A stretch of 64,000 bases of DNA from a virus. Its lineage: Duplodnaviria; Heunggongvirae; Uroviricota; Caudoviricetes. Positions 1 to 64,000 of this stretch are shown here, in pieces. Numbering within the stretch: the first letter of the stretch is position 1; each line of letters starts with the position of its first letter. Under the pieces are notes generated by a model. It searched no databases. It was not told the DNA's origin and worked only from the letters and a program-made list of their open reading frames with translations. Where the stretch lies: the IMG/VR virus record IMGVR_UViG_2513237368_000009, one strand, 5' to 3'. Both the position numbers and the translations under genes were made by a program.

Positions 1-25
1 TGGCGAAGAGGATAAACGAAGTAAA

Positions 26-214
26 ATGTTAGAGCAAGTAGTATATTTTTTGACAAAAGAGAAATATGATACAGAATCAATCAATCAATTTAGCTTAGGC
101 AAGATATTACAAGAACAGAGTGAGTTACCTTCTATTGCTACGTTATATCACCATAAAATTGCTCTAAAAGACATCAAAGAAATGATGAATGGTAATAATA
201 TAAGTTCACGTTAG
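26..214 (+). CDS. hypothetical protein (small ORF at window edge)
   Basis: ORF track; no recognisable motif. Confidence 0.3.
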   Translation: MLEQVVYFLTKEKYDTESINQFSLGKILQEQSELPSIATLYHHKIALKDIKEMMNGNNISSR

Positions 215-294
215 AACCTAAAACGTGAGTTCTTGAAAGAAACATATTGACATTTATGTGATAGAGGGTTAAATTAATCTCAGGAGGAATTGAA

Positions 295-1344
295 ATGATA
301 AAAACAATGGAAGAGTCCAAAATATCCAATGCTTTTGATAGCTTTATTGAAACTCGAAGGACGGCAAGCACGAAGAAAAAATATAAATTCTGTGTTGACA
401 AGTTCTTCATTGACTTATTCGGAGTAGATACAAAGCACATCAAAAAAGAACTTATTCTCACAATGAGCTATGGTATGGTGTTTAAAGACTTCATTAAAGC
501 AGAAAGAGAAAAAGGAGTCAAGGATTCGACTATTGCGACAAATCTTCATATTGTTTCATCATTCTTTGATCATTTAGGTAAAGAGAACGTTTATCCCGAT
601 GTCAACATTGTTAAGATTAAAAAAGACTATTTGAACACTAATGTATTAATAGACGACATTGAACATATTAATCCTATGAGCAAGAAAGACTTAGAGAATC
701 TTAAAAAGTGGTTGACTGATAGGCAGTACAAATCTGACAATAATAGAATTGGTGAGAAGTATGCTATGTTGGTAGATTTTATGTTTGTTACTGCAATTCG
801 TAGTACAGCCACATTTAAGATTAAGTGGGATCAGTTCCAAGTAATAGAATGGAATGGTTCTAAATTTGCAAAATTAATTGTGGTAGATAAGGGTGTTAAG
901 AAAAACGTTAAATTCTTGCCATATCAATACTATCAAAAGATGGTCAATGTTCTATATAAGGGCGATGATAATGAATATATTTTTGGAGATTTGAATAAAA
1001 ATAACTTAGTTCATTACATGGATCAGTTTAGTGTAGAGTTCGACAAGAAGATTACACCTCATTCATTGAAAGTAGGTGCTGGTACTTACGTTTATTCTAT
1101 TACAAAGGATATCGTGAAGACATCAAGATTTCTTGACCACGAGAGCGTTGAAACAACGATGAAGTATATTCGTGATAATGGGAATCCCAATGAATCAGGA
1201 AGTGTAATTGCAAGTCGTAACAATGATTATTCTAAACTGAAAGAATTATCAAATGAACAATTGCTTTCGATTATTAGCAGACGAGATGAATTAAAAAATA
1301 TTATTTATACAGAAGGTATACAGCTTGGTTATATTAAGGAGTAG
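295..1344 (+). CDS. tyrosine recombinase / phage integrase family protein
   Basis: RBS GGAGGAA before ATG; Arg-box-like MFVTAIRST and C-terminal HSLKVGAGTY...LDHESVETTMKYI (HxxR-like, catalytic Tyr in TTMKY). Confidence 0.55.
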   Translation: MIKTMEESKISNAFDSFIETRRTASTKKKYKFCVDKFFIDLFGVDTKHIKKELILTMSYGMVFKDFIKAEREKGVKDSTIATNLHIVSSFFDHLGKENVYPDVNIVKIKKDYLNTNVLIDDIEHINPMSKKDLENLKKWLTDRQYKSDNNRIGEKYAMLVDFMFVTAIRSTATFKIKWDQFQVIEWNGSKFAKLIVVDKGVKKNVKFLPYQYYQKMVNVLYKGDDNEYIFGDLNKNNLVHYMDQFSVEFDKKITPHSLKVGAGTYVYSITKDIVKTSRFLDHESVETTMKYIRDNGNPNESGSVIASRNNDYSKLKELSNEQLLSIISRRDELKNIIYTEGIQLGYIKE

Positions 1345-1429
1345 TTTTAAATATTAACATAAATATCAAAATGTTGATTTGCGGACATCAATTGTTTATA
1401 CTGTTTATATTAACTAGGAGGTAAGTTTT

Positions 1430-2668
1430 ATGTTAGACATAATTAGTGAACCTTTACCATATGAATTTCATGACTTAAAAGATACTTATAAGGATGAACT
1501 TCTACAAGCGAAACTCGATAATAAATTTATTGACAGATTATTCAATGCTAAAGAAATAAATTCTGCAAAAATGCCTTTCACAAAATTGAAGAAAGCAACG
1601 ATTATGTTGAACGCAAAAAGTAGTAATTTTAATAGTTTAGTAAAATATAGATTAAAAGATGGTAAAGGGGAGCTTTTTTCAAACAAACAATTTTTGTATG
1701 ATAATAACGTTAAGTATTTATATTTATCTAATTACTCGAAAGAATATTTAAGTTTAAGTTCTTTAAAGAATATCAATAAAATATTTACAAATATTGAAGA
1801 GATCGAAGTAGAAAATAATAAATCAATTATTAATTTCGATTTAGAGGACATGAATAAAGTTGTAGACTTTTTCAGACACAAATTTATTAATTTTATGACA
1901 TATAGAACGACATTGCTCGAACTTAGTAATTTTATAAAATTCATAGCTAAGGAATATAAGAGTGTTGGCATTGAATATGAAGTTAAGTGGAATTACAAAA
2001 AATTAATAAAAATTATCCCAGATAGTGAAAAACCATCTCCATTTTTAGATGGAAATGAGATTGCTCGACTGGCAGAACGTTCTGATGTGGCACAAAATGG
2101 AGTCGTGTTAATTCTGTTATTGAATGGTTTAAGACTGTCTAGAATTGACGAGAATGATGAAATTAGATTTCTTAAAGAGTCAGATGTTAAAGATGGGGTG
2201 ATTCATGTTCATGGTAAATTCCCTAGAGATATTAAATTAACACCCAGAGAATTTTCCATAGTACAGGATGCGATAGAAGAAGAGTATTATGATACAAAAC
2301 GAAATTGGCTTAGTACCATTCCAAGAACTGGCTATGTTCTAAGACCCTATGGAGAAAATAAAACAACAGCTAATTTAACTGAAGTGGGGATTCAAAAAAG
2401 AATAAGTAATATTGCAAGTAAATTTAGTGATTATATTGTTGAGCGCATATTCACTTATTCATCCATCAGGACTGCTGGAAGAAATAGGTTCATAGATGGA
2501 CTAGTGGATCTTGGATATACATTAGAGGAAGCAGCATACCTCAGTTTGGAAAGATTTGGTGATATCAAATCTGACGTGGATATACTTCAAAGAGAAAAGA
2601 CTGAGAGTGAATATTACATGGCCTACAAGATCAGAAAGACGTATAATAAAAGTAAAGACAACAGTTAA
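1430..2668 (+). CDS. recombinase-like protein (possible divergent tyrosine recombinase)
   Basis: RBS AGGAGG; NGLRLSRIDE (Arg box-like) and SSIRTAGRNRFIDGL C-terminal region; weaker match than upstream gene. Confidence 0.35.
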   Translation: MLDIISEPLPYEFHDLKDTYKDELLQAKLDNKFIDRLFNAKEINSAKMPFTKLKKATIMLNAKSSNFNSLVKYRLKDGKGELFSNKQFLYDNNVKYLYLSNYSKEYLSLSSLKNINKIFTNIEEIEVENNKSIINFDLEDMNKVVDFFRHKFINFMTYRTTLLELSNFIKFIAKEYKSVGIEYEVKWNYKKLIKIIPDSEKPSPFLDGNEIARLAERSDVAQNGVVLILLLNGLRLSRIDENDEIRFLKESDVKDGVIHVHGKFPRDIKLTPREFSIVQDAIEEEYYDTKRNWLSTIPRTGYVLRPYGENKTTANLTEVGIQKRISNIASKFSDYIVERIFTYSSIRTAGRNRFIDGLVDLGYTLEEAAYLSLERFGDIKSDVDILQREKTESEYYMAYKIRKTYNKSKDNS

Positions 2669-2688
2669 TTTTTGGGGGAGATTAGGGA

Positions 2689-3174
2689 ATGCAAAACAGA
2701 ATGGACGATTTATTAGAGAATTTGATAGAAGATGAATTTTCATTGGAAATATTGAATTATCTTAAAAATAATAATATTGCGGTAGATATTAGTGAAAATG
2801 ATATTCTAATGAATAGTGAAAGAGATATCATTACAATGTATTATATTCTAAATTGCTATAAAAAATGTGAACTAGAAGCAGTTGTAGAATGTATATCTAA
2901 ATGTGAATTATATGATATCGAAAACATGGTTGTAGAGAATATCCATGATTTTGAATGGTGCTTTGGAACTCAACAGTTTCCCAATCCATTTTTACAAATA
3001 ACTGCTAGTGAAATTAAAGAACTGACCTCTCTAATGTCCAATGAACATATCTCTAACTTCATTCATTCTGAACTTAAAAACTGTTATCGCTTTGGTGTAA
3101 TATCAACAAGTAGAATGCTGTTAAAATTTTTAAGTAGATTAAAGGCACACAAAAACACAAAAATTTTAATATGA
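2689..3174 (+). CDS. hypothetical protein
   Basis: ORF track; RBS GGGAG; terminator follows. Confidence 0.4.
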   Translation: MQNRMDDLLENLIEDEFSLEILNYLKNNNIAVDISENDILMNSERDIITMYYILNCYKKCELEAVVECISKCELYDIENMVVENIHDFEWCFGTQQFPNPFLQITASEIKELTSLMSNEHISNFIHSELKNCYRFGVISTSRMLLKFLSRLKAHKNTKILI

Positions 3175-3183
3175 TTGATAAGA

Positions 3184-3215
3184 ATAAGGTTATGAATAAT
3201 AGCCTTATTTTTTTG
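3184..3215 (+). terminator. rho-independent terminator (ATAAGG..13 nt..CCTTAT + T7)
   Basis: hairpin plus T-run seen directly. Confidence 0.5.
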
Positions 3216-3288
3216 ATTTAAACCGAGTATTTTGTTTACACGAGGTCGATAATTTGATATACTATGCTTTGTTCAGGAGGTGTGGAAG

Positions 3289-3921
3289 ATGAATGGAGCA
3301 ATTATCATGGCGAGTTTTGCTGGATCTGGAAAAGATACAGTAGCAGATATGCTAGTTAAAGATTACAATTCTATCTTTAAGCAAAAAGCCGATAAACTCT
3401 CTCTAGGAAAAGAAATTCATAACATTGCAAACAAATTTTTTTGTTTTAATAGTAGTAATATTACAATGAGAAAAGCAATGCAAGAAATTGGAGAGGGCAT
3501 GAGAAGAATCTTTGGTGAGAATATTTGGATAAATTATTTAAAAAAAGAATATTATTCAAGTGATCTTGGTTATGTCTTGATACCAGACGTTCGTAAGCTA
3601 ATTGAGTTTTCAACTTTCTTTGTTGAAGATGGGCTTAAGGCAATCTATATTAAGACAGACAAAGACAAAGCACTAGAAAGAATCAAAAATAGAGATGGGT
3701 ATGCGGATAAGAAATCAATTGAAGACACTAACATTGAAAAACAGATGTCTTTTATTGAGAAGCTGCCGACAAAAACTATTTCTAAAAGTGGCTTAAAGGT
3801 CACATGCAACTCAGGTGTATTCAGTGATATTTATGTAATTGACAATACTCGTGGGTTAGATAATTTAAAAAAACAGGTTGAAGAATGGGAGGTACGAAAT
3901 TGGCTGAACAAGGACAAATAG
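3289..3921 (+). CDS. P-loop kinase, dNMP kinase-like
   Basis: AGGAGG 8 nt before ATG at 3289 (track used GTG 3280); Walker A ASFAGSGKDT typical of phage deoxynucleotide monophosphate kinases. Confidence 0.45.
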   Translation: MNGAIIMASFAGSGKDTVADMLVKDYNSIFKQKADKLSLGKEIHNIANKFFCFNSSNITMRKAMQEIGEGMRRIFGENIWINYLKKEYYSSDLGYVLIPDVRKLIEFSTFFVEDGLKAIYIKTDKDKALERIKNRDGYADKKSIEDTNIEKQMSFIEKLPTKTISKSGLKVTCNSGVFSDIYVIDNTRGLDNLKKQVEEWEVRNWLNKDK

Positions 3922-4493
3922 TTGCTACACACGCAGTAAATTTCTCTTACATCATTAATATGGATAAGCTATTTTCAAAAGAAAATATTAGTGGGTTAAG
4001 AATGGTTTACGGTACTAATGACGAGAATGAAATTTTGAAAAGAATTATGCAAGAACAAGAAAGTAAGATACAACAAGTGTTAAACAGAAACATTTTTGTT
4101 CCAATTGGAGCTACTTGTGAACGTTACGATTCTTACGTTGAAAGACAGAAAAAGATAATGGAACAAATGAATATGGGGCAAGAACAAAGTGTCCAAGGTA
4201 ATCAAGAAACTGCTGATAGTAGTAATATTGACATTAAGGACGAAACAAGAGATAATAAAGAGGAACATTTCGTTCTTTCTGATCAAGAAAGCGAGTTGCT
4301 AAACAATATAGCACAAAGCATTTTTGAATTATCTTCAAAGGGGATCTTGATAGAAAAAATTATGGTGTCAGATAAACTCTCACACGAGGCAGTTCTTAAT
4401 TTATCTAATCAGTATCGGAAACCAATTGTAAAAGGTAAGTTAGCATTGAATGAGTTCAAAATTATTGAAAAAGAAAATACGGAGGCGGAATAA
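3885..4493 (+). CDS. hypothetical protein
   Basis: ORF track; start uncertain. Confidence 0.3.
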   Translation: MGGTKLAEQGQIVATHAVNFSYIINMDKLFSKENISGLRMVYGTNDENEILKRIMQEQESKIQQVLNRNIFVPIGATCERYDSYVERQKKIMEQMNMGQEQSVQGNQETADSSNIDIKDETRDNKEEHFVLSDQESELLNNIAQSIFELSSKGILIEKIMVSDKLSHEAVLNLSNQYRKPIVKGKLALNEFKIIEKENTEAE

Positions 4494-4494
4494 T

Positions 4495-5688
4495 ATGGCG
4501 ACAAAGACAAAAGCTAAATTGGAAACAGAATTAAAGCAAGGTTTTGCAATGTTTAGAGCTTGGGGCGAAGTCAGCATAAATGACGACACTTTCAATGGTG
4601 TTCAAACGTCAGAAAAGACTGGTTACAAGTATGTGAACGTTAATTTCCCACTTAAATTAGGTGATGGCAAGCAAGTATACCTTCAATTAATGGACGGATA
4701 TCAACCAGCTAAGCCGATTCTTAAACGATTCTCTAAGAAAGCTGACGAAGGCATGATGGATATTAAGTGGGAGTTCCGTAACAAGAAAGATATTTTGGAA
4801 AATGTTGCTCCACAAAGTTTCATTAATGTTCGTTTGGAGAAAGACGACAATGGTAAATTAATCCATAAGCAATTCTTGTCAGGTATTGATGCAGCGGAAT
4901 ACATGGAGAAATTCCTTGAAAATGGTCAAGAAGTATTTGTAAGTGGCCGAGTAGAATATTCACGTTACAATGACGAAGTTCAAAGACGATTCAACATTAA
5001 GAATATTTCATTGAACGAAGGCTATACACGTAAGGGCGAAGAAGTACCCGCACATGAACATGAATTTAATGTTGAACAAACATATTTGATTGAAAAAGAT
5101 TCAATTTCTTCCCGTTCAGCTAAGGAATTAAAAGAAGAAGGACGCACAGTTATTGATGCCTACGTGCCACAATATGTAAGTAAGGAAAATGGTCATGAAG
5201 TTAAAGATACACTTGCATTGCCACAACAGATTGTCTTTACTGCAAACGAAGATAATATTGACGTACGTTTGAAAATTTTGGATAAGCTATTCAAGATGAA
5301 AAGTCGTGACGTTGTGCGAGAACTCGTATTGAAGATTGCAGTAAATGAAGGCTACGATCAAGCTACTGGAGACATTGAATTAACACCAGAAGTGCAAGAG
5401 TTAATTGATTTAGGGTTCACTACCAAAGAAGACGTTAAGAAGGAACTTACGATTCGTGGGAATAAAATTAGTGAATTGATTTTTGATGGCATTAAGATTG
5501 TCAAAGATAAGGAAACAGATAAGGCTAAAATGGCTGTCAGAGATCGTTATGACATTAGTGTTTTGAGTGTTGCTGATGAAGACGAAGAAGAAGTAATCAA
5601 GGACACAGATGAAGACGAAGACAATCCATGGGACGATGGTTCAAAAGGTGTAATAAGTGACGATAAATTTGAGGCTATGTTCGATTAA
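4495..5688 (+). CDS. hypothetical protein with acidic C-terminal tail (possible ssDNA-binding-type protein)
   Basis: GGAGG 9 nt before ATG 4495 (MATKTKAK); C-terminal EDEEEV..DEDEDNPWDDG acidic tail. Confidence 0.4.
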   Translation: MATKTKAKLETELKQGFAMFRAWGEVSINDDTFNGVQTSEKTGYKYVNVNFPLKLGDGKQVYLQLMDGYQPAKPILKRFSKKADEGMMDIKWEFRNKKDILENVAPQSFINVRLEKDDNGKLIHKQFLSGIDAAEYMEKFLENGQEVFVSGRVEYSRYNDEVQRRFNIKNISLNEGYTRKGEEVPAHEHEFNVEQTYLIEKDSISSRSAKELKEEGRTVIDAYVPQYVSKENGHEVKDTLALPQQIVFTANEDNIDVRLKILDKLFKMKSRDVVRELVLKIAVNEGYDQATGDIELTPEVQELIDLGFTTKEDVKKELTIRGNKISELIFDGIKIVKDKETDKAKMAVRDRYDISVLSVADEDEEEVIKDTDEDEDNPWDDGSKGVISDDKFEAMFD

Positions 5689-5706
5689 TAGTAGTAATAT
5701 TGACAT
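5686..5706 (+). promoter_or_regulatory. conserved 21-bp phage motif TAATAGTAGTAATATTGACAT (copy 1), abuts SD of next gene
   Basis: exact consensus; followed by TTTAAGGAGAG and ATG 5725. Confidence 0.6.
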
Positions 5707-5724
5707 TTTAAGGAGAGTGGAAGA

Positions 5725-6702
5725 ATGCAAGGAAGAAAACCCAATAGTCGTAAAAAAGGTATTAAAATTTTAGTTTATGGTGATACTGGAACAGGGAAAA
5801 CCCTGTTTGGTTTATCATTCCCAAAGATTAAGGCAATTGATTCAGAAGATGGTTATAGCTGGTACGAAGACGATCCAGTGGACGGCAGAAACTTATTAGA
5901 GATTTACGATACTCAAAGTTTCTACGATTTGAAAGATGTTCTTGAAGATCTTATGGAAGATGAAGAGGTTGGTACATTTATCATTGATTCTGAAACAAAG
6001 ATTCATGAAGACATCCAACAAGCATTACTCGATATTGATGAGAAACGTGCAAGACAAAAGGGTAAGAATACTCTTGACGCAAACTTATCAATCAGATCTT
6101 ATGGGAAGATTAAGCAACTTGAAACACGTTTACAAAATGCAAAAATTGCCTTGGCATCTCGTGGTATCAATGTTATTTCTGTAGCACAAATGAAAGATGT
6201 TATGGAAGACGTTTCTGAAACAAAACGTATCAAGGTTGGTGAAGTACCAGATATGAAGAAGAAAGCAACCTATGATTATGACGTAGTTATCAAGTTGTTT
6301 AAAGACGATGAAGATAAATACTTTGGAAAGATTGAAAAAGATCGTACAAAGACAACAACTCTTGGTCAGGTCATCGAGAACCCTAGCTATGAAATTTGGC
6401 AAGAAAGACTCGAAGGCAAGAAAAATCAGGGAGACGTTGTTAAGAAAGATTTCGTTGGTAACAATGATGAGTCTAAACGTAAGTATGAGAACGAACTTGA
6501 AAGTGAAGAGGAAGCAGCCTTACCACCAGCCGATCAGATTAAGAAGTTTGTTATTTCAATTAAGGATAAAGAAGATTTAAAGAAAGAATTTGTCACGGAA
6601 GTAGCGAAGATATCTAAGAAGACATTGAGCAAAATGAGTGACGAAGAACTGGCTGAAGTCTTGAAATTAATCAAAAATTTTAAGGAAGATAAGGGGTTGT
6701 AA
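5725..6702 (+). CDS. P-loop ATPase (RecA/AAA-like, possible recombination/replication ATPase)
   Basis: Walker A VYGDTGTGKT near N-terminus; acidic repeats. Confidence 0.45.
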   Translation: MQGRKPNSRKKGIKILVYGDTGTGKTLFGLSFPKIKAIDSEDGYSWYEDDPVDGRNLLEIYDTQSFYDLKDVLEDLMEDEEVGTFIIDSETKIHEDIQQALLDIDEKRARQKGKNTLDANLSIRSYGKIKQLETRLQNAKIALASRGINVISVAQMKDVMEDVSETKRIKVGEVPDMKKKATYDYDVVIKLFKDDEDKYFGKIEKDRTKTTTLGQVIENPSYEIWQERLEGKKNQGDVVKKDFVGNNDESKRKYENELESEEEAALPPADQIKKFVISIKDKEDLKKEFVTEVAKISKKTLSKMSDEELAEVLKLIKNFKEDKGL

Positions 6703-6715
6703 TACCCCTTTTTTC
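6692..6715 (+). terminator. rho-independent terminator AGGGGT-tgtaat-ACCCCT + T6
   Basis: seen directly. Confidence 0.6.
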
Positions 6716-6765
6716 GATATCATCAATATAACACAGGTGTTGCGCAATTCTAAGGGAGCGAAGAA

Positions 6766-8007
6766 ATGCGTAGTTATATAAACAGAAAAGGTAATAAAGT
6801 TGTAGTAAGTGATAAGCATCTTGATGTTGCTATCAGAATAAAAGAGGAACTTCAAAAGACATCTCCGACAAGACGTACATCTTGGGCTGCACATAAACGT
6901 ATGATGCGGAAAGAGGGTTTCTATGACAGTGATACAAACGAAGGATATCGCTGTCTGATTAAAGCTGTACAGAGAAAACGTGGGACTCTACCCACCGCAG
7001 TAAAGCACGTAGATTTAGTTGCGGATAATAAGTTAAAGAGTATCAAGGAAGAAGTCGGAGAGTTGTACTCTTCAAAACTACAACTACAAGCACAAGGAAG
7101 AAATATCAGAAAACTTGTCAGAGCGGTCAATAAGGACGTTCTGTTCTTAGAGGAAATTAAGGAAGCGATTAAAGAGAAAGACTTTGTTAAGCCTAGCTCT
7201 TTCAATAAGTATCGTGCCAATTCCAAAGAAGAAAAAAGGGAAATGATTGTTTGTTTATCAGATTTTCATTATGGCGCTTTAGTAGATATCCCAGAGAACA
7301 AGTACAACACTGAAATTGCCAGAGAGTTATTAAATGAATATGCTCAAAAAGTTATAAAGAATATCAAAAAGGAAAATGTTAAATCTGTCTATGTTATGAA
7401 CTTAGGTGACTTGATTGAAAACGTATATATGAGAAACCAAAATCTATACAATGCAGAGGAAACATTATCAGAACAGATAGTTAATGCTACTGAGTTAGTC
7501 ATAGAATTTCTTGAAACAATTTCTTCTTATGTTCCAGTTAAATATTCAGCTATTGCGGGTAACCATGATAGATTGCAAGGGAATAAGAAGTCAAATCTGA
7601 GTGCAGATCATGCTATCAGAGTAAGTAATAAGATTGTCCAGACGTATGCTAAATATTCAAACAGTAGAGTTCAGTATATAGAAGCTAAGAGAGATTACGT
7701 GCATTGGATCAAGGTTGGCAAATACGTTTTCTGCTTTATTCATGGAGACTTGAATAATCTACAAAAGAAGACGTTGTTAGCCGAGTTAAGCTCAATGTAT
7801 GGAGAACATTTCGTGGCTGTTATTGGTGGTCATATCCACCACTTTACCATGCTAGAAGTTGGCATGAATGAGTATCAAGTTACTTTCGGGAGTATTAAGG
7901 GAATCGATGAGTATTCAGTAGACACTATTGGTTCAAAATCGTCACGTTCTCAGGGTGTAGTTATCGTGGGGAAGGACGAGTATGAGATCAAAAAAATAGG
8001 ATTATAG
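6766..8007 (+). CDS. SbcD/Mre11-family metallophosphoesterase nuclease
   Basis: calcineurin-like motifs LSDFHYG (DxH), GDLIEN (GD), GNHD, GGHIHH. Confidence 0.6.
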   Translation: MRSYINRKGNKVVVSDKHLDVAIRIKEELQKTSPTRRTSWAAHKRMMRKEGFYDSDTNEGYRCLIKAVQRKRGTLPTAVKHVDLVADNKLKSIKEEVGELYSSKLQLQAQGRNIRKLVRAVNKDVLFLEEIKEAIKEKDFVKPSSFNKYRANSKEEKREMIVCLSDFHYGALVDIPENKYNTEIARELLNEYAQKVIKNIKKENVKSVYVMNLGDLIENVYMRNQNLYNAEETLSEQIVNATELVIEFLETISSYVPVKYSAIAGNHDRLQGNKKSNLSADHAIRVSNKIVQTYAKYSNSRVQYIEAKRDYVHWIKVGKYVFCFIHGDLNNLQKKTLLAELSSMYGEHFVAVIGGHIHHFTMLEVGMNEYQVTFGSIKGIDEYSVDTIGSKSSRSQGVVIVGKDEYEIKKIGL

Positions 8008-8018
8008 AAGGTGTCTAA

Positions 8019-8636
8019 ATGGGGGCAGAAATTAGCAAATTAAAAAAATGCTATTACTGTAATAAAGATTTAGAAGAGAAAGATTTGGTTACGAAACCAG
8101 TCCCCTTAGTATGTAAGAATGGGAAAGTTCGGAACTATAATCGTTCTTTTCACGTTGATTGTGTTAAGCAGTTCGTCAATGAACATGAGGATATGTACAA
8201 ACGAAAGCAAGAGAACAACGTATGGATGCAAGTAGGAGAATATTTTAAAACGGATATTCTTGGCTTAGACGATTCTGATACGTTACCAAAGTTTGCAGTA
8301 CAAAGGCTGCTAGGTTTGCGTACTGGTAATTTCACGGCAAATGGAACTAATACAAGAACGATTAAGAAAGGTTATTCGTTCGATACGATATTAGCAACCA
8401 TGAAAGTTGCGAACATTGAAATACAGCAAGCATTAAAGAAACAGAATTTTAATGATGATCAACACCTAATAAACTTTGCGATATTTATTATTAATAAACA
8501 TATTGCAAGTATGGATAAGCGATTGCGCAAGATTAACAAAATGAACGAAAAGACCGAGGAAATTAAGGTAGAAAAGGTACAAGTAGCTGATTATGTTAAA
8601 AAGGGAACAGTCAAACGCAAATTTGACTTTGTCTAG
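8019..8636 (+). CDS. hypothetical protein (Cys-rich N-terminus)
   Basis: ORF track; CYYC...C...C...HVDC pattern. Confidence 0.4.
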   Translation: MGAEISKLKKCYYCNKDLEEKDLVTKPVPLVCKNGKVRNYNRSFHVDCVKQFVNEHEDMYKRKQENNVWMQVGEYFKTDILGLDDSDTLPKFAVQRLLGLRTGNFTANGTNTRTIKKGYSFDTILATMKVANIEIQQALKKQNFNDDQHLINFAIFIINKHIASMDKRLRKINKMNEKTEEIKVEKVQVADYVKKGTVKRKFDFV

Positions 8637-8981
8637 GTGGTATGTATGGACGATAAGATTTTACAATTTTACAATGACACAATTGAACAGAATGAAGTTA
8701 TATTGTTGAGTTCTTTTGGCAAAGATTCTGTTACAAAGTCTAAGGTAAAGACAGAGCTGATACAAGAGGTTATTAATGCAGTTGGTGGCGAACATGTATC
8801 AAGAATACTGGATGACTTTTATAACTTATTGAAAAGGAAATATATTCAAGATAAATTCTTTTTAAAGTTTGACAGATACAGTATAGACAAATTTATTCGT
8901 GATGAAAAATTTACGATGGAAAGATTGTGGTATAGAAATAGGAGGGTTCTTTTTGAGCGAGAAGAAAAACGAGAAAAATAG
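8637..8981 (+). CDS. hypothetical protein
   Basis: ORF track. Confidence 0.35.
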   Translation: MVCMDDKILQFYNDTIEQNEVILLSSFGKDSVTKSKVKTELIQEVINAVGGEHVSRILDDFYNLLKRKYIQDKFFLKFDRYSIDKFIRDEKFTMERLWYRNRRVLFEREEKREK

Positions 8982-10437
8982 TATGATAAAATCCGAGTTT
9001 TATAAAGAGCTTTTGAAGCATAAAGAGATAGCAGAAAGTCAATTTGTACTTTCTTTGTACAAAAACCCAGATCTCTTTTTCGAGTATGACCTAAAAAGTC
9101 CAGATATCTCGAACGCTTCATGGAGACTTTATTATGGAATCTTAAACGACCTATTAACAAGAAAGAGATTAAAGGTCGTAGATATGATTGCTGTTGAAGA
9201 ATATATTCAATCTAAGTCTGATAAACTTCAAGAGTATTATTCAGCAAACGGTGGTTATGATACGATATCTCGTGGTTCACAAATGATTGAAGATGAAAAC
9301 GTTGATGTTTTCTATTCTGAAATTCAACGATACAAAATCTTAATGAAATTGGTTGAAAAAGGATATCCTATCAAGAACGATTGGAATAAATATTCCAAAA
9401 TGAGGTTGGAAGATTTGTCCGATTATCTTGAAGGACAATTAAGTTCAATATTCTTAGATGCAGATTTTGGAGACGAGAAAGTAGAAAATATCGTAAGTGG
9501 TATTGATGAAATGATTGAAAGAGCCGATTCAGGAGTTGATAGAGGATTGCCTTTAGCATCTCCATTAATGAACAGTGTTCAGAACGGTATGGCATTAGGA
9601 AACATTACAATGTTAGCAGCCAACTCTGGTGTTGGTAAGACCTTCTTAACATTGAACCAATTATTGCCGACACATATCGACTTAGAAGAACCACTTATGA
9701 TCATTGCCAACGAGGAAGACAAGGCAAAATGGCAAAGAGATTTATTGACTTGGCAGATCAACAATCTTCAAGAAGGCGTTACTTTTGATAAGACACGTTT
9801 TAGTCAAGGAAAGTTTGACAAGGAAGAGAAAGCAGCACTAGCTAAAGCGTCAGAATGGTTGAAAAATAAAATGGATAGCGGACTTATTCAATTTGTGAAC
9901 TTGAATAACTTCTCAATGAACAAATCTATTAAATTAGTTAAAAAGTATGCTACTGGTTTAGGTATCAAATATTTTATTATTGATACATTGAAACTGGATA
10001 ACGATGCGAACGCAAATATGTCTGATAATTCATGGTTGTTATTACAACAGAACATGGTTAAGTTGTATAACGTAGTCAAACCAACAAATAAGAATTGCCA
10101 TGTGTGGGTAACCTATCAGATGTCAAAGAACCCTAAAGGTAAATACCTTAGTCAAAATGATTTAGGTATGTCAAAGAATGTTGCCGATGTTGTTTCTTCT
10201 TTAATTCTAGTTCGTTTAATTTCAGAATCAGAAAAAGGAGAAGGAAAAGGCGCATTAAAGGTTAAAGGAATGTCTGGGAAAAGAATGACTTTAAATGAAG
10301 ATCTTGATTACTTTGTTGTATTTTGGGATAAGAATAGACAAGGTTCAACAAGTGAACAGGTTGTATTGCGAGTTAATCGTGGTAGAAATACTGTTAAAGA
10401 CATTGGAAAAGTAAGAATATCACCAGAATATAACTAA
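8953..10437 (+). CDS. DnaB-like replicative DNA helicase
   Basis: Walker A LAANSGVGKTFLTLNQ resembling DnaB AARPSMGKTAF; probable TTG start 8953 after GGAGGG (track start 8899 lies inside upstream gene). Confidence 0.55.
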   Translation: MSEKKNEKNSMIKSEFYKELLKHKEIAESQFVLSLYKNPDLFFEYDLKSPDISNASWRLYYGILNDLLTRKRLKVVDMIAVEEYIQSKSDKLQEYYSANGGYDTISRGSQMIEDENVDVFYSEIQRYKILMKLVEKGYPIKNDWNKYSKMRLEDLSDYLEGQLSSIFLDADFGDEKVENIVSGIDEMIERADSGVDRGLPLASPLMNSVQNGMALGNITMLAANSGVGKTFLTLNQLLPTHIDLEEPLMIIANEEDKAKWQRDLLTWQINNLQEGVTFDKTRFSQGKFDKEEKAALAKASEWLKNKMDSGLIQFVNLNNFSMNKSIKLVKKYATGLGIKYFIIDTLKLDNDANANMSDNSWLLLQQNMVKLYNVVKPTNKNCHVWVTYQMSKNPKGKYLSQNDLGMSKNVADVVSSLILVRLISESEKGEGKGALKVKGMSGKRMTLNEDLDYFVVFWDKNRQGSTSEQVVLRVNRGRNTVKDIGKVRISPEYN

Positions 10438-10447
10438 ACTTCAGAAA

Positions 10448-10472
10448 GGATTGCATTTAGCAGTCCTTTTTG
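10448..10472 (+). terminator. rho-independent terminator AGGATTGC..GCAGTCCT + T5
   Basis: seen directly after helicase gene. Confidence 0.5.
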
Positions 10473-10504
10473 TGTTGACTAATTGCTCTCAATGTATTAA
10501 AATT

Positions 10505-10525
10505 TAATAGTAGTAAATTCGACAT
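10505..10525 (+). promoter_or_regulatory. conserved phage motif copy (TAATAGTAGTAAATTCGACAT), abuts SD
   Basis: 19/21 to consensus; followed directly by TAGGAGG and ATG 10538. Confidence 0.55.
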
Positions 10526-10537
10526 TAGGAGGAATAT

Positions 10538-11050
10538 ATGAATTTAAGGTATGGAATTATTTTAGATAATTTTAAGAAAGAAACAGGTATTCAAGATGCA
10601 CGTTGGGTATTAGGTTGGGAAGGGTTTTATATTATTACACTTGATGGACAAGTTTTCAAAAAGAACAAGTACAACGCTTTGTTCAAGAGGTTAGCCATTA
10701 GTGATAAGAATGACGAAAATGCAGTAGTTTCATTCAAACATCCTTTTAAGAAGAGTGGACAAACAACAAAGAAAGATCAAGTTATCTATGAGGCATTTAT
10801 TGAGAAACTAGATAAGGGTTGGAAAGTTGTTCGTGATAGTAGTAATTTTGACATAAATAGACTTAATCTTGTACATTCAAATAACTCAAAGACAATTGGT
10901 TATTACGTGGATAATGTTTGCAAGAAAACATGGAGTTCAATTAACAAGGCAGCGTTTGATTTAGGTATAGAAGAGAACATCATTAAGAATATGATAACAA
11001 AAAATGATTTCTACAAGAACTCACCGTTTGAATTAAGGATGGTGGTATAG
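10538..11050 (+). CDS. hypothetical protein
   Basis: ORF track with strong RBS. Confidence 0.45.
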   Translation: MNLRYGIILDNFKKETGIQDARWVLGWEGFYIITLDGQVFKKNKYNALFKRLAISDKNDENAVVSFKHPFKKSGQTTKKDQVIYEAFIEKLDKGWKVVRDSSNFDINRLNLVHSNNSKTIGYYVDNVCKKTWSSINKAAFDLGIEENIIKNMITKNDFYKNSPFELRMVV

Positions 11051-11051
11051 T

Positions 11052-11531
11052 TTGAAATATTTTGGCGATGACTTCTATGATGTATTGCGAGACCTTGATA
11101 GGACTGAAATGTGGGCTAATAGACTTCCTGATACAGATCCTCGAATTATATTCATTCAAGAATATGCCAAGAGACGTGAGGAAGAGGTTAGAGAATATCG
11201 TGAGAATAATTCAGATGCAAGGAAAATTATGGAATTACACTATCTCAAAGGTTGGACTATTAAAGAGCTTGCGAAAGAATATTGCAAGACAGAGTGGGCT
11301 ATTACAAACATAATTTCAAAAGCTAGAAGATTCTTTGCCTTAGATGTTAAGACTGGACAGCTCAATAGATTCAAGACTTTTGGTGAACTTGCCGATTTTC
11401 TAGATATAAGCATAAGGAATACTCGATATTATTCAAAAAATTGCGTTTTAATTAATGAACGCTGGAGAGTATTTAACCAAAGACAATGGTTGGTAGAGGG
11501 GGAAGAAATGTATGAGCATCTTAGGAAATGA
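11052..11531 (+). CDS. sigma-70 region-4-like HTH protein (candidate phage sigma/transcription factor)
   Basis: LHYLKGWTIKELAKEYCKTEWAITNIISKARRFF resembles sigma region 4 / ECF sigma HTH. Confidence 0.4.
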   Translation: MKYFGDDFYDVLRDLDRTEMWANRLPDTDPRIIFIQEYAKRREEEVREYRENNSDARKIMELHYLKGWTIKELAKEYCKTEWAITNIISKARRFFALDVKTGQLNRFKTFGELADFLDISIRNTRYYSKNCVLINERWRVFNQRQWLVEGEEMYEHLRK

Positions 11532-11802
11532 AGATTTAACTTTTAGAATTAAAAGAGATTTTGGAATGACGAAATTTCTCATTAAATGTCGTCCAAATTA
11601 TATGTTCAAGACCACACATGTTGGTGGAGATTCTTTTGAACAAATTAACACTAATAGTAATGTAGTTGTGAAAGAACAAGAGATTAACAAATTAATTGAA
11701 AACGGCAAGACGGTTGTTGTCTTATATGAAGCAGAGCTTAAAATGGACTGCTACAATTTTGAAGATGGAGTTGCGCTATTGAACATGGTGGTGTCTTGTT
11801 AA
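11512..11802 (+). CDS. hypothetical protein
   Basis: ORF track. Confidence 0.3.
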   Translation: MSILGNEDLTFRIKRDFGMTKFLIKCRPNYMFKTTHVGGDSFEQINTNSNVVVKEQEINKLIENGKTVVVLYEAELKMDCYNFEDGVALLNMVVSC

Positions 11803-14078
11803 TGGCAGATACAGAAAGTGTTAAAATCACAGGAAGGTTGAACAGAATTAAATTTGAGTCACAAGATAATGACTTCAAAATAATGGATATTGCGTGTGAA
11901 GACGGCCAGTTAAGGACTCTTAAAGGTGATGCGGATATACTGTTTAATACCGATTATGAGTTTACTTGTTCAATTGAGAATCACCCACGGTTCGGGAAGC
12001 AATATACTATCCAGTATATGAAACGTAAGAAACCGATTGACTCTCTTAGTCAAGAAGATTTTAAAGAGTTCCTAAACATTGCAGTAGGTGGAATTAAAAC
12101 AAAGGCTATTTATGAAACGTTGGAAGATCCTATCGCAGTTTTCAAGAATGGAGATATTGAAGCGTTAAAGACAATCAAAGGTATTGGCGATAGTTATGCT
12201 AATAAGTTGTTGGAGACATACGAATCCCAAAAAGATTACAGCGAAGGATATATTGAGTTTAGTAAGTGGGGTTTCACTCCTAAGTTCACAAGAAAGGTTA
12301 TTAAGAAAAAGGGTTCAGTTGAGTTAGCAATCAAAGCACTCAAAGAAAATCCATATAGCCTCATGGAATTATCGGGAGTTGGTTTTAAAACGATAGATAA
12401 CAAAGCCTTAGAGCATGGTATCAAACCTAACGATAAAAGACGTGTTAGAGCGTTCATTGAGAATTTCTTTAGTAATCTTGCTATGGACGGGAACTCATAT
12501 ATCAATTTGAATAAGTTTTTGCTTTATTTGAAGAATGAGATCTTTGAGTGTGACTTGAAATATATAACAAAATATTTAGCTGAAAGTGATAAATATGTTG
12601 TATATACTCATGAAAACGAACGAAGAATAAGTACCAAAATGACTTTTAATACATTACAAGGTATATCAAGAGAATTGTTGAGAATATTGCTATGCAAGAA
12701 ACACTTAAAAATTGAGGGTCAGGATAAGATTGTTAAAAAGACCGAGGAAGAACAAGGTTGGGAATATTCTGATGAACAGCGAAATGTTATTGATCAGATG
12801 ACGAAATATAACGTCTTTCTTCTACAAGGTTTAGCTGGTACTGGTAAAAGTTCTGTCGTTAATGGTTTCCTACAAATATTACAGCAGAATAATTATGAGT
12901 ATAAACAATGTGCATTGTCTGGTAAGGCTGCTCAAAATTTAGCTGGGATCACAGGTAAAATGGGAAGTACCATTCATTCATTGCTTGGATATACACAAGA
13001 AGGTTTCTTTTACAATGAAAACACGAAACTACCTACTCATGCCGTAATTTTAGATGAAATATCCATGGTTGATATAGATATCTTTTACGCATTGTTAAAG
13101 GCTATTCCTAGTGGAGCTAAGTTAGTTATGATTGGTGATAGCGGACAGTTGGATTCAATTGGTGTGGGTGTCATGGAAGAGATAATTAAGTCTAAGGCAA
13201 TTCCGACATTCACTTTGAAGAAGATTCATAGACAGGCGCAAGATTCCGCTATGATTACTCATTCAATAGCCTTTCGTAAAGGTAAATATCCATCAGAGTT
13301 ATCTACGAAACACAAGTATAAAGTTTATGGTTTTAAGAAAGATTTAGGATATACTTTTGTTCCTTCAAATGAGTCAAATATTCCGATTGAAACAATGAGG
13401 ATATATAAGACTTTGGTCAAGAAATTTGGTGTAGATGATACACAGATTATCACTCCGACAATCTCTTCTGGAACTACAAACTGTAACATGTTAAATGATA
13501 CGTGTCAGAAATTAGTCAACCCACCTAACCCCAATTTATTAGAGGTTGAATTAAATAGAGGTGGTGGAGAGAAGTTCATTATCAGAGAAAACGATCGGGT
13601 AATCAATACACGTAATAATCCTAGGACACAAGATGTTGACGGAAAGAGTTTGCCAATTTTCAATGGTAATACTGGAAGAGTTGAAGAGATTGTACTTAAT
13701 GCTGAGGGTCATTTAGATAAGATGACAGTTAATTTTGACGGTATTGGCAGAGTTATTATCGGGAGCAAGGATATAAAATACATTAATTTGTCTTATGCTA
13801 TGACAGTTCATAAGTCACAAGGTAGCACAATTAAATGTGTAATCGTATCTTTACCATTCCAATATATGTTAGATACACGAGAGCTGTTATATACAGCAAT
13901 CACTAGAGCATCTAATTTAGCCTATATCGTCACGTCACCTAAGACATTGAAGAGTACAGTTGGAAAATCAAGTAAGAAGTTACATGATAATGAACTAGGG
14001 GCATTAATTCGTTTACAAGCTATGAAAATTATAGAAAAGAACAAAAAGAAAGGAAGTAATAAGAATGAGGGTATTTAA
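11796..14078 (+). CDS. RecD-like SF1 ATP-dependent DNA helicase
   Basis: Walker A LQGLAGTGKSS, Walker B ILDEISM, C-terminal YAMTVHKSQGS motif typical of RecD/TraA-like helicases; N-terminal HhH-like region. Confidence 0.65.
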   Translation: MLMADTESVKITGRLNRIKFESQDNDFKIMDIACEDGQLRTLKGDADILFNTDYEFTCSIENHPRFGKQYTIQYMKRKKPIDSLSQEDFKEFLNIAVGGIKTKAIYETLEDPIAVFKNGDIEALKTIKGIGDSYANKLLETYESQKDYSEGYIEFSKWGFTPKFTRKVIKKKGSVELAIKALKENPYSLMELSGVGFKTIDNKALEHGIKPNDKRRVRAFIENFFSNLAMDGNSYINLNKFLLYLKNEIFECDLKYITKYLAESDKYVVYTHENERRISTKMTFNTLQGISRELLRILLCKKHLKIEGQDKIVKKTEEEQGWEYSDEQRNVIDQMTKYNVFLLQGLAGTGKSSVVNGFLQILQQNNYEYKQCALSGKAAQNLAGITGKMGSTIHSLLGYTQEGFFYNENTKLPTHAVILDEISMVDIDIFYALLKAIPSGAKLVMIGDSGQLDSIGVGVMEEIIKSKAIPTFTLKKIHRQAQDSAMITHSIAFRKGKYPSELSTKHKYKVYGFKKDLGYTFVPSNESNIPIETMRIYKTLVKKFGVDDTQIITPTISSGTTNCNMLNDTCQKLVNPPNPNLLEVELNRGGGEKFIIRENDRVINTRNNPRTQDVDGKSLPIFNGNTGRVEEIVLNAEGHLDKMTVNFDGIGRVIIGSKDIKYINLSYAMTVHKSQGSTIKCVIVSLPFQYMLDTRELLYTAITRASNLAYIVTSPKTLKSTVGKSSKKLHDNELGALIRLQAMKIIEKNKKKGSNKNEGI

Positions 14079-14490
14079 GATTAAGGGAGAAAAGGCACAT
14101 TTGGTCAGAGTTTATAAGGTAGGAGGAGTTAATTATGCCGATTTTGTAAAACTGTCAAATGGAGAACAGATCAGAGGTGTTAAGGTTGTTCGTGAGAAGA
14201 CTAAGAACGAAAAACCAGTAGAAAAAGAGCAAGCCAAGGTTGAAGAAGTAGTTCAAGAAGCCGTGGAAGAAGTTAAACCTAAAGAAGATGGATATGCTGA
14301 AGAAGAAGTTAAAGAGCCTAGTCAACAAATAGTAGTAACTAGCAAAGACTCACAAGCCACATTCAATTATCCGAGTGCAGAGTTCGATAAATTTGTAGAA
14401 GAGAATAAATTGAACCCTGTCATGGTTGATAATTGTATCGAGGGTAAGCAGAAGACACACAAGGGTTATGAATTTAAACTCAAAGATTAA
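14065..14490 (+). CDS. hypothetical protein (Lys/Glu-rich)
   Basis: ORF track. Confidence 0.4.
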   Translation: MRVFKIKGEKAHLVRVYKVGGVNYADFVKLSNGEQIRGVKVVREKTKNEKPVEKEQAKVEEVVQEAVEEVKPKEDGYAEEEVKEPSQQIVVTSKDSQATFNYPSAEFDKFVEENKLNPVMVDNCIEGKQKTHKGYEFKLKD

Positions 14491-14508
14491 TAATACACAT
14501 ATTGACAT
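14491..14508 (+). promoter_or_regulatory. degenerate copy of conserved motif (TAATACACATATTGACAT) with TTGACA-17-TATACT
   Basis: sigma70-like -35/-10 spacing seen. Confidence 0.5.
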
Positions 14509-14726
14509 TTTGGTCTAGTATTGATATACTATCATTGAGGAATTGGTTCGGGGAAATATCAATTTCGGAGAAGATAATATGGATATTAGGAAGTTAAAGA
14601 CTTGGGAGTTAATCGAGGCGTTAAACTATCTAATTAAGGTTGGTGTGCGTAAAGGTGCAACATATGAATACTACCTGAATGAATTAAATAGAAGATCAAG
14701 ATTACTCACAATTCTATATTGAAATA

Positions 14727-14752
14727 AAACCACATTTTAAATGTGGTTTTTG
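14727..14752 (+). terminator. rho-independent terminator AAACCACATTT..AAATGTGGTTT + T-run
   Basis: seen directly. Confidence 0.55.
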
Positions 14753-14773
14753 TATTAAGAAGGGAAGTTACAC

Positions 14774-15751
14774 ATGACAAAAGAAGGAATATATATCAAA
14801 ATGTTTTCACATAATGACTTAGACGGAGTAGCGTCTCCAGTTATTTTAAGACAATTGCTAACTATGAAAAGGGGTGACCTTACTTTCTACCCTCCGACAT
14901 TTTCATCTACTGGAAAAGAGGGAACGATTGATGACGACATTATAGTTTTCTTAAATAGTGACAAGGCAAAATTGACTGATGAAGTTTACATTATGGATTT
15001 GACACCGTCAGAAGAAGTGCTTAATTTGTTGGATCGAAAATCAGAGGAGTATGGATTCAAGTGGCAAGTATTTGACCATCATGCTACAGCAGTATGGAGT
15101 ATGGGAAAATATCCTAGCAATGTTCACAATTATCAAAACATGGGAGACCATGAGCATTCAGCAACCTCAATAACAACAGTATTTGTAGAGTATGCTACAC
15201 CGATTGAATTAATGAAGATTGAAAAATTCAGAAAAATTGGACAATTAGCAGAGGTTGTTAGACTGTATGATACTTGGGAATGGTTCAATAGTGCTAGTGA
15301 ATTAGCAATACAAGCTAAGAAATTGAATGACTTATTCTATCTTTACCCGCCTTCACAACGTTTCAATTTATTATCAATCGTAGCATCTGCTGGTGTTGAC
15401 GAGATATTGAATAAAAATAGGAATTTCATTTATGCAGTGGAAGAAAGAGAAGCAGAGTATATTGAAAGCAAAATCAAGAATAGTAATATTATAAGATTTG
15501 CTGAATACGACATCGCAGTAGTTTATGCTGAACAATATATCTCTAATCTTGGTAACGCAATGTGCAGAGAGTTAGATGTAGATTTCTCAATAGTGTTACA
15601 TGGAAGTAATGGCAGACAATTATCACTTAGAAGTGTCTTGAATATAGACGTATCAAAAGTTGCTAAAGAATACTTTAATGGTGGTGGACACGAACACGCT
15701 GCTGGAGGGAAAGCAACAGATGAGTTTATTAGGGCGGTGTATAGTTTATGA
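14774..15751 (+). CDS. DHH-family phosphoesterase (RecJ/NrnA-like)
   Basis: motifs FSHNDLDG, FDHH, C-terminal GGGHEHAAGG (DHHA1-like). Confidence 0.55.
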   Translation: MTKEGIYIKMFSHNDLDGVASPVILRQLLTMKRGDLTFYPPTFSSTGKEGTIDDDIIVFLNSDKAKLTDEVYIMDLTPSEEVLNLLDRKSEEYGFKWQVFDHHATAVWSMGKYPSNVHNYQNMGDHEHSATSITTVFVEYATPIELMKIEKFRKIGQLAEVVRLYDTWEWFNSASELAIQAKKLNDLFYLYPPSQRFNLLSIVASAGVDEILNKNRNFIYAVEEREAEYIESKIKNSNIIRFAEYDIAVVYAEQYISNLGNAMCRELDVDFSIVLHGSNGRQLSLRSVLNIDVSKVAKEYFNGGGHEHAAGGKATDEFIRAVYSL

Positions 15752-16164
15752 AAAATGAACTAAGAATAGAGGCGGAATATTTACCTATATCAGTGAATAA
15801 GTATTTAGCGCCTAGAATACAAACAGTCGGGAGAAAGAAGTTCCCTGTTATGTATGAAACAAAACTGTCAAAGGATTGGAAGACAATGTTCAGACTTGAC
15901 GCATTGAGAGCAATCAGAAAGCAAAAGTTTGATATGGAAGAGACAAAAGACGGATATTGGTATCTAGATTGTGGTTTCGTTCTGAAGAGAAAAAATCAAG
16001 ACTGCAATAATTTCTTTAAGATTATGATTGATGCGTTAATCGGCGTAGCGATCAAAGACGATAAGAACATAATGCCGAGAGTTCAATGGTTGAACAAAGA
16101 TACAAAACATCCAAAAACAGTTGTAAGGTTGCACAAGGCTGGAGAGTTTGATTACAAATTATAG
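15748..16164 (+). CDS. RusA-like Holliday junction resolvase (tentative)
   Basis: DCNNFFKIMIDALIGVAIKDDKNI resembles RusA D-x-D/N...K...DAL...DD core; size 138 aa. Confidence 0.35.
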   Translation: MKNELRIEAEYLPISVNKYLAPRIQTVGRKKFPVMYETKLSKDWKTMFRLDALRAIRKQKFDMEETKDGYWYLDCGFVLKRKNQDCNNFFKIMIDALIGVAIKDDKNIMPRVQWLNKDTKHPKTVVRLHKAGEFDYKL

Positions 16165-16306
16165 GAGGGCATTCATGCTAATATATATTTATTATGATAG
16201 ACGTGATGGTACAATTTTAGGGGCTTTTAAAGAGCCACAATCTCTTCTGGATATGGATAATGAAACGATGCTACATCAAGAGTATTTAAGATAAGGAGAG
16301 ATATTC

Positions 16307-16519
16307 ATGAATAAAGATATATATGAAATTGGTTACGGCCATGGAGAAGAAGACTATGGCAGAAGTATTGACGATTGTGACAAAGCTATTGCTCGACACA
16401 ATACTCTAAATGGCAGTCCTCTATCAGAAGATGAAGAAGATATTTTTTATGACGGATATTCTGATGCGCAAGACACTTGTAGAGCTGATGAAGATTATAT
16501 TAGAGGGAGTGGATTTTAA
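16307..16519 (+). CDS. hypothetical protein
   Basis: ORF track. Confidence 0.4.
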   Translation: MNKDIYEIGYGHGEEDYGRSIDDCDKAIARHNTLNGSPLSEDEEDIFYDGYSDAQDTCRADEDYIRGSGF

Positions 16520-16887
16520 TGACTAAAAGTGTTTTACATTATCCAGTATATGTAAATATGTATTTTGGTGGAGAATTAGATGTAGTAGATGATAAGTTAC
16601 CCACCTTTACTCAACGTACTAAAAGATATGGTAGCTTTAAAAATAGAGATGAATTATCAAAAAAGATATTATTCATAGTATGTGGAAGTAATCCTAAAGA
16701 TATTGATGAAGATGTTATGGTAGGACTTCAACAAGAATTAAATACTGATTTTGATTTGAATCAATGTGGGGATATTAGAATAACTCTTAAAAATATTAGA
16801 GACTTTAATAAGTATATAAGGAAATGCAATAAAAAAGGACTTACTGATTCTGAGATAGAAGGAGTAACAACTTACTTTCCTTATTGA
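16519..16887 (+). CDS. hypothetical protein
   Basis: ORF track. Confidence 0.4.
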   Translation: MTKSVLHYPVYVNMYFGGELDVVDDKLPTFTQRTKRYGSFKNRDELSKKILFIVCGSNPKDIDEDVMVGLQQELNTDFDLNQCGDIRITLKNIRDFNKYIRKCNKKGLTDSEIEGVTTYFPY

Positions 16888-16902
16888 GAGGAGGAAAAGA
16901 AT

Positions 16903-17082
16903 ATGAGTCAGAAGAGAGCTAGAAAATGGTACGATCAGTTAAAGGACACAAAGGTTCGTATGCGCAATGATGGTCATGAGATGTGGATTGAAAATAACAC
17001 TCTTGTCACTAGGAATATAGATAATGGCATTATTAGCAAGTATGATAAGTATGGATTTGTAATTGCAACAGAAATAATTTAA
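16903..17082 (+). CDS. small hypothetical protein (59 aa, not in ORF track)
   Basis: GAGGAGGAAAAG RBS then ATG 16903; stop TAA 17080. Confidence 0.4.
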   Translation: MSQKRARKWYDQLKDTKVRMRNDGHEMWIENNTLVTRNIDNGIISKYDKYGFVIATEII

Positions 17083-17100
17083 TAGTAGTAATATTGACAT
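17080..17100 (+). promoter_or_regulatory. conserved 21-bp motif, exact copy
   Basis: TAATAGTAGTAATATTGACAT then TTAGGAGG ATG. Confidence 0.6.
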
Positions 17101-17118
17101 TTAGGAGGTATAATAACA

Positions 17119-17268
17119 ATGTATTCATTTTTAATAATCTTAGGTATTTTGATATTTGCTTTAGTGGTCGAGTATTTAATCAAACCTATAATTTCTAAAC
17201 GTATGGGAGTTGATATGAAATGCAAGAACCAGATTGGTCGGCACTGGAGAGGTATAGAGAAAACTTAG
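17119..17268 (+). CDS. small membrane protein (49 aa, not in ORF track)
   Basis: AGGAGG RBS; hydrophobic MYSFLIILGILIFALVVEYLI. Confidence 0.35.
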   Translation: MYSFLIILGILIFALVVEYLIKPIISKRMGVDMKCKNQIGRHWRGIEKT

Positions 17269-17277
17269 AGATAGAAG

Positions 17278-17484
17278 ATGTTTTTGACACAAGAGAACCT
17301 TGGGAAATTGAGGAGGAGGAGGAAAATGAGGCGTACAAGAACAGTTTACGTTGTTTATGAGTCAGAATCTTTTGAGGGAATATCTAAAATTTTTGGAGTT
17401 TGCCAAGATATAGAATCTGCTGAACATTTATGTCATTGTGGTCATGGTTTTAGAGAATATGAAGAGGTAGCATACTTTGAATAA
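17278..17484 (+). CDS. hypothetical protein
   Basis: ORF track. Confidence 0.35.
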   Translation: MFLTQENLGKLRRRRKMRRTRTVYVVYESESFEGISKIFGVCQDIESAEHLCHCGHGFREYEEVAYFE

Positions 17485-17737
17485 GTTAAGAGGTTCTGAA
17501 ATGACTATTAAAGAAATTATCATGAAACTTGTGGGTCACATTAATTTTGTTGGTGAAACAGATTATGACAGCGCCAGTTGTGAAAATATTAAGACTCTGC
17601 TGAAAGTTATTGATGATTTAATGTCTGAGGTAAATAATGTCGAAGACACAGTCAAGGGACGTTGTGAATATTCAGCAAGACAAATCAATAATGAGATCAA
17701 GGACTTGAAAGAATTGTTAGGAGACTATATAGATTAG
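17477..17737 (+). CDS. hypothetical protein
   Basis: ORF track. Confidence 0.4.
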   Translation: MNKLRGSEMTIKEIIMKLVGHINFVGETDYDSASCENIKTLLKVIDDLMSEVNNVEDTVKGRCEYSARQINNEIKDLKELLGDYID

Positions 17738-17747
17738 GAGGATATAG

Positions 17748-18362
17748 TTGATGAAACACTATGAAATAGGCGATAAGGTAGTTGTCGAGATTAAAGGCAT
17801 GAGAGATATTGATTCAATCAGTAATGTAGCAAGTTATGCAATATTAAAAGATTACAATATGTTTGGCGATGATCTTGTTATTAGTGACGAGGCTATCTTA
17901 GGTAAAGTTGAAGATTTCACACCAAAACCAGAAAAAATCAGAATGACAGTCGAAGAAAAGAAAGAGTTTGATGATCTATGTAGTATCAAATCTCGCCTTG
18001 ATATTGGAGAAATAATGTCAACGATTATACCACGAAAATACGACACCTTAAATAAAAGGTTGTATTATCAAGAGCTTCAAAACGGCAATATTAAAAAACA
18101 AATTGAGTTTGTTAAAGCACTTGAGCACCCAGAATTGATTGAGGTAGAACATGAATTTAAAATTGGAAATTCAGTGATCGTAGACACGGACGATTTTAAA
18201 GCACTAGGAATTATCGTTGGTACGGGTGTATGTAAATGTTTTAAGGTATTATTCAAATCAGGACTTGTTTCGTCAGTATTTTATAAGAAGATGAAACTTG
18301 TAAAAGAGAATGCGATAGATTGGGAGGATCAGAATGGGGAACGTCAAAAAGAAGAAGCCTAG
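17748..18362 (+). CDS. hypothetical protein
   Basis: ORF track; RBS AGGAGG. Confidence 0.45.
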   Translation: MMKHYEIGDKVVVEIKGMRDIDSISNVASYAILKDYNMFGDDLVISDEAILGKVEDFTPKPEKIRMTVEEKKEFDDLCSIKSRLDIGEIMSTIIPRKYDTLNKRLYYQELQNGNIKKQIEFVKALEHPELIEVEHEFKIGNSVIVDTDDFKALGIIVGTGVCKCFKVLFKSGLVSSVFYKKMKLVKENAIDWEDQNGERQKEEA

Positions 18363-18738
18363 AGACTATAAGGTCGGGGACAAGTTGTATGTAGTCATAG
18401 AAGATATTGATTTCTTTGGGAAAGAAGATACAACGTACAGAGAAGAGGAAATATCTGTAACGAGAATAAACACCAGCTCAATATACGTAAAATTTGTTGG
18501 TCAATCACGTGAAGAGAAGTTTAAACTGCGTGGTTCATTCCCAATTTCAGATGGTGGTTCAATGCTTGGACTTACGGAATACCTCACTGACAATCCAGAT
18601 CTAGCCGATGAATGGAGCGAACAATACCAACATAACAAAGAAGTTAATTGGAAATTAGATGAACTATTTAAAAAAGTTAAAGAGTTATCAATTGAAGAAA
18701 AAGAAGACTTCTTAGCTAAGAATAAATTGGAGGATTAA
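18334..18738 (+). CDS. hypothetical protein
   Basis: ORF track. Confidence 0.4.
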   Translation: MGNVKKKKPRDYKVGDKLYVVIEDIDFFGKEDTTYREEEISVTRINTSSIYVKFVGQSREEKFKLRGSFPISDGGSMLGLTEYLTDNPDLADEWSEQYQHNKEVNWKLDELFKKVKELSIEEKEDFLAKNKLED

Positions 18739-18739
18739 A

Positions 18740-18958
18740 ATGGGAAAGACAAATTTATACATTTCATTGCTTAAATTGTCAATGGTTGTTTCAACTACTT
18801 TAGGAGTAGGAATATTGACATTTGTTGCGTTGACAATCTTGGGAATTACTTCAACGTATTTCCTTTTCTGGGCGTTTGTCGTAGTTGTTATTATGCTCAT
18901 TCTCGATATGTTGGCTACTGAAATAGTAATATATCTGTTTAATAAAGGAGATTCTTGA
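18740..18958 (+). CDS. small membrane protein (2 TM)
   Basis: hydrophobic segments. Confidence 0.4.
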   Translation: MGKTNLYISLLKLSMVVSTTLGVGILTFVALTILGITSTYFLFWAFVVVVIMLILDMLATEIVIYLFNKGDS

Positions 18959-19173
18959 ACGGGTGGTGAAGGTATGTGGCTATTATACAGAAAAGAATAT
19001 GAAGATTTTTACTTACTTGGTCTGTATGCAGATATGGGAAAAGCTATGAAAGAAAGAGATAGTTTGGCAGCAGAAGATCAATGCAACGATTATGTTGTCC
19101 AATTTGTCGAGTGTTGTGGGTAATAAAAGACGTGTTTTATTAATAAAAACAATCAAAAAATGGAGGAATTGGA

Positions 19174-19641
19174 ATGAGTAAAGTCGTAGATTTGAATGGA
19201 ACAAAGTTTGAGGTAGAAGACACAAAGATCAAAAAGGTAACAGAATATCGCATTGGAGATACAGTTAAGATTCTAGATAATCGTTACAGCAATCCAGAAA
19301 TATCAGACGGCATTATTGTAGATTTCCTCAACTTTAAGTCTCTTCCTACTGTTAGAATTGCACAGATTAGTAATAGTAATTTTTCAAGTAGCATTGACGT
19401 TTCCTTTATTTCAATTAATTCTAAAACAAAAGAGATCGAGATTATGCCAATTAGTCCAGATGAAATGAAGATTGACGTTACTCTAATGAATGAATTGTTT
19501 GATAGTAAGATTGCTACCAAGTTAAGAGAGTTGGACGAGTTGAAACATAAGAAGAACTTCTTTAATAAGTTCTTTGGACAGTCGGAAGAGGCGATTGATA
19601 AGATTGTCGAAGACGCATTTGAAACAGAGGAGGATAGGTAG
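19174..19641 (+). CDS. hypothetical protein
   Basis: ORF track; RBS GGAGGAA. Confidence 0.45.
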   Translation: MSKVVDLNGTKFEVEDTKIKKVTEYRIGDTVKILDNRYSNPEISDGIIVDFLNFKSLPTVRIAQISNSNFSSSIDVSFISINSKTKEIEIMPISPDEMKIDVTLMNELFDSKIATKLRELDELKHKKNFFNKFFGQSEEAIDKIVEDAFETEEDR

Positions 19642-19643
19642 TA

Positions 19644-20030
19644 ATGGACAACAAAATCAATACTAGAAATATGAATATCAACATTAACAGTGTGAGATAT
19701 AAGGTTTCTAGGACTAAAAAATTATGGGACGGAGGAGAACCTTGTTGGGGCGTGACGCTCTTTAAGGAAAACAAGATCAAGATAGACAATAGTTTATCTG
19801 CTCAAAAAATGGAACAAGTATTAGTTCACGAACTAGTTCATGCAACATTACATGAAGCTGGTCTTGAAAACTATTCTTGTGATGAAGAATTGGTTAATCC
19901 GCTTGGTAATGCACTTTACAGTTTAATCATGGAAAATCAACCGCTTTTCCGTACTATGATGGATAATTACAGGCGATATAGTGATAAGAGTTTAACAACA
20001 GTATCACAGATTGGTAAATATTTTAAATAG
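19644..20030 (+). CDS. small HExxH zinc-metallopeptidase-like protein
   Basis: VLVHELVHATLHEAGL contains HExxH...H. Confidence 0.35.
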   Translation: MDNKINTRNMNININSVRYKVSRTKKLWDGGEPCWGVTLFKENKIKIDNSLSAQKMEQVLVHELVHATLHEAGLENYSCDEELVNPLGNALYSLIMENQPLFRTMMDNYRRYSDKSLTTVSQIGKYFK

Positions 20031-20043
20031 AAAGAGGTAAAAA

Positions 20044-20463
20044 ATGGTAATTATATCATTGATCTTATTGGGAATACTAATTTATACCAACATTACTGGT
20101 ATATGTGGGTTATTCAGAAGTGAAGAAAAAATTAAGGGTAGATTGAAAGATTTGAATGATGACAACTACAAGTCCATGGACTGTATGGCTGGTTGTTTTG
20201 GAATGCTCATGTATATTCCAGCGTTATTAATTGCAATATTTTGTGTTGGAGACAACGTGAGCATTCTCTTATTGATAATCATTGTTGTAGGTGAGTTTAT
20301 TGAGGGCAATATTAGAATTAGTATCGTGAATCGAGTTGACAACAAGGACGGATATCTAAAATATTTGTTTAAAGAAAGATATAAGCTGCAATATATATTG
20401 TTTGAAATATATGAATTAATCGTATTTGTTTATGTATTCGTTGAGTTGTTCTTTAAATTATAG
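20044..20463 (+). CDS. membrane protein
   Basis: multiple hydrophobic helices. Confidence 0.4.
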   Translation: MVIISLILLGILIYTNITGICGLFRSEEKIKGRLKDLNDDNYKSMDCMAGCFGMLMYIPALLIAIFCVGDNVSILLLIIIVVGEFIEGNIRISIVNRVDNKDGYLKYLFKERYKLQYILFEIYELIVFVYVFVELFFKL

Positions 20464-20475
20464 GAGGGTCTTTAG

Positions 20476-20781
20476 ATGATTTGGGATAAGAAAACACCGC
20501 AAGTAAACTCGAACAATATTATCAATATTGACATATGGGTGATGTGTCAGTGGTGTCTTATTGCAGCGGAATCTCACCTATCATACAAGGGAACTAACAT
20601 TAAGAGAGTTGGTCTTGCAGATGTTCTTAATGCGGGAGCGCAAGCAGATATAGGTGAGCCTAACACGGATTACGATAGTCGTATATTGATCTCCGTTAAT
20701 AATCTAAGAGGTAGTTCAAAAATGCGTGATTATGTTGATAAGGAATTGGCGAAAAGTAACATTGAGTTTGAATGGTGGTGA
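20476..20781 (+). CDS. hypothetical protein
   Basis: ORF track. Confidence 0.4.
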   Translation: MIWDKKTPQVNSNNIINIDIWVMCQWCLIAAESHLSYKGTNIKRVGLADVLNAGAQADIGEPNTDYDSRILISVNNLRGSSKMRDYVDKELAKSNIEFEWW

Positions 20782-20789
20782 GATATTAA

Positions 20790-21017
20790 GTGGTTGTGGC
20801 AACTGGAACAAAAGATCATAAACGTGTTTATGTATTAATGAGTAAATTCCATGATTGTCTTGGAATTTATCCAACTTTTGAAAAAGCACGAGAAGCACAG
20901 GGTTCTACCTTCACATTTATAGAGCAAGCTATCGAATATTATGTGAATGGACGCAGAATTGTTGAGGTGGGGAACACGGCAACAGATTGGATAAAGAATG
21001 AGAAAATTGATAATTAA
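20790..21017 (+). CDS. hypothetical protein
   Basis: ORF track. Confidence 0.35.
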   Translation: MVVATGTKDHKRVYVLMSKFHDCLGIYPTFEKAREAQGSTFTFIEQAIEYYVNGRRIVEVGNTATDWIKNEKIDN

Positions 21018-21083
21018 AAATACTATTAATTTAATAGTATACATATTTTAATAATATGAAACACTTAATTGGAGGAATAAATA

Positions 21084-21509
21084 ATGGAAAACAAGTTCAG
21101 AGGTTTAACAAGTAAAGGCAAGATGATTTACGGAGCATTACTATTCAATAGTTTTGGAACTATGTTTATTAGTGAGTTCGGTTCATCTAAGGCAGTGTCA
21201 TATCCTTGGGCTAAACTCAATCCTGTAAAAGTCAAAGCAGCAGATGAGTACACCAAAGTTGATGATAGAGTTGGTATACAAGTCTTTGCTAATGATATTT
21301 TTGGTGTCAAAATTACTGATGAGAATGGTGCTAAAAGAGAATATGGCGTTGTTGAATTAATCAATGGACAATATGGAGTCAAATATAGTAGTGGACTGTT
21401 CTTTTCTGTATGGGATATTGTTCATGGATTAGCCGATTCAGATATGTTGAGCTTTGACCATATGGTAAAGGGTAATATTTATAATAATAGTTATTTATTA
21501 AATAAATAA
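21084..21509 (+). CDS. hypothetical protein
   Basis: ORF track; RBS GGAGGAA. Confidence 0.45.
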   Translation: MENKFRGLTSKGKMIYGALLFNSFGTMFISEFGSSKAVSYPWAKLNPVKVKAADEYTKVDDRVGIQVFANDIFGVKITDENGAKREYGVVELINGQYGVKYSSGLFFSVWDIVHGLADSDMLSFDHMVKGNIYNNSYLLNK

Positions 21510-21523
21510 AAGGGGTATGAACT

Positions 21524-21739
21524 ATGAAACGTAAATACAATATTGGTGATTTAGTGAGAATTACTACAACTGCCAAAGATCCGATGAATTATTTAAGTGG
21601 AACTATTGTTGATATTAGAAGGATAAAGGCTAGTGACGATAATTATATTCAGTATAAAGTCAAGATTCCTACATCATTCGGTTTTCATTTAGGGATATAC
21701 GGTGAAGAAAATTTAATATTTGTAAAGAGAGATGACTGA
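21524..21739 (+). CDS. hypothetical protein
   Basis: ORF track. Confidence 0.4.
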   Translation: MKRKYNIGDLVRITTTAKDPMNYLSGTIVDIRRIKASDDNYIQYKVKIPTSFGFHLGIYGEENLIFVKRDD

Positions 21740-21741
21740 TT

Positions 21742-22038
21742 ATGGTAAAACATGGTGGTACAATTACCTTTGACAAAAGAGAACGGATGATTTTATCTGT
21801 CTCAATGTCGAATAATGAGTTAGCAGAGCTGATTAGATTATCTGCCAGACTGATTATTGAAAATAATGATTCACGGTTTACTGTTATGCAAATTCTTAGT
21901 GGACTTGCTTCAAATTTAGATTTGCAACAAATTAGTTCATATTGTGAACATTGTAAGAATGGCTACCCTACTATGGACTATCAAGGGTTCAAATTCTGTC
22001 CACATTGCGGAAGTAGGCTCTATAAGAAAAATTTGTAA
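21742..22038 (+). CDS. hypothetical protein with C-terminal zinc ribbon
   Basis: CEHCKNG...CPHCGSRL. Confidence 0.4.
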   Translation: MVKHGGTITFDKRERMILSVSMSNNELAELIRLSARLIIENNDSRFTVMQILSGLASNLDLQQISSYCEHCKNGYPTMDYQGFKFCPHCGSRLYKKNL

Positions 22039-22052
22039 TATGAAAAGATTTT

Positions 22053-22072
22053 GATAGTACACATATTGACAT
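22053..22072 (+). promoter_or_regulatory. degenerate motif copy with TTGACA-17-TATACT
   Basis: GATAGTACACATATTGACAT. Confidence 0.5.
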
Positions 22073-22139
22073 ATTATTTGTGTTCCAGTATACTATTATT
22101 CATAGCGATAACGAATCAAAAATATATGGGGGAAAGAAG

Positions 22140-22421
22140 ATGCGTCAATTGCAGAGTGGTAATGCCAATTTTTTAGTTAAAACCGAAAGAGAGTGGGAGT
22201 TGTTAATGAAATTTCTTGAAGAACAAATCGTTGATCGAGTTATTTCTTGGGGGAACAAGTACCGTCCAACAGAAATCAATAATTGGAGCGACTTTGAGGA
22301 AAGAACCGTTGTTACACTTGAACAAGGAAAATTGACTTATGGTCGAATTGAGAATTTGGCTTATCCAACTTTTAGATACAATGGAGATCCATCATTAAAG
22401 ATTTTTGAACTAATTTCATAA
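22140..22421 (+). CDS. hypothetical protein
   Basis: ATG 22140 after GGGGGAAAG; track start 22080 lies in promoter. Confidence 0.4.
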   Translation: MRQLQSGNANFLVKTEREWELLMKFLEEQIVDRVISWGNKYRPTEINNWSDFEERTVVTLEQGKLTYGRIENLAYPTFRYNGDPSLKIFELIS

Positions 22422-22440
22422 TAATCAAGGAGGAACAGAT

Positions 22441-22836
22441 ATGAAAAGTGGTTATGTAACATTTAAAAATGGAGAATATATTCTTGCTACAAAACGAGGG
22501 CAATATGCAATAGAAACAAGTGATGATGGTTATTATCTCACCGATGAGGGTTCTGCTCTATCACGTAATAAAGTATTGTTATTGGATGTAGAAAAGGCAG
22601 CAGAGATTAGTAGGAAAACTGGTGGTAGATTAATTCCTCTTAATACGTCTAAGTTAGTCATGACTTATGGAATTAAATATGGTGAATCTGGTAACTATCC
22701 TACTTCTCCTTTAATAAGAGCTTTGAGAGCTTTCGATGAACTTGAAGAAGAAGAGATTTTAAGATTTTGGGGACATGAAGCTAATAAGATTGCAATAATT
22801 CTTAGAAAAGATTGGAGTAAACATACGGATGAATGA
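22441..22836 (+). CDS. hypothetical protein
   Basis: ORF track; RBS AGGAGG. Confidence 0.45.
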   Translation: MKSGYVTFKNGEYILATKRGQYAIETSDDGYYLTDEGSALSRNKVLLLDVEKAAEISRKTGGRLIPLNTSKLVMTYGIKYGESGNYPTSPLIRALRAFDELEEEEILRFWGHEANKIAIILRKDWSKHTDE

Positions 22837-23176
22837 AAGCAAAGATGAATTATTTTGTGGACATACTCTTAGGGAATCATATTTTGAAGGCTTGATTAGA
22901 GCCAAGGAAGAGTTCGAGAAAAAATATCATAAAGAATTAAAGACTATCATGGAAGATCTGGACTTTAATCTTAAAAAAGGCAAAAAAAGTGTTACGTATT
23001 ATAAAAATAAGGAAGACGAGGAAATTTGTGATTTTCTTTTTGGGAACAAAGGTCTTTTCAACCTGTTTTATGGCAATGTTGCTGAGGTTACCCCTATACC
23101 TGAAATAAATAGAGTTTATATCAGGTATGTTCCAAGAAAAAGTGTAGAGGCAGAGGTTAGAAATAACCTTAATTAA
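22829..23176 (+). CDS. hypothetical protein
   Basis: ORF track. Confidence 0.4.
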   Translation: MNESKDELFCGHTLRESYFEGLIRAKEEFEKKYHKELKTIMEDLDFNLKKGKKSVTYYKNKEDEEICDFLFGNKGLFNLFYGNVAEVTPIPEINRVYIRYVPRKSVEAEVRNNLN

Positions 23177-23194
23177 AAGTAGTAATATTACAAT
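23177..23194 (+). promoter_or_regulatory. degenerate motif copy (AAGTAGTAATATTACAAT)
   Basis: partial consensus. Confidence 0.35.
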
Positions 23195-23351
23195 TTTGTG
23201 GAGGTGAATGGTCATAGTAAAGAATCAGAACGCCCCACCTAATCAATGACTTTTCAAATATGGATCAAGAAAGTCATGTCATCAGAAAATTGGGTGTGAC
23301 TGGATAAGCAAATTAAAATAGCTAATAAAAATTAAGGGAGATATTTATTTA

Positions 23352-24176
23352 ATGGAAAATTTAACAGGACGTTTTGAAGGAAATTATTTCGGATGGATTA
23401 AGGAACAATTGGTATCTGTACCAAAATCAATGTGGACAATGTGGGGATTTGGAGCTGGAATGGAAACCATCCTTTTTCTAACTGGACAAATTCAATTTAT
23501 AACATTTATGGCATTATTAGGGACATTATTCGGTATGGCATGTGTATGTAGTATGGCTTCTGGACACCCAATTAACGGAATGCTGGGTGCTGTGAGTGTA
23601 ATAGCATATATTACTGTAAATTTACCAGCACATCATTACTTTAGCGTTTTAGACCAGTTGTTCTTCCTATTCTTAATTGATATTCCCCTAATGCTGAAAT
23701 GGCGCACATGGGGTCGTGGAGATAATTCAGAAATTAAAAATCTAATTGATGTTGATAGTCTTAAAAACACATTTTCAACAGGAGAATCAAAATTTGGTAA
23801 AAAGATTCTATCTATTATCAAAAATATTTTTAAGGCATTCTGGAAATATTTACTAGTTATTATTGCAGTATTAGCGTTGTGGTTTGCATTATATCACATT
23901 GGACATTTACGAATTATGAATGATTACAATGTATATTGGGATTCTTTGGCACTCGCAATTGGAGCAGTTGCTTCTGTATTATGCTTTACACGTTATACTC
24001 AAACATATACTTTATGGTTAGTGTCTGACGCTGTTAATATAGCTCTTTGGTTTTACGCTTTGAAAGACGGTTACTCACAAGCAGCATTGCCAATGTTGGC
24101 TATGACATTATTCTATACAGCTTCAGCGGTATATGGTAGATTCTTTGCAATATGGAATGGTAAAAAGCAAAAATAA
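23352..24176 (+). CDS. polytopic membrane protein, PnuC-like nicotinamide riboside transporter (tentative)
   Basis: about 7 TM helices, W-rich loops (LMLKWRTWGRG), size 274 aa. Confidence 0.35.
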   Translation: MENLTGRFEGNYFGWIKEQLVSVPKSMWTMWGFGAGMETILFLTGQIQFITFMALLGTLFGMACVCSMASGHPINGMLGAVSVIAYITVNLPAHHYFSVLDQLFFLFLIDIPLMLKWRTWGRGDNSEIKNLIDVDSLKNTFSTGESKFGKKILSIIKNIFKAFWKYLLVIIAVLALWFALYHIGHLRIMNDYNVYWDSLALAIGAVASVLCFTRYTQTYTLWLVSDAVNIALWFYALKDGYSQAALPMLAMTLFYTASAVYGRFFAIWNGKKQK

Positions 24177-24242
24177 TCTTGTAGTAAAATTTGAATCATG
24201 TTATCCTAAATACATTCAAATAAAATCTATTTGAACACTGCT

Positions 24243-24273
24243 ACCATTGGTCTGAACAGCCAATGGTTTTTTT
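24243..24273 (+). terminator. rho-independent terminator CCATTGG..CCAATGG + T7
   Basis: seen directly. Confidence 0.6.
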
Positions 24274-24285
24274 ATTGTCAAATTT

Positions 24286-24306
24286 TAATAGTAGTAAATT
24301 TGACAT
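24286..24306 (+). promoter_or_regulatory. conserved motif copy with TTGACA-17-TATACT
   Basis: TAATAGTAGTAAATTTGACAT. Confidence 0.55.
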
Positions 24307-24357
24307 TTAAAAGATGACGAGTTATACTTTGAAAGTAGTAAAATAAAGGAGGGAAAC

Positions 24358-24900
24358 ATGAAAAGGTTTATTGTATTCATTACAATAACATTGTTAATCG
24401 GTGTTTCATTTATTGGAATAAAGCAGCACATCATTAGTGATAGTAGTAATATTACAATTGTCAAGAAAAAGTACAGAAATATCACGAAAGTGTCTAGCAA
24501 CAATAAAGCGAGATACGAAGAGATCGAAAGAGAAGAGAGTATTAAAAATGCTCATGATGAGTCAATTTTAAGATATGCTCATGAAGTCGAAAATTTAGAC
24601 ATGAATACTCTAAACCGAAGATTTCATTCCTCTTGGAGCAATGACGATATGGGACTGGTTGGTTACATGATGAATCGAATAGGATATAGAAACTTCAACT
24701 TGTCTTCATTCATCAAAGGTGGTCAACTAATCTTTTACAGCCAATCAGACGTTGGTGATATTTATGTTTATGGAAGCCAAGAGAATCCACAATATTTAGC
24801 AATGAAAATGGATGGAGACAATGTACTAATGTTAGTCTCTGGAAAAATTAAGATAGTGGACAGTAATGTAGTTCCGAACGAAGTAATCAAATTAAATTAA
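24358..24900 (+). CDS. hypothetical protein with N-terminal TM/signal anchor
   Basis: ORF track; AGGAGGG RBS. Confidence 0.45.
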   Translation: MKRFIVFITITLLIGVSFIGIKQHIISDSSNITIVKKKYRNITKVSSNNKARYEEIEREESIKNAHDESILRYAHEVENLDMNTLNRRFHSSWSNDDMGLVGYMMNRIGYRNFNLSSFIKGGQLIFYSQSDVGDIYVYGSQENPQYLAMKMDGDNVLMLVSGKIKIVDSNVVPNEVIKLN

Positions 24901-24914
24901 AGGAAGGTATAGAT

Positions 24915-25502
24915 ATGAATATCAAAAATGTATTAGGTAAAGCACAGGCAATTACAGGAAAGCGTGGTACAGGCAAGACTACAAAATTGATTGAATTAGT
25001 CAATAAACACGTAAAGCAAGAAGGATTAAATTACATCATTCTTACTTCTGACAGACCTATGGCGGATTCATTAGAGAGAAGAATAAACTCCTCTAATGAT
25101 GAATGGCACGAATATAAGATTTTAACTCTAAATGATTTTGTTGGAACTGTTGTACCGTCTGGGATAGAAAACATTGATATTTATATTGATGAAATTAATC
25201 TCATGGAAGTCGAGCTTTTATACAGACTTTTCAAAAAGTTGCCACCACTTTCTAGAATTATGGCATACACATATGATGACCCAGAGCCAATCGTGACAAA
25301 TAGGAAAGAAGACAATGAGATCACATTCCTTCTTAAAGTTCCACACGTCAACGACATGTATTACGCATTGCAACCAGATGGAGAAGTAATTGCGACAGAG
25401 TTAAATAGTTTCAGAAATTGCCTATATGAGTTTACGCAAAATGAGATTCACAATCATGGACTTGACAATGATTATGTCAAACAGATAGCAATTATCAAAT
25501 GA
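24915..25502 (+). CDS. P-loop NTPase, hypothetical
   Basis: Walker A AITGKRGTGKTTKL. Confidence 0.45.
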   Translation: MNIKNVLGKAQAITGKRGTGKTTKLIELVNKHVKQEGLNYIILTSDRPMADSLERRINSSNDEWHEYKILTLNDFVGTVVPSGIENIDIYIDEINLMEVELLYRLFKKLPPLSRIMAYTYDDPEPIVTNRKEDNEITFLLKVPHVNDMYYALQPDGEVIATELNSFRNCLYEFTQNEIHNHGLDNDYVKQIAIIK

Positions 25503-25590
25503 TAAAACTCATATTTTATCTAGAATGAAGAAAACCGCTGCTGGATTAAGTGCGTGCATAGTATAATAGCATTACAAAGGGGTTGACGAA

Positions 25591-25833
25591 ATGGACGAAT
25601 TAGACAAGTTGATTGAACAATTTAATAATTTACGTGGTAATGATGCTGACAACGGTTATTATCTAACCGCTAATAGACGTGGGAATACTGTACAAATTAG
25701 GGACTCATTAACATTGCTAATGACTGTATCTTATGGTGGTTTGGAAATATATGGTTTAGTTGAATTTCTTGATAGAGATGAAACTGTACTAATTGGGAAA
25801 ATGGTTGAGGAATGTATAGAAATGAATAATTAA
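25591..25833 (+). CDS. hypothetical protein
   Basis: ORF track. Confidence 0.4.
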   Translation: MDELDKLIEQFNNLRGNDADNGYYLTANRRGNTVQIRDSLTLLMTVSYGGLEIYGLVEFLDRDETVLIGKMVEECIEMNN

Positions 25834-25847
25834 AAAAGGGGTAAGGT

Positions 25848-26891
25848 ATGGTAGAAAAATTAGAATTAAAGAAAGTGAAGAAACATGTTAAGAGTGTATC
25901 TCTTGCATATGATTTATTATCTTCAAGAGAATGGACACCTTCAAAAATGTTCAATTTCTTGTATATGAAAGATAAGAACGAGTACACAGAGCAAGAGAAA
26001 GAACAGATTAAGAATTTACTTAGTCCAAACTTTACTCCAACTCTAAGTGATTATTACAATATCGGAAGATACGTTAAGCAATTATTTGAGCAAGATGGTT
26101 ATCCACCACTCCAACAAGCTTATGTTGCGTCTACCGATATTGTTATTAGTAGAGAATACATTGCCAGAGAACATAGTTTCAAGTTACAAGTTGAGATAGA
26201 TTCAATCAAATATGAAATGAGAATAGGTATAAAAATTGTCACGGATTCAGATTATTTTGATGAATATGGATATTTTGTTATCAAACCTTCAGTTAAAACG
26301 AAGGATAGGAACAAAGATCTGCATTACAGAATAACCATATTTAATGTGGTCAATTTATCTGAGTGGGACAAGGACAATAAAGAAAAAACAAAGCGAGAGA
26401 TATTTGATAAATATGACGAACTAAGACATAGCTATTCATATTTCAATCTTCTTAGTAAATGGAGATGGAGTAATAAAATGCTGCAAGGTTCAAAGGGATA
26501 TTCTAAAGAGTTTTACTCAATAGCTAAACAAGTCAAAATACCTTTTTATAGTAAATTTCTTGCAATATTTAGATTCAATATTTTCGCATTTCTGTTCCCT
26601 AGCAGCAATCTTTCAAAATTGTACAAAAGGGGACAGGATATCTTAGCTGAACACAAAGAAGATTACACTGATTGTAGATATTATTGCAATGATATTTCAT
26701 TAAGTCCTTATGTACAGAAGATATCTGATTTACCTAAATCGTTTAAGAAGATTGTCACTAGTGATGCAAAGTATGAGAAAATAGTTGATAGTTATTTAAA
26801 TAAGTTTGAAGATATATTTGAAAAATTATTGGATAACCAAAACGTTTATTTGATACTAGATTCTATTGAATTGAAAGGAGAGAAAGCGTAA
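25848..26891 (+). CDS. hypothetical protein
   Basis: ORF track. Confidence 0.45.
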   Translation: MVEKLELKKVKKHVKSVSLAYDLLSSREWTPSKMFNFLYMKDKNEYTEQEKEQIKNLLSPNFTPTLSDYYNIGRYVKQLFEQDGYPPLQQAYVASTDIVISREYIAREHSFKLQVEIDSIKYEMRIGIKIVTDSDYFDEYGYFVIKPSVKTKDRNKDLHYRITIFNVVNLSEWDKDNKEKTKREIFDKYDELRHSYSYFNLLSKWRWSNKMLQGSKGYSKEFYSIAKQVKIPFYSKFLAIFRFNIFAFLFPSSNLSKLYKRGQDILAEHKEDYTDCRYYCNDISLSPYVQKISDLPKSFKKIVTSDAKYEKIVDSYLNKFEDIFEKLLDNQNVYLILDSIELKGEKA

Positions 26892-27190
26892 TGAGTATTT
26901 TTAATTTTAAGAAAAAGAAGGAAGAAGTGAAACCTAAAGTTAAAACTGGTTTAATTCCAGCAGACAAAGCAAAAGAAATTCTTAATAAAGCCAATAGTTT
27001 AGAAAAATTAACAAAAAAAGACATTGAACTTATTAACGACAGAATAAAGAATCATGCAAAAACTGGTTCAAATAAATTTAGTCTTTTCTATGATACAACT
27101 GAATGTCCTCTTGAAGTGGCTATTTTTGAATTGGAGAAAGCTGGCTATAAAGCTACATTTTGTGAGAGGTATACAGACTTTACTTTTTAG
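26891..27190 (+). CDS. hypothetical protein
   Basis: ORF track. Confidence 0.4.
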   Translation: MSIFNFKKKKEEVKPKVKTGLIPADKAKEILNKANSLEKLTKKDIELINDRIKNHAKTGSNKFSLFYDTTECPLEVAIFELEKAGYKATFCERYTDFTF

Positions 27191-27214
27191 GAGGAATGAG
27201 GAATGGAATTTATT

Positions 27215-28680
27215 TATTTATAGGGTCGGTAACTAAGAAAACTTATGCTTTTAATCGTAAGATGAATTAGTGCCTTGACCGACCAGAATTGTATTCTGTT
27301 ACTTGGTTCTCAATATGCTGAAATTTTGGAGAAAAGCTTGACATCAAAGGAGGTGAACCTGAATGTATCAAGGCCTTAAACTACGGATATATCCTAATTT
27401 AGAACAACAAAAACAAATAGTTGAGAACTTTGGGGCAACTAGATTTGTTTGGAATCAGATGTTGGATATGCAAAGCAAGCGTTATAAAAATAATAAAGAT
27501 TCTAAGTTCTTAAATGGTTTTGCAATGAACTTCTTATTAAGGCAATTAAAAACAGAATATCCATGGTTAAAACAAGCTGAGAGCACCTCACTACAAGACA
27601 CTTGTGAAACTCTAGCTGTAGCTTTCCAAAGATTTTTTAAGAAGCTTGGGGGATATCCTAAATTTAAGTCGCGAAAATTTCCAAAGCAAAGTTTTAAATC
27701 TAAATGTATAAATAACAATGTTAGATTGATTGATAATCATTATTTGAAGCTGCCTAAATTAGGCATTATGAAGTACAGAGGGAAATTCACTGATGACAAA
27801 ATCAAGTCAACGACTATCCAGTTAAGTCCAACAGGCAAGTTCTATTGCGTTTTACTAATTGAGTGTGAAAATCAAACACAATTTAGTAAGACAAATAAAA
27901 CTGTCGGTTTGGATATGGGGATAGCTGATTTAATAATTACATCAGATGCTGTTAAATATCCGACAATTAGGTTTGATCAGATTCTTGCTAAGAAGAAACA
28001 CTATTGGGAAAAACGACTAGCTAGAAGAAGGCTATTAGCACAAAAAGAAATAGCTTGGGATAAACACAACAAAGTCGTTGAACCTAGAGAACTAGCCAAC
28101 TTTAAGAACTATACCAAGGCTAAACAGATGGTCGCTAAATATAGTGAAAAGATAGCTAACCAGAGGAAAGATTATCTTCATAAGATTACAATTGGGTTAG
28201 TTAAAGACTATGACAAAATAGTGATTGAAGATTTGAAAACTAATAATATGATTAAGAATCACAAATTAGCCAGAGCAATCGCTAACCAATCTTGGAGAAT
28301 GCTTAGACTAATGTTGGAATATAAGTGCAAATGGTATGGCAAAGTCCTTAGTGTGGTTAATCCATACAAGACTAGTCAACTCTGCTTTAATTGTGGATAT
28401 GATGATGGTAAACACGAACTAGATATTCGTGCTTGGACTTGTCCTCAATGCCATACACAGCTAGATAGAGATGTAAACGCAAGTAAAAATATATTAAAAC
28501 TTGGTTTGGGCTAAACCTTAGTAAATAGAGTAAACCGCTGTCGAATACTGAAATGTATGAGATAAGTTATGCTTGTTCCTAGAAGCTCGGTACTTTAGTG
28601 CCGACGTAAGTCACACAACAATGAGTACAAGGTTTTCGATACAGCGGGTACAAAATTACCAGAGGGTGACGAGTTTATCA
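27215..28680 (+). mobile_element. IS200/IS605-family element carrying tnpB only (IS1341-like); ends approximate
   Basis: left subterminal hairpin GGTCGGT...ACCGACC (27223-27284); similar TAGTGCC..CCGAC at right end; omegaRNA-like structured 3' region 28515-28680. Confidence 0.5.
27363..28514 (+). CDS. tnpB: TnpB (OrfB) RuvC-like RNA-guided nuclease of IS200/IS605 family
   Basis: N-terminal LKLRIYPNLEQQKQIVENFGATRFVWNQ; C-terminal zinc finger CFNCGY...CPQCHTQLDRDVNASKNIL. Confidence 0.7.
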   Translation: MYQGLKLRIYPNLEQQKQIVENFGATRFVWNQMLDMQSKRYKNNKDSKFLNGFAMNFLLRQLKTEYPWLKQAESTSLQDTCETLAVAFQRFFKKLGGYPKFKSRKFPKQSFKSKCINNNVRLIDNHYLKLPKLGIMKYRGKFTDDKIKSTTIQLSPTGKFYCVLLIECENQTQFSKTNKTVGLDMGIADLIITSDAVKYPTIRFDQILAKKKHYWEKRLARRRLLAQKEIAWDKHNKVVEPRELANFKNYTKAKQMVAKYSEKIANQRKDYLHKITIGLVKDYDKIVIEDLKTNNMIKNHKLARAIANQSWRMLRLMLEYKCKWYGKVLSVVNPYKTSQLCFNCGYDDGKHELDIRAWTCPQCHTQLDRDVNASKNILKLGLG

Positions 28681-28682
28681 CC

Positions 28683-29141
28683 ATGCGCAATCAAATATTA
28701 GATTGGTATTTTTCTGACGATAAGAGTATATTATCCTACATTCATTCAGATAATGCAGATGAAGAGGTTGTTAATGAACTGTATATGAGCTTTGAAAGAA
28801 GATATCGTTTGTCTGATATTATTAATGAATTGCCACAGGATATCATATCTAAGGAAGACACTTATCCTCAATGGGTAGTAAGTGCTGTTAATGACAATGT
28901 AATGGAAAAGATTTGGTATCAAGATGATTACAACGAGATCATTGAGGAAACTAAGGAAAGCAAGGATTACAAAAAGGGTTATGACTCCTTAGTAAATCTA
29001 TTCAAGGAGGAACTCAACGAGAACGAATACAGTGCTGAAAACATTGGTTATCCTAAGAAGATAAACAGTATACAAGAATATGAAAAAGAACATCCATATT
29101 GTTTTATGACTATTGTTGCTCCCCAGAAACGTTCTAGATAA
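28683..29141 (+). CDS. hypothetical protein
   Basis: ORF track. Confidence 0.4.
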   Translation: MRNQILDWYFSDDKSILSYIHSDNADEEVVNELYMSFERRYRLSDIINELPQDIISKEDTYPQWVVSAVNDNVMEKIWYQDDYNEIIEETKESKDYKKGYDSLVNLFKEELNENEYSAENIGYPKKINSIQEYEKEHPYCFMTIVAPQKRSR

Positions 29142-29149
29142 ATATGAAC

Positions 29150-29169
29150 AATAGTAGTAATATTGACAT
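29150..29169 (+). promoter_or_regulatory. conserved motif copy with TTGACA-17-TATTGT
   Basis: AATAGTAGTAATATTGACAT. Confidence 0.55.
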
Positions 29170-29187
29170 ATTAGTTAAATTATAGTA

Positions 29188-29505
29188 TTGTTATTTATGA
29201 TAAAAATAAAGGGGCGTGATAACAGAGTGGATAGTCAAAAATTTATTAAGGCATGTAAGAGGTTGGTGGTAAGTTATACTAATGAACATTTAGACATTAC
29301 AAATCAGACCTTAGTTGGCGAATCAGATGTGTACGTTGTTTGGTCATCTAAAACATTGCAAAATAGCAAGGCGTGTTTAAGTACGAGATTACTTGATGAA
29401 ATGTACTATGAAATAACCTACAACGGAGATAGGAAGGAATTATATTTTGATGCCTATAAGAAATTTGAAAATAGAAAGATTGATGTTGATTTTGAGGAGG
29501 ACTAA
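29188..29505 (+). CDS. hypothetical protein
   Basis: ORF track. Confidence 0.4.
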   Translation: MLFMIKIKGRDNRVDSQKFIKACKRLVVSYTNEHLDITNQTLVGESDVYVVWSSKTLQNSKACLSTRLLDEMYYEITYNGDRKELYFDAYKKFENRKIDVDFEED

Positions 29506-29508
29506 CAA

Positions 29509-29754
29509 GTGAAAGCTAAAGAAACAGTAAACATTATTGCGGGCATTCTTGGACTAAAAGATGTCTCTGATGATGCAAAAATTGAAACAATCAAGAACGT
29601 AGTTGGGGACAATCGTGTCCCTATCATGACTCATGACGGGTATGTTAAAGATATCCGAGAAAAATTCCCTAATAAAGTATGGAGTGACAAGGACTTTGAA
29701 GTTACCAATAGAGGAATCATTAACCAAGAGAAAGCAATGCTAGGAGGAAAATAA
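29509..29754 (+). CDS. hypothetical protein
   Basis: ORF track (GTG start). Confidence 0.35.
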   Translation: MKAKETVNIIAGILGLKDVSDDAKIETIKNVVGDNRVPIMTHDGYVKDIREKFPNKVWSDKDFEVTNRGIINQEKAMLGGK

Positions 29755-29755
29755 G

Positions 29756-30145
29756 ATGATACGAAAGACTTTGATACCACGAGAAGAGTTCATAGCAAGA
29801 ATCCTCAACGATGAAGACACATATAGTTTCAATGAAGCTATTGGTCTTCTAGCTGAATTAAAGCCAGATCCAGAAAAGCTATTCTTTGAAGGTGAGAAAA
29901 CTACACAATTAATGTGGAGTGATTATCATAAATGTGTAACAGTTGATAGTATGCCACTTGATTATGATACTTTGAAGACCGCAATGCCGTTATCTGATAT
30001 TGAGAACCCTTGGACAGCTCAACGTATTGGTACACAAGAAGAGATTGAGGAACTAATGAAAGATCCAGCTTGGATTAGAGAACAGGCTGCATCATTTGGC
30101 GCTTGCATGGGTGAAGTCATGGAACAGAATAGTAATCAAGATTAA
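29756..30145 (+). CDS. hypothetical protein
   Basis: ORF track. Confidence 0.4.
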   Translation: MIRKTLIPREEFIARILNDEDTYSFNEAIGLLAELKPDPEKLFFEGEKTTQLMWSDYHKCVTVDSMPLDYDTLKTAMPLSDIENPWTAQRIGTQEEIEELMKDPAWIREQAASFGACMGEVMEQNSNQD

Positions 30146-30166
30146 TTATGAAAGAAGGCTGAACTC

Positions 30167-30421
30167 ATGGAGAAGAAGATTCTTACAGCAACAGTTATAC
30201 AGATTGATGACAATAAAGATGAAACTTTTAAGATAAAGTTTGATAAAGACGCAAACCAACATGAATGTGAAGTAGTCGTAATAAGAGCTTTGCAACTATT
30301 GCTCAACAAATTTGTTGACGATTCAGGATTGGATTTTGAAGAAGCTCTAAAGATATATTCTAATTCAATTGTAGCTCATTTGGGCGCATTGCATGATATG
30401 GACGAAAGCAGAAAGGGGTGA
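30167..30421 (+). CDS. hypothetical protein
   Basis: ORF track. Confidence 0.4.
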   Translation: MEKKILTATVIQIDDNKDETFKIKFDKDANQHECEVVVIRALQLLLNKFVDDSGLDFEEALKIYSNSIVAHLGALHDMDESRKG

Positions 30422-30623
30422 TTATTTACAATTCTTGAACGGAGTAGGTACTGGCATAATTTCAGTATTTTTTGTCTTTGTCATTATGACTTATAGTAAA
30501 GGGACACACCTCTCAATTGGAAATTACGATCTCGTAGACCACCCATATATTAGGTTAGCTATTACAATATTGCTATTGGTGATAATTCTGTTAAACGTAT
30601 TTACAAATTTATTTCAGAAATAA
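30393..30623 (+). CDS. small membrane protein
   Basis: two hydrophobic helices. Confidence 0.35.
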   Translation: MIWTKAERGDYLQFLNGVGTGIISVFFVFVIMTYSKGTHLSIGNYDLVDHPYIRLAITILLLVIILLNVFTNLFQK

Positions 30624-30641
30624 TAGTAGTAATATTGACAT
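30621..30641 (+). promoter_or_regulatory. conserved motif, exact copy, with TTGACA-17-TATAAT reading into noncoding region/tRNAs
   Basis: perfect sigma70-like geometry seen. Confidence 0.6.
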
Positions 30642-31315
30642 TTATACAAATGAGTTATATAATAATAACATGGTTGAGGTTGATAACAATATCCCCTTGG
30701 TTTGAATCCATAAAAATAGGCTTTTGATTAGTTCGATAGTCTAGCTTGTTGCATTAACAAATCTGAGTCGTAAAAAGCGTCAAAGAGGTCTAGTAACTAG
30801 AGAATGAGTACAATATTTGTCTACTCATAATATGATACTGACCAAGACGAATATTGTACAAAAAACCTTTGGCTGGCATCGGGCTAGGCTAGTAGAAGAT
30901 GTCCACTGTACAAGATGATAACTTGTACACTCCCTACTCATCAATAGGGTTATTCTGAATTACGACTCAGATACATAAAGGATTGGGAGATAGGGCGATA
31001 GTATTTGTCGCTGTCAACTATCTAAATAAAATGAGGAATTTAGTATTCTTCAAAGTCGCTTGGTTTTGTTAAGCATCCGTACCTTTTCCAAGGGACTGGC
31101 AGTGAATGTCATAGAATTGATTTGTTTCTAGAGCATATCAGTGGGAGCATCACCCACCATTCACATTAACACCTATTCTTTAGTGAGTACGAGTGTTGAG
31201 CGTTCATCAAATTGCCTTGCATGGCGAGAAAAATATGTTATCGGAGTGAGGCGGCAATACCAAAATTCAATGATGATAATATTGACAGAATTTTACTCTT
31301 TTGTCTGTCAAACAT
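30642..31315 (+). other. 0.67-kb ORF-free structured region downstream of promoter and upstream of tRNAs (candidate ncRNA/leader)
   Basis: no ORF over 60 aa on + strand; multiple hairpins, e.g. GAGTACAATATT..AATATTGTAC and GATAGT..ACTATC. Confidence 0.35.
31274..31288 (+). promoter_or_regulatory. partial motif copy (TGATAATATTGACAG) immediately upstream of tRNA-Arg
   Basis: 3' half of consensus. Confidence 0.35.
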
Positions 31316-31389
31316 AGTTGTGTAGCTCAATTGGATAGAGCAACTGACTTCTAATCAGTAGGTTATCGGTTCGAGTCCGATCATAACTA
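31316..31389 (+). tRNA. tRNA-Arg (anticodon TCT)
   Basis: manual fold: acceptor AGTTGTG/CATAACT, D-arm GCTC-AATTGGATA-GAGC, anticodon arm ACTGA-CTTCTAA-TCAGT, T-arm ATCGG-TTCGAGT-CCGAT. Confidence 0.75.
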
Positions 31390-31471
31390 TTACCAAAAAT
31401 AAAAATCATGGAGTTTTTGGTAATAATGCACGTTTTTACCCCAACAAGTATGAGTTCCAACAGCTCATAGT

Positions 31472-31542
31472 GCCTGATTAGTTCAATGGTAGAACATTGG
31501 TCTAGTAATCCAACGACAACAGTTCGATTCTGTTATTAGGCA
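31472..31542 (+). tRNA. tRNA (anticodon uncertain: AGT-Thr if loop CTAGTAA, or TAG-Leu)
   Basis: acceptor GCCTGAT/ATTAGGC, D-arm GTTC-AATGGTA-GAAC, T-arm AACAG-TTCGATT-CTGTT; anticodon stem has a T-T mismatch. Confidence 0.55.
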
Positions 31543-31547
31543 TTCGT

Positions 31548-31568
31548 TAATAGTATGAATATTGACAT
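31548..31568 (+). promoter_or_regulatory. conserved motif copy (TAATAGTATGAATATTGACAT)
   Basis: 19/21 to consensus; upstream of SPFH gene. Confidence 0.5.
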
Positions 31569-31601
31569 TAATGAAAAACAATATATTAGGGGGAATAGTT
31601 T

Positions 31602-32405
31602 TTGAAAAAAGCAATAATTGGTTTGGTTTCAGGTCTTGTGATCTTAGTGGCATTAATTATCGGATTATTCAGGTTCACTGAAAGAATTGATAATGGGAAT
31701 GTTGGTATTCGTTATTCTATGAATGGTGGAGTAAAGGACAAGGCACTTGGACAAGGTGTTCATTTTGTGGGATTTGATTATGTCACACAATATCCAATCA
31801 GAACACAAACTGTTCATCAAGAAGTCGGTTTAGCAACCAAAGATGGTAAGAAGACTGTTGTAAATATTTCATATGCTTATCATGTAGATGCCACTAAGGC
31901 AGTTAATGTCTACAAGAAATTTGGATCAGCAGATATTTTAAGTATAGAAAAAGGTTGGTTATCCCAAAAATTACAAAAGGCTGGCCGAGATACAATGTCT
32001 GAATATACATTGCTAGATGTGATGGGTTCTTCTTCAGCCAAGGTTCAAGGCGGTATTCTAACCGCATTCCAGCAATCAGTTGAGAAACAAGGCTTTATCA
32101 TTGAGGATTTATCGTTTGGTGTCCCTAGTGTGGATGCACAAACACAAAAATCAATTGATGATTTAATCAAAGCTGGACAAGATAATAAAAGAGCTGAACT
32201 TGAAGCAAAATCTAAGCAAATTAAAGCAGAGGCCGCAGCCAAAGCTAAATTGACAAGAGCAGATGCTACTGCTCAGGCCAATGAAAAGATCAACAATTCT
32301 GTTACTGATAAGACTATTCAGTACATGGAAGCACAAGCTCGATTGAAACATGGTTGGGTTACTACACAAGGTAACGGTTCTGTTATCACTGATCAAACAA
32401 AGTAG
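31602..32405 (+). CDS. SPFH/band-7 (prohibitin/stomatin-like) membrane protein
   Basis: N-terminal TM anchor then NVGIRYSMNGG...GVHFV core; coiled-coil A/K/E-rich C-terminus. Confidence 0.5.
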   Translation: MKKAIIGLVSGLVILVALIIGLFRFTERIDNGNVGIRYSMNGGVKDKALGQGVHFVGFDYVTQYPIRTQTVHQEVGLATKDGKKTVVNISYAYHVDATKAVNVYKKFGSADILSIEKGWLSQKLQKAGRDTMSEYTLLDVMGSSSAKVQGGILTAFQQSVEKQGFIIEDLSFGVPSVDAQTQKSIDDLIKAGQDNKRAELEAKSKQIKAEAAAKAKLTRADATAQANEKINNSVTDKTIQYMEAQARLKHGWVTTQGNGSVITDQTK

Positions 32406-32414
32406 GTGTGAGTC

Positions 32415-32618
32415 ATGGTATTTTTCGTAACTAAAATACTCATATTACTAATCATCATTATTTTATTGGCTATTGCTTATATCTTAGTTAAACAATATTT
32501 TAGCCATACCAATAAGAACAAGAGCAAAACACGCATTAATGTTACTGATCGTAATGGAAATATTACACAAGTTAATGTCAATGGTGAGACTGTAAATATT
32601 GAATCAAAAAAAGATTAG
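32415..32618 (+). CDS. small membrane protein
   Basis: single TM, follows SPFH gene. Confidence 0.4.
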   Translation: MVFFVTKILILLIIIILLAIAYILVKQYFSHTNKNKSKTRINVTDRNGNITQVNVNGETVNIESKKD

Positions 32619-32858
32619 GATGAAAATGGACAAGCCATTAATGGGAAATGCAAATTTTCCCTCATTCTTATTCCATAGCTTACTATGGAAAATAAAAATA
32701 TGCTTTGTCTCGTATTTTTATTTGTTACACTTCAACTTCAACGAAAAATAAGAACCGAACAGAGGTGATAGTATATGATGATCTTTACATAGTATCAGCA
32801 TTTAAAGTTGCTGGTACTATGTTTTTTTTTGACACAATAATAAAAAAGGGGCGTGTAT

Positions 32859-33500
32859 ATGGCTGTGATTGTATTAAGTGGAACTATTGGAGCGGGAAAA
32901 TCAAGTCTAACAGGAATGTTAGCAGAAAAATTAGGGACTACAGCATTCTATGAAAGTGTTGATGATAATGAAGTGTTACCTCTATTCTATTCAGATCCAA
33001 AGAAGTATGCTTTTTTATTGCAAATCTATTTTTTAAATAAACGTTTTGCATCAATTAAAGCTGCATTAAAGGACGATAATAACATTCTGGACAGGTCTAT
33101 CTATGAGGATAGCCTATTATTCCACCTCAATGCCGATTTAGGTCGTGCAAATCAGAAAGAAGTAGACGTTTATGACGAGCTGCTAGACAATATGTTGGAG
33201 CGTATCAGTAAATCAGATATTAATACTGCTCCAGACTTATTGGTTCATATTAGAGTATCATTCGATACCATGATGAAACGTATTGTTAAACGTGGACGTG
33301 AGTACGAACAGATTGAGAATGATCCAGACTTGTATGAATATTACAATGAACTGAATCGGAGATATGATAGATGGTACAATGATTTTGATATTTGTCCAAA
33401 AATTCAAATTGACGGAGACAAGTATGATTTCGTTGAAAACCCAGACGATGCTGAGAAAGTTTTAAAAGACATTGAAACGAAGTTAGCTGAAATCAGATAG
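32859..33500 (+). CDS. deoxynucleoside kinase (dAK/dGK/dCK family)
   Basis: Walker A LSGTIGAGKSS, FYESVDDNEVLPLFY, LDRSIYED (ERS-like) motifs; ATG 32859 after AAAAGGGG. Confidence 0.6.
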   Translation: MAVIVLSGTIGAGKSSLTGMLAEKLGTTAFYESVDDNEVLPLFYSDPKKYAFLLQIYFLNKRFASIKAALKDDNNILDRSIYEDSLLFHLNADLGRANQKEVDVYDELLDNMLERISKSDINTAPDLLVHIRVSFDTMMKRIVKRGREYEQIENDPDLYEYYNELNRRYDRWYNDFDICPKIQIDGDKYDFVENPDDAEKVLKDIETKLAEIR

Positions 33501-33515
33501 TATTAATATTGAAAT
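33497..33515 (+). promoter_or_regulatory. degenerate motif copy (ATAGTATTAATATTGAAAT)
   Basis: partial consensus. Confidence 0.3.
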
Positions 33516-33537
33516 ATGACAGTAGTCATATTTTTTT
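33514..33537 (+). terminator. rho-independent terminator ATATGAC..GTCATAT + T7
   Basis: seen directly. Confidence 0.55.
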
Positions 33538-33606
33538 ATTACCTCTAATTTTTTGGTTGTTTTTTCACACCATTCATAATATAATTAATCATATAAAAAG
33601 ATAAAA

Positions 33607-34188
33607 TTGAAAATGATAAGTGGGGATATTATTATGGCAATGACAATGGAACGTAAATTACAATATCTAAGAACATTAGCAGCAGAAAGCACGTACCTAA
33701 AACTCGGTACACGTTATCACTTAATTATATCTGATCACGAAGCACCTGTGTTGTTTAAAAATGCTGTAAAGAAAACGGGCTTTTGGGGTAGTGTTACAGG
33801 CGGAACAACTGGTTGGGCTTATATTGCATGTAAATCAATGGTTGTTAGGTTAGACGAAAGATATGAAGACAAGAACGTTGGTGGCGGAAGTTTTGGTAAG
33901 TCTTTAGCTGGAGAGTTGTTATTTGGTACTGCTGGAGCTATTGTAGGTGGCGCTGGTAGAGGTGTTCAAAAATCAAGATTAACAAAACTTAATATCAATA
34001 TTTATGACAAAGACAATATGACGATGATACCTTTTCTGCAACTTAGATTGTTAGCAGCACCATGCGATTCACGTTCAATTACTTATCAACAAAAAATTGA
34101 TTGGGTACAAAAATTCATACAACTAACTACAAAATATGGAGCAAGTTTTCAAGGCGAAGAACGCAAACCTGATATCGCTGCTGATTAA
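33607..34188 (+). CDS. hypothetical Gly-rich protein
   Basis: ORF track; GGGSFGKSLAGELLFGTAGAIVGGAGRG. Confidence 0.4.
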   Translation: MKMISGDIIMAMTMERKLQYLRTLAAESTYLKLGTRYHLIISDHEAPVLFKNAVKKTGFWGSVTGGTTGWAYIACKSMVVRLDERYEDKNVGGGSFGKSLAGELLFGTAGAIVGGAGRGVQKSRLTKLNINIYDKDNMTMIPFLQLRLLAAPCDSRSITYQQKIDWVQKFIQLTTKYGASFQGEERKPDIAAD

Positions 34189-34275
34189 TTATAGTTGTAT
34201 GATTATGTAAGTAATACCTTGAACATTGTCTTAGAATGCGCCTGTCAGCATACATTAAAAAAAGAGTAAAAGAAA

Positions 34276-34304
34276 AAGACTAACCAATTTGGCTAGTCTT
34301 TTTA
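34276..34304. terminator. bidirectional terminator between convergent genes (AAAGACTAACC..GGCTAGTCTTTTT)
   Basis: hairpin with A-run upstream and T-run downstream. Confidence 0.5.
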
Positions 34305-34314
34305 AATAGAAATA

Positions 34315-35229
34315 TTAAGATAGGACAGACAGTAAAAATGTTTCATTAAGAACATCTAGTATCTCATCTTCATTAAATTTATATGTCAATCTAATCATTT
34401 TGATATTGTTGTCTTTACAATATTTATCTTTTTGTCTATCGTGGATGTTGAGCTTCATTTTATATTCTTTCCCACCAAAGAAATCAACCGCTTTATAATG
34501 TTGTTTTCCATCATACTCAATCATGATATTATAGTCTGGTAGATAAAAGTCAAAGCGTAGGTCTTTCTTATCCTTTAATCCTTCTACTTTATATTGTGGT
34601 ATATCTTTAATATTATTATCTACAAACCATTGATGTATAAATCTTTCGTGCTTTGATATAGCATGGCATGTTGGACAACCATTGTTATGTGTGCTAAGTA
34701 TATCATTAGGTGTAGTTTTAAAAACCCAGTTACAATTAGCATGTTTAATTCTTATAGGTTCTCTTGCTCCAAGATACTCACTCACAACAATATATTCTTT
34801 ATCATATTTATCACATAATTCTTTTGCAAATTCTTCTGTCGTTTTCTTATGTCCCGAACCACATTTTGTGCATTTTGATCCAGCAAAGAATCTGTTGGGA
34901 GTTGTGATAAATATTTTACCACATTTATTATGTTTACATTTTATTTCTGTGAGAGATGTGGTATAAGGCTCTATGAAACTATACTCATTACCTGTTGTAT
35001 TCCTTACTTTATATTTAAATGTATCGTTATCACATACAAATCCTTTGCAATAAGGACATGTTGATTTATTTTTAAATAATGATGCTGGAGTAATCTTCCA
35101 TACATTATTACAGATTGAATGTAACAACTCCACTATTTCTGTACTTTTAGTGTAGCTAGAAATTAAAGAATATGCACCGCCAGAATAGGTGAGTAGTTTC
35201 TTTTTAAATTGTTCTTCATATTTCGACAT
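34315..35229 (-). CDS. Zn-ribbon repeats + C-terminal PD-(D/E)xK (DUF559/Vsr-like) endonuclease; possible homing endonuclease
   Basis: several CxxC pairs (CPYCKG, KCTKCG, CPTCH); C-terminal RFDFYLPDYNIMIEYDGKQHY. Confidence 0.4.
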   Translation of the reverse strand: MSKYEEQFKKKLLTYSGGAYSLISSYTKSTEIVELLHSICNNVWKITPASLFKNKSTCPYCKGFVCDNDTFKYKVRNTTGNEYSFIEPYTTSLTEIKCKHNKCGKIFITTPNRFFAGSKCTKCGSGHKKTTEEFAKELCDKYDKEYIVVSEYLGAREPIRIKHANCNWVFKTTPNDILSTHNNGCPTCHAISKHERFIHQWFVDNNIKDIPQYKVEGLKDKKDLRFDFYLPDYNIMIEYDGKQHYKAVDFFGGKEYKMKLNIHDRQKDKYCKDNNIKMIRLTYKFNEDEILDVLNETFLLSVLS

Positions 35230-35380
35230 TTAATATCTCCTTTTTTACATAAAATAAGCTACTTTACATAATGTATTTTATCGAAAGTAGTGATAAAGAC
35301 CTACATAATAGAGTTTTACAACTACTTTACCTATAATTAATTATGTTTATGCTTAATTTAATGTTATTTTATTATTGTAT

Positions 35381-35400
35381 ATGTTAATATTACTACTTTC
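35381..35400 (-). promoter_or_regulatory. conserved motif copy on minus strand (GAAAGTAGTAATATTAACAT)
   Basis: reverse complement read. Confidence 0.45.
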
Positions 35401-36496
35401 ATTGCAATTTGATATTAAGCTGTTGTAATCTTTTCGGATTAATCAATTCCGTTAATGCTGACGATTCCATCTTAGCCATGTCGATTAAATAGAAATCATT
35501 TCCAGATTTCATAACGTCTAATGACCAACATCCTTTCAATGAAAGTACGTCTATGATAGATTGAACGTTGTTATTAATCCTACCAACGTTATCATTGAAA
35601 TCTTGATTCAGAACAGGTTCAAACGCTTTGTACGTTTCATACCACTCATAAATCCTATCATCAACTAAGCCTTGTGATTGCAGTACGTTCTTCATGACAA
35701 GTGGATTCCAATATGGAACAGTCTGAATTAAGTCTTTGGTATCACAATCAATGAAACATCTAAATTCAGTTCTTAACGGCATACCATCATATATGGTTGG
35801 TCTATTTTCGGGTTCATCAATGTATTCTCTCACAACTATATCGTTTGTACGACCAGCACCAACAGACATGGCATGATTATTGATTACTTGAAAGTATTCT
35901 CCGACTTGTTTTTGTTCTGAAGGAATCAAGTGACAATTCCTAAATTGAAATTTTGCACTGAATTCACCATTTTTCAAAAAATAGTGCTTGTTTTTATCCA
36001 AATCTAAATTTTTAAGAAGTATTTTATTGAAAGCATTCTTTGATACATCATTTGTGTCTTGATATTCAATTCTCATGAACTGTGATAATTCCATTGGCAA
36101 AGTAAAACATTTTGTTTCTGGAATTTTAAAAAATGTATTGCCGTTTTGTTCTGCCAATTTGTGTGCTTGTGCTAACTGTGGAAACCAATTTGAGAAAGTG
36201 TTAGGGTTCTGATTGAATCTAGCGTATAAGTTTTCTGTTAAATCAGATACACTCTCCATACGTTGCAATAGAGCATCTAAATTTTTCTTCTCATTAGGAT
36301 CTGTTTGTTTGCTAATCACATCTTCTAAATCAGCAATGGACCGATCAACTGGTAGACCATCAGTTCTCATGTATTTATCTGGCGCAAACATTACGCCATC
36401 AAACTTTCTAACTGGTAATAATGATTGACTTGCGGTTTTTAATTCATTTTTTATTTCATCTAAACTATCCCAATATGCTCCCATGATTACCTCCAT
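35399..36496 (-). CDS. hypothetical protein
   Basis: ORF track. Confidence 0.45.
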   Translation of the reverse strand: MEVIMGAYWDSLDEIKNELKTASQSLLPVRKFDGVMFAPDKYMRTDGLPVDRSIADLEDVISKQTDPNEKKNLDALLQRMESVSDLTENLYARFNQNPNTFSNWFPQLAQAHKLAEQNGNTFFKIPETKCFTLPMELSQFMRIEYQDTNDVSKNAFNKILLKNLDLDKNKHYFLKNGEFSAKFQFRNCHLIPSEQKQVGEYFQVINNHAMSVGAGRTNDIVVREYIDEPENRPTIYDGMPLRTEFRCFIDCDTKDLIQTVPYWNPLVMKNVLQSQGLVDDRIYEWYETYKAFEPVLNQDFNDNVGRINNNVQSIIDVLSLKGCWSLDVMKSGNDFYLIDMAKMESSALTELINPKRLQQLNIKLQ

Positions 36497-36632
36497 ATAA
36501 TTGTGATTTATTTTTAACGAACAATAAACATATACCTACATAAGTCGTTCGTCATTAATGTTGAATATGGAATAAGTATATGTTTATTGTTCGTGTATTA
36601 TACTTGTTTTTAGTGATAAAATCGTCATTTTA

Positions 36633-37160
36633 TTAACCAACATTTATCGTGGCAATCTTTAATGGACGGCCATGACCCAATCGACCAACTAGGCCAGATG
36701 CTAATGCAGTAAATAAATCATCACTAAATGTATTAATCTTGTCACCATCATTATCAAGTTGTTTAGCATATCCAATCTTCATCTTGTCACCATAACCATA
36801 ATTTGTTACACCTAGTGAACCATACAAATTAGCCAAGCCGATTGCCAACAACTCATCAATACCAAACTGGCCTAAATCATTTGCGATAATAGTCTGCATT
36901 GGTTCTGGCAATTTCTTCTCTGTTGCTAGGTTATCCAGCATTAATCCAGTTGCTACGATATTCAATACTTCACGTTTCTTAAACAGTTGATAGAAGCCGC
37001 ACCCGAAATCTTTGACGGTCTTTTCTGGAAAGTATTCATGTTCCATTTCGTACACAGCTTCACCAATTGTTAATGGTGTGATATTTTTCTTTTTCAATTC
37101 AATCATCACATAATCAAAAAGTTCTTGATCTGGATATTCCATATTCTTGTTTGCTACCAA
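36633..37160 (-). CDS. hypothetical protein
   Basis: ORF track. Confidence 0.45.
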   Translation of the reverse strand: MVANKNMEYPDQELFDYVMIELKKKNITPLTIGEAVYEMEHEYFPEKTVKDFGCGFYQLFKKREVLNIVATGLMLDNLATEKKLPEPMQTIIANDLGQFGIDELLAIGLANLYGSLGVTNYGYGDKMKIGYAKQLDNDGDKINTFSDDLFTALASGLVGRLGHGRPLKIATINVG

Positions 37161-37173
37161 TTTCTTTCACTCC

Positions 37174-37611
37174 TTAGATGTATCTTTCTTCACCATATTT
37201 TTCTATAAACTCCGTTCTGGACAACCTATAAATATCATACAATTCGTGTTTATTAAGATTATGCAGCCTAATCCTGTAAACCAACCTCCACCGCTTATCC
37301 ATTCCACTTTTTGAAATGAAAAAGTTGTCTGGAAATTCTTCTTTGTTAGGATAGTATTTTTTCTTATAAACATTTTCATCGTAATATTGTATCTGTGCAT
37401 CATCAAACATGTCTTCATTGAACCATTCATATTTGTTTTTCTTTTTGCTCATTCTATTTTTACGAGGACATATGGGTTGACCACTATGTTTATGATATTG
37501 ATAAGTGAACCATTTGTGCCGTGGATATTCCATTTTTAAACTTACTCTTCTTAAACTAAGACTCATATGCCACCTCTTCTTAAATGTATTTCTTTGCACC
37601 ATGTTTCTCAA
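37174..37611 (-). CDS. hypothetical protein, paralog A of tandem pair
   Basis: shares KYEWFNEDMF / RWRLVYRIRLHNLNKHELYDIY..IEKYGEERYI with next gene. Confidence 0.4.
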   Translation of the reverse strand: MRNMVQRNTFKKRWHMSLSLRRVSLKMEYPRHKWFTYQYHKHSGQPICPRKNRMSKKKNKYEWFNEDMFDDAQIQYYDENVYKKKYYPNKEEFPDNFFISKSGMDKRWRLVYRIRLHNLNKHELYDIYRLSRTEFIEKYGEERYI

Positions 37612-37915
37612 TGTAGTCTGCTTTGTTCATATAGTAAATGTCATGCAATTCTTCGGCATTTAGACATTTACGTCTAATACGATAAACCCTTCGCCATCTC
37701 GGTTTGGTCTTGTGACTACCAAATAAATAATAAGTTGCATTGTAGTTTGTAATATCTAATTGAAAATACAGGTCTTCATTGAACCACTCGAACTTTTCCC
37801 TCTTCTTGCACTCCCTTTTAGAATGTCCTCTCTCACCAATTTCATACCATTTACCGAACCATTTATGACGCATATATTCCTGATTGTACCCCACAGGTCT
37901 TAAACTAAGACTCAT
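37580..37915 (-). CDS. hypothetical protein, paralog B of tandem pair
   Basis: KFEWFNEDLY / RWRRVYRIRRKCLNAEELHDIY..IEKHGAKKYI. Confidence 0.4.
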   Translation of the reverse strand: MSLSLRPVGYNQEYMRHKWFGKWYEIGERGHSKRECKKREKFEWFNEDLYFQLDITNYNATYYLFGSHKTKPRWRRVYRIRRKCLNAEELHDIYYMNKADYIEKHGAKKYI

Positions 37916-37926
37916 AACATTTCTCC

Positions 37927-38139
37927 TTATTTAGTTTCTACTTTAATTAAGCCTTCTTTATAGGCTTGTCCGACACATGCAGAACACAAGTTGTCTTCAT
38001 CATAATCAATGTTGTATTCTTTAATTCTTCCAGCATCAGCAGTAGCATTGCGACAACAACTCTTTATACCAAATTTGGATAAGGGTAGAGACGATACAAT
38101 ATGAGTAACTTGTTTTGATTTATTTTGGAAAATCTTCAT
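37927..38139 (-). CDS. hypothetical protein
   Basis: ORF track. Confidence 0.35.
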   Translation of the reverse strand: MKIFQNKSKQVTHIVSSLPLSKFGIKSCCRNATADAGRIKEYNIDYDEDNLCSACVGQAYKEGLIKVETK

Positions 38140-38151
38140 AACGTTTCCTCC

Positions 38152-38391
38152 TTAATACATAGCACCTATAATTTCATTAACTCCCGAACTAAGTTGTTTC
38201 TGCGCACTACTCCATTCCCAATATAATTTATTCTTCTGTGCCATAAGTCTGGATATTTTTCTACTTAATCGTTTTTCATCTGATTCTGAAACTGTTTCAT
38301 ATTCTTCACACAAATCTTCGATATGCTGATCTAAGAGTTTCATTTTATCTTCAAGTGCAACAATGTTATTATGAGTAATCTCGATATTCAT
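38152..38391 (-). CDS. hypothetical coiled-coil protein
   Basis: ATG at 38391 after GGAGGAAT; track start 38457 overlaps upstream gene. Confidence 0.4.
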   Translation of the reverse strand: MNIEITHNNIVALEDKMKLLDQHIEDLCEEYETVSESDEKRLSRKISRLMAQKNKLYWEWSSAQKQLSSGVNEIIGAMY

Positions 38392-38404
38392 GATTTTATT
38401 CCTC

Positions 38405-38959
38405 CTAGTTCCGTGACTGGTAAACTGGTAGATCAAATGGAAGCTCTGCAATATCAATAGGATTCATGGGTATTTTAATTAGTGTATCGACAAAATCTTG
38501 ATTGAAATGTTGGATATTTTCTTCATTAAAGAGAGCAGCGTCTTCTAAATTGAATGCCGAATATTCCATTCTCTCGTTAAGATATCCGTAACTTGGTCTT
38601 AGAAGTAAAAAATTCTTAGAATTTATTTCTTCTTTGAGGTTATTCAATGACTCGTGTTTAGATACCCAAGCAATTAAATCTCTGACATCTTTTACCCAAT
38701 CTTCAAACTCTGTTTTAAATGCAGCAGATGAATCCATAAAATCACCACCACTTTCAATGAGGTACTTTCTGAATTTAGAGTAAACATCTTTCTCATGACT
38801 ATATATACCATTTTGGACAAAATCTGACGGTAATTTTTCTTTTAGTTTTTCTGCCCTATCAAACAAATCACTAATAACTGCGTTTAATTTAACCACGTTT
38901 ATTTGTTCTTTTCCCACGTCTTTACCCTCTTTAATAAAATTAGTTTTCATTTTTGTCAT
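38405..38959 (-). CDS. hypothetical protein
   Basis: ORF track. Confidence 0.45.
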   Translation of the reverse strand: MTKMKTNFIKEGKDVGKEQINVVKLNAVISDLFDRAEKLKEKLPSDFVQNGIYSHEKDVYSKFRKYLIESGGDFMDSSAAFKTEFEDWVKDVRDLIAWVSKHESLNNLKEEINSKNFLLLRPSYGYLNERMEYSAFNLEDAALFNEENIQHFNQDFVDTLIKIPMNPIDIAELPFDLPVYQSRN

Positions 38960-39236
38960 CCTTTCTGTTTTTGAGCTTGAATTTCACCAACATGATAAGC
39001 CATAAAATAAATGTAAATATAATACACCCAACTACACCAATGCCAACGTAACATCTAACCAACAAGAAATCTGATGAGACATGGAAATGGTTGACAAATA
39101 TAAAGTAATAAATCAAATATAAAATACAGCCAATCATTGTTATCAAGCTACCCAAAAATATAATCACTTCTACCATTTCAAGAACAGCATTAGCAACCTC
39201 TGAAAAGGTGGGAGGCTTTTTACCTTTTAAAAACAT
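38940..39236 (-). CDS. small membrane protein
   Basis: two TM helices. Confidence 0.4.
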   Translation of the reverse strand: MFLKGKKPPTFSEVANAVLEMVEVIIFLGSLITMIGCILYLIYYFIFVNHFHVSSDFLLVRCYVGIGVVGCIIFTFILWLIMLVKFKLKNRKDDKNEN

Positions 39237-39246
39237 ATAATCTCTC

Positions 39247-39975
39247 CTATCTATCTATTAATTCAGCTTGACGTTCAACCCAATTGTAGAACTGCCTATC
39301 ATGCTCTTTGATTGATGACATTATATGATTATTATTGTTTACTTGTATAATCAAATCGTAATAATCTTCATCGTCAATGCGGATTACGTCTGGCATAAAA
39401 TTAGCATTTTTCTTTTTCCTGTTGTACACGACCCAAACCATAGCAAGAGATTTGGTATAATCAAAAATATCATCGTGAAAATAGGGCTTATCGGACAATT
39501 TGTCATAATCCTTGATTTGTTTAATTGCCTTCAGCATTTCGTTTCTAGAAAACGTTTCTTCATTTGTGGGTAGATTAAAACGACTACCGAAATAGTCATC
39601 AAATTGATAATCGGGTACATCTTCCCAAGTCATAAAACGCTTGTGGTATATGATATTAACGATTTGAGACACTAATTCTAATATAAGCAAGGTAAAAACA
39701 ATTATACCCATGATGTGATACTCTATAAATACACTCCCCACAATACATAAACAGAATAAAAAAAGTAATGTAATCATTAATTTGAAAAATATTACACAAG
39801 TTCTATCCCAGATATAATTTGGTAGGCTTAATGATTTATAAATATTATTTAGTGTAATATCATTTTCTAGGCTGATTGAATTTCTACGCCTTAGAACCGC
39901 TAATAATGTATTGATTTGAATTTGTTTTTCAGAACTCTCGATAATATATTCTGTTACTTCTACCTTCTTTTCCAT
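39247..39975 (-). CDS. membrane protein
   Basis: central TM helices. Confidence 0.45.
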   Translation of the reverse strand: MEKKVEVTEYIIESSEKQIQINTLLAVLRRRNSISLENDITLNNIYKSLSLPNYIWDRTCVIFFKLMITLLFLFCLCIVGSVFIEYHIMGIIVFTLLILELVSQIVNIIYHKRFMTWEDVPDYQFDDYFGSRFNLPTNEETFSRNEMLKAIKQIKDYDKLSDKPYFHDDIFDYTKSLAMVWVVYNRKKKNANFMPDVIRIDDEDYYDLIIQVNNNNHIMSSIKEHDRQFYNWVERQAELIDR

Positions 39976-40004
39976 ATTTCTCTCCTGTTATAATGTCAAG
40001 ATTA

Positions 40005-40355
40005 CTACTTGCAGAAACCACCATTAAGCAATTGTTGTAACATACTAAAGTTAGGAGTAAACAACCCCTTAGTTGTTATGACAATTGCTATCAAGAATAC
40101 AAGGTCAAAAATCACCAATACAATCAATACTAAAATTCTAGCTATCGGATCATCTTCCCACCTTGTCTTGTTTTCATAGCATTCTTTAATGTTTCTAAAC
40201 AAAAAGTACCCAGCTATCGTGAAACCAATAAAACCTAGTACAGACAATGCAATCGTTATAAATGACTGCATCATGTATTCATGAACCAATTCATGATACC
40301 CTTGTGGTGTCTTTTTCATTAGTTCCATAGCTAATACATTTAATTTATTGTCCAA
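40005..40355 (-). CDS. membrane protein
   Basis: two TM helices. Confidence 0.4.
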   Translation of the reverse strand: MDNKLNVLAMELMKKTPQGYHELVHEYMMQSFITIALSVLGFIGFTIAGYFLFRNIKECYENKTRWEDDPIARILVLIVLVIFDLVFLIAIVITTKGLFTPNFSMLQQLLNGGFCK

Positions 40356-40358
40356 TTG

Positions 40359-40538
40359 TTACACCTCCACTAACTTTTCCACCTCATCTACTGATAAACT
40401 TACAAATGTACCAGCCGATACTTTGACAGTGACCGCCATTACCTTATTGTCACCTGTGATTTTGTCACTAATGATTCCTTGATCACCATTAAATACACCT
40501 TCTAAAATTAATACTTTGTCGCCTACTTCTAAATTCAT
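40359..40538 (-). CDS. small hypothetical protein (59 aa, not in track)
   Basis: GGAGGATAAA RBS then ATG 40538; MNLEVGDKVLILEG. Confidence 0.35.
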   Translation of the reverse strand: MNLEVGDKVLILEGVFNGDQGIISDKITGDNKVMAVTVKVSAGTFVSLSVDEVEKLVEV

Positions 40539-40568
40539 AATTTATCCTCCTTTAAATGTTGTTTAATT

Positions 40569-40877
40569 CTATAATCTGATAGTTCCTCTTATCATGAAGT
40601 CTTCCTCAATCAATTTAGCTGCAAGGATATCTTCTGAAGTCAAAGTATGAATACCCTCACTTAATCGTTCAAATCGCTCAACTGAATATGTGAAACCTAG
40701 ATTGTATTTGATCATATCAGTCCAAACGGTTTCTAATTCAATTTTGCCACTTTCTAAATCTTCTCGATATTTGTCAAAGTTGAATTTCTTTCCCTTTACT
40801 ACATTGTCCAAAAGATCATATTCATGCTTAATGTTAAGCACGTAGTTTTCAGACTTTTTATTGTAACTCAACCACAT
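40569..40877 (-). CDS. hypothetical protein
   Basis: ORF track. Confidence 0.4.
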   Translation of the reverse strand: MWLSYNKKSENYVLNIKHEYDLLDNVVKGKKFNFDKYREDLESGKIELETVWTDMIKYNLGFTYSVERFERLSEGIHTLTSEDILAAKLIEEDFMIRGTIRL

Positions 40878-40910
40878 ATTCTATAACACTTCCTTATTGT
40901 AAGATGTATA

Positions 40911-41678
40911 CTACCTAGGTTCGATAAATAATGGTGTATTGTAGATAAGTTTGTCCATTAACTCGAAATCAGTCTTGGTCTCCATACTCTCGTACTTTTC
41001 TTTTAGAGCTTTATACAGTCCCTCTGGGTCTATAAAATGTAACAAATCTTTATCATAGCTATCAGTGTTTTTAACATACATATATCTAGCTATGCCAGAG
41101 ATTTCGACTTCTAAGAATGTATTCTCACAAACGTAAACCTCGTTTTCTAAGAAGGTATTGTTATAAACAGAAATTCCATATCTATACGCTTTAATTAGAT
41201 TAAATAATTCTTTACCAAAAGAACCGCTGCCATGGTACACCTTATCTGGTGACATCCTAGACAGGTTAGATTTAATCATTCCGACACATGACCCAACAAA
41301 ATGTTTTGAATCCATAGAAGATAGTAGTTCTCTATATTGATAGAGCATTTCAGCCAATGTACTGAAATATGTGCCAATAAATACTGGACGATTGAAAAAT
41401 ATCTCAATAAAATTAGGGTTAGTCTTCTTCAATAAAGAAAATAAATGAGTGATATCGAAACACTTAATTTCATAATTTTCACCTCTATATGTCTTACCCT
41501 TATTCCTATCACTCAGCACAAAGTCTTTCTTATTAGAAATAGTGAAAGCATAAAAATCATAATCTGAATTAAGATTGTTAGTTCCAGTTAATCTTGACCC
41601 CGTCAAATATAATAAAGCTAAATTAGGTATCTTCTCTCTAATGTCGTTCACAATCTTTTGCGGTACTGATACTTTCAT
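40911..41678 (-). CDS. minimal nucleotidyltransferase-fold protein (Pol-beta superfamily, GS...DxD)
   Basis: LTGSRLTGTNNLNSDYDFYAF near N-terminus; ATG 41678 after AGGAGGGG, 11 nt after tdk stop (track start 41798 overlaps tdk). Confidence 0.45.
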   Translation of the reverse strand: MKVSVPQKIVNDIREKIPNLALLYLTGSRLTGTNNLNSDYDFYAFTISNKKDFVLSDRNKGKTYRGENYEIKCFDITHLFSLLKKTNPNFIEIFFNRPVFIGTYFSTLAEMLYQYRELLSSMDSKHFVGSCVGMIKSNLSRMSPDKVYHGSGSFGKELFNLIKAYRYGISVYNNTFLENEVYVCENTFLEVEISGIARYMYVKNTDSYDKDLLHFIDPEGLYKALKEKYESMETKTDFELMDKLIYNTPLFIEPR

Positions 41679-41688
41679 GTTACCCCTC

Positions 41689-42279
41689 CTATTTATGTGC
41701 CCCAGCATTAGTGGGACAATGCCAATGTCTACGACAAACAGAGATATACTCTTCATCTCCGATTTGTACTTGTTCACCTTCATAAACTGGCTTACCATTA
41801 ACCATTCGTAAATTCATTGTTGCTTTCTTATTACAATATCTGCATACAGTTTTGATTTCTTCGAGCTTATCAGCAAGTGTCAAGAGTGCTTTGCTACCCT
41901 CAAATAGATTATTACTAAAGTCATTTTTCAGACCATAACAGATAACTGGTATACCAAACAAATCCACAATGCTGGCTAGTTCCTCAACCTGTTTACTTGT
42001 CAAGAATTGAGATTCGTCAATCAAGATACATGATGGATCAATTTTCAGCATATCTTCATCTATGATATCTCCCATAATGCTTGTTTCATTGCTTACGGGT
42101 ATTGCCTCATGAGAGATACCAATGCGGCTGCTAATGCAACCTACACCCGACCTAGTATCTAATGAACTCGTCAATAGAATAACTTTCTTACCACTCTCAC
42201 GATAATTATGAGCAACCTTCAGCAACTCTACACTCTTACCACTGTTCATAGTTCCATATCTAAAAAACAATTGTGCCAT
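41689..42279 (-). CDS. tdk: thymidine kinase
   Basis: [20 protein letters not shown]-loop, C-terminal Cys cluster CRYC..C..H. Confidence 0.8.
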
Positions 42280-42473
42280 CTATTTTCCTCCTTCACGTTT
42301 GCCTTGGGGACTATAATCTTTATATCCCTTGTAACCGTGATAATTATTTTCTGGACAGTTAAGATACCATTTATTGCCCGTAATATTAAACCTTGATTTT
42401 AATATCTTCTTGTCTTGTATTAATAAAGCATGATTCCTAGCTCTCTTGCGCATTTATACTTCCTCTTTTCTTA

Positions 42474-42746
42474 TTAAACTGACAAAATTTCTAATTCTCT
42501 ACCAAAGTGATAACCATTAACAGAAAAGTTATCTTTGCCAACCTCTCTTGCAATCCATTTTCCGTACACATAATTATCATTTTTGACAAGAAAACTCTCT
42601 TCCACTTTCACATCTGGAACATTGACAAAGTTATTTATTCTATACGGTTGTACACGATCGCCTTCGTAAATTTTCTTCCCATTTTTGTCTTTGATTCCAG
42701 TGTATCTTCCAAAAGCCCCATGAGTTTTATTCATTTTTTCCTCCAA
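42474..42746 (-). CDS. YopX-family protein (paralog 1)
   Basis: KDKNGKKIYEGDRV motif. Confidence 0.45.
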   Translation of the reverse strand: MEEKMNKTHGAFGRYTGIKDKNGKKIYEGDRVQPYRINNFVNVPDVKVEESFLVKNDNYVYGKWIAREVGKDNFSVNGYHFGRELEILSV

Positions 42747-43115
42747 TTATTCGACAATCTTTAAATCATAACATCCATATTCACTAAGAGGTAAATTCCC
42801 AAGCATAAGAGACGTTTTTGTTGACCAAATTTTACCGATTCTATGATCCATTAGTTTAGGAGTTAAGTTAGACCAAAATTCAACATTATCTCCTTCATAA
42901 ATCTTTTTGCCACTTTCAATATCTTTTCGTCCTGAATATTGTTCAAGAATTACATCATCATTTTTTACATTCCAAGTTTCATTTTTGCCTTTAACAATCA
43001 CGTAGACCGAACTAGGAGTTCCATCTGTGTCCCTATTTTGGATTGCTGTCACATAGTCCGATCTAACATTCAACCTTTTATTAAATGCTCTAAAAATCAT
43101 TCTTTCGTTCATCAT
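42747..43115 (-). CDS. YopX-family protein (paralog 2)
   Basis: SGKKIYEGDNVEF motif. Confidence 0.45.
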   Translation of the reverse strand: MMNERMIFRAFNKRLNVRSDYVTAIQNRDTDGTPSSVYVIVKGKNETWNVKNDDVILEQYSGRKDIESGKKIYEGDNVEFWSNLTPKLMDHRIGKIWSTKTSLMLGNLPLSEYGCYDLKIVE

Positions 43116-43465
43116 GATACCTCCAAGAGTTCTGGGTTCTGGTGGATGTTTCCCACTACTTCTCCCTTACGAACTGCATAATCAACACGTACCCAGCCTG
43201 TTACGAAACTAGCATCTTCTTGCGACCATTTGACAACTAGATATTCAACATCACCTGTACTATTAACATATTTGATAATGTCGCCTTCATAGATTTCTTT
43301 GTCATTCTTATCTCTGTGACCTATATATTGTTCCCAAGTAGCGGTATCATTTCCGACTAAATCATCAACTAGTCCTCTAAAACTACCAAAGTTAAAACTT
43401 TCAATAGACATGTATTTATATTCCCCTAAATCTTCATGCCATGCTCTGAAGTTAATTTGTCTCAT
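43112..43465 (-). CDS. YopX-family protein (paralog 3)
   Basis: DKNDKEIYEGDIIKY motif. Confidence 0.45.
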   Translation of the reverse strand: MRQINFRAWHEDLGEYKYMSIESFNFGSFRGLVDDLVGNDTATWEQYIGHRDKNDKEIYEGDIIKYVNSTGDVEYLVVKWSQEDASFVTGWVRVDYAVRKGEVVGNIHQNPELLEVS

Positions 43466-43697
43466 TTTCTAACCCCCATTTTGCAAACTCTGCCAATACT
43501 TCAAGCTCTTGCTTCGATGTTAATTTTTTAAAAGAGTTTTCAACAACCACATTTAAATTACCTACAACATGTCTCCTATGAAGTGTTCCTATAACACCTA
43601 TTGGACTTAGCTCTAAGGATTTGTCTCGGTCTACGTAATTTTTGTACCCTTTAAGCCATTTCAATACAATATTTTGAACCTTATTCATCTTCTTCAC
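43452..43697 (-). CDS. hypothetical protein
   Basis: ORF track. Confidence 0.4.
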   Translation of the reverse strand: MKKMNKVQNIVLKWLKGYKNYVDRDKSLELSPIGVIGTLHRRHVVGNLNVVVENSFKKLTSKQELEVLAEFAKWGLENETN

Positions 43698-44142
43698 TCC
43701 CTACAAGATTAATGTGTAATGATCTAACAGTTTTACCCATGATTATATTTTTTGCTCCCAACACATTGAGTCTTATCAAACTTGCACGATACCCATTATG
43801 TTTTAATGCTTTTACTATCGTATTAAGTGACTTATCATTCAACTTATTAAGATGTGGATTCTCTTCAGCAATTATTCCTAAAGCAATACTATTACTCTCT
43901 TTAGCTGAGGATATTAAACGAGACACTTCTTCCAATGATTCTTTTGTAACACTAGTTTGTGTTGGTAAGAAATCACAAATTTCATCAAATGTCATACACT
44001 TATTTTCTTCTATCATTTCATCATCCTTCTTTATAAAAGTAAAACCTAAGCGCTTAAAGGTCTCTTCAATTTCTTGATCTGTTGCTTTTACTCCATAATT
44101 ATCAAATAAATTTTTTAAATTAATCTTAGGCATTATTACCAC
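43681..44142 (-). CDS. hypothetical protein
   Basis: ORF track. Confidence 0.4.
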   Translation of the reverse strand: MVIMPKINLKNLFDNYGVKATDQEIEETFKRLGFTFIKKDDEMIEENKCMTFDEICDFLPTQTSVTKESLEEVSRLISSAKESNSIALGIIAEENPHLNKLNDKSLNTIVKALKHNGYRASLIRLNVLGAKNIIMGKTVRSLHINLVGSEEDE

Positions 44143-44896
44143 TCCAATTCAATCGTGTACGCAATGTTCTGCGACCATAATTAATAATCTCTCCGCATCG
44201 CAATCGTTCAAGTGTTGTTTTCTTATCTTCTCTAAATCCCCATCCAAGAAAGACGCTAACGTTGTATTTCTCTTTTAGTTTTCTACCATATTCTGTTTCA
44301 AAGAAATCATCATTAATATCTTTAATCGTGAATGACAGTCCATTTTCAAAAAATGTGCTATTTGTAACTTCGTCTACATGAATCGTATTTAACAATTGCA
44401 CGTCATCTTGAATCTCATTATTCTTCAACCAATTTTCTAAATCTTCAAGTTGTGTCTTTGTTAAACTTAAATCATTAATTAAGTCATAATAATTGTTTTT
44501 GATACGTGCTATTCTTATCAATTGTGACTCTGGCAGATTCAATGGAATAAAGTATTTATTTTCAGTTACAAACGACAGATCATAATGATCATGTTTAAAT
44601 TTTATGAGCTGTGCGTATATTCCATCAAACTTTGTTAAGTAAATACCTCTTTTAAACCACATATTACGATTTGCATCAATAATGTTGTCAATGTTTATAC
44701 AAGCTATAATTAACCAGCCAACAAAACTAACGAATAATATCAACAAAATAAAGACCAACAATATATCAATGGTTATTGCTATAATATATTGATACAGTTT
44801 TCCATTTACGCCACATTCTTTACGAGTGCCATTCTTACTATTCCACAGTATCTTGGCGTACTCATTCATTACTGTAGAACGTTCGCTGCTATCCAT
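44126..44896 (-). CDS. membrane-anchored hypothetical protein
   Basis: N-terminal TM region. Confidence 0.4.
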   Translation of the reverse strand: MDSSERSTVMNEYAKILWNSKNGTRKECGVNGKLYQYIIAITIDILLVFILLILFVSFVGWLIIACINIDNIIDANRNMWFKRGIYLTKFDGIYAQLIKFKHDHYDLSFVTENKYFIPLNLPESQLIRIARIKNNYYDLINDLSLTKTQLEDLENWLKNNEIQDDVQLLNTIHVDEVTNSTFFENGLSFTIKDINDDFFETEYGRKLKEKYNVSVFLGWGFREDKKTTLERLRCGEIINYGRRTLRTRLNWSGNNA

Positions 44897-45512
44897 TTAA
44901 GAAATCTCCCTCTTCCCACATAGACATGATTTCAGTTTTTCTGCTCTCCAATTTACTAGTTTTTGAATCAATATCCGTCAACATCTGCTTGTACAATTTT
45001 TCTCTATCAGTATCTTCAAGAACCTTGATTATTGGGTACTTTTCTTTTTCGACAACGTCAGTGTATAACTGTTCAAGTGTTTCAAATTTGACTTCTCTAG
45101 TGCTGCTGTTGTAATATCCGAAATGTTCAGATAGGTAATTTATTATTACCTTGTCTGATTTCTTTTTATATCTGAAGGGGCTGCCTTGCTCTACGTCATA
45201 TACTTCTACGTCTGCATCCATATTGACGTAATGACGATAGGTACAATTGATTACATTCTTGCTTAGATCAATTTGTTCACCATAATCAAAGAATAACTTA
45301 TATACATGCGGAGTCAGATATTTATTGCTATCAAGTAGTTCGAGATTTATCTTAATTTTGTCTCCGAAATAAAAGACGGCCATATCACCAGCTTTGTTAC
45401 GTCCATGACCATGTATTTCATGTGTCTTGACTTTGATTAAGTCTCTCCACCTATGTCTTAATACCAGCTCTTTAATAAGGTACTTCTTCATATTTACATA
45501 ACATTCAGCCAT
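44889..45512 (-). CDS. hypothetical protein
   Basis: ORF track. Confidence 0.45.
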   Translation of the reverse strand: MAECYVNMKKYLIKELVLRHRWRDLIKVKTHEIHGHGRNKAGDMAVFYFGDKIKINLELLDSNKYLTPHVYKLFFDYGEQIDLSKNVINCTYRHYVNMDADVEVYDVEQGSPFRYKKKSDKVIINYLSEHFGYYNSSTREVKFETLEQLYTDVVEKEKYPIIKVLEDTDREKLYKQMLTDIDSKTSKLESRKTEIMSMWEEGDFLNG

Positions 45513-45535
45513 AATTTCTCCTTATCTCTTTAAAT

Positions 45536-45560
45536 ATTGTAATATTACTACTATCAACAT
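45536..45560 (-). promoter_or_regulatory. conserved motif copy (minus: ATGTTGATAGTAGTAATATTACAAT)
   Basis: reverse complement read. Confidence 0.5.
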
Positions 45561-45600
45561 ATATAAATATAACCGTTAAACATCAAAATGTCAACGGTTA

Positions 45601-45624
45601 TTGTAATATTACTACTATTAAATT
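45601..45624 (-). promoter_or_regulatory. conserved motif copy (minus: AATTTAATAGTAGTAATATTACAA)
   Basis: reverse complement read; second copy 40 bp from previous. Confidence 0.5.
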
Positions 45625-45889
45625 ATTCTTTAGCTTTTCTATTCCACTCTGTAATCTTGTCTGGTCTTAAATTACTCCATTCATCTACGATTTCATCTTT
45701 TTTAAGATCATAGACTTGCACAAAAGGCATAGTTCTTACTTCTTTTTCATTTTTAAGCCAATCAATGATATCACTGCTAAGTTTGACTGGCTTAAATGGT
45801 AGTTTTAAACGTTCCATGGTAATTTTGCACTTTATGCAATTGTCTTTCCATATAACTGTTGCCTGATACCTATTTTCTTGTTCTGTCAT
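45623..45889 (-). CDS. NrdH/glutaredoxin-like small redoxin
   Basis: VIWKDNCIKCKIT CxxC motif, 88 aa. Confidence 0.45.
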   Translation of the reverse strand: MTEQENRYQATVIWKDNCIKCKITMERLKLPFKPVKLSSDIIDWLKNEKEVRTMPFVQVYDLKKDEIVDEWSNLRPDKITEWNRKAKE

Positions 45890-45898
45890 ACAGCACCT

Positions 45899-46231
45899 CT
45901 ACTTTTTCCTATACATTAATTGTAATTTTCTTCTACGATCTGTTATTAATTCCCCCACCAATTCTAACGCTATCTGAGAATCAGCAACATTTTTATGCCA
46001 TACAAAAGTATGTGTCTCAATAATTTTCTTATTTTTAGTATCATATAAATACCAATGTACAATTCTCTTATCTGTATCACCAATCATTAATGAATAATCA
46101 GTATATGATACTCTATAAACCTCACGCAAACTACTATATATATCTTTTAATTCATTTTTTGCTTGTTTTTTGTGCTGTACAATATCATATAGCAATAATA
46201 ATGCAAGCAAAATAATCACAGCTTCAGTCAT
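45899..46231 (-). CDS. hypothetical protein (N-terminal TM)
   Basis: ORF track. Confidence 0.4.
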   Translation of the reverse strand: MTEAVIILLALLLLYDIVQHKKQAKNELKDIYSSLREVYRVSYTDYSLMIGDTDKRIVHWYLYDTKNKKIIETHTFVWHKNVADSQIALELVGELITDRRRKLQLMYRKK

Positions 46232-46260
46232 TCAGTCACCTCTTTTTAAAAAATCATTAT

Positions 46261-46449
46261 CTATTCTCTTACTATTTTGACATCATCACTAAAAACATAT
46301 GATTTACCACCCAACGTGATTTGCGTGCCGGCCTTAATGTGTATGGCACTATTCTCTGCTATAAACAGTTTGGGTGTCTCAACAATGAAATCTATATTAT
46401 TAGTTTCAATATTAGTGGCACTAATATTGTCTTTTATCTCCATACTCAT
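46261..46449 (-). CDS. hypothetical protein
   Basis: ORF track. Confidence 0.35.
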   Translation of the reverse strand: MSMEIKDNISATNIETNNIDFIVETPKLFIAENSAIHIKAGTQITLGGKSYVFSDDVKIVRE

Positions 46450-46892
46450 TCTCCTTTATATATAATTAACGCTGATGGAAAAGGTGCAGCATCTTTTTGT
46501 TCTCCATCAATTGCAAATTTTAACCTACCACGTATAAACTTGATCTCTGCTTTGCCAAAAATATAGTCGTGCCAATAACTAGTATCTGTCCTTGATGGAA
46601 TTAACAATACTAAATATTGATTATGCTTTAGTTTTGTCTCTGCCGCCTTTTTAACCCATAATTTAAGCTCTCTGCCGTATGGAGGATTGAGGAATAAATT
46701 TCCAGAAAGACCCCCCCAATCAATTGATAAAGAGTCATCTTTCTCTGTTAAATGATTGGTACACAGGGCATTATCATCTGTTGATGCTAAGTCCCAATTA
46801 AAGTGAAACACCTTATTAATCTTGTTAAAGAAGTCCCTAGGCGTTTCCCAATATTGCTTATCTGATGTAAACATGCTTTTATTTAATACCAT
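46446..46892 (-). CDS. small phage-type DNA N6-adenine methyltransferase (Dam-like)
   Basis: FLNPPYG motif; about 150 aa. Confidence 0.55.
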   Translation of the reverse strand: MVLNKSMFTSDKQYWETPRDFFNKINKVFHFNWDLASTDDNALCTNHLTEKDDSLSIDWGGLSGNLFLNPPYGRELKLWVKKAAETKLKHNQYLVLLIPSRTDTSYWHDYIFGKAEIKFIRGRLKFAIDGEQKDAAPFPSALIIYKGE

Positions 46893-46909
46893 AAGTCACC
46901 TCTTCAATT

Positions 46910-47494
46910 TTAATAAATAGCGCCATTGTAGAAGTTAAACTCTGGTTTATTAAAATCGAAATTAGCTAGTTCGCTCATTTTCAAAACTAAGTCTGCTCCA
47001 CCAAATGACATTAAATTAATCGGTTCTCCATATTCTTCATCTGGAATTACTAAGACAACATATTTACCAAGCGCCTTAGCATATCCAATTTCCATTCCAC
47101 ATCCAATATCTTCTTCTGTTGGTAGGTAACAGAACATAGCTATATCTGATGTTTTAATTCCCACAAGATCTCCGTTGAATGTTGCCATCGCCCATTCTTT
47201 ATCATGAAGATATTCAGGATGTTCATCTACACGAATACCTTTGTACTGGTGTTTCAAAGGAACATATGAATTTTCTGAATCCAAAGTTGCATTATCTTCT
47301 AATGCTTTAGAAAATTCATCATATGCCTTTTCTTGCTTAAGAGTGAACCAGCCAGCTCCATGGTAATAAGTCTTTTGAGGTACAGGCACTACAAATTCAC
47401 GAACACCCACTTTTATTCCCTTTGAATCAATTTCCTCAAAAGGTTCTTTCACAATCTCTTTGACACGAGTATATTTTGTGCTTACCTTTACCAT
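46910..47494 (-). CDS. nucleoside 2-deoxyribosyltransferase-like protein
   Basis: YHGAGWFT (YLAGPFF-like) and GMEIGYAKALGKYVVLV with candidate catalytic Glu. Confidence 0.45.
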   Translation of the reverse strand: MVKVSTKYTRVKEIVKEPFEEIDSKGIKVGVREFVVPVPQKTYYHGAGWFTLKQEKAYDEFSKALEDNATLDSENSYVPLKHQYKGIRVDEHPEYLHDKEWAMATFNGDLVGIKTSDIAMFCYLPTEEDIGCGMEIGYAKALGKYVVLVIPDEEYGEPINLMSFGGADLVLKMSELANFDFNKPEFNFYNGAIY

Positions 47495-48073
47495 TTATAC
47501 TTCTCCTTCTTTCTCTACAATTTGATTTAACATTTCAATGCTTTCGTCCAATAGTCCTTTGACATTTTCAATGACATAATCACACTTGTCTTTATTTTTC
47601 ATGTCAGAATAATAAAGACCTAAACGTTTATTGATATTCCAACTTGAATCGCCACGATTAATTAACATGTCTTTATTGTCGTTATATGGGGAATAGATAA
47701 ATACCGAAACTGTATCAGGATATAATTCTTTGATTTGTTCATACCCATGATAAGTTACAACCGCATAGGCGTTATTGTCCTTTGTTTTTTCTTCAATTTC
47801 ACTTAATTCTAACCCATAGTAATGATCTCCATAACGATCTTCTTCAGCAAATTTCTCTGCTCTTGCCATATTAAGAAATACCAGTTTTGAAACAAAATGA
47901 TAATCAACGCCATCTTTTTCATGCGTTCTTTTGTCTCTTGTAGTTGTGCTAACCAATTCCTTTTCTTTCCCGAAAACACTACTACCAATAGTTGTCTTAC
48001 CAGATCCAGAAGTCCCAATTAAACAAAATAATTTACCTTTACTCATTTTTATTACTCTCCAATCTCGATTCAA
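47495..48073 (-). CDS. gmk: guanylate kinase
   Basis: GTSGSGKTT P-loop and STTTRDKRTHEKDGVDYHFVS signature. Confidence 0.65.
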   Translation of the reverse strand: MNRDWRVIKMSKGKLFCLIGTSGSGKTTIGSSVFGKEKELVSTTTRDKRTHEKDGVDYHFVSKLVFLNMARAEKFAEEDRYGDHYYGLELSEIEEKTKDNNAYAVVTYHGYEQIKELYPDTVSVFIYSPYNDNKDMLINRGDSSWNINKRLGLYYSDMKNKDKCDYVIENVKGLLDESIEMLNQIVEKEGEV

Positions 48074-48314
48074 CTCTTGCTAACATCTCTTCAATAATTG
48101 CTCTAGATTCATCACTCATGTCACGTTTTTCCAATTGTTTCTTGAAACCGTCACGAGCGCTTTCCAAATATTCATCACCTATTTCGATTAAGCTGTTAGC
48201 AAACTTTAATTCTGCTGGCTTATTGAATAAAAGTAAGATACCCATATCGTTTAATGTCTTTGGTTCAAGTTCATGAACCAATATTGAGATTGCTTGTTCT
48301 GTACTTTGTTTCAT
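48039..48314 (-). CDS. hypothetical protein
   Basis: ORF track. Confidence 0.35.
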   Translation of the reverse strand: MKQSTEQAISILVHELEPKTLNDMGILLLFNKPAELKFANSLIEIGDEYLESARDGFKKQLEKRDMSDESRAIIEEMLARVESRLESNKNE

Positions 48315-48477
48315 TTATTTCCCTCCTAATTTTCAAGTGTTACATCTTTGTATACGTCAACATGGACTTGATTAACTTTTAAATAGACATCGTCACCAGA
48401 ATCAAAATAGGTAACGTTTTCGTCTCCGAGTCCATCTTTAACTAGTTCACTTAGCTTGTCCCTCAATTCCTTAACTG

Positions 48478-49050
48478 TCATATTCGTTCCACCTCGAAAA
48501 CTGGCGCTGGAATAAATTGTTTGAAAACACTTGGTACATTTTCTAATTCTTTAGCAGTAAAAGATTGTTTCAACCTTGTGTTTTCGGGACGATATGAACA
48601 AGCAAAAAATTTGTTGTCCACACCCAATGTCAAATATTGTTGTCCATTGTCACTAACCAAACCTAATAGTGGAATCATAATTCTAGGCTCATTATTCTCA
48701 CCTGTGATTCTTTCAATAATTTCATTTGAAGGAACAAAATCTAATTCTGCTGGATTGATATTCTTATCATCAATGAGAATGTCATATGATAATTTACGAG
48801 AATCTACACCTTTATAAAACTTCAATACTCTAGTTAGATTTTCATTAACTTTATCGAACTTTAGTCCTTGTTGTTTACACCACTTAACGGCATCTTTCAG
48901 TAAAGAACCATTGCGACAAGTCCACAATATTAATTCATTACCCTTATTCTTTAATTTGATAAGTGCCTTAATCAAAGGCTTGTTAGCAACACCTATTTCT
49001 GGGTATGCTTCTTCACACAATGTTCCATCAAAATCTACTGCAATAATCAT
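48478..49050 (-). CDS. HAD-superfamily phosphatase (nucleotidase/PNK-phosphatase-like)
   Basis: IIAVDFDGTL motif I; ATG 49050 after GGAGGAAAGAC. Confidence 0.5.
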   Translation of the reverse strand: MIIAVDFDGTLCEEAYPEIGVANKPLIKALIKLKNKGNELILWTCRNGSLLKDAVKWCKQQGLKFDKVNENLTRVLKFYKGVDSRKLSYDILIDDKNINPAELDFVPSNEIIERITGENNEPRIMIPLLGLVSDNGQQYLTLGVDNKFFACSYRPENTRLKQSFTAKELENVPSVFKQFIPAPVFEVERI

Positions 49051-49064
49051 GTCTTTCCTCCTAA

Positions 49065-49089
49065 ATGTCAATATTACTACTATTAAATT
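49065..49089 (-). promoter_or_regulatory. conserved motif, exact copy on minus strand, abuts SD of HAD gene
   Basis: minus: AATTTAATAGTAGTAATATTGACAT then TTAGGAGG. Confidence 0.6.
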
Positions 49090-49256
49090 GGTTCGATTGT
49101 CTTGCTATTGAGATCAGCAAAATACAAAGCGTCCCTACTATCCATAAAAGTAAATTCCTTATCTTCACCATCTGGCAGTATGTCGTGAATGTGTTTAATG
49201 TTGTTCTTCGCTGCAAGTTTCTTGACAGCTTTCAGTTCTGAATGTTTGACTTCCAT
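49083..49256 (-). CDS. small hypothetical protein (57 aa, not in track)
   Basis: RBS TTAGGGG then ATG 49256; motif copy upstream. Confidence 0.35.
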   Translation of the reverse strand: MEVKHSELKAVKKLAAKNNIKHIHDILPDGEDKEFTFMDSRDALYFADLNSKTIEPI

Positions 49257-49290
49257 TTCTAAACCCCTAACTTTATTTTATATACTATAT

Positions 49291-49315
49291 TATAATATTA
49301 CTACTATTAAAAATC
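49291..49315 (-). promoter_or_regulatory. conserved motif copy (minus: GATTTTTAATAGTAGTAATATTATA)
   Basis: reverse complement read. Confidence 0.5.
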
Positions 49316-50660
49316 AAGACTCATAGCTAATATCGTCAATATTTTTATCCGAACGTACACTCTTGAACGTTGGGAATCTCAGTGACTTACCACCATTTTG
49401 ATTTTCACTCTCTTCAAAATACTGAACATCAATGATTTTACCGATAATATCTTCAGGGTTATTCCAGTATTTAACTCTATCATCTTCAGTAAAACCAGAT
49501 CCAACTTGAACCTCAAAATCTTTGAATTGAATAATAACTCCACCTAGCTTATTCTTATTTGCTCCCGTTCCCTCATAAACGTCTTTTACGAGTACGTCTG
49601 CATTAAAGAATTGCTTAATCTTCAATAGGTCTGGTGTACGTTTTGTCTTATAAAAGCTGTCATTAAAGTTGAGCATGAGTCCTTCCCAACCTAACTTCTT
49701 AACTTTCTCATCTTGCAGTTTTGCAATAATGCTAGTATCATTTCCAGAATACAATGTAGGAACGATTTTTAATTTGAAATCTGTGGCAACCATATCATAA
49801 CTTGATGTGAATGTTACATATGATTCAGCCAACTTAGATTTTCTGTCAAGATAAGCTAGTTTAGATTCGCCCTCAAAAAATTCATCAAGTGGTAACCAGT
49901 CAAATACATTAAATAAAATACCAGTTTTATCAGCTTTGTCATTTTTCAATACTTTTGCTGTTGCTCTGAATAGGTCTTTAGTTTCGAGATTATCCTTATT
50001 ATCCAGAACTAGTTCACCATCTAATACTACTGGCTTACCTTGATTGATAATATTTGCCAATACCTCAACTTGTTTTCCCAATAGGTCAAGTCCAACATAT
50101 CTAATTCCTTGTCGTGTGAAGAATGCGACCTCGACACCATCACAGATAGCAACACAACGGTGTCCATCTAGTTTTTGTGTGATACTAAAATCTCTTCCAC
50201 TTTCAACTCTGTCTGGATATTTGTTCATAGGATAAGCCAACTGGCAACTGAACTCCTTGATAAAGCCTTTACACAATGCTTTGTTAATCGACTTAGCTGT
50301 GATCCCAACTTTGATATTCTTAGCAAAAATGTTAAGGATAAATTGTTCAACGCTTTCTGAATACTTCTTAGCGAAATTTTTAATGTTCGATACTACTTGT
50401 AATTTACCAGTATTGTTTTCTTCAACATATTCCATTAATTCAAGAATGTTGTTAAAATCTTGATCTGGTTCAACCAAATCAGTTACCGACATTTTCTTTG
50501 TACTGATACCTGTACGGATAAAATCGTCAAACACAAATTTCAAGACTTCTTTGAATAATATGTTATCCTCATTTTCTTTAATGATAGATACCTTTTCATT
50601 TTTTGAAGATGTTTCAGAGATACGCTGGAAGATAGTTGCTATTTCGATAATGTTTTGCAT
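49314..50660 (-). CDS. ATP-dependent DNA ligase
   Basis: motif I KLDGHR (KxDG), EGLMLNF motif IV, K-rich motif V. Confidence 0.6.
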   Translation of the reverse strand: MQNIIEIATIFQRISETSSKNEKVSIIKENEDNILFKEVLKFVFDDFIRTGISTKKMSVTDLVEPDQDFNNILELMEYVEENNTGKLQVVSNIKNFAKKYSESVEQFILNIFAKNIKVGITAKSINKALCKGFIKEFSCQLAYPMNKYPDRVESGRDFSITQKLDGHRCVAICDGVEVAFFTRQGIRYVGLDLLGKQVEVLANIINQGKPVVLDGELVLDNKDNLETKDLFRATAKVLKNDKADKTGILFNVFDWLPLDEFFEGESKLAYLDRKSKLAESYVTFTSSYDMVATDFKLKIVPTLYSGNDTSIIAKLQDEKVKKLGWEGLMLNFNDSFYKTKRTPDLLKIKQFFNADVLVKDVYEGTGANKNKLGGVIIQFKDFEVQVGSGFTEDDRVKYWNNPEDIIGKIIDVQYFEESENQNGGKSLRFPTFKSVRSDKNIDDISYES

Positions 50661-51361
50661 TGTGATTTCTCCTTTTTTATGTCAAATTTATTTTCAATTC
50701 TTGTCTTAGCTACGTCAAAATACTCTTCGTTTAGCTCTATGCCAATAAATCTACGTTTTAGGTTTAAGGCTGCTATGCCTGTTGACCCACTACCCATGAA
50801 ACAGTCCAATACTATGTCATTCTCATTACTGTGTCGTAATATCAATTCTTCCATTAGTTCTACAGGCTTTTGTGTTGGATGAAACTTATTCTTACCAGAT
50901 ACAATAGGATATCTTAATTCAGAACGGTCATACTTATCTGATTGTCTATTGAAAGTCCATTTGCCCTTCTTAATAGCTACTATTGCAAATTCATAATCAA
51001 CAATATATCTTCTATCTCTATTTCTTGGCATTGGATTGGTCTTTTCCCATCTAATAAGGTCTTTTACTATCAATCCTGATTTTTCTAATTCTTTTGCGAT
51101 ATCCCCTAAATTTTTCCAATCATTAAACACGATCAACGTACCACCACGTTTAAGGGTACGAGCAGCATCACTTATCCATGTGAGAATGTCTGCATCATGA
51201 TCCCATGTACCAAAATCAATGCTACTTCTACCCATAGTGTCAAAGTTGTTATCTTTGGCAATATTATATGGAGGGTCTGTTAGAACTAAGTCAATGCTTT
51301 CATTGGGTATCTTTTTCATTGCCACAAGACAATCGCCATTTTGCAAGGCATATTTACTCAT
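50639..51361 (-). CDS. DNA methyltransferase (N6-adenine/N4-cytosine, DPPY class)
   Basis: LVLTDPPYNI and FMGSGSTGIAA (AdoMet motif I). Confidence 0.65.
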   Translation of the reverse strand: MSKYALQNGDCLVAMKKIPNESIDLVLTDPPYNIAKDNNFDTMGRSSIDFGTWDHDADILTWISDAARTLKRGGTLIVFNDWKNLGDIAKELEKSGLIVKDLIRWEKTNPMPRNRDRRYIVDYEFAIVAIKKGKWTFNRQSDKYDRSELRYPIVSGKNKFHPTQKPVELMEELILRHSNENDIVLDCFMGSGSTGIAALNLKRRFIGIELNEEYFDVAKTRIENKFDIKKEKSQCKTLSK

Positions 51362-52151
51362 GAACCAACTCCCCCTTCGCCTTTATGTCAATATTACTAC
51401 TATTGATACGCTCTTTAGCAATGTAAAAATAATCATCTTCCTTTTCAATACCCAAAAATCTACGACTAGTATTTAAACAGGCGACACCAGTTGAACCTGA
51501 ACCCATACAGTTATCTAACACTAGGTCATTTTCATTTGTATAAGTTTTTATGAGATATTCAAGTAATTCAACGGGCTTTTGGGTCGGATGCAGCCTATCC
51601 TTGTTTACAATGTTAGATACAGTAACTATACTTGTGGGATATTTCATATTGCTATCCTGAGCTTTTGTATAATTCTTGTGATCATAACTTCCGTACACTT
51701 TGCTATTGTCCATACTATTGCCTTTGTTTTCCCATTTCTTACCTCGTGAATGACTTGGCTCTCCACCTTCTGTCATTTGAGGATTATAGATTGGCAATTT
51801 TTTGTAGAACACAAGAATATCCTCATGTTTGCGCAAAGGCATTCGATTTGCATTAAGAAAACCTGTTGTCCTAACTTTGTCCCAAACCAACGTGTATCTA
51901 TACATTCTCTCATTTGATAAGATTAACTTAGCAGAGAAAGCGTTCTGACCAAACAGTACGATAGCACCATTTTCCTTAATGACTCTTTTATACTCTTTCC
52001 ATAATTCATCAAAAGGAATAATGCTATCCCATTTATTATGAGTAACCTTACCATACGGTAGATCACATAGAATCATGTCAATACTTCCATTAGGTATCTT
52101 CTGCATTACTTCAAGACAATCACCCTTTTGTAAGGCATATTTATTACTCAT
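51354..52151 (-). CDS. DNA methyltransferase (second, DPPY-like class)
   Basis: ILCDLPYGKV and CMGSGSTGVAC motifs. Confidence 0.6.
   Translation of the reverse strand: MSNKYALQKGDCLEVMQKIPNGSIDMILCDLPYGKVTHNKWDSIIPFDELWKEYKRVIKENGAIVLFGQNAFSAKLILSNERMYRYTLVWDKVRTTGFLNANRMPLRKHEDILVFYKKLPIYNPQMTEGGEPSHSRGKKWENKGNSMDNSKVYGSYDHKNYTKAQDSNMKYPTSIVTVSNIVNKDRLHPTQKPVELLEYLIKTYTNENDLVLDNCMGSGSTGVACLNTSRRFLGIEKEDDYFYIAKERINSSNIDIKAKGELVHE
51385..51408 (-). promoter_or_regulatory. conserved motif, exact copy, inside 3' end of upstream MTase gene and just upstream of downstream MTase SD
   Basis: minus: TATCAATAGTAGTAATATTGACAT then AAAGGCGAAGGGGGAG ATG. Confidence 0.55.
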
Positions 52152-52527
52152 CTTTGGCTTTCCTCTTGCTTTCTACATAATCATTAATTGTTTGCGCATA
52201 AACAATTTGTTTCTGCAATTCACCGTACATTAGTTCTAGAGGTTCGCCATCAAAGTTATAGTCCAGAACAAAGAAGAGGACTGCGTCTTTTCTTGCTTGT
52301 TTGCCTAGTCCGAAAAGAACCATTTTATTGGTTTTGCAGATTTCTTGTGCGACACTCTCAAAGTTACTGTAAGTCTGCTTGTAAGAGCTGTACGCAATCT
52401 GTTTCTTGCATAAAAGTAAACGTGTTGTCTTAATACCTTTCATGACTTCAACCAGTTTCTCGTTTGTGCTTTTCTTAAAATCCAAATATTTAATTGGCTT
52501 CAATGTCAAATCATCTAAAACTGTCAT
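52144..52527 (-). CDS. hypothetical protein
   Basis: ORF track. Confidence 0.4.
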   Translation of the reverse strand: MTVLDDLTLKPIKYLDFKKSTNEKLVEVMKGIKTTRLLLCKKQIAYSSYKQTYSNFESVAQEICKTNKMVLFGLGKQARKDAVLFFVLDYNFDGEPLELMYGELQKQIVYAQTINDYVESKRKAKDE

Positions 52528-55500
52528 TTAACCTCACCTTTTCTAATAAATTTAATCTTTTGCAACCATATATCCTTGTCTGTTGGGTGTTTAGTCCACA
52601 CTCCGTCAATCAACACTGATTTAGGTTTCTCTTCATACTGTTGTATCTCGATAAGATCTCCAGCCTTAAACGGTACTTCCTTATAAGCTCTGCTACCTAT
52701 TAACACTTGTACTTCGCTACCAGTCTTAATAGAATAGAATATTGCTCTAGTTCTAGTCCTTCTCACATCTGCATCAACAACAAACGCATACTTAGCTGGT
52801 AGACTTGCGTTTACTAAATTACATTTACCTGTATAGAACAATTCATATTCCAACTTGGTAATAAATGGATAATCGCTATCTTCTAAGTTGTCTTCGTATT
52901 CAACACACATGAGGTACTTCTTAGCCTTGCCAGACAATGTCTTATTCTTTGGCTTATAGTTCTTCATGAAATAGTCGTATATCTTTTGTAGCTTTTCAGA
53001 CTTCCCAAAATCAACGAAATAATCTAATCTGATAAGACTTTCTATCTTGGTACGATTAATTGCATACTTGCTCTGATGTAACGATATCTCCTCGGCTTTT
53101 AATTGCTTGTCCATTGCCTTTAATTCTTCTTCTGACTTCGTTCTGTAAATTGTCTCAATATCAACGTTGTCACCATTTTCTAAGGTAATATATGAGTTAT
53201 CATTAATCTTCAACAACAATTCAACAAAGCTACTGTAGTCTTGTAATTGAGATATCTCATATAAATCGTCTCCAACCTGAGCATTGTTCCCCTTAATCGG
53301 CTCAGTTCCACTATATATAGAATTGTCGTCCCTATTCATGAAATACAAACCTTTAGATTTACCAAACTTAGTTTGTTTTAAATCAATACCATGTGCATCC
53401 GCATATCTTGTAACCTTATTGATCTTGTCTTGATTGCCACCCCATATTTCAAAAGCGGCGGTACAAAATTCAAGGGGATAATAATATCTTAACCACGTTG
53501 CGATATATCCAATGTATGAATATGCCATTGAATGATTAACTGAAAAACCATAATTAACAGCATCCATAAACACCTGTATAAATCTATCCGCAACTTCATT
53601 TGCATGTTCTTCAGTATCGCCGTATTCTTTAATCATTGTTTTGACAAAAGAAGGCTTAATCTTTGGTACTTCCTCGTCCATAATCGACTGGAGTTTCTTA
53701 CCGATCCCACGTCTAATCAAATCTGCTTGTCCATAATTCCAACCACAAAACTTAACCAGAAATTCAATTAATTGTTCTTGATATACTAAGTTACCTAGGG
53801 TTGGAGCTAAGAAATCATTTAATGCTTTATGACCATTATCTGTAAATCGACCTTCTGTTACAGATTCGAGGTAACTTGCCCCACTAGGTCTTTGCGCTGC
53901 ATTAGCAAGACTCAACAGATCAATGAATTTGATATCGGGTACTTTTTCTTTAATTCTGTCAATCGTTTCATCAGAGAACAAATGTCTTAATATGCTACCC
54001 GCACGCTCTCCTTCAAATTGAAAGATACCAATGTTCGATTCTGTCATTGACTTCCAAACTTTTTCATCTTGAAAATCAATAACTTCTGAACTATCAGGCG
54101 TTAAGAATGGTAAACCAGCCAATTCACAAGTTTTTGTAATCAGACCTAAGTTATCCAAACCTAAAACATCAAATTTCGTAAAGTTACAATAATCAATTTC
54201 TTTCATGTACACCTGTGTTACTGGATAGTCCCAACCACTAACGGTTTGAGTTCCCATTACATCATCAATAGGTTCTGTGCTAACGACAATTCCACAAGCA
54301 TGTCTACCAAATGAATCAATGACACCAACTATCTCCTTGGCTGTATCAAACAATTCTTTATGAGCTTGATATATTGAATCTGGATAGTTGTCTTTAATAT
54401 CTATCTGATTACATATCCCCTGAATTTCAAATGGAGATTTATCTTTGTAACCGTCCATTCCTTTTGCAATAACCTTGATTGCTCCTTTTAGACCATAAGT
54501 GTTAGCCGTCATGATAGAGGCACAATACAAGTTAGGGTTAGTTAATAGCCACTTTTGTACTTCGACTTTGTCTTTTCCTGACCAATCATGATCAATATCT
54601 GCGAGACTGATTCGCTCAGGGTTCATGAATCTCTCAAAGTTGAGTCCATGTTTAATTGAATCCATTTCTGTTGAATGCAGTAGATAAGCTATAAGACTGC
54701 CACTTACCGAACCACGGCTATACCCGACATTTCTTCCTTGTTTCTTAGCCTCTTGAATCATTAACCAATCTGCAAGCATATAACTGATTGCTCCGTTATG
54801 CTTATATACCTTGTATTCATGGTTTACACGTTTCATGTATTTCTCTAGTTTTTCTTTAGGGAACTTCAAGATTCCCCTATCTTTCATACCTTTAATAATT
54901 AACTCTTTGAACTTTCCCTCTTCGTCTTTGAAAAGATGTGGATATTTATGACTTCTATCCAACTCGAAATCTTCAACTTGACTCTCAATTTCCATTGTTG
55001 CGTCCAATGCTTGCTCAACAATATCTTCGTCAACAATTCCTTGCTGTCTGAAAGATTCCTTCATTTCGTCATAGTCTTTACACCACAACTCAAACTTGTC
55101 ATCGCCCTCGTATGAAGACCCTTTACCATTCTTAATCATTAACCTAATGTCATTATGTCTTGGGTTAAGTGCATGAATATCATTAGATGCTATGAGCTTT
55201 AAGTCATATTTTTCGGCAAGTTTCAATAACAACTTGTTGTATTCTTTCTGATCTTCGTCAAGGTGAGGTTGTATTTCAAGATATACACGTTCCTTATTAT
55301 TTATGATAAAGTCCATCCATTGATTGAAATACTCTTTGTTACCCTCGACCTTCTTGTCGCTTTGGTGGTTATAATGAGGACTGTTTTGCCACAATGCCCC
55401 AGCCAGACAAGCTGTTGTAACAAAGATATTGTCACTAGTCTTGACTAAATCACTGAACAGAACTCGTGGTTTATAATAGAAATGCCCGTCTTTTCTGTTG

Positions 55501-55823
55501 AAAGATGCAGAAGACAATTTGTTTATTTCCTTTACACCTTCATAATTCTTAGCAATCAAGATTGTATGATAACCACGATTTTTTTCTTCTAAATCCATGG
55601 TCACGTATGCTTCAATTCCGTGAATATACTTCATACCACTATCATTTATAGCCATTTTGTGTTTCATCCAACGTGCAACATTACCGTGATTTGTAATACA
55701 TACCGCTGGTAGTTCATGTTCCTTGGCATATTTAACGTAATCTGCATATTGAGTGACCACTTCAAAATATCCACCAGCATTAGATTCATCGGTATGTTGA
55801 TGTAAACTTACCCATTTCTTCAT
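52524..55823 (-). CDS. dnaE: DNA polymerase III alpha subunit-like (DnaE-type, PHP domain) replicative polymerase
   Basis: N-terminal PHP motif VSLHQHTDESNAGG; 1099 aa. Confidence 0.6.
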   Translation of the reverse strand: MKKWVSLHQHTDESNAGGYFEVVTQYADYVKYAKEHELPAVCITNHGNVARWMKHKMAINDSGMKYIHGIEAYVTMDLEEKNRGYHTILIAKNYEGVKEINKLSSASFNRKDGHFYYKPRVLFSDLVKTSDNIFVTTACLAGALWQNSPHYNHQSDKKVEGNKEYFNQWMDFIINNKERVYLEIQPHLDEDQKEYNKLLLKLAEKYDLKLIASNDIHALNPRHNDIRLMIKNGKGSSYEGDDKFELWCKDYDEMKESFRQQGIVDEDIVEQALDATMEIESQVEDFELDRSHKYPHLFKDEEGKFKELIIKGMKDRGILKFPKEKLEKYMKRVNHEYKVYKHNGAISYMLADWLMIQEAKKQGRNVGYSRGSVSGSLIAYLLHSTEMDSIKHGLNFERFMNPERISLADIDHDWSGKDKVEVQKWLLTNPNLYCASIMTANTYGLKGAIKVIAKGMDGYKDKSPFEIQGICNQIDIKDNYPDSIYQAHKELFDTAKEIVGVIDSFGRHACGIVVSTEPIDDVMGTQTVSGWDYPVTQVYMKEIDYCNFTKFDVLGLDNLGLITKTCELAGLPFLTPDSSEVIDFQDEKVWKSMTESNIGIFQFEGERAGSILRHLFSDETIDRIKEKVPDIKFIDLLSLANAAQRPSGASYLESVTEGRFTDNGHKALNDFLAPTLGNLVYQEQLIEFLVKFCGWNYGQADLIRRGIGKKLQSIMDEEVPKIKPSFVKTMIKEYGDTEEHANEVADRFIQVFMDAVNYGFSVNHSMAYSYIGYIATWLRYYYPLEFCTAAFEIWGGNQDKINKVTRYADAHGIDLKQTKFGKSKGLYFMNRDDNSIYSGTEPIKGNNAQVGDDLYEISQLQDYSSFVELLLKINDNSYITLENGDNVDIETIYRTKSEEELKAMDKQLKAEEISLHQSKYAINRTKIESLIRLDYFVDFGKSEKLQKIYDYFMKNYKPKNKTLSGKAKKYLMCVEYEDNLEDSDYPFITKLEYELFYTGKCNLVNASLPAKYAFVVDADVRRTRTRAIFYSIKTGSEVQVLIGSRAYKEVPFKAGDLIEIQQYEEKPKSVLIDGVWTKHPTDKDIWLQKIKFIRKGEVK

Positions 55824-55832
55824 AACACCCTC

Positions 55833-56051
55833 CTAATCTAGTATCTCTAATACATTCTTAAACTTTTTACTGGCATGTTTGACACTAGCCAACCCAATAA
55901 TCTTGACTGTCTTAGCACCACGTACCGTTGCTACGCTTGCTAATTTACCAATCTTCGCATTGCTCCGACCAACGCCTTTTGGAATATACCACATGTAAAT
56001 TTTGTCATTAGCTAAATGCTTAGCTAGAATTGTATTAACAGAAACCTTCAT
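55833..56051 (-). CDS. hypothetical protein
   Basis: ORF track; AGGAGGAG RBS. Confidence 0.4.
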   Translation of the reverse strand: MKVSVNTILAKHLANDKIYMWYIPKGVGRSNAKIGKLASVATVRGAKTVKIIGLASVKHASKKFKNVLEILD

Positions 56052-56068
56052 AACTTACTCCTCCTAAA

Positions 56069-56090
56069 ATGTTAATATTACTACTAGTTC
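56069..56090 (-). promoter_or_regulatory. conserved motif copy (minus: GAACTAGTAGTAATATTAACAT), abuts SD
   Basis: then TTTAGGAGGAG ATG. Confidence 0.5.
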
Positions 56091-57244
56091 AACAATAAAT
56101 TTAAAAGATCATCATCATTTGTGCTGCTTTCATCTTCGCCACCAAAGATATCATTAACTTCCAAACTTTCCGTTACTTCTGGCTCAATCATGCCATTTTC
56201 TTCCTTAAATTCTCTGCTTGAATGATATGCACACAACTTTTTGCAATAGAAATTATCGGGATCGTAAGGATAATTTATCTCCAAATAAGTCTTGATATCT
56301 TCCTTGCTTTCTAAGTCATAGATATCGTTGCAGTAGCCAGTAATCTTCTTTTCCAATTTATCACAAGTCTCTTCACTGATTTTTACTTCAATGTAGTAGT
56401 TTGTGATAAAGAACTGCTTTTGAATTGACTCTGGCAGATTATCCATGTTGTTGAAATCACTGGCCGTCTTAATCATTTCTTCTGCGGTGATTGGATCAAT
56501 GTCAACCTTTGGCAACTTCGTTTTGAGTTTGTTAGCCATCTTAGTTACCCACTGTGAACGCTCTTGTGCTGATGTCTTCCATTTACCACTTTCCAATTGA
56601 TAATGAACGGTACAATACTTTTGCATATCGAACTTACACTTAATCTTGTCGTAAGGTATGCCCGTTCTCTGATGTTCTGCTATTGCATAAAGTAATAGCT
56701 GCATTGATTTCTTTGGTAAATTTTTAGGTGTAAATGTTGTCTTACTTGATGTCTTAAAATCAATCAAATGCAAGTTTCCATCTTCGTCAGTGTATTCACT
56801 ATCGACATAACCCACAAACACAAGGAGTTTACCGTCTTTGTCATGCAATTTTGCAATGACTGGCTTTTCATTTCTTACTGGATAATTCAAACCTTCAGTA
56901 TGTTTAAAATAATGAGTAAGATTATCTAAATAACCACTTTCAATCTTCTTTGTATCAAACTGAAACGAGGTTGGGTCGTCTTCCCATCTTTCGACAAAAC
57001 TAGCCCATGATTTACTCATTTCGGCACGATCAATCTTCTTTGCAAGATAATCTTGAATGATTTCATGACATTCTGAACCAAAAATCGTATATACATTATC
57101 CGTATTAATCCTTCTCTTCTCAATGTATAGCATGTTATACGCCCATGGACATTCTAGGAACGTACTAATACGAGAAAAAGACCAGATACGATCTACTTTG
57201 AACTTTTCTTTTAAAGCGTTTAAATCTTCATGTTTTAATCTCAT
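56084..57244 (-). CDS. PD-(D/E)xK (RecB/Cas4-like) exonuclease
   Basis: FSRISTFLECPWAY N-terminal, HLIDFKTSSK (DxK-like), C-terminal Cys cluster. Confidence 0.45.
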   Translation of the reverse strand: MRLKHEDLNALKEKFKVDRIWSFSRISTFLECPWAYNMLYIEKRRINTDNVYTIFGSECHEIIQDYLAKKIDRAEMSKSWASFVERWEDDPTSFQFDTKKIESGYLDNLTHYFKHTEGLNYPVRNEKPVIAKLHDKDGKLLVFVGYVDSEYTDEDGNLHLIDFKTSSKTTFTPKNLPKKSMQLLLYAIAEHQRTGIPYDKIKCKFDMQKYCTVHYQLESGKWKTSAQERSQWVTKMANKLKTKLPKVDIDPITAEEMIKTASDFNNMDNLPESIQKQFFITNYYIEVKISEETCDKLEKKITGYCNDIYDLESKEDIKTYLEINYPYDPDNFYCKKLCAYHSSREFKEENGMIEPEVTESLEVNDIFGGEDESSTNDDDLLNLLLN

Positions 57245-57296
57245 TTACACTCACCTTTCTTAATACGTTAATAACAGCATACCACTTTTGAAAAAT

Positions 57297-57321
57297 ATTG
57301 CAATATTACTACTATTGAAAC
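57297..57321 (-). promoter_or_regulatory. conserved motif copy (minus: GTTTCAATAGTAGTAATATTGCAAT) with TTGCAA-16-TATGCT
   Basis: reverse complement read. Confidence 0.5.
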
Positions 57322-58367
57322 TTTCTCCATTTGAATAAATAATCCCATTTAACTTTGCCTTCATCAATAGGAGATGAATTGTCTTCCAACAGGTCATGAC
57401 TATCGTATATATAGCTAACCTTTCGCATTCCTATAAACTTTTTGCATTCTGAAATCAGATATTTTTCTCCTAGATCTTCGTCCCCAGAATTAGACATAAC
57501 GTCCTTATCATAAGCAATAATAATCTCGCAATCTATACCAGTATTTTTTAGTATAAAGCTGACCTGTTCGTCACTCAATACGTGACCACCCAATGCGACT
57601 GAATATCCTTTATGATTTTCATATGTGAACTGTTTTAATACAGATTTTTCTCCCTCGAACAATATCATTTTGTTTTGCCTATTGATATTGTCTTTTGCCA
57701 TATTGTACCCGTATAAGTTGTTCATTTTTGAATAACCCTTAATATAATTCCAATATTTTGGAACGTCCAATTCTTTTGCAAGTTCTGAATCAAGTGTAGT
57801 TCTTCCCTTAACACCAACTATTTTGTCTGTTTCGTTCCAGTCATAATGAGGGAATATGATCCTACTCTTCTCTGCGTCAAAGCGGATATCAAACTCTCTT
57901 GCAACACTAGGTAGTATACCTTCTTCAATGACAGATTTATGAATACCGTTTGCAAATCTATCAAGATATGACTTGTTATATTTTTTATTTTCTATTTTAT
58001 GAATCCTGTTACCCTTTTTTGTGTATTCCTTAATGATACTCAATGGATCGATGAGTTTCTTGCCTTTGAACTTATTTGATAGCCCCAAACAGGCATGTAT
58101 TAAACCCATTGCGTCCTTAAACGAACTATTGGTAACCTTTTGTACAGCACCAATCAAATCACCAGAAAAATCAGAAGAATATATGGTTGTGTATAGATTC
58201 TCGTTGAGTTTGACCACAACACTTGTCTTATTATCACCATCTGGCAATGCACAACGGAGTTCATCATTTCCATTTATCCAGATGTCATGGAATCCAGCAG
58301 TCTCCAAAACTTTCGTTATTCTATCTGTTTCCTCTAGCAAATATCTTTTTAGTTCCCTAACTTCCAC
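57312..58367 (-). CDS. DNA primase (toprim/DnaG-like)
   Basis: LFEGEKS toprim Glu and IIAYDKDVMSNSGDED DxD motif. Confidence 0.5.
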   Translation of the reverse strand: MEVRELKRYLLEETDRITKVLETAGFHDIWINGNDELRCALPDGDNKTSVVVKLNENLYTTIYSSDFSGDLIGAVQKVTNSSFKDAMGLIHACLGLSNKFKGKKLIDPLSIIKEYTKKGNRIHKIENKKYNKSYLDRFANGIHKSVIEEGILPSVAREFDIRFDAEKSRIIFPHYDWNETDKIVGVKGRTTLDSELAKELDVPKYWNYIKGYSKMNNLYGYNMAKDNINRQNKMILFEGEKSVLKQFTYENHKGYSVALGGHVLSDEQVSFILKNTGIDCEIIIAYDKDVMSNSGDEDLGEKYLISECKKFIGMRKVSYIYDSHDLLEDNSSPIDEGKVKWDYLFKWRKFQ

Positions 58368-58381
58368 AACATCACCTCAAT

Positions 58382-58405
58382 TAATAGTAGACATATTACA
58401 ATATT
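58382..58405 (+). promoter_or_regulatory. degenerate motif copy (TAATAGTAGACATATTACAATATT) upstream of XRE gene
   Basis: partial consensus. Confidence 0.3.
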
Positions 58406-58564
58406 ATTGTATCATAAAGAGCATATATTTACTACTTAATACTAGAATTAATATACATTTACTAGAAAATAGACCGAACTAATGCTTTAATAATAATATT
58501 AAGACAAAAAGGAATGAAGACAAGCAAGACATACATATACTCGGTAAGTTGGTTTATGCAGTAA

Positions 58565-59215
58565 GTGGAAATTACATTGAATAATGGAGGCAACAAAATG
58601 ACATTTAAGGATTCAGACAAAATCTCTAAATCCAGAATTATTAATTTAAGAGAAAAGAACAATCTTACACAAAATGAACTAGCTGAAAAAGTAGGTATAA
58701 ATAGATCTGTTTTAAATCGCATAGAGAATGGCTCTCGTCATCTAAGAGATGATGAGGTAGTTAAATTAGCTAATTATTTTCATGTTTCGACTGACTATCT
58801 TCTTGGGAATGATAGAATGCGTTGCGAAAACCACATTGAAGCGATATCCAAAGATTCAGATGAAATACTTAAAACCAAAATCATTAATTTGAGAGAGAAA
58901 AATAAGCTCACACAAAATGGGCTTGCAGAAAAAGTTGGACTCGATGCTACTATAATTAGCAAGATTGAAAATGGAACAAGAAAAGTGTCTAGCTCTGAAT
59001 TAAACAGGTTTGCTAATATTTTCTCTGTGTCCGCTGATTATCTTCTTGGGAATACGTCCAATAGATATCAAGATGAAGTGGATCTAAAAGACTTTTTAGA
59101 TCAGAATTTCAATAAAGGTATGAGTTATGCAGATGAGGAACTTACTGACGAAGATAAACAAAGATTAAAAATTGCACTCACTCAGATTTTTTGGAAATAT
59201 CATAATAAAAAATGA
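58565..59215 (+). CDS. XRE-family transcriptional regulator with two tandem HTH domains
   Basis: duplicated IINLREKN(N/K)LTQNELAEKVG...IENGSR modules. Confidence 0.65.
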   Translation: MEITLNNGGNKMTFKDSDKISKSRIINLREKNNLTQNELAEKVGINRSVLNRIENGSRHLRDDEVVKLANYFHVSTDYLLGNDRMRCENHIEAISKDSDEILKTKIINLREKNKLTQNGLAEKVGLDATIISKIENGTRKVSSSELNRFANIFSVSADYLLGNTSNRYQDEVDLKDFLDQNFNKGMSYADEELTDEDKQRLKIALTQIFWKYHNKK

Positions 59216-59311
59216 ATGATAAAATCATAGTTTTATCATTCATTAAAAGTGCTATTCACATCCAGTTAAGGATTGCATGTACTCGAAAGTTTCCTTATTT
59301 TTTATTTTGAT

Positions 59312-59358
59312 AGATTCACGTTTTTCAGAAGTGAAAGACGTGAATCTATTTTCTTTAT
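59312..59358 (+). terminator. 10-bp perfect inverted repeat AGATTCACGT..16 nt..ACGTGAATCT followed by T-rich run (terminator or operator)
   Basis: seen directly 100 nt after XRE stop. Confidence 0.4.
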
Positions 59359-59467
59359 TAATAAGAAACTCTTTCTTTTTACGTTCTTTTGCATTGATAA
59401 GTTTTCTATTCATGAACATACCTCATTTATAGTGTACTTTAAAAGCCTGTTACTTTTGCAGAGTAAA

Positions 59468-59539
59468 CAGATCATGTTGGAATCGAACCAACGTCAAGAG
59501 TTTTGGAGACTCCTATTCTACCAATTGAACTAATGACCT
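59468..59539 (-). tRNA. tRNA-Trp (anticodon CCA)
   Basis: manual fold on minus strand: acceptor AGGTCAT/ATGATCT, D-arm GTTC-AATTGGTA-GAAT, anticodon arm GGAGT-CTCCAAA-ACTCT, T-arm GTTGG-TTCGATT-CCAAC. Confidence 0.65.
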
Positions 59540-59893
59540 ATATAGTTACAAGGCTGCTTTTGAGGTCTATTACCTTGTTCGCAGCATTCAACGGAACTTG
59601 CGTATTCTAATTCAAAAACATGTAGTATTTGAAATGTGACCCACATTACTGATCACCCTCGCACCCTGTAATTATAAAAGAATTAATTTATAGTCGTACT
59701 TTAATCGACTTTTATCCAGCCAATAAATGCAAGTTCTATGGATTCACTCCTAACTTGCAATGCTCAGGGAAGGATTTGCACCTACATAGCCACAATGACG
59801 ACAGATTTACAGTCTGCGGAGTTCTCTAATACTCAGCCCAAGCGTGTTATTCTTATTTATTTGTTTCCAATTTTGAATCTAAAATCTGAGTAC

Positions 59894-60184
59894 GTTTTCC
59901 TTATCTAAAGGTTTTAATCTGACTAAAACGCATGTATGCTAACCATTGCAGTTTTCCCTATCTAAGGATTCTAGTCAAACTAAAACAAGAGCTTTCAATA
60001 CACATTTCAGTCCAGTGTTTTCCTTATCTAAGGATTCTAGTCAAACTAAAACGCTTTTTCGGAATATCCTATCTTGTCTGTAGTTTTCCTTATCTAAGGA
60101 TTCTAGTCAAACTAAAACTACAGTTGGAAAATCAAGTAAGAAGTTACAGTTTTCCTTATCTAAGGATTCTAGTCAAACTAAAAC
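59894..60184 (-). CRISPR. CRISPR mini-array: 5 x 36-bp repeats (consensus on + strand GTTTTCCTTATCTAAGGATTCTAGTCAAACTAAAAC), spacers of 21, 30, 30, 30 nt
   Basis: repeats at 59894, 59951, 60017, 60083, 60149; leftmost repeat degenerate with truncated spacer, so leader inferred at right and transcription on minus strand (repeat then reads GTTTTAG..., type II-A-like). Confidence 0.85.
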
Positions 60185-60287
60185 CTCAAAATATCCTATC
60201 ATCACTTCAAGGCTTCCTAGGAACTCCGAACCATTGTCCAGATATTTACTAGGCTATTATGGATTGATGGAAACTTCCAATCCTAAT

Positions 60288-60368
60288 GGAACTGGATAGA
60301 TTTGAACTATCTGAGCTTTTAACACTTCCAGTTATTGAGTATTACTAGCATTACCCAATTCAGTTCCG
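60288..60368 (-). tRNA. tRNA-like element (81 nt) with aberrant core; possible unusual or pseudo-tRNA
   Basis: perfect 7-bp acceptor GGAACTG/CAGTTCC and canonical T-arm GATAG-TTCAAAT-CTATC; D/anticodon arms could not be folded canonically by hand. Confidence 0.35.
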
Positions 60369-60970
60369 TTTTCGGGAGAAACTCTCTTTATACTGGTTCT
60401 CCTCTTGTTCCAGTTATGCAAGTGGCATGGATTCAAACCATACAGTGACTAACTTTATAATACTGGCTTACCTCGTACATTAGGTGTAGTCAGGTGTTCT
60501 CACGGTTTTACTCACGCAACCAGTCAAACCTTAGCGTTACTCTCTGCGCCACACTTGCTAGTAATCTACCCGAAGGAAACCAACCATAAGAAGGTCTAAG
60601 TAGTAGAATGGGAACTCACATGCCCCACTTGAATGGACGATTGCCTATACCACATCGCTCACGTTCTTTCCTTTTTAGTGACCACACTAGCAGCTCGGTA
60701 TAGAACCTACTCGTTGGATTTAATCTCAAACCCGATGATTCAATGTCTATATTAGCATTGAATTATTTTTGACTAGTCATAATTCCAAAAAACCGCCTTT
60801 GTGGGTCGAACCGAATTATGTTGACGAAATGTCTAGAGTGTCAATTCTATTAACATTTCACCCTTTTTGACATATCTAGGAAAGATTTGACTGATCTTTC
60901 AGTTGTATGCTAGTGCCAATGGATTGGGTTTAATTTATTACTGCGTATTTAAAGATTACTTTAAATACTA

Positions 60971-61039
60971 TGTGACATATGAGAATCGAACTCATATCAC
61001 TTGTGAAGGTCAAGTGCGCTACCATTACGCCAATGTCAC
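60971..61039 (-). tRNA. tRNA-like (69 nt), anticodon loop ACCTTCA (CTT-Lys reading but C33/C37 non-canonical)
   Basis: perfect acceptor GTGACAT/ATGTCAC, D-arm GCGT-AATGGTA-GCGC, stem CACTTG/CAAGTG, T-arm ATGAG-TTCGATT-CTCAT. Confidence 0.45.
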
Positions 61040-61258
61040 TACGATGCGTTTAATATAATCGCCAAATTATATTAAACGACTTTTAGGAGGCGAACCGCCA
61101 ATAAAAAACGTAATATGACCAGTAGGAATCGAACCTACAAGCCTCGCCAGTGTAAGACCTATTATTTCAAGGTGAATATTACATACTGTCGTCTGCCAGA
61201 CGAGGGTAATACCGCAAATAGCCATAACTTAATTATAATATAACATATCATATTAAAT

Positions 61259-61283
61259 ATGTCAATATTACTACTATTAAATT
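61259..61283 (-). promoter_or_regulatory. conserved motif, exact copy (minus: AATTTAATAGTAGTAATATTGACAT) with TTGACA-17-TATATT, reading into tRNA/CRISPR cluster
   Basis: reverse complement read; downstream (lower coordinates) are tRNA-like genes and the array. Confidence 0.55.
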
Positions 61284-61321
61284 TGTTATATTACGCAAAA
61301 TAAAGCAATATAACAAATAAT

Positions 61322-61621
61322 TTATAATCTCTTCATTCTTTCCTCAGCGACAGGTTGAAGTATATAAGGGAATCGAGGATTATCTGATGTCATCATTGCA
61401 AATCTCCCAGCCTTGCTTATTAATCCAAATTGTTCCAATAAATGAACTTTTTGGTTGTGTATTGGAAGATTTGCAGAATTAGGATGATTTCTATAGAGTT
61501 CTTTTAAAATTGTCATCGCTTCTGGATCTTGGAATAATTTTTCTTGCTGTTCGGTATAATATTTGTTAAAAGCCAAATCTCTTCTCTTTTTTGCTATTTT
61601 TTTACTTATACGAACCACCAA
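61322..61621 (-). CDS. hypothetical protein with N-terminal TM
   Basis: ORF track. Confidence 0.4.
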   Translation of the reverse strand: MVVRISKKIAKKRRDLAFNKYYTEQQEKLFQDPEAMTILKELYRNHPNSANLPIHNQKVHLLEQFGLISKAGRFAMMTSDNPRFPYILQPVAEERMKRL

Positions 61622-61907
61622 TAGAAAAAAAGAACCAAATAGAAAAATTAAGACAATATAATCGTAATTATCTAAAAAGTTTTCTAAATGAAGTTTTTTA
61701 AATAATTAGATGGTAAAAAATTTGCGGCCGATAAAAGAATACTCGTTGAGAATGTAGCAATCAAAACTTCAAAGCTAATGGGTTTTCTTAGAAAATCAAT
61801 AACTTTATCGAACATTTTATTATACTCTCTTTTCTATAGTAGGAATTAGTATGCTGTTTAATATACTATAATATAAATACTTTTTCATTATATCATATTT
61901 AATTTTA

Positions 61908-61929
61908 ATGTCAATATTACTACTATAAG
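61908..61929 (-). promoter_or_regulatory. conserved motif copy (minus: CTTATAGTAGTAATATTGACAT) with TTGACA-16-TATAAT
   Basis: reverse complement read. Confidence 0.5.
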
Positions 61930-61939
61930 AAACAAAAAA

Positions 61940-62254
61940 TTATTTTATCTCTCTATCATTACTATGCCACCTTTGACCATTAAAACAGATAAACATGATT
62001 GTAAAATTAGTTTGCTTTTTTAATTCACGGTAAATAGCTTCAAGATATTCAATGTCGTATTCTTCATTTTGTAATGTTCTTAGAGGTAATGATCTAGTAA
62101 AATGGTTAGGTTTGCCCTTTAGGAAAAAGAAATTATATCTACTGTCGAATCTATCATTAACAATATTTATCTGATATCTTGCTCGAATATTAGGAATGAA
62201 ATATTTTTCTGCACGTTCATTTATTATGTCTGCTTGCTTTTTTGGACTAAGCAT
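61940..62254 (-). CDS. hypothetical protein
   Basis: ORF track. Confidence 0.4.
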   Translation of the reverse strand: MLSPKKQADIINERAEKYFIPNIRARYQINIVNDRFDSRYNFFFLKGKPNHFTRSLPLRTLQNEEYDIEYLEAIYRELKKQTNFTIMFICFNGQRWHSNDREIK

Positions 62255-62336
62255 ATAATCACCTCAGATAACATTATACGAACATATGTTTCATTTGTAA
62301 ATAAAAATAAGCCTAAATGGCTTATTTTTATTGTAT

Positions 62337-63656
62337 TTATTTAACCCTCAACGTCTGTCCAACATAAATGTAATTTACATTTTTCAATCCAGTCAATCGT
62401 TGAATTTGACTTACTGAAACACCATAGCGTTTAGCAATTGACCCAACAGTATCACCAGATTTAACCTTGTAGTAAACTTTTGAGCTTACCGTTGCAGTTG
62501 TCGTTGTGGTAACCGATTTAGTTGCACTAACTTTCAACTTCTGGTTAGGATATAGCATTGAATTGATTGTCTTACCATTCAACTGAGCTAGAGTATTCAT
62601 GTTCATACCCAGCTTATTGGCAATACCCCACCACGAGTCTCCCGACTTAACAGTGTAATAGTTATAGCTAACTGTTTGGGTTTGAGCCTGAGCTTGTACA
62701 GCTTTCTTAGCTGATGTAGTAACATTGTTTTTCAATGTACCTTTGATCAGCAATTTCTGATTAGGATGGATAACAGTGTTTACTGTCATACCGTTTAATT
62801 GAGCCAATTGGTTCATATCTAACCCTAGCTTGTTGGCAATTTTCCACCATGAATCTCCAGAAACAACAACATAATACTTGTTTGAGTTATCAACTGTTTC
62901 TTCCTTGACTACTGCCTTTGGAGCTGTCGGCGTAACAGGCGTGTTGTCCTTAACGTCACCACTATTCATGATTCCTGTTAAATCAACATTACCGTCAACA
63001 CCATACACGTTGCTCCCGAATTGCCACATTGCTACATAATCCAGTGAAGGGAAGTATCTAAAGTCTGGAGCAGTTTGGTAACTCATCGTTTTGTATGATG
63101 CTATCCACACCCTTGCTCCAAAAGTTGAGCCGACTTCACTCACGTTAATGTAGGTTTTCAGATAACTAGCTCCACTGTATAATACAGCTTTGTAATTAGC
63201 TTTCTGAACCGTCTCCATGAACGTGATAATAGCTTGTGTATTAGCTTCTTTGTTGCCAGTTGCACCAGCCTCATAATCTAAGGCAATTACTGAACCAGTT
63301 TTCAAACCAACTCTTTGTGCATCGCTGATAGCTAAGTTAGCCATATCTTTTGCAGAGTTTTGATCTGCCCCGAATTGACCCCAGAAATAGCTCCCTATAT
63401 CCATTCCAGCTAAACTAGCATTTGCTAATTGTGCTGATGCCTTCGGGTTTTTATAGTGAGTTCCCTCACCTCCGCCAGAACCACCTAACTTTACAAGGGT
63501 AAATGACATGCCACGGCTTTTCATAGTCTGAAAATATTGAACTGTGGAATCTTGCCAGTTTGAAACATCCATTCCAAGCGTATTTGCTGACGCTGAAATG
63601 ACAAATATCATGATAGTTAAAAAACTAACTAACATTAATGTTATTTTCTTTTTCAT
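62337..63656 (-). CDS. endolysin: GH25 muramidase with signal peptide and three C-terminal LysM domains
   Basis: N-terminal MKKKITLMLVSFLTIMIFVISASA; GMDVSNWQ GH25 start; three repeats of YYxVKSGDxxxxIAxxxGxxxxxLxxLNG. Confidence 0.8.
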   Translation of the reverse strand: MKKKITLMLVSFLTIMIFVISASANTLGMDVSNWQDSTVQYFQTMKSRGMSFTLVKLGGSGGGEGTHYKNPKASAQLANASLAGMDIGSYFWGQFGADQNSAKDMANLAISDAQRVGLKTGSVIALDYEAGATGNKEANTQAIITFMETVQKANYKAVLYSGASYLKTYINVSEVGSTFGARVWIASYKTMSYQTAPDFRYFPSLDYVAMWQFGSNVYGVDGNVDLTGIMNSGDVKDNTPVTPTAPKAVVKEETVDNSNKYYVVVSGDSWWKIANKLGLDMNQLAQLNGMTVNTVIHPNQKLLIKGTLKNNVTTSAKKAVQAQAQTQTVSYNYYTVKSGDSWWGIANKLGMNMNTLAQLNGKTINSMLYPNQKLKVSATKSVTTTTTATVSSKVYYKVKSGDTVGSIAKRYGVSVSQIQRLTGLKNVNYIYVGQTLRVK

Positions 63657-63696
63657 ATTTTCTCCTTCCCGAAATATATTCTTTATTTACTTAAAA

Positions 63697-64000
63697 TTAC
63701 TGTGCTGCAACTGTTGAATTAATAGCATCAACTTGACCAGATAAGTTACTAATCTTTGTATGTGCCAAGTCTACTGATGCCTGTGCAGTGTTTGCTACTG
63801 CTTTTGCTGTATTAGCTGCTGCCTTGGCTGCTGAAATTTCTGCATTTGAAGAAACGATTTGTTGCTCCAATGAAGCAGTATCAACGCTTACGGTAGCTGG
63901 TTCACTAAATACACCAATTAAACCTAGGAATGCTAACACTGTGTTAATGCAAGCAACAATTGCTCCAATGTCGCCAGTAAACTTAATGCCAAAACTTGCT
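63697..64000 (-). CDS. hypothetical protein, 5' end beyond window (Ala-rich, amphipathic)
   Basis: ORF runs off right edge on minus strand. Confidence 0.3.
   Translation of the reverse strand, partial: ASFGIKFTGDIGAIVACINTVLAFLGLIGVFSEPATVSVDTASLEQQIVSSNAEISAAKAAANTAKAVANTAQASVDLAHTKISNLSGQVDAINSTVAAQ

Follow-up and report, generated by a model that had tools for sequence, protein, structure and literature searches.

The locus described here raises the question of what a phage encodes in several hundred nucleotides of gene-free DNA that separate a consensus promoter from two tRNA genes. The locus lies within a 64,000-nt stretch of DNA (the window) from a virus of the class Caudoviricetes (IMG/VR record IMGVR_UViG_2513237368_000009). 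The explanation that we favor, and hold to be probable, is that the gene-free DNA is the noncoding front of an ncRNA-tRNA unit in a virulent SPO1-like (Herelleviridae-type) Liquorilactobacillus phage, and that its 645 nt form a chain of modules, designated A, B, C1-C3, D and E, each of which folds and is inherited on its own. It would not be one fixed RNA, since relatives of the phage carry the modules reordered, duplicated or missing. The modules are best read, from sequence comparisons, as RNA families that are new but occupy a known niche, namely that of the ROOL and GOLLD RNAs and the long noncoding RNAs (lncRNAs) of phage K.

Promoter, noncoding stretch and tRNA genes

The original prediction singled out the region as the longest noncoding stretch on the + strand of the window. 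This was borne out, since the only longer ORF-poor stretch (60253-61321) is on the opposite strand, and 16888-17476, which was considered as a rival gap, is occupied by small RBS-preceded ORFs. No ORFs of at least 70 aa were found on either strand between 30624 and 31601. The longest + strand ORF in the region (58 aa, 31141-31317, GTG start) was tried as a hidden protein gene and rejected, as a 1-nt indel disrupts it in L047, a relative that is ~90% identical, and it has no PHROG match.

The TTGACA-17-TATAAT promoter noticed earlier is the sole 12/12 match to the consensus within 29500-33000. Both hexamers are invariant in L047, where the spacer has 5 substitutions. The window has two copies of the extended promoter ATATTGACA-N15-19-TATAAT where 0 are expected, and the promoter of the region is a member of a phage-wide AATATTGACA promoter class. 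It shares an upstream box, TAATAGTAGTAATATTGACA, with a second ncRNA/tRNA operon (~61270, - strand), and that second unit has tRNAs and tRNA-like elements in addition to the same promoter box. Judging from the position of the hexamers, transcription would start near 30670, and by analogy with SPO1 and phage K the promoter is probably an early one. No terminator-like sites were found in 30950-32640 and hence none separates the structured stretch from tRNA-Arg, nor was a well-spaced promoter found between the structured stretch and the tRNAs or the SPFH gene that follows. Because neither a terminator nor a well-spaced promoter intervenes, the ncRNA-tRNA transcript may extend into the SPFH gene.

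Features of the promoter-ncRNA-tRNA unit, with positions in the window
Feature	Coordinates	Strand	Description
sigma-A/sigma-70 consensus promoter	30635..30663	+	-35 TTGACA 30635-30640, 17-nt spacer, -10 TATAAT 30658-30663
Noncoding structured stretch, ~645 nt	30670..31314	+	runs from the inferred transcription start up to tRNA-Arg
Module A, 42 nt	30677..30719	+	hairpin 30678-30695; 3-bp hairpin 30698-30710; AUAAAAA tail
Small local hairpin(s) between A and B	30715..30763	+	predicted from single-sequence folds; nearly invariant in L047
Module B, 213 nt, multi-branched	30761..30973	+	13-bp closing stem, 30761-30773 with 30960-30972
Hairpin C1	30988..31023	+	outer stem AGAUAG/CUAUCU, inner stem GGCGA/UCGCU
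Hairpin C2	31033..31051	+	GAGGAAU/AUUCUUC
Hairpin C3	31055..31096	+	variable stem; almost invariant 24-nt loop UUUUGUUAAGCAUCCGUACCUUUU with palindromic core GUAC
Module D, three-way junction	31102..31164	+	7-bp stem 31102-31108/31158-31164; hairpin 31112-31130; 10-nt linker; hairpin 31141-31157
Linker with three small predicted hairpins	31170..31237	+	single-sequence fold only; weakest part of the map
Module E	31238..31311	+	stem E1 UUAUC/GAUAA, 31238-31242 with 31275-31279; 8-bp hairpin E2, 31282-31311
tRNA-Arg, anticodon UCU	31315..31390	+	ARAGORN and Rfam, 72.9 bits
tRNA-Thr, anticodon AGU	31471..31543	+	ARAGORN and Rfam; second tRNA of the unit

The + strand of the structured stretch has a minimum free energy (MFE) of -184.7 kcal/mol (z = -4.64, 0/20 shuffles as good), while the - strand shows no comparable folding excess (z = -0.91). 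The composite structure includes 10 G-U pairs, and these point to a + strand RNA because the opposite strand would carry A-C mismatches at those positions. The complementary segments that had been quoted as examples are real: one pair is 30808-30822 and 30845-30859 (15 nt, 93% complementary), and the hairpin GGGCGATAGTATTTGTCGC...CTATC is C1. The repeat that closes Module B is perfect (13/13) and long-range. With a strand-specific fold, compensatory changes in relatives (described below), a conserved promoter and no conserved ORF, the earlier suggestion of a phage ncRNA or long structured 5' leader for the tRNAs has held up.

Helices, module order and distribution in related phages

Comparison of the fold with homologous phages found helices kept in relatives, and covariation in the alignments shows that the module helices are maintained through compensatory changes. 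The carriers of these helices are related Liquorilactobacillus myophage contigs, and modules B-E are known from only three independent lineages (window/L047, L031 and L055).

Module B consists, inside its closing stem, of a two-hairpin branch with a variable 15-bp hairpin (30808-30859), followed by three more hairpins. In alignment A2 (window, L047 and L055), 93% of the cells for its 65 base pairs are paired, and 19 of these pairs are changed on both sides, compared with 1-3 in slid controls and with 0/500 shuffles as high, although the shuffle controls overstate significance because the covariation rests on 3-5 sequences from three lineages. The closing stem has compensatory changes in 9/13 pairs, and sequence blocks of the module such as GCUAGUAGAAGAUGUCCACUGUA are invariant.

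The C hairpins behave similarly. The outer stem of C1 is AGACGA/UCGUCU in L031, which amounts to three compensatory pairs, and the inner stem changes there via G-U intermediates only. Pairing is kept in C2 as AAAGAAU/AUUCUUU in L047 and AAAGA/UCUUU in L031. The stem of C3 is CUUGG/CCAAG in the window, CCACUUA/UAAGUGG in L047, GUCGC/GCGAU in L031 and UUUCC/GGAAA in L055, and the loop block (C/G)GUACCUUU is present in all four. For Module D, alignment A4 contains five copies (window, L047, L031 and two from L055), in which 94% of the cells are paired, 5/17 pairs are changed on both sides and helices D1 and D3 are paired throughout (100%). The last hairpin of the module (31141-31157) has 5 bp and a 7-nt loop, AGCRUYA; its 3' strand abuts that of the 7-bp stem (31153-31164), and a U directly follows the stem. 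Stem E1, which encloses the conserved GGAGUGAG...CAAAAUUCAAUGAUGAUA, is CUAUC/GAUAG in L031, a compensatory change, and E2, which ends 4 nt upstream of tRNA-Arg, is altered in L031 yet paired.

Across the structured stretch, substitutions relative to L047 occur at 7.1% of paired and 12.7% of unpaired positions. In the MAFFT alignment of the window with L047, 10/19 changed pairs look broken, some of them through a register shift in C3. A long-range pairing of 30690-30712 with 30981-30996 in the MFE structure was discarded, as substitutions in L047 break it. The original prediction treated the region as a single unit with long-range pairing; the data instead describe a chain of autonomous modules, and L047 has lost the MFE pairing that links the 5' end with ~30981.

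The modules also differ in their arrangement among the relatives. In L055, C/D is followed by a tRNA-like element, a second D, Module B and tRNA-Trp, all downstream of the SPFH gene, so that B is immediately upstream of tRNA-Trp. L031 has a tRNA-like element instead of A and B and retains C/D/E in the absence of A or the promoter; an insertion of ~850 nt that includes a 114-aa ORF is found there between D and E, at the position of 31170-31237.

Module A has a distribution of its own. A 42-nt match of 90-95% identity is present in Lactococcus phage PLgT-1 and in 27 IMG/VR contigs; temperate Lactococcus phages share it with a virulent myophage of Liquorilactobacillus. In PLgT-1-type prophages, Module A heads an RNA of ~230 nt that ends in a tRNA-like acceptor/T-arm with a genuine T-arm (loop UUCGACU), located upstream of the late operon (terS) and beside an Alt-like activator gene. 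An nhmmer profile of this RNA family matched the window at 30678-30759 (E = 1.6e-13). The likeness, which involves an RNA not in Rfam that is embedded among tRNA or tRNA-like elements, is confined to Module A and a weak collinear similarity for ~40 nt beyond it; the remaining ~190 nt and the tRNA-like 3' end are absent from the window, and modules B-E have no counterpart in the prophage RNA. Module A itself includes a T-loop-like 7-nt loop, UUUGAAU, in its 3-bp hairpin (30698-30710).

Further searches returned little else. A blastn search in 'distant' mode of INPHARED found no homologues beyond the 42-nt Module A, and a covariance model of Module D (R1) found no further copies when applied to the window and to ~420 kb of sequence from the fetched loci. 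Exact GTCGCTTGGTTTTGTTAA was found among viral contigs only in L031's own contig; exact TAGTAGAAGATGTCCACTG was found in no viral contig and, among genome contigs, as one chance match in an Ignavibacteriaceae MAG; and exact GGTTTTGTTAANNNTCCGTACC had six chance matches in metagenomes with no wider similarity. The neighborhood of the SPFH gene in relatives at 60-77% identity (L032-L039 and L058-L068) contains no homologous RNA. A different stretch of 640 nt, also highly structured, precedes the same tRNA-Arg(UCU) in an unrelated viral contig of 79 kb. No homology was found between the region and the noncoding stretch of L025.

Known RNA families and rival explanations

The Infernal/Rfam scan of the region proposed in the original prediction found no Rfam family at E<=10, tRNAs aside. 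The full window was scanned at gathering thresholds and sub-regions of 1301, 317 and 347 nt at E<=10, with 4227 models; the noise in the sub-scans included OmrA-B (21 bits, wrong strand), and a scan of L047 and L055 gave tRNAs and a tmRNA only. The ROOL model (RF03087, gathering threshold 99.1 bits) had no match in the window or at E<=10 in the sub-scans, and the ROOL of phage LP65, used as a positive control in the same type of scan, scored 128.4 bits. The GOLLD model (RF01998), including the conserved 3' domain, likewise had no match in the window or in the E<=10 sub-scans. A CRISPR tracrRNA or anti-repeat was considered and rejected, as an RNAduplex scan of both strands gave strong duplexes only within the array (~59.9-60.2 kb).

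The region does share the setting of ROOL and GOLLD, which is a phage or prophage and a position next to tRNA genes. ROOL RNAs are 581 nt on average (PMC5737381), close to the ~645 nt here, and they are multi-junction RNAs of phages and prophages of Lactobacillales that occur beside or inside tRNA islands (PMC5737381, PMC12286853); the related myophage LP65 has a true ROOL inside its tRNA array. Unlike ROOL, which is a single conserved fold with pseudoknots, the modules here are permuted, duplicated and lost, the region has no BLAST similarity to the LP65 ROOL, and no conserved long-range pairing was found across the whole region. GOLLD has a variable 5' part and a more conserved 3' part, sometimes with tRNAs inside the RNA (PMC12286853). 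It is tRNA-adjacent like the region, and its internal tRNAs recall the tRNA-like element and insertion of L031, but the region is smaller and no common conserved 3' domain is evident beyond C3-D. Phage K (Kayvirus, Herelleviridae) has two noncoding RNAs that adjoin tRNA genes, lnc001 and lnc002 (635 nt and 1154 nt), one of which has its own early promoter, the highest read count and the rank of most abundant phage transcript (PMC9241854). The region belongs to the same virus family type and has the same layout of promoter, lncRNA and tRNAs; it is noncoding, longer than 600 nt and tRNA-adjacent with its own sigma-A-type promoter, with early timing assigned by analogy. Searches for homology to the phage K RNAs gave chance matches only by BLAST (word size 7) and no D module by R1.

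Smaller RNAs provide a further comparison. The 'species 1' and 'species 2' stable RNAs of phage T4 (rnaC and rnaD, ~120-140 nt each) lie in the T4 tRNA cluster, are co-transcribed with the phage tRNAs and are cut out by the tRNA-processing machinery. This release mechanism is the one proposed below for the region, although T4 is from another phage group with another host, and the modules here are more numerous and larger. The acceptor/T-arm minihelix of tRNA is recognized by RNase P, RNase Z and the CCA-adding enzyme. The 7+5-bp stack of Module D, as predicted, resembles this minihelix: its 12 bp are stacked coaxially, the 3' strand is uninterrupted and the loop has 7 nt. It differs in having no anticodon arm and in its loop, which is AGCRUYA and not the T-loop UUCRANY, and no tRNA model matches were found at Module D that would support recognition by RNase P or RNase Z.

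Several other explanations of the region can be weighed against a modular ncRNA-tRNA unit. One is that the ~645 nt form a single 'ornate' RNA, a distant functional analogue of ROOL/GOLLD that is possibly homo-oligomeric, in which C3-D-E would be a conserved core and A-B a variable 5' part. A size in the ROOL range, the same tRNA-adjacent phage niche, the precedent of GOLLD for a variable 5' half and linker tRNAs (compare L031) and the palindromic C3 loop (GUAC; GGUACC in L055), a potential site of kissing dimerization, favor such an RNA. Set against this are the failure of the ROOL and GOLLD models to match at E<=10 where the LP65 ROOL reaches 128 bits, the permuted order and duplicated D of L055, the absence of B from L031, the self-closed nature of Module B and the loss in L047 of the sole MFE pairing that joins the ends, and we regard a single RNA as unlikely. 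A purely cis-acting leader that stabilizes, processes or times the tRNA (perhaps also the SPFH) transcript is a distinctly unlikely explanation, even though Module A begins 7 nt after the inferred start, is also 5'-terminal on the prophage RNA upstream of terS and beside the Alt-like activator gene, and is far more conserved in sequence than its surroundings, and neither a terminator nor a well-spaced promoter precedes the tRNAs and the SPFH gene. As part of such a leader, Module A might be a 5' stabilizer or a put-like processive antiterminator that carries transcription past the hairpins. A stretch of 645 nt that includes invariant loops and a five-helix domain of 213 nt far exceeds what stabilization needs, however, and the movement of the modules is not tied to a particular tRNA or gene, with C/D/E present in L031 where both A and the promoter are missing.

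The original prediction had also offered degenerate tRNA remnants and an ORF-less intron-like ribozyme, and neither idea fared well. Functionless, decayed tRNA genes or pseudo-tRNAs from a larger array would fit the position of the region within a tRNA island, the T-loop-like hairpin of Module A, the 7+5-bp minihelix geometry of Module D, a segment (30725-30740) that is identical at 14/16 positions to the D-arm region of tRNA-Thr, and a 'tRNA-Pro' called by ARAGORN at an 80% threshold (30663-30752). The same relaxed run yields plainly spurious calls, and by ARAGORN at default settings or the RF00005 model, the only tRNA cloverleaves found at this locus are those of tRNA-Arg and tRNA-Thr. There is no tRNA covariance-model match in 30664-31314 at E<=10, the best similarity to the four tRNAs of the window is at shuffle level (21 to 187 of 300 shuffles as good), and pseudogene decay would not preserve compensatory helices or invariant loops. 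A tRNA-remnant origin is thus very improbable and already largely refuted. We give equally little credence to a DNA-level element (a replication origin, a site of packaging or recombination, or an insertion of the MITE type with terminal inverted repeats) or hidden small protein genes. The perfect 13-nt inverted repeats 186 nt apart, the mobility of modules between loci and the AT-richness of the region suggest such an element, but the fold is strand-asymmetric with G-U pairs, there are no tandem iterons, and the inverted repeats of Module B differ at 9/13 positions between phages yet stay complementary, which fits RNA pairing and not a transposase site. Hidden protein genes are opposed by the frameshift in L047 of the longest ORF, which is without a family match. 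Introns are common in SPO1-like phages, and the region is large, highly structured and ORF-free as expected of a ribozyme that splices or cleaves itself, whether a group I or group II intron lacking an ORF or some other known class. This is nevertheless the least credible of the alternatives, as no intron or ribozyme family was found among the 4227 Rfam models at E<=10, and no gene is interrupted or split, the region being flanked by the promoter and a complete tRNA.

Proposed route of synthesis and release, and its implications

In the modular ncRNA-tRNA unit that we favor, the host sigma-A RNA polymerase would initiate at the 30635-30663 promoter, as the sequence and conservation of the promoter suggest, and transcribe one RNA through the ~645 structured nt into tRNA-Arg(UCU) and tRNA-Thr(AGU). 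The modules would fold co-transcriptionally into the helices that are backed by covariation. Host tRNA-maturation nucleases may then cut at both tRNAs, and probably also at the minihelix-like Module D, and these cuts would release the modules as discrete, stable and abundant RNAs. By analogy, the released RNAs may have a trans-acting role in the infected cell, in which they scaffold or decoy host factors that bind RNA or are tRNA-directed; such a role is speculative here and is also suspected of ROOL/GOLLD and of the lncRNAs of phage K.

A bolder proposal, to which we attach rather low confidence, is that Module B and C3-D found new classes of 'ornate' RNA that reach high levels through tRNA-punctuated release and assemble into higher-order particles or serve as anticodon-less tRNA mimics, with Module A as a portable 5' control element. 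If so, it is possible that the palindromic GUAC/GGUACC loops of C3 drive the formation of RNA-only particles like those of ROOL/GOLLD, and tRNA mimics could possibly soak up host tRNA-directed defense nucleases or processing enzymes. Module A could possibly act on the host RNA polymerase, for example as a put-like antiterminator.

Large structured RNAs beside phage tRNA genes, such as GOLLD, ROOL and the phage K lncRNAs, are abundant and elaborate and have been a long-standing functional puzzle, to which the T4 species 1 and 2 RNAs also belong. For ROOL and GOLLD, assembly into cages made solely of RNA is now established. The locus described here adds RNA families that are beyond the reach of any Rfam 15 model, with a known distribution that is narrow. 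Their modularity is an experimental handle, as modules of 60-210 nt can be separately deleted, swapped or expressed, and Module D is a direct test case for tRNA-like punctuation as a release route. Taken with the ROOL of LP65 and the 640-nt stretch of the unrelated 79-kb contig, modules A-E suggest that phages fill the tRNA-adjacent niche with different RNAs, each specific to a lineage and assembled from modules that can be exchanged.

Promoter, tRNAs and coding capacity

The original prediction described a perfect promoter preceding an ORF-free stretch that ends at a tRNA-Arg gene, and all of these parts are correct: the hexamers match the consensus at 12 of 12 positions, and no ORF of at least 70 aa occurs on either strand between the promoter and the tRNA at 31315. 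The longest plus-strand ORF in the 645-nt region (30670-31314) is 58 aa long, lacks a PHROG match and is frameshifted in L047, a 128-kb contig with the appearance of a complete phage genome. In this AT-rich phage genome (33.5% GC in the window), the promoter belongs to an over-represented class, AATATTGACA, which occurs 14 times in exact form in the window. Both hexamers are unchanged in L047, whose spacer differs from that of the window by five substitutions. No terminator-like site was found from the region through both tRNAs before 32643. From its sequence, this conserved promoter is predicted to drive a noncoding stretch continuous with the two tRNAs.

The upstream/-35 box of the promoter has an 83% identical 30-nt counterpart, TAATAGTATGAATATTGACATTAATGAAAA, at 31548-31577, just 5' of the SPFH gene. 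Since no -10 hexamer is present at a spacing of 16-18 nt from this second box, part of the SPFH expression may come from read-through transcription that starts at the 30635 promoter. The window SPFH protein is 97% identical to an annotated protein of a Liquorilactobacillus hordei assembly, on contig L047, and no close relative of the phage was found in the INPHARED phage collection.

Features of the region, its surroundings and other noncoding elements
Feature	Coordinates	Strand	Remark
Promoter TTGACA-17-TATAAT	30635-30663	+	sole 12/12 match within 3.5 kb scanned
Module A	30677-30719	+	90-95% identity to a 42-nt segment of Lactococcus phage PLgT-1 and 27 IMG/VR contigs
Module B	30761-30973	+	closed by 13-bp stem
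Module D	31102-31164	+	three-way junction; present in five copies
tRNA-Arg(UCU)	starts 31315	+	directly after the region
tRNA-Thr(AGU)	31471-31543	+	second tRNA after the region
SPFH/prohibitin-like gene	31602-32405		51% identity to Enterococcus Schiekvirus myophage genes
Second ncRNA/tRNA unit	~61270 to 59460	-	same promoter box AATAGTAGTAATATTGACA, 17 nt, TATATT; ~1 kb ORF-free
tRNA-Lys, second unit	60971-61039	-
tRNA-like element, window	60414-60556	-	~130-143 nt
CRISPR-like mini-array, second unit	59890-60189	-	five 36-nt direct repeats (GTTTTAGTTTGACTAGAATCCTTAGATAAGGAAAAC), 66-nt period
Weak tRNA match, second unit	59761-59843	-	32.5 bits in Rfam; not called by ARAGORN
tRNA-Trp, second unit	59467-59540	-
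tRNA-like element, L031	2527-2656
Shared module, L031 / L055	2922-3148 / 5065-5293		83% identity over 230 nt
tmRNA, L055	2420-2775		113 bits; tag ANKPVKAAA
tRNA-Tyr(GUA), L055	2199-2308		ARAGORN model with 21-nt intron
ROOL, Lactobacillus phage LP65	4471-5045		128 bits; unannotated
ORF-free stretch, L025	10551-11190		640 nt, directly 5' of tRNA-Arg(UCU)
PLgT-1-type RNA, phage PLgT-1	2500-2730		~230 nt

Structured modules and their conservation

The plus-strand RNA folds with an energy of -184.7 kcal/mol, 4.6 SD better than dinucleotide shuffles, whereas the reverse complement folds ordinarily (z = -0.9). This asymmetry points to a structure of RNA rather than DNA, as do the 10 G-U pairs that the composite structure contains.

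Pieces of the region occur in three independent lineages, so that covariation is based on very few sequences, and for two segments of the map the structure is predicted from one sequence. L047 and the identical Logan contigs L048-L052 carry the entire region at ~90% identity, with substitutions at 12.7% of unpaired versus 7.1% of paired positions. L031, a 122-kb IMG/VR contig whose SPFH gene is 97% identical to the window's, retains 30985-31175 and 31229-31320 at 76-78% identity; its 5' half is swapped for a ~130-nt tRNA-like element, and a ~850-nt insertion with a 114-aa ORF lies mid-region. In L055, a 72.8-kb Logan contig (SPFH gene 87% identical), homologues of 31076-31167 (twice) and 30772-30961 sit 3' of the SPFH gene in the order opposite to the window, the last adjoining tRNA-Trp.

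Comparison across these lineages defines five predicted modules (A, B, the hairpins C1-C3, D and E, from 5' to 3'). The original prediction had looked to structure and covariation in related phages, and the helices are indeed evolutionarily maintained. In module B (65 pairs, 93% paired), both sides changed in 19 pairs, compared with 1-3 when partners were slid by 1-3 columns, and the observed values were reached in 0 of 500 shuffles; its closing stem is perfect in the window and L055 although 9 of 13 pairs differ. The stems of C1, C2 and C3 are preserved through compensatory changes: the outer stem of C1 reads AGAUAG/CUAUCU in the window but AGACGA/UCGUCU in L031, and each of four phages has its own C3 stem sequence around a nearly invariant, partly palindromic 24-nt loop. 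The 7-bp and 5-bp helices of D covary and are 100% paired in all five copies, and both stems of E covary with L031. The region is very probably a genuine transcribed, structured noncoding RNA.

The 645 nt could act as a single molecule or as several. A single functional RNA might, like GOLLD, vary in its 5' half, and the single-sequence MFE structure does pair the 5' end with ~30981; however, substitutions in L047 disrupt this pairing. Module B is self-closed, L055 has a permuted order and a duplicated D, L031 lacks A and B, and prophage module A has entirely different partners. A single RNA is thus unlikely, and we conclude that the region is probably a chain of autonomous structured modules rather than one fixed fold.

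In the PLgT-1 type, a tRNA or tRNA-like element immediately precedes module A, which there forms the 5' end of a ~230-nt RNA with a tRNA-like acceptor/T-arm at its 3' end, upstream of terS. This RNA (PLgT-1 and L003-L029; 25 distinct sequences) consists of module A, hairpins with swapped covarying sequences, and the tRNA-like end UAGCAAG...CAGGG-UUCGACU-CCCUG-A-CUUGCUA. Tandem copies frequently follow a tRNA, in the interval that separates an Alt-like activator gene from terS. The RNA has no Rfam match and is apparently undescribed so far.

Known RNA families and other noncoding elements

The Rfam check suggested originally returned no Rfam 15 family at gathering thresholds, nor any at E<=10 on short sub-scans. 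ROOL, GOLLD, group I/II introns, known ribozymes, riboswitches, T-boxes and tmRNA were rejected by model score, because none matched although the ROOL of phage LP65 reached 128 bits in a comparable scan; the proposed ORF-less intron-like ribozyme is likewise unsupported. Degenerate tRNA remnants, also proposed, found no backing: tRNA models did not match, similarity to the window tRNAs was at chance level, and relaxed ARAGORN calls were mostly spurious. The region has no anti-repeat to the CRISPR-like array, and its sequence is similar neither to the phage K lncRNAs nor to LP65 ROOL or the L025 stretch. Where it lies and its general character recall ROOL/GOLLD and the phage K lncRNAs, but the region belongs to no described family by all membership tests run. 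It is best filed as new RNA families in the niche of large structured RNAs in phage tRNA islands, with an organisation that appears unusual in being modular and shuffled.

The LP65 ROOL lies within a tRNA array, between tRNA-Asn and tRNA-Leu. The stretch in L025 (IMGVR_UViG_641509434_000001, 79 kb) is extremely structured (z = -9.3 on the plus and -7.4 on the minus strand) and has no Rfam match; the adjacent tRNA-Arg is 83% identical to the window's, and the contig also has module A, ~700 nt 5' of the stretch. The stretch seems to be an analogue by position, unrelated in sequence.

The mini-array has unique ~30-nt spacers and a degenerate last repeat; it has no Rfam CRISPR-DR match, and the window showed no cas gene and no anti-repeat. 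The tRNA-like element has a perfect 7-bp acceptor stem (GCAAGUG/CACUUGC), a class-II-like D-arm, a T-arm loop UUUGAAU and a big irregular insert replacing the anticodon arm; tRNA finders do not call it, and its 3' 35 nt are 88.6% identical between the window and L031. The module shared by L031 and L055, which is not present in the window, has a T-arm-like end (GGUUCGAAUCC / GAGUUCAAAUCUC) and is called by relaxed ARAGORN as tRNA-Thr with a 141-nt intron.

Possible processing and function

In SPO1-like phages, consensus sigma-A promoters form the early class. Phage K transcribes its tRNA-adjacent lncRNA from a dedicated early promoter, and no other phage transcript is as abundant (PMC9241854). 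By analogy with both, an abundant early transcript would be expected from the promoter at 30635.

For RNase P, RNase Z and the CCA-adding enzyme, the smallest sufficient substrate is the acceptor/T minihelix of tRNA. Module D is modelled with the same geometry, 7+5 bp with a continuous 3' strand, and B adjoins a tRNA in L055 as E does in the window. Given these features, the tRNA-maturation machinery is proposed to cut the precursor at D as well as at the tRNAs, freeing stable module RNAs, for which the T4 species 1/2 RNAs and mitochondrial tRNA punctuation offer parallels. We lean towards a region that is modular and processed in this way. The freed RNAs might serve as trans-acting scaffolds, cages or decoys, a speculation drawn from ROOL/GOLLD, and confidence in any one specific trans function is low; the features relevant to one would be the tRNA mimicry of D and the C3 loop, which is invariant and partly palindromic.

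Follow-up and report, generated by a model that had tools for sequence, protein, structure and literature searches.

Organization of the replication operon

The analyzed window (64,000 nucleotides) belongs to a ~126.6 kb phage-like element, probably a plasmid-prophage, of Liquorilactobacillus mali DSM 20444, and its phage backbone is SPbeta/Tsamsa-like. The window and its flanks cover ~101 of the 126.6 kb. A block of minus-strand genes sits within the replication operon, adjoining the DNA polymerase gene. From PolIII-alpha (55823) to position 45623, consecutive genes overlap or are separated by gaps of ≤57 nt, and overlaps of 4-22 nt connect PolIII-alpha, orf127, two methyltransferase genes (B2 and B1), and the ligase gene. 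All eight minus-strand ORFs named in the initial annotation are present where it placed them, with five small ORFs interspersed. Conservation is given below relative to two sister elements from L. hordei (L007 and L008).

52144..55823, minus strand: DnaE-type DNA polymerase III alpha and a 127-aa ORF, at the head of the gene string (PF07733, PF02811, PF17657)
51354..52151, minus strand: orphan beta-class DNA methyltransferase B2, motif IV DLPY (PF01555, E 4.6e-33)
50639..51361, minus strand: orphan beta-class N6-adenine DNA methyltransferase B1, DPPY, M1.HpyAVI/“DpnA”-like (PF01555, E 9.7e-48)
49314..50660, minus strand: ATP-dependent DNA ligase (PF01068, E 5.7e-15; PF14743, E 4.6e-11; phrog_114, E 6e-85)
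49083..49256, minus strand: 57-aa ORF (88% identical in L007)
48478..49050, minus strand: capless HAD-superfamily phosphatase of the BT0820 family, candidate 5′-nucleotidase (PDB 2obb, E 1.6e-19)
48039..48481, minus strand: two small ORFs of 91 aa and 51 aa (48% identical in L007)
47495..48046, minus strand: guanylate-kinase-family (d)GMP kinase, GMK (PF00625, E 1e-23)
46910..47494, minus strand: class II nucleoside 2-deoxyribosyltransferase, NDT (PF05014, E 4.7e-19)
46446..46892, minus strand: small phage Dam-type N6-adenine DNA methyltransferase, NPPY, variable cargo (PF05869, E 2.7e-29)
46261..46449, minus strand: 62-aa ORF (conserved in L008)
45899..46231, minus strand: 110-aa ORF with a hydrophobic N-terminus (95-97% identical in L007 and L008)
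45623..45889, minus strand: glutaredoxin/NrdH-like small redoxin (phrog_22 “thioredoxin domain”, E 7.8e-9)

The core of the block (ligase, HAD, GMK, NDT, orf110, and redoxin) is 83-99% kept in the L. hordei sisters; for L010 the range is 55-67%. The polymerase and 127-aa ORF are 94% identical in L007. The ligase is 92% identical there and 36% identical to the Izhevsk ligase; its PF01068 and PF14743 domains confirm the earlier assignment. Neither the 110-aa ORF nor the two small ORFs at 48039..48481 have a match in Pfam or PHROG.

Genes for nucleotide salvage

Judged by its sequence, the ORF earlier called NDT-like is a bona fide canonical class II enzyme. Residues 38-194 align end to end with residues 1-157 of the L. 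leichmannii NDT (PDB 1F8X, E 6e-71), with ~70% identity across the full crystallized chain, and the purine-only PDT 1S2D is a much weaker match (E 4e-7). The homologue alignment shows no variation at Y44, F50, Q83, D109, D129, E135, or N160 and almost none at the C-terminal Y194. No catalytic residue is missing, and those shared with the L. leichmannii enzyme (PDB 1F8X/1F8Y) include the nucleophile Glu and the C-terminal Tyr. The protein carries a 37-aa N-terminal extension beyond the L. leichmannii chain, and a Shine-Dalgarno sequence (GAAGGAG) lies 8 nt upstream of its ATG.

The GMK stop codon lies immediately next to the start codon of NDT. The guanylate kinase family assignment stands on PF00625, but the score against TIGR03263 (110.6 bits) is under the curated cut-off of 160.45. 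Aligned to 3tr0, the protein keeps the P-loop and the S/TTR/R/E/Y GMP-site residues, and YG[T/S] has become YGL, with Leu replacing the guanine-contacting Ser/Thr. Homologues are present in Tsamsa/PBC2-type Bacillus phages. The true starts of the GMK and HAD genes are probably internal ATGs, giving proteins of 183 and 190 aa.

The HAD protein has the motif DFDGT...DD and a C-terminal extension of ~85 aa. Pfam gave no match for it; the motif and the 2obb match agree with the earlier call of a HAD phosphatase, but the score against NF046079 (BT0820 family) is 101.9 bits and the cut-off is 165. Residues D6, D8, T10, T44, K86, D94, and D95 are invariant among 36 homologues. An AF2 model (core pLDDT >90) has 2obb and 1xpj as best Foldseek matches; in the fold search uncharacterized proteins come first, and sugar-phosphate and polynucleotide phosphatases appear after them with E ~0.02. 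The protein is homologous to Izhevsk_174, a “putative 5′-nucleotidase” (E 2e-10), and in one relative a MazG fusion is seen.

The small redoxin has a thioredoxin fold with a CIKC active-site motif, and WSNLRPD close to the C-terminus. It had been described as NrdH-like. NrdH (TIGR02194) is indeed its best NCBIfam family (span 2-69/72), but the 20.9 bits scored fall short of its cut-off (85.75), and the PDB NrdH 4fiw matches with only E 0.9. The gene is 95-99% conserved in the L. hordei sisters and 55% in L010, where the CxxC is retained. Because the scores of GMK, HAD, Dam, and the redoxin fall below NCBIfam curated cut-offs, their exact substrates are uncertain.

Four further genes proposed to belong to the kit lie elsewhere in the window, and profile matches support each of them:

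41689..42279, minus strand: thymidine kinase, TK (PF00265, E 1.4e-47)
32853..33500, plus strand: deoxynucleoside kinase, dNK, of the dAK/dGK/dCK family (PF01712, E 2.1e-41; PDB 2jaq/2jas, E ~4e-27)
23352..24176, plus strand: PnuC-family transporter, for nicotinamide riboside or, PnuN-like, for deoxynucleosides (PF04973, E 3.7e-24; TIGR01528)
3280..3921, plus strand: T4 gp1-type dNMP kinase-like protein, DNMK (PF21448, 30.9 bits, cut-off 27.1; phrog_139, E 1.3e-21)

With the NDT, GMK, TK, dNK, DNMK, and PnuC families identified, the claim of a nucleotide-salvage cluster is borne out.

All catalogued phages with an NDT homologue are phages of Lactobacillaceae, Aerococcus, Leuconostoc, or Weissella. 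At least three Lactobacillaceae phage lineages, unrelated to one another, have the salvage kit near NDT, and genes for dNK, TK, PnuC, glutaredoxin, and PgpA surround NDT in Ldl1, 8014-B2, Lb338-1, and IMG/VR contigs. The chromosome of L. apodemi (Ligilactobacillus) has a dNK gene directly upstream of NDT, and that dNK is 53% identical to the one in the element. The recurrence in unrelated phages, together with the chromosomal dNK-NDT pair, therefore indicates a host-type deoxynucleoside salvage kit.

Methyltransferases and restriction-site avoidance

The small Dam-type methyltransferase with NPPY was correctly recognized (PF05869), with a TIGR01712 score of 91.1 bits that is under the cut-off of 97.05. 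Two DPPY-class methyltransferases had also been reported; both are PF01555 members (N6/N4 methyltransferases) and B1 has DPPY, but B2 has DLPY, which is kept in its 50%-identical L010 orthologue. B1 matches PDB 5HEK/5HFJ with E 8e-61 and the PDB matches of B2 are weaker (E 9e-20). Profile searches of the neighborhood found no restriction endonuclease domain.

The number of methyltransferase genes is not constant among sister elements: there are three, one, or two with an additional frameshifted Dam. Dam is absent from L007 and L008 and is divided between two frames in L010; B2 is absent from L007, where a different methyltransferase, only 37% identical, occupies the slot equivalent to B1. Presence or absence in the sisters does not correlate with GATC frequency. 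As orphans that vary between sisters, the three genes are best seen as accessory cargo outside the salvage pathway: plausible as anti-restriction enzymes, exchangeable, and mechanistically uncoupled from salvage.

Among six-base palindromes, 15/41 have O/E <0.3, compared with 0.6% of non-palindromes (p 1e-9). This avoidance is strong and site-specific and is seen again in the 37.7 kb analyzed beyond the window, with a pattern that differs from sister to sister. Avoiding sites appears to be the main anti-restriction strategy; the earlier suggestion of heavy anti-restriction methylation was reasonable as to role, but “heavy” overstates what these variable sets amount to. Global protection would make avoidance unexpected, so the pattern argues against bulk base replacement.

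Predicted pathway and comparison with known systems

We consider it likely that nucleotide supply is the role of this block within the replication operon, through host-style deoxynucleoside salvage for the four canonical dNTPs. Breakdown of host DNA would yield the deoxynucleosides, possibly with the HAD phosphatase dephosphorylating dNMPs (its presumed substrates), or they would be taken up, possibly via the PnuC/PnuN-like transporter, if deoxynucleosides are its substrate. The class II NDT would exchange their bases; flux is presumed to run in the direction given here. The dNK and TK would then convert deoxynucleosides to dNMPs, GMK and the gp1-like kinase would convert dNMPs to dNDPs, and host enzymes would carry out the last step to dNTPs. 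The small redoxin probably supplies the host ribonucleotide reductase, its putative partner. Host GC content (~36%) differs little from that of the element (33.5%), which leaves little reason for rebalancing in response to a GC mismatch. L. acidophilus PnuN is a predicted deoxynucleoside transporter (PMC7749635).

The genes may instead serve no single pathway, with the HAD protein (as a 3′-phosphatase) and ligase healing and sealing DNA ends, NDT and GMK acting as independent auxiliaries, and PnuC importing nicotinamide riboside for NAD+ salvage. Being capless (C0 type), the HAD protein resembles phosphatases acting on macromolecules, its gene is two genes from the ligase, and Pnkp1 is among its fold matches, but that match is weak (E 0.02, TM ~0.35) and the nearest annotated phage homologue and the MazG fusion speak for nucleotides. 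PnuC scores above the cut-off of the NR-transporter equivalog model (98.7 bits vs 42.45), lies 23 kb away on the opposite strand, and is found with NadR/NAPRT in related phages (PMC7685451, PMC6669764). However, no NadR, NAPRT, or Nudix genes were found in the window, and PnuC homologues lie ~1-2 kb or less from NDT in at least six other phage loci (including Lb338-1, 8014-B2, L013-L015, and L017), making this reading unlikely.

We regard as improbable that the kit is mainly a counter-defense, refilling dNTP pools under nucleotide-depletion immunity (of the dCTP deaminase/dGTPase type) or host RNR shutdown. It would bypass RNR, and RNR, TS, and DHFR were not found in ~101 kb, unlike in the Bacillus relatives (PMC7685451); site avoidance and variable methyltransferases also indicate strong defense pressure. 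The idea is purely inferential, however, and the distribution of the kit tracks host taxonomy (NDT-using lactobacilli) rather than defense content.

The initial annotation saw a toolkit in which NDT attaches a non-canonical base to deoxyribose and kinases make the dNTP for phage DNA. NDTs accept base analogues promiscuously in vitro, the kinase set is complete, YGL alters the guanine-contact position in GMK, NDT carries its N-terminal extension, and ~25 kb of the element, like many small ORFs, has no annotation. This proposal nevertheless seems very improbable: neither base-making genes (ThyA/dCMP-HMase, PurZ, QueC/DpdA, transferases) nor genes excluding canonical dNTPs (dUTPase, dCTPase, MazG, DatZ) were found in the ~101 of 126.6 kb that the window and flanks make up, NDT and the housekeeping enzyme have identical active sites, a bacterial chromosome holds the same kit, and a literature search found no precedent. 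Strong host-specific site avoidance with ordinary m6A-type methyltransferases further implies normal DNA exposed to Type II enzymes. Nothing indicates exotic bases, and we infer a canonical base composition.

The methyltransferases resemble phage orphan enzymes (T1-type Dam, PF05869; beta-class M1.HpyAVI/“DpnA”-like, PF01555) in NPPY, DPPY, and the lack of a cognate endonuclease, and Staphylococcus phages likewise have tandem beta-class methyltransferases; the DLPY variant of B2 sets it apart.

Tsamsa-like Bacillus siphophages such as Izhevsk share PolIII-alpha, DNA ligase, GMK, TK, and the small HAD “5′-nucleotidase” at 26-38% identity, as well as RecD2, DnaB-like, and primase modules. Izhevsk encodes NrdIEF, thioredoxin, dUTPase, thymidylate synthase, DHFR, PRPP synthase, and NAPRT (PMC7685451), whereas the ~101 kb covered of the L. 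mali element yielded none of these and has NDT instead.

The salvage gene set is already known from other Lactobacillus phages and discussed in the literature, where pool manipulation and recycling is likewise the role that Kyrkou et al. suggested for phage NDT, phosphatase, and dNK (PMC6669764). As here, the NDT modules of Lactobacillaceae phages (Lb338-1, Ldl1, ATCC 8014-B2, and the Iacchus/Dionysus group) lie near replication genes. Unlike those phages, the element belongs to another viral lineage, with a DnaE-type polymerase and SPbeta/Tsamsa-like backbone; its NDT is only 40-62% identical to theirs, GMK and the BT0820-type HAD adjoin NDT, and three methyltransferases are inserted.

The dNK/NDT/TK salvage pathway of lactobacilli uses kinases of the same families, with the dNK-NDT adjacency of the Ligilactobacillus chromosome. 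In the phage-like element the genes are scattered across 45 kb rather than forming a single operon, its NDT has an extended N-terminus, and GMK, a gp1-type dNMP kinase, and a HAD phosphatase are additions.

Enzymes of the minus-strand block

The minus-strand block at 45623-52151 points to ordinary nucleotide salvage, not to new DNA chemistry. All of the minus-strand ORFs listed in the initial annotation are present, and profile searches bore out most of their labels; the genes it cited elsewhere in the window, encoding a PnuC-family transporter and three kinases, namely thymidine kinase (TK), deoxynucleoside kinase (dNK) and a gp1-type dNMP kinase, were all confirmed. Its overall reading stands for salvage and falls for exotic nucleotides, and the methylases are accessory. 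The non-methylase genes discussed here are as follows.

45623-45889, minus strand: NrdH-like redoxin, a CxxC thioredoxin-fold protein
46910-47494, minus strand: nucleoside 2-deoxyribosyltransferase (NDT); PF05014, E 4.7e-19, 69.1 bits (cut-off 28.8)
47384-47494, minus strand: 37-aa N-terminal extension of NDT (listed with the 46910-47020 region)
47495-48046, minus strand: guanylate kinase (GMK); PF00625, E 1e-23, 84.5 bits (cut-off 25.2)
48478-49050, minus strand: HAD phosphatase with DFDGT...DD motifs; PDB 2obb, E 1.6e-19
49314-50660, minus strand: ATP-dependent DNA ligase, from the profile search

From the gene for PolIII-alpha (52524-55823) down to 45623, neighbouring genes either share 4-22 nt or lie no more than 57 nt apart. 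Beyond 45623 comes a gap of 110 nt with the best promoter-like site of the region, just downstream of the block; across the region overall, the promoter and terminator scan gave no excess over shuffled expectation.

Residues 38-194 of the NDT align without gaps to the full class II enzyme of L. leichmannii (LlNDT; 1F8X, residues 1-157) with ~70% identity and E 6e-71, compared with E 4.3e-7 for the purine-only class I enzyme PDT (1S2D), placing the window protein nearer to class II. We take the LlNDT active site (1F8X/1F8Y) to consist of the nucleophile Glu98, Tyr7, Asp72, Asp92, Asn123, Gln46 and the C-terminal carboxylate of Tyr157. The equivalents of Tyr7, Phe13, Gln46, Asp72, Asp92, Glu98 and Asn123 are invariant in an alignment of 13 cellular and phage sequences; the window protein has the invariant Y44, Q83, D109, D129, E135 and N160 and ends in Y194, the residue type that completes the neighbouring active site. 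The catalytic residues, whose loss the initial annotation had named as evidence against its reading, are all kept, with E135 as the nucleophile, and the NDT call, confirmed by Pfam and the PDB alignment, is therefore correct. Judged by its sequence, the protein is a class II NDT of the LlNDT type. An NDT-fold defence effector and a dNMP hydrolase (DNPH1/Rcl) were both rejected, since a canonical NDT matches the protein at 70% full-length identity.

The 37-aa extension is absent from cellular NDTs. A strong Shine-Dalgarno sequence lies before its start, which directly adjoins the stop codon of GMK. The NDT of L007, a sister element from L. hordei, is 171 aa long and has a shorter extension, and a few other, metagenomic NDTs (201-222 aa) carry unrelated extensions that are partly coiled-coil-like.

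Aligned to 3tr0, GMK keeps the P-loop, S-TTR-R-E-DY and E...YG motifs, and it carries YGL where YG[T/S] is expected, so that a guanine-contact residue is altered. It scores 110.6 bits against the TIGR03263 equivalog, under the cut-off of 160.45. From these profiles it is a member of the guanylate-kinase family, but not one assigned the same function as cellular Gmk.

The HAD phosphatase label holds for the motifs and the core and fails at the curated family cut-off and in Pfam, where the protein (48478-49050) has no match. D6, D8, T10, T44, K86, D94 and D95 are invariant in 36/36 homologues, and the Rossmannoid core is modelled by AF2 with pLDDT >90 and matches 2obb in Foldseek (E 3e-9). Against the BT0820 family NF046079 the protein reaches 101.9 bits (cut-off 165), a match limited to the N-terminal 100 residues. 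The search for a substrate by structure prediction and Foldseek returned uncharacterised proteins as best matches; sugar-phosphate phosphatase, Pnkp1 and phage AfhF types were set aside as too weak (E ~0.02).

Typical of NrdH proteins are a CxxC active site and, towards the C-terminus, a motif like WSGFRP. The redoxin has CIKC, which is kept in homologues, and carries WSNLRPD here, WSNFEYD in the diverged sister L010 and WNDFQVS in others. TIGR02194 (NrdH) is its best-matching family (2-69/72), yet the score is 20.9 bits against a cut-off of 85.75; the NrdH structure 4fiw gives only E 0.9, and Pfam gives no match to 45623-45889. No gene of a class Ib ribonucleotide reductase (RNR), be it nrdE, nrdF or nrdI, was found in the window or flanks (Pfam; tblastn with proteins of Izhevsk, a Tsamsa-like Bacillus phage). 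What survives of "NrdH-like redoxin" is a CxxC thioredoxin fold with NrdH as the best family, at a score below its cut-off. The gene is kept beside NDT though no RNR, TS, DHFR or dUTPase was detected in ~101 kb of the element; all four occur in the Bacillus-phage relatives that share its polymerase, ligase, GMK and TK.

A predicted salvage route

The linkage HAD-GMK-NDT-orf110-redoxin is conserved and the kinase ladder is complete. We infer that dNMPs from host DNA breakdown would be dephosphorylated by the HAD enzyme, because of its only two nucleotide links: the 5'-nucleotidase annotation of its Izhevsk homologue and a MazG fusion in one relative. Deoxynucleosides imported via the PnuC-family protein may be an alternative source. 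NDT would pass deoxyribose between the four bases; dNMPs would come from dNK and TK, dNDPs from GMK and the gp1-like kinase, and host enzymes would carry out the final steps. The redoxin's partner is probably the RNR of the host, given that the searches turned up no phage enzyme.

The PnuC-family protein (23352-24176) scores 86.1 bits with PF04973 and 98.7 bits with TIGR01528 (cut-off 42.45). The PnuN branch was predicted to be a deoxynucleoside carrier (Rodionov & Gelfand 2005, in the passage of PMC7749635 that cites it). PnuC adjoins NDT in several phages, and this recurrent adjacency is contextual support for the old prediction of deoxynucleoside import by some members of the PnuC family. 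For the window protein itself, a place in the PnuN rather than the nicotinamide riboside (PnuC) branch would have contextual support only, from this adjacency and from the absence of NadR in the window. A 195-aa P-loop protein (24915-25502, plus strand) is encoded downstream of PnuC and could be a metabolic-trapping kinase for the transported substrate; we abandoned this identification because its kinase-like matches are sub-threshold only and phage homologues were not found.

A partial alternative is that the HAD protein is a DNA 3'-phosphatase working with the ligase and that PnuC serves NAD+ salvage. We consider it rather unlikely; no NadR was found in the window. That the salvage kit acts chiefly against dNTP-depletion defences seems to us improbable. 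Both alternatives are compatible with canonical DNA.

Methyltransferases, site avoidance and the case for modified DNA

Three methyltransferases are encoded in the block (METHYLTRANSFERASES).

46446-46892, minus strand: phage-type N6-adenine methyltransferase Dam; PF05869, E 2.7e-29, 102.5 bits (cut-off 28.1); LFLNPPYG (NPPY)
50639-51361, minus strand: B1; PF01555, 163.5 bits; DPPY and FMGSGSTG
51354-52151, minus strand: B2; PF01555, 115.5 bits; DLPY motif IV and CMGSGSTG

All three are orphans: the adjacent ORFs contain no nuclease domain. Dam scores 91.1 bits against TIGR01712, slightly below the cut-off of 97.05. B1 and B2, annotated as two DPPY-class enzymes, both belong to PF01555, the beta-class N6/N4 family, which is marked by (D/S)PPY as motif IV and by FxGxG as C-terminal AdoMet motif; DPPY occurs in B1 only, B2 having DLPY, which is conserved in its orthologue. 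B1 matches structures of H. pylori M1.HpyAVI ("DpnA") with E 8e-61, and B2 is more divergent.

In the L. hordei sisters the salvage and replication core is kept at 83-99% identity, and the methyltransferases are not conserved. L007 lacks Dam and fills the slot with one different methyltransferase (37% identical); the second L. hordei sister, L008, also lacks Dam. In L010, B2-like and B1-like genes lie on the opposite side of the ligase and Dam is split over two frames (L010:10490-10907), which reflects a sequencing error or a frameshift that has made it a pseudogene. Since the core is conserved but the methyltransferases vary among sisters, we read the latter, from comparison of the loci, as exchangeable anti-restriction cargo outside the salvage pathway. 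The anti-restriction role in the initial annotation is retained, but "heavy" methylation as the main protection is not, because site avoidance is massive.

We set 41 six-base palindromes, each expected at least 5 times, against 3,015 non-palindromic hexamers. The observed/expected ratio (O/E) is below 0.3 for 15/41 palindromes, nine of which are absent, while only 0.6% of the 3,015 non-palindromic hexamers are equally depleted (Mann-Whitney p 1e-9). Single copies of CCGG, CGCG and GAATTC remain where 23, 19.5 and 21, respectively, are expected, and the same sites are also depleted in 37.7 kb of the element beyond the window. The avoidance is extreme and bimodal in the window, in the element stretches beyond it (L023, L025, L027 and L036) and in relatives (L007, L010 and L028-L033). 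The avoided set varies between sisters: GAATTC is normal in L007, and in the distant relatives L029, L030 and L033 (22 kb), GATC is found 0 times against ~60 expected. With Dam presence set against GATC among sisters, L007, without Dam, has GATC at O/E 0.84. Because avoidance is host-specific, it implies, indirectly, that the DNA can be cut by, and is exposed to, Type II enzymes; low-level or site-specific modification is still compatible with this. In the comparative-genomics literature, phages with wholesale base replacement generally do not have such avoidance.

We also compared the block with known base-replacement and hypermodification systems (T4 hmC, SPO1 hmU, S-2L dZ and 7-deazaguanine DpdA), looking for a maker of the modified nucleotide or base (ThyA-like hydroxymethylase, PurZ, QueC-E/DpdA), usually joined by a dNTPase that removes the canonical dNTP. 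Pfam, PHROGs and NCBIfam searches of ~60 window ORFs found no ThyA-like hydroxymethylase, PurZ or QueC/DpdA, and no sugar or amino-acid transferase, dUTPase, dCTPase or MazG. Izhevsk NrdI/E/F, thioredoxin, dUTPase, TS, DHFR, PRPP synthase and NAPRT had no tblastn matches in the window, flanks and sister loci, together ~101/126.6 kb of the element, and our literature search found no link between NDT and hypermodified phage DNA.

NDT, the divergent GMK and the dNMP kinase could in principle channel an unusual base, supplied by the host or by an unannotated small ORF, into a non-canonical dNTP that partly replaces a canonical nucleotide in virion DNA. Such a base-exchange (nucleoside-level transglycosylation) route to modified phage DNA would be the first of its kind, and it draws on the unexplained NDT extension and the altered guanine-contact residue of GMK. 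We judge it highly improbable: the distribution of NDT, its recurrent context, the lack of modification machinery in the parts searched and the site avoidance speak against the toolkit for noncanonical dNTPs suggested by the initial annotation.

The element and its known counterparts

The window belongs to a ~126.6 kb element of Liquorilactobacillus mali DSM 20444. The element consists of two contigs (94,695 and 32,010 bp) that coordinate mapping joins at both ends into a circular map, and a single contig of 126,646 bp with an identical HAD protein is consistent with this join. Neither contig (94,695 / 32,010 bp) has chromosomal flanks, and the element is probably a plasmid-prophage. A near-identity DNA search of phages and plasmids found no near match in INPHARED or PLSDB, and in a more distant search the methyltransferases were the only part matched. 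Sister elements of 122-129 kb occur in L. hordei assemblies and IMG/VR. The element's polymerase shares ~38% identity with the enzymes of Clostridioides pCD1602_4 and of large Bacillus siphophages. This ~126.6 kb Liquorilactobacillus phage or plasmid-prophage family is hitherto undescribed, and with its striking site avoidance is arguably of more interest than the salvage block. Its features include the following.

Replication and recombination genes: DnaE-type polymerase, RecD2, DnaB-like helicase, primase-like protein, RusA
Phage-type genes: YopX and YorH (SPbeta-type), four tRNAs
Also phage-type: GH25/LysM endolysin, then giant structural genes
295-1344 and 1430-2668: maintenance-type genes for two tyrosine recombinases, the second MrpR-like
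Element flanks beyond the window: further maintenance-type genes, a HigB/HTH toxin-antitoxin pair and a SieB-like gene
31315-31543 (plus strand), 59467-59540 (minus strand), 60971-61039 (minus strand): tRNAs Arg-TCT, Thr-AGT, Trp-CCA, Lys-CTT
27363-28514, plus strand, early region: TnpB / IS605 OrfB-type gene (Cas12f1-like TNB, OrfB_IS605 and HTH domains)
40911-41678, minus strand, directly downstream of TK: RlaP-like / Pol-beta-family nucleotidyltransferase
42474-43465, upstream of the RlaP-like/TK pair: YopX triple array
36633-37160, minus strand: homologue of phosphatidylglycerophosphatase A (PgpA)

In unrelated Lactobacillus phages too (Ldl1, Lb338-1 and the phage contigs L013, L015 and L022), PgpA lies no more than ~10 kb from NDT.

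Of 50,697 phage records, those with an NDT homologue all belong to phages of Lactobacillus sensu lato, Aerococcus, Leuconostoc and Weissella, hosts for which deoxynucleoside salvage by NDT is characteristic. The nearest cellular NDTs (62-70% identity) are chromosomal genes of Ligilactobacillus, Liquorilactobacillus and Lactobacillus, and L. apodemi has, directly upstream of its chromosomal NDT, a dNK with 53% identity to that of the window.

The block is a further case of already known phage auxiliary nucleotide-salvage modules. Phage Ldl1 has NDT, PgpA and dNK together, ATCC 8014-B2 has PnuC, glutaredoxin and NDT together, and Lb338-1 has adjacent dGK-NDT genes plus PnuC and TK; these types of NDT combination recur in IMG/VR contigs. 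A phage NDT, phosphatase and dNK have been read as a nucleotide-pool recycling complex (Kyrkou et al. 2019, PMC6669764). The interest of the present case is modest: a complete host-mimicking deoxynucleoside salvage kit (NDT, dNK, TK, GMK, dNMP kinase, a candidate nucleotidase and a candidate importer) on an undescribed phage or plasmid-prophage family. Tsamsa-like Bacillus phages have GMK, TK, ligase, HAD and PolIII-alpha in common with the element, but they also have RNR, TS, DHFR and dUTPase, none of which was found in its examined parts. In the Liquorilactobacillus lineage, the salvage enzymes appear to have been retained and a host-type NDT gained, without de novo genes in those parts; salvage here and de novo genes in the Bacillus relatives are a case of phage auxiliary metabolism tracking host physiology.

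What the first reader, a model, noticed from the sequence alone, without database searches (positions are those of the whole stretch)
59468..61283. Minus-strand RNA gene cluster: canonical tRNA-Trp plus several tRNA-like elements with aberrant anticodon arms flank the array
Besides a good tRNA-Trp (59468-59539) there are two other candidates. The element at 60971-61039 has a perfect acceptor, D-arm and T-arm but loop ACCTTCA (C33, C37). The 81-nt element at 60288-60368 has a perfect 7-bp acceptor and TTCAAAT T-arm but no canonical core. An orphan T-arm GTAGG-TTCGATT-CCTAC sits at 61122-61138. Perfect acceptor/T-arms with broken anticodon domains suggest RNase P/Z processing handles rather than decoding tRNAs, which would fit a natural tRNA-scaffolded crRNA cassette. 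Alternatively they are decayed phage tRNAs.
Basis: partly seen in the sequence, partly recalled or inferred. Interest (0 to 1): 0.7.

Follow-up and report, generated by a model that had tools for sequence, protein, structure and literature searches.

The report
tRNA-like elements bracketing phage guide-RNA array
A 1.9-kb RNA-only island in a Liquorilactobacillus mali phage-plasmid holds one normal tRNA, two crippled tRNAs and several 'top-half-only' tRNA look-alikes around a small CRISPR-type array, and related phage-plasmids place the same look-alikes next to TnpB guide-RNA genes, which suggests (without RNA data) that tRNA-processing enzymes cut guide RNAs out of long transcripts.

Summary
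On the minus strand, 59468-61225 contains tRNA-Trp(CCA), a tRNA scored at 55 bits whose anticodon loop is ACCUUCA (C33, C37), and an 81-nt element with a perfect acceptor and T-arm that no covariance model recognises. The 'orphan' T-arm belongs to a 112-nt element. Canonical T-arms number 6 in the window against 0.22 expected. They bracket a 5-repeat array (36-nt repeats, 30-nt spacers) whose newest spacer matches the phage's own helicase gene perfectly.

The host is L. mali DSM 20444, and the replicon is a ~126.6-kb phage-plasmid. Uncalled T-arm elements recur elsewhere in this phage and in two related phage-plasmids. In pLM1 they alternate with TnpB guide-RNA scaffolds, and one directly abuts a scaffold plus 36/30 array beside tnpB. 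The L. mali phage encodes an intact TnpB with the same scaffold (E=3e-6). The array leader resembles that scaffold only weakly. The base after the discriminator is U in 23 of 27 elements, and none encodes CCA.

Best reading: these are RNase P/Z punctuation handles in a guide-RNA operon. Decayed tRNAs remain a serious rival. No RNA data exist.

The parts
61237..61265 (-). Promoter-like site P1 (TTGACA-17-TATATT with TG extension), upstream of the RNA island
   Evidence: 11 of 12 matches. The same AGTAGTAATATTGACAT motif occurs at 61887-61914. This is a consensus match only; transcription was not shown.
61114..61225 (-). TLE-A: 112-nt tRNA-like element. Acceptor AUGGCUA/UGGUCAU (5 WC + 2 G-U), canonical T-arm at 61122-61138, discriminator A then U, non-tRNA body.
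   Evidence: ARAGORN at the 80% threshold gives a different, mismatched acceptor. The MFE fold does not form this acceptor.
60971..61039 (-). tRNA-Lys(CUU)-like gene with aberrant anticodon loop ACCUUCA (C33, C37) and an anticodon arm region 2 nt short. Acceptor, D-arm and T-arm are perfect.
   Evidence: Rfam 55.4 bits.
60815..60844 (-). Promoter-like site P2 (TTGACA-18-CATAAT)
   Evidence: 11 of 12 matches. Consensus match only.
60417..60558 (-). TLE-B: 142-nt tRNA-like element. Acceptor GCAAGUG/CACUUGC, D-arm-like hairpin, ~85-nt insert in place of the anticodon arm, T-arm UAUGG-UUUGAAU-CCAUG. An alternative 5' partner, CAAGUGG, lies at 60631.
   Evidence: No Rfam match. The fold is not unusually stable (z = -1.2).
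60287..60367 (-). TLE-C: 81-nt tRNA-like element. 7/7 WC acceptor GGAACUG/CAGUUCC, T-arm GAUAG-UUCAAAU-CUAUC, no recognisable D or anticodon arm, discriminator A followed directly by UUAGG of the array leader.
   Evidence: (z = -2.6).
60185..60286 (-). Array leader. It starts UUAGG and ends ATTTTGAG. It contains the blocks CCTAGTAAATA and GTTCCTAGGAAGCC, which are co-linear with the TnpB-associated scaffold. No promoter of its own was found.
   Evidence: The CM evidence is weak: E = 0.049 in a local search and 0.3-0.6 across the whole window.
59894..60184 (-). CRISPR-type array: five 36-nt repeats (GTTTTAGTTTGACTAGAATCCTTAGATAAGGAAAAC, last one degenerate), with spacers of 30, 30, 30 and 21 nt.
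59761..59843 (-). tRNA-Tyr(GUA)-like gene, degenerate: C8, no G18G19, T-loop UGCAAAU, one T-stem mismatch. Anticodon arm intact.
   Evidence: (32.5 bits).
59728..59758 (-). Minihelix GCAAGUU...AACUUGC-A with a vestigial T-loop (UGAAUCC). Its 3' 20 nt are 85% identical to the 3' end of TLE-B.
   Evidence: (family D6).
59468..59539 (-). Canonical tRNA-Trp(CCA), CCA not encoded
   Evidence: 64.4 bits.
13955..13984 (-). Protospacer with a perfect 30/30 match to the leader-proximal spacer 1 (60119-60148), inside the RecD/exonuclease V-like helicase gene 11796-14078 (+). Flanks on the spacer-sense strand: 5' TTATCA, 3' CTCTTCAATG.
27363..28514 (+). TnpB (IS605 OrfB family, 383 aa) with the D-E-D RuvC motifs present. 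Candidate effector in trans.
   Evidence: 43% identity to the pLM1 TnpB; ISDra2 TnpB structures, E = 2e-55.
28500..28614 (+). TnpB-associated structured RNA scaffold (omega-RNA type)
   Evidence: a CM built only from pLM1 copies scores it 35.9 bits, E = 3e-6; 53.9 bits with R2, though that model's training set included this copy.

Best explanation
The 59.4-61.3 kb segment is an RNA-only operon of a ~126.6-kb L. mali phage-plasmid. It is transcribed on the minus strand, probably from two sigma-70-type promoters. It encodes one working tRNA (Trp), two recognisable but probably non-decoding tRNAs (Lys-like, Tyr-like), and four tRNA-derived 'top-half' modules: TLE-A, TLE-B, TLE-C and the minihelix.

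The top-half modules keep the acceptor/T-arm stack and the T-loop but have lost the decoding half. I infer that host RNase P cuts at their 5' ends and RNase Z cuts after their discriminators, since no element encodes CCA. That would chop the long transcript into pieces. One piece would be a leader-plus-array precursor running from UUAGG at 60286 to just before the Tyr-like gene at 59844.

The tRNA-like modules would then act as punctuation for a guide-RNA precursor that has no promoter or terminator of its own. Guides would be matured further by an RNA-guided effector. The more likely candidate is the phage's own TnpB (27363-28514), whose scaffold RNA family the leader weakly resembles. The other candidate is a host type II-A Cas9, whose array format the locus also matches.

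Shown: the elements, their non-random occurrence, the array, the self-matching spacer, the TnpB and its scaffold, and recurrence of the arrangement in relatives.

Inferred: co-transcription, RNase P/Z cleavage, and which effector uses the guides.
For: 1. The elements are not chance. T-arm and acceptor+T-arm counts far exceed shuffles.

2. Top halves are selectively intact. TLE-C and TLE-B have 7/7 WC acceptors and 5-bp T-stems (5 WC in TLE-C, 4 WC plus one G-U in TLE-B). TLE-C has the canonical T-loop UUCAAAU and TLE-B a near-canonical one, UUUGAAU. Their bodies are unrecognisable to the tRNA covariance model.

3. None of the 7 elements in the island encodes CCA, and all 7 have U after the discriminator. 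Across three phage-plasmids the figure is 23 of 27 T-arm elements against a T frequency of 0.30-0.33. In Lactobacillales, CCA-less tRNAs are cut by RNase Z immediately after the discriminator (PMC8549757).

4. No promoter-like site lies between TLE-C and repeat 1, while strong ones lie upstream at 61265 and 60844.

5. The pattern recurs.
- The same phage has three more uncalled T-arm elements in 105-170-nt gaps between small genes.
- pMP1046B (L. salivarius) has five.
- pLM1 (L. mucosae) has four in a cluster with tRNA-Arg.

6. In pLM1 the order is scaffold-guide-tRNA-Arg, scaffold-guide, long TLE (177 nt), mini-TLE (43 nt), scaffold, 36/30 array, tnpB, scaffold, 36/30 array. The L. mali order is TLE-B (142 nt), TLE-C (81 nt), leader, 36/30 array. 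In both, the element's discriminator A is followed directly by UUAGG, the first bases of the scaffold or leader.

7. The L. mali TnpB is intact and related to the pLM1 TnpB. The pLM1-trained CM finds the scaffold at its 3' end with E = 3e-6. The scaffold's P1 hairpin shows compensatory changes.
Against: - There is no transcript or RNA-end data of any kind.
- The island has no homolog in any collection searched, so covariation cannot be tested for TLE-A, B or C.
- The Tyr-like gene downstream of the array has T-loop, T-stem and position-8 defects, and TLE-A has two G-U pairs in its acceptor. A strict 'processing handle' model would predict better conservation.
- Leader-to-scaffold homology is weak (10-13 bits; E = 0.05 local, 0.3-0.6 window-wide).
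- The TnpB gene lies 31 kb from the array.
- Most solo scaffold copies in pLM1 have no adjacent tRNA-like element, so punctuation is not obligatory.
- tRNA islands may simply tolerate insertions, which would produce the same association without function.
- Thermodynamic stability of the region is unremarkable (z = 0.27).
Confidence: 0.5

Rival explanations
1. Decaying phage tRNA genes with no present function. The island is a tRNA gene cluster in a variable accessory slot (between the endolysin and primase modules). It is losing genes by point mutation, insertion and internal deletion. The array, like IS605/TnpB elements in relatives, simply landed in a region that tolerates insertions. RNase P/Z may still cut the remnants, but nothing depends on it.
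For: - Defects are heterogeneous: the anticodon loop in the Lys-like gene, the T-loop/D-loop/position 8 in the Tyr-like gene, and acceptor G-U pairs in TLE-A.
- The minihelix looks like an internal-deletion copy of TLE-B (family D6). A second 5'-half-like fragment lies at 60631.
- The slot is variable. Relatives carry other cargo or nothing there.
- The island is unique to this phage.
Against: - Uniform neutral decay should not leave 12 stem pairs and the T-loop intact in TLE-C, and nearly so in TLE-B, while erasing the rest. This is an inference from the sequence, not a test.
- U after the discriminator is kept in 16 of the 19 T-arm elements that ARAGORN's default settings do not call.
- Anticodon-arm-less elements recur independently in three phage-plasmids, often in short gaps between co-oriented genes.
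- TLEs abut scaffold or leader starts at the same UUAGG junction in two genomes.
Confidence: 0.3
2. tRNA mimics serving another purpose, with the array unrelated to them. Examples: decoys or replacements against host tRNA-targeting defences (anticodon nucleases), or substrates for CCA-adding or repair enzymes.
For: - The recognisable aberrant tRNAs are the Lys and Tyr isoacceptor types. From my own knowledge, these are types targeted by known anticodon nucleases and countered by phage tRNAs (PrrC/PARIS for Lys; retron-Eco7 PtuAB for Tyr).
- The Lys-like gene is altered exactly in the anticodon loop.
- The phage encodes an RlaP-like nucleotidyltransferase and an ATP-dependent ligase with a weak RNA-ligase match.
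Against: - Most TLEs have no anticodon arm at all, so they cannot be decoys for anticodon nucleases.
- C33 and C37 argue against decoding.
- No tRNA-targeting defence is known in this host.
- This does not explain the junction with scaffolds and arrays.
Confidence: 0.1
3. Relics of site-specific recombination. Phages that integrate into tRNA genes carry tRNA 3' segments (attP), and the scattered T-arm elements are such fragments.
For: The replicon encodes tyrosine recombinases (295-1344 and 1430-2668). T-arm-plus-3'-acceptor fragments are typical attP cores (own knowledge; compare bioRxiv 10.64898/2026.04.20.719267).
Against: - The elements contain both acceptor strands and often D-arm remnants. 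They are internally deleted tRNAs, not 3' fragments.
- There are far too many per genome.
- All are co-oriented with the flanking genes.
Confidence: 0.05

Closest known systems
Engineered tRNA-gRNA arrays (polycistronic tRNA-gRNA) and Haloferax 'icrRNA' flanked by t-elements
   Same: Guide RNAs are embedded between tRNA or tRNA-like structures, so that cellular RNase P and RNase Z release them from one transcript. The Haloferax system is cited from PMC6546412 and PMC7521656, which surfaced. The rest is my own knowledge.
   Different: Those are man-made, and each guide is flanked individually. Here the arrangement is natural, the handles bracket a whole leader-array unit (single scaffold-guide units in pLM1), and cleavage has not been shown.
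Plant mitochondrial t-elements and the mitochondrial tRNA punctuation model
   Same: tRNA-like structures that are not decoding tRNAs define the 5' and 3' ends of neighbouring transcripts through RNase P and RNase Z (PMC1920247, PMC8601606).
   Different: That system is organellar and flanks mRNAs and rRNAs. Here the setting is a bacterial phage-plasmid, and the elements flank small genes, TnpB scaffolds and an array.
Murine gammaherpesvirus 68 tRNA-miRNA-encoding RNAs (TMERs)
   Same: A virus-encoded, non-aminoacylated tRNA-like module is fused to small regulatory or guide RNAs and processed by tRNase Z (own knowledge).
   Different: That is a eukaryotic virus with pol III transcripts and miRNA hairpins. 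There is no sequence relationship.
Phage tRNA gene clusters with pseudo-tRNAs and tRNA-like stable RNAs (e.g. T4 species 1 and 2 RNAs, T5 tRNA region)
   Same: A large phage carries a co-transcribed cluster that mixes functional tRNAs with aberrant ones and with ~140-nt stable RNAs whose ends resemble tRNA (own knowledge).
   Different: No array or guide-RNA scaffold is embedded in those clusters. No sequence similarity was found.
TnpB / omega-RNA systems and type V (Cas12) arrays carried by phages
   Same: The L. mali phage and its relatives encode TnpB with a conserved structured RNA at the gene's 3' end. pLM1 has 36/30 arrays on both sides of tnpB. There is precedent for phage type V arrays without adaptation genes that are proposed to borrow host adaptation (bioRxiv 10.64898/2026.04.20.719267).
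   Different: Canonical TnpB uses a single omega-RNA with one guide and no array. The L. mali array is 31 kb from tnpB, and its link to the scaffold is weak.
Type II-A CRISPR arrays; orphan mini-arrays on phages
   Same: The locus has a 36-nt repeat beginning GTTT and ending AAAC, 30-nt spacers, a GAG/GTTT leader-repeat junction and a leader end of ATTTTGAG against the Group 1 consensus ATTTGAG (PMC5382924). L. mali has a type II system (PMC4667430).
   Different: No cas9, cas1, cas2 or csn2 gene and no tracrRNA anti-repeat lies in the 83 kb of the phage that was inspected. The repeat was not found in the viral, metagenome or GTDB-representative genome collections searched.

Membership tests
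tRNA (Rfam RF00005), element 59468-59539 | Cloverleaf scoring above the gathering threshold, with a standard 7-nt anticodon loop (U33, purine 37) | tested here: met
   64.4 bits; loop CUCCAAA.
tRNA (Rfam RF00005), element 60971-61039 | Cloverleaf above the gathering threshold | tested here: met
   55.4 bits; ARAGORN calls it Lys(CTT).
tRNA (decoding-competent), element 60971-61039 | U33 and purine 37 in a 7-nt loop on a 5-bp stem, with position 26 present | tested here: not met
   The loop is ACCUUCA (C33, C37). The arm region is 2 nt short in the CM alignment.
tRNA (Rfam RF00005), element 59761-59843 | Cloverleaf above the gathering threshold, with the conserved tertiary nucleotides (U8, G18G19, U55) | tested here: inconclusive
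   32.5 bits, just above the 29-bit threshold, with an intact CUGUAAA loop. But it has C8, G55, a T-stem mismatch and no GG in the D-loop.
tRNA (Rfam RF00005), TLE-A, TLE-B, TLE-C | Full cloverleaf recognised by the covariance model | tested here: not met
   No hit at E<=10 for B and C. Only the T-arm of A matches, at 13.6 bits.
tRNA-like processing elements (t-element type) | Acceptor stem stacked on a T-arm with a T-loop; lack of a functional anticodon | tested here: met
tRNA-like processing elements (t-element type) | RNase P and RNase Z cleavage at the element's boundaries in vivo or in vitro | not testable with these tools
   This needs RNA-end mapping or enzyme assays.
Type II-A CRISPR array | 36-nt repeat GTTT...AAAC, ~30-nt spacers, GAG/GTTT leader-repeat junction | tested here: met
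   compared with PMC5382924.
Type II-A CRISPR array | Adjacent cas9-cas1-cas2-csn2 genes and a tracrRNA with an anti-repeat | tested here: not met
   No cas genes appear in the window or flanks. No anti-repeat stands above background. About 43 kb of the phage and the host chromosome were not inspected.
TnpB / omega-RNA guide system | TnpB protein with an intact RuvC D-E-D triad and zinc finger | tested here: met
   Pfam OrfB_IS605 plus the TNB domain. Full-length match to ISDra2 TnpB, E = 2e-55, with GLDMG, IEDL and DRDVNA aligned to the catalytic motifs.
TnpB / omega-RNA guide system | Conserved structured RNA overlapping or following the 3' end of tnpB | tested here: met
   The CM trained on pLM1 alone hits 28500-28614 at E = 3e-6. 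P1 shows covariation.
TnpB / omega-RNA guide system | The array leader or repeat at 59894-60286 is homologous to that scaffold | tested here: inconclusive
   It is the best hit in the island, but only 10-13 bits (E = 0.05 local, 0.3-0.6 window-wide). Two co-linear sequence blocks and the UUAGG start are shared.

The most novel reading that the evidence does not exclude
A family of 108-145-kb Lactobacillaceae phage-plasmids runs natural 'tRNA-punctuated guide-RNA operons'. In these, anticodon-arm-less tRNA mimics are maintained as RNase P/Z cleavage signals. The signals excise TnpB scaffold-guide units and scaffold-plus-array precursors from long transcripts. The 36-nt/30-nt arrays next to TnpB (pLM1) or in trans (L. 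mali) would be a TnpB-to-Cas12 transitional form. Its repeats would keep a type II-A-like format so that the host's II-A adaptation machinery can add spacers.
Probability: 0.25. Interest if true: 0.85.

Novelty: new variant of a known kind. Interest (0 to 1): 0.6.

Why it matters
Cutting guide RNAs out of a transcript with tRNA handles is a widely used engineering trick, and I know of no described natural bacterial or phage counterpart. If these elements are real RNase P/Z signals, phages arrived at the same solution, and they also use it between ordinary genes.

The relatives add a second point. An intact TnpB sits between two regular 36/30 arrays in pLM1, with about eleven solo scaffold-guide copies on one replicon. 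That would be a living intermediate between transposon omega-RNAs and CRISPR arrays.

The perfect self-match of the newest spacer raises the question of what such arrays target, and how the replicon survives carrying it.

All of this can be tested directly in a culture-collection strain, L. mali DSM 20444.

Tried and rejected
- **tracrRNA in the island.** I ran ungapped and RNAduplex scans of the repeat against both strands of the window. The candidate at 60770-60795 ranks about 1000th of 31,752 windows. Rejected.
- **Known RNA families.** Rfam searches at gathering and at E<=10 on the island, and on the pLM1 cluster, returned only tRNA hits and chance-level matches. There are no tmRNA, GOLLD/ROOL or Y-RNA-type matches.
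- **tRNA introns.** ARAGORN run with introns allowed gave nothing new.
- **Homologs of the island or the repeat.**
  - GenBank phages, PLSDB plasmids and IMG/VR returned only the same phage, as L001.
  - JGI metagenomes (two scans) returned nothing.
  - GTDB representative genomes (two scans) returned nothing related. The only arrays sharing the GTTTTAG...GAC start are ordinary Ligilactobacillus II-A arrays with unrelated repeats.
  -.
- **Targets of spacers 2-4.** No credible hit in phages, plasmids or any held locus. The pLM1 spacers and guides also have no match in held loci.
- **Recent duplication among the elements.** Self-BLAST of the island shows almost none.
- **Exceptional thermodynamic stability.** Not seen for 60410-60812.
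- **Protein coding in the island.** Only short ORFs without ribosome-binding sites. A 52-aa ORF overlaps TLE-A.
- **Similarity between the CRISPR repeat and the DNA flanking tnpB.** None above background.
- **Reading the native L. mali type II repeat.** It could not be read from Sun et al. 2015, where it is shown only in a figure.
Full report
**Source and context**

The window is part of a phage-plasmid carried by Liquorilactobacillus (Lactobacillus) mali DSM 20444 / KCTC 3596. Proteins of the window are encoded verbatim on AYYH01000006.1 and AKKT01000168.1, and AKKT is the L. mali genome project. Coordinate arithmetic on those contigs implies a circular or circularly permuted genome of about 126.6 kb.

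The genome has a DnaE-type polymerase, a primase, a GH25/LysM endolysin, tail genes, tyrosine recombinases and a TnpB gene. No close relative exists among GenBank phages. The family is visible among 'plasmids' of Lactobacillaceae and Vagococcus of 108-145 kb.

The segment 59440-61320 has no credible ORF. It sits between the endolysin and primase modules. Relatives carry other cargo or nothing in that slot.

**Checking the observation**

tRNA-Trp(CCA) at 59468-59539 is canonical (64.4 bits).

The element at 60971-61039 is scored as a tRNA by both Rfam (55.4 bits) and ARAGORN (Lys-CTT). Its loop is ACCUUCA, with C at positions 33 and 37, and the covariance model must delete two positions in the anticodon arm.

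The 81-nt element lies at 60287-60367. It has a 7/7 Watson-Crick acceptor and a perfect T-arm with loop UUCAAAU. ARAGORN finds it only at an 80% threshold with a meaningless anticodon. Rfam's tRNA model does not report it at E<=10 in a 781-nt search.

The T-arm at 61122-61138 is real. It can be closed by a 7-bp acceptor (AUGGCUA/UGGUCAU, two G-U pairs) into a 112-nt element starting about 5 nt after the predicted transcription start.

- a tRNA-Tyr(GUA)-like gene at 59761-59843 (32.5 bits), with an intact anticodon arm but C8, G55, a T-stem mismatch and no G18G19;
- a 142-nt element at 60417-60558, with acceptor GCAAGUG/CACUUGC, a D-arm-like hairpin, a T-arm and an ~85-nt insert where the anticodon arm should be;
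- a 31-nt minihelix at 59728-59758, whose 3' end is 85% identical to that of the 142-nt element.

Chance is excluded. Canonical T-arms occur 6 times in the window against 0.22 expected, and all 6 lie in the two tRNA regions. Acceptor-plus-abutting-T-arm modules occur 8 times against 0.45.

**The array**

Between the 81-nt element and the Tyr-like gene lies an array of five 36-nt repeats (GTTTTAGTTTGACTAGAATCCTTAGATAAGGAAAAC; the last copy is degenerate). The spacers are 30, 30, 30 and 21 nt.

Spacer 1, next to the leader, is a perfect 30/30 match to the phage's own RecD/exonuclease V-like helicase gene at 13955-13984. The RNA would be antisense to that mRNA. The other spacers match nothing available.

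The format fits type II-A as described in PMC5382924:
- 36-nt repeat and 30-nt spacers;
- repeat ends GTTT...AAAC;
- a GAG/GTTT junction;
- a leader ending ATTTTGAG, against the Group 1 consensus ATTTGAG.

L. mali is reported to have a type II system (PMC4667430).

Against a type II-A assignment, there are no cas genes and no anti-repeat in the 83 kb of the phage that I could inspect. The repeat is absent from every collection scanned. No promoter-like site lies between the 81-nt element and the first repeat, whereas strong ones lie at 61265-61237 and 60844-60815.

**tRNA-like elements are a family trait**

A simple T-arm scan of held loci showed that the same phage has three more canonical T-arms that ARAGORN does not call. 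They lie outside the window, in 105-170-nt gaps between small co-oriented genes. Each is preceded by the motif AAAGAATTTTTAG.

The related pMP1046B of Ligilactobacillus salivarius has eight canonical T-arms but only three ARAGORN tRNAs. The extras include:
- 56-58-nt elements between small genes;
- a full cloverleaf with an 8-bp 'anticodon' stem;
- an element with an acceptor, a canonical D-arm, a 9-nt linker and a T-arm but no anticodon arm at all.

pLM1 of Limosilactobacillus mucosae has five T-arms clustered at 29.1-31.5 kb of locus L046, and only one is a called tRNA (Arg-TCT).

Across the three replicons, the base after the discriminator is T in 23 of 27 T-arm elements, against a background of 0.30-0.33. 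Among the 19 T-arm elements that ARAGORN's default settings do not call the figure is 16 of 19, by my count, taking the 60417 register for the 142-nt element. None encodes CCA. In Lactobacillales, CCA-less tRNAs are matured by RNase Z, which cuts right after the discriminator (PMC8549757). That a U at this position favours RNase Z is my recollection of Pellegrini et al. 2003, which I could not open.

**Link to guide RNAs**

In pLM1 the T-arm cluster is followed by a 36/30 array (repeat GTTCAATACCTATGTGATTTGACATAGGTAACGGAC), a tnpB gene, and a second 36/30 array.

A ~105-nt structured RNA precedes both arrays and occurs 11 times on pLM1. Each solo copy ends in GGTAGTCC followed by unique sequence. 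Its P1 hairpin shows compensatory changes.

A covariance model built only from the pLM1 copies finds one copy in the window, at 28500-28614. That is exactly at the 3' end of the L. mali tnpB gene (35.9 bits, E = 3e-6). It also finds a weaker copy downstream of a pMP1046B tnpB (E = 0.011). This RNA therefore behaves as the omega-RNA-type scaffold of this TnpB clade.

The L. mali TnpB is 43% identical to the pLM1 TnpB. It matches ISDra2 TnpB structures over its full length, with the D-E-D motifs in place.

The order in pLM1 is:
1. scaffold-guide-tRNA-Arg
2. scaffold-guide
3. a 177-nt long tRNA-like element
4. a 43-nt mini element
5. scaffold, then array 1
6. tnpB
7. scaffold, then array 2

The order in L. 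mali is the 142-nt element, the 81-nt element, the leader, then the array. In both genomes the discriminator A of the short element is followed immediately by UUAGG, the first bases of the scaffold or leader.

The L. mali leader shares two co-linear blocks with the TnpB scaffold: CCTAGTAAATA and GTTCCTAGGAAGCC. It is the best hit of the scaffold model within the island. The scores are low, however: 10.2 bits with E = 0.049 locally, and E = 0.3-0.6 over the whole window. I treat that homology as suggestive only.

**Interpretation**

The most economical reading that covers all of this is that the elements are tRNA-derived modules retained, or at least still working, as RNase P/Z cleavage signals. 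They would punctuate long phage transcripts, and in this island they would release a leader-array precursor that lacks its own promoter. The handles also occur between ordinary genes, and they bracket the array as a whole rather than each guide. Which effector uses the guides is open, whether phage TnpB in trans or a host Cas9.

The main rival is neutral decay of a phage tRNA cluster in an insertion-tolerant slot. It is supported by the heterogeneous defects, above all in the Tyr-like gene, and by the uniqueness of the island. It is weakened by the selective integrity of the top halves, the retained U after the discriminator, and recurrence of anticodon-arm-less elements and of the UUAGG junction in separate genomes.

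No RNA data exist, and covariation cannot be tested for the window's own elements because they have no homologs.

**Comparison and novelty**

Functionally the closest things are engineered tRNA-gRNA arrays and Haloferax icrRNAs, plant mitochondrial t-elements (PMC1920247), and MHV68 tRNA-miRNA transcripts.

By membership:
- Three elements are tRNA genes by score, of which one is fully canonical.
- Three elements and the minihelix fail the tRNA model.
- The array meets the sequence format of type II-A but not its gene context.
- The TnpB and scaffold meet the TnpB/omega-RNA criteria.
- The array's link to the scaffold is inconclusive.

I rate the finding a new variant of a known kind, with interest 0.6. 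The recurrence across phage-plasmids and the TnpB-flanking arrays in pLM1 make it worth an RNA-end-mapping experiment in a strain that is publicly available.

Noticed in passing
window 60119-60148 and 13955-13984: The leader-proximal (newest) spacer of the phage-borne array is a perfect 30/30 match to the phage's own RecD/exonuclease V-like helicase gene, so it is self-targeting. The flanks are 5' TTATCA and 3' CTCTTCAATG. How the replicon tolerates this is unexplained.
   Followed up: partly
window 27363-28614 (+): An intact TnpB gene (383 aa, D-E-D motifs present) is followed by a ~115-nt structured RNA. A covariance model trained only on copies from another plasmid recognises that RNA (E = 3e-6).
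   Followed up: yes
L046 (pLM1, NZ_CP011014.1) 31646-31875 and 33455-33757, with tnpB at 32002-33306: A TnpB gene sits between two regular CRISPR-type arrays (36-nt repeats, 30-nt spacers, two different repeat sequences). No cas1 or cas2 gene is annotated in the 100 kb of the 108-kb replicon that I inspected. This looks like a TnpB-to-Cas12 intermediate.
   Followed up: partly
L046 2153, 16607, 30714, 31026, 31493, 33324, 35032, 37206, 37377, 46676(-); L045 206(-): Eleven copies of a ~105-nt structured RNA lie on one 108-kb plasmid. Most end in GGTAGTCC followed by unique sequence, as if they were solo scaffold-guide genes. The family is not in Rfam. Its P1 hairpin shows compensatory changes.
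   Followed up: partly
L037 609-7517 (same phage, upstream of window position 1): The motif AAAGAATTTTTRG occurs 9 times on one strand (a tenth, variant copy AAAAGAATTTCTG precedes a third T-arm element at ~5231). Most copies lie just upstream of the ribosome-binding sites of small early genes. Two of the nine are followed by a small T-arm element. A similar AAAAGAATTTTTAA precedes such an element in pMP1046B (L042, about 10115).
   Followed up: partly
window 31472-31542 (+): The phage tRNA-Thr has anticodon AGT (A34). From my own knowledge this is unusual for bacteria, where A34 is normally confined to tRNA-Arg(ACG). It scores well (66.7 bits).
   Followed up: no
window 59468-59539 (-): The otherwise canonical tRNA-Trp(CCA) has a G3-U70 pair. 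From my own knowledge this is the alanine identity element. It may be incidental.
   Followed up: no
window 61322-61814 (-): The SieB-like superinfection-exclusion gene appears split. An ATG at 61814 runs into a stop after about 40 codons, and the Pfam SieB match lies in a 99-aa ORF starting with TTG at 61621. This is either a frameshift or a pseudogene.
   Followed up: no
window 40911-41798 (-) and 49314-50660 (-): An RlaP-like (RNA-repair-associated) nucleotidyltransferase and an ATP-dependent ligase with a weak RNA-ligase match lie in the same replicon as the aberrant tRNAs.
   Followed up: no
L042 (pMP1046B) 42796-46688: The order here is: tRNA-like element, tRNA-Gln, an anticodon-arm-less tRNA-like element ending about 47 nt before a tnpB gene, the TnpB scaffold, another T-arm element, then tRNA-Ser. 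A TnpB unit is therefore bracketed by tRNA-type elements in a second genome.
   Followed up: partly
window 61067-61225 (-): A 52-aa hydrophobic ORF starts about 5 nt after the predicted transcription start of promoter P1 and overlaps TLE-A. It has no ribosome-binding site and is probably spurious, though a leaderless small protein is not excluded.
   Followed up: no
window 60190-60200 and 60063-60073: The 11-mer GATAGGATATT occurs both at the 3' end of the array leader and inside spacer 2. This is probably chance (E = 0.7).
   Followed up: no
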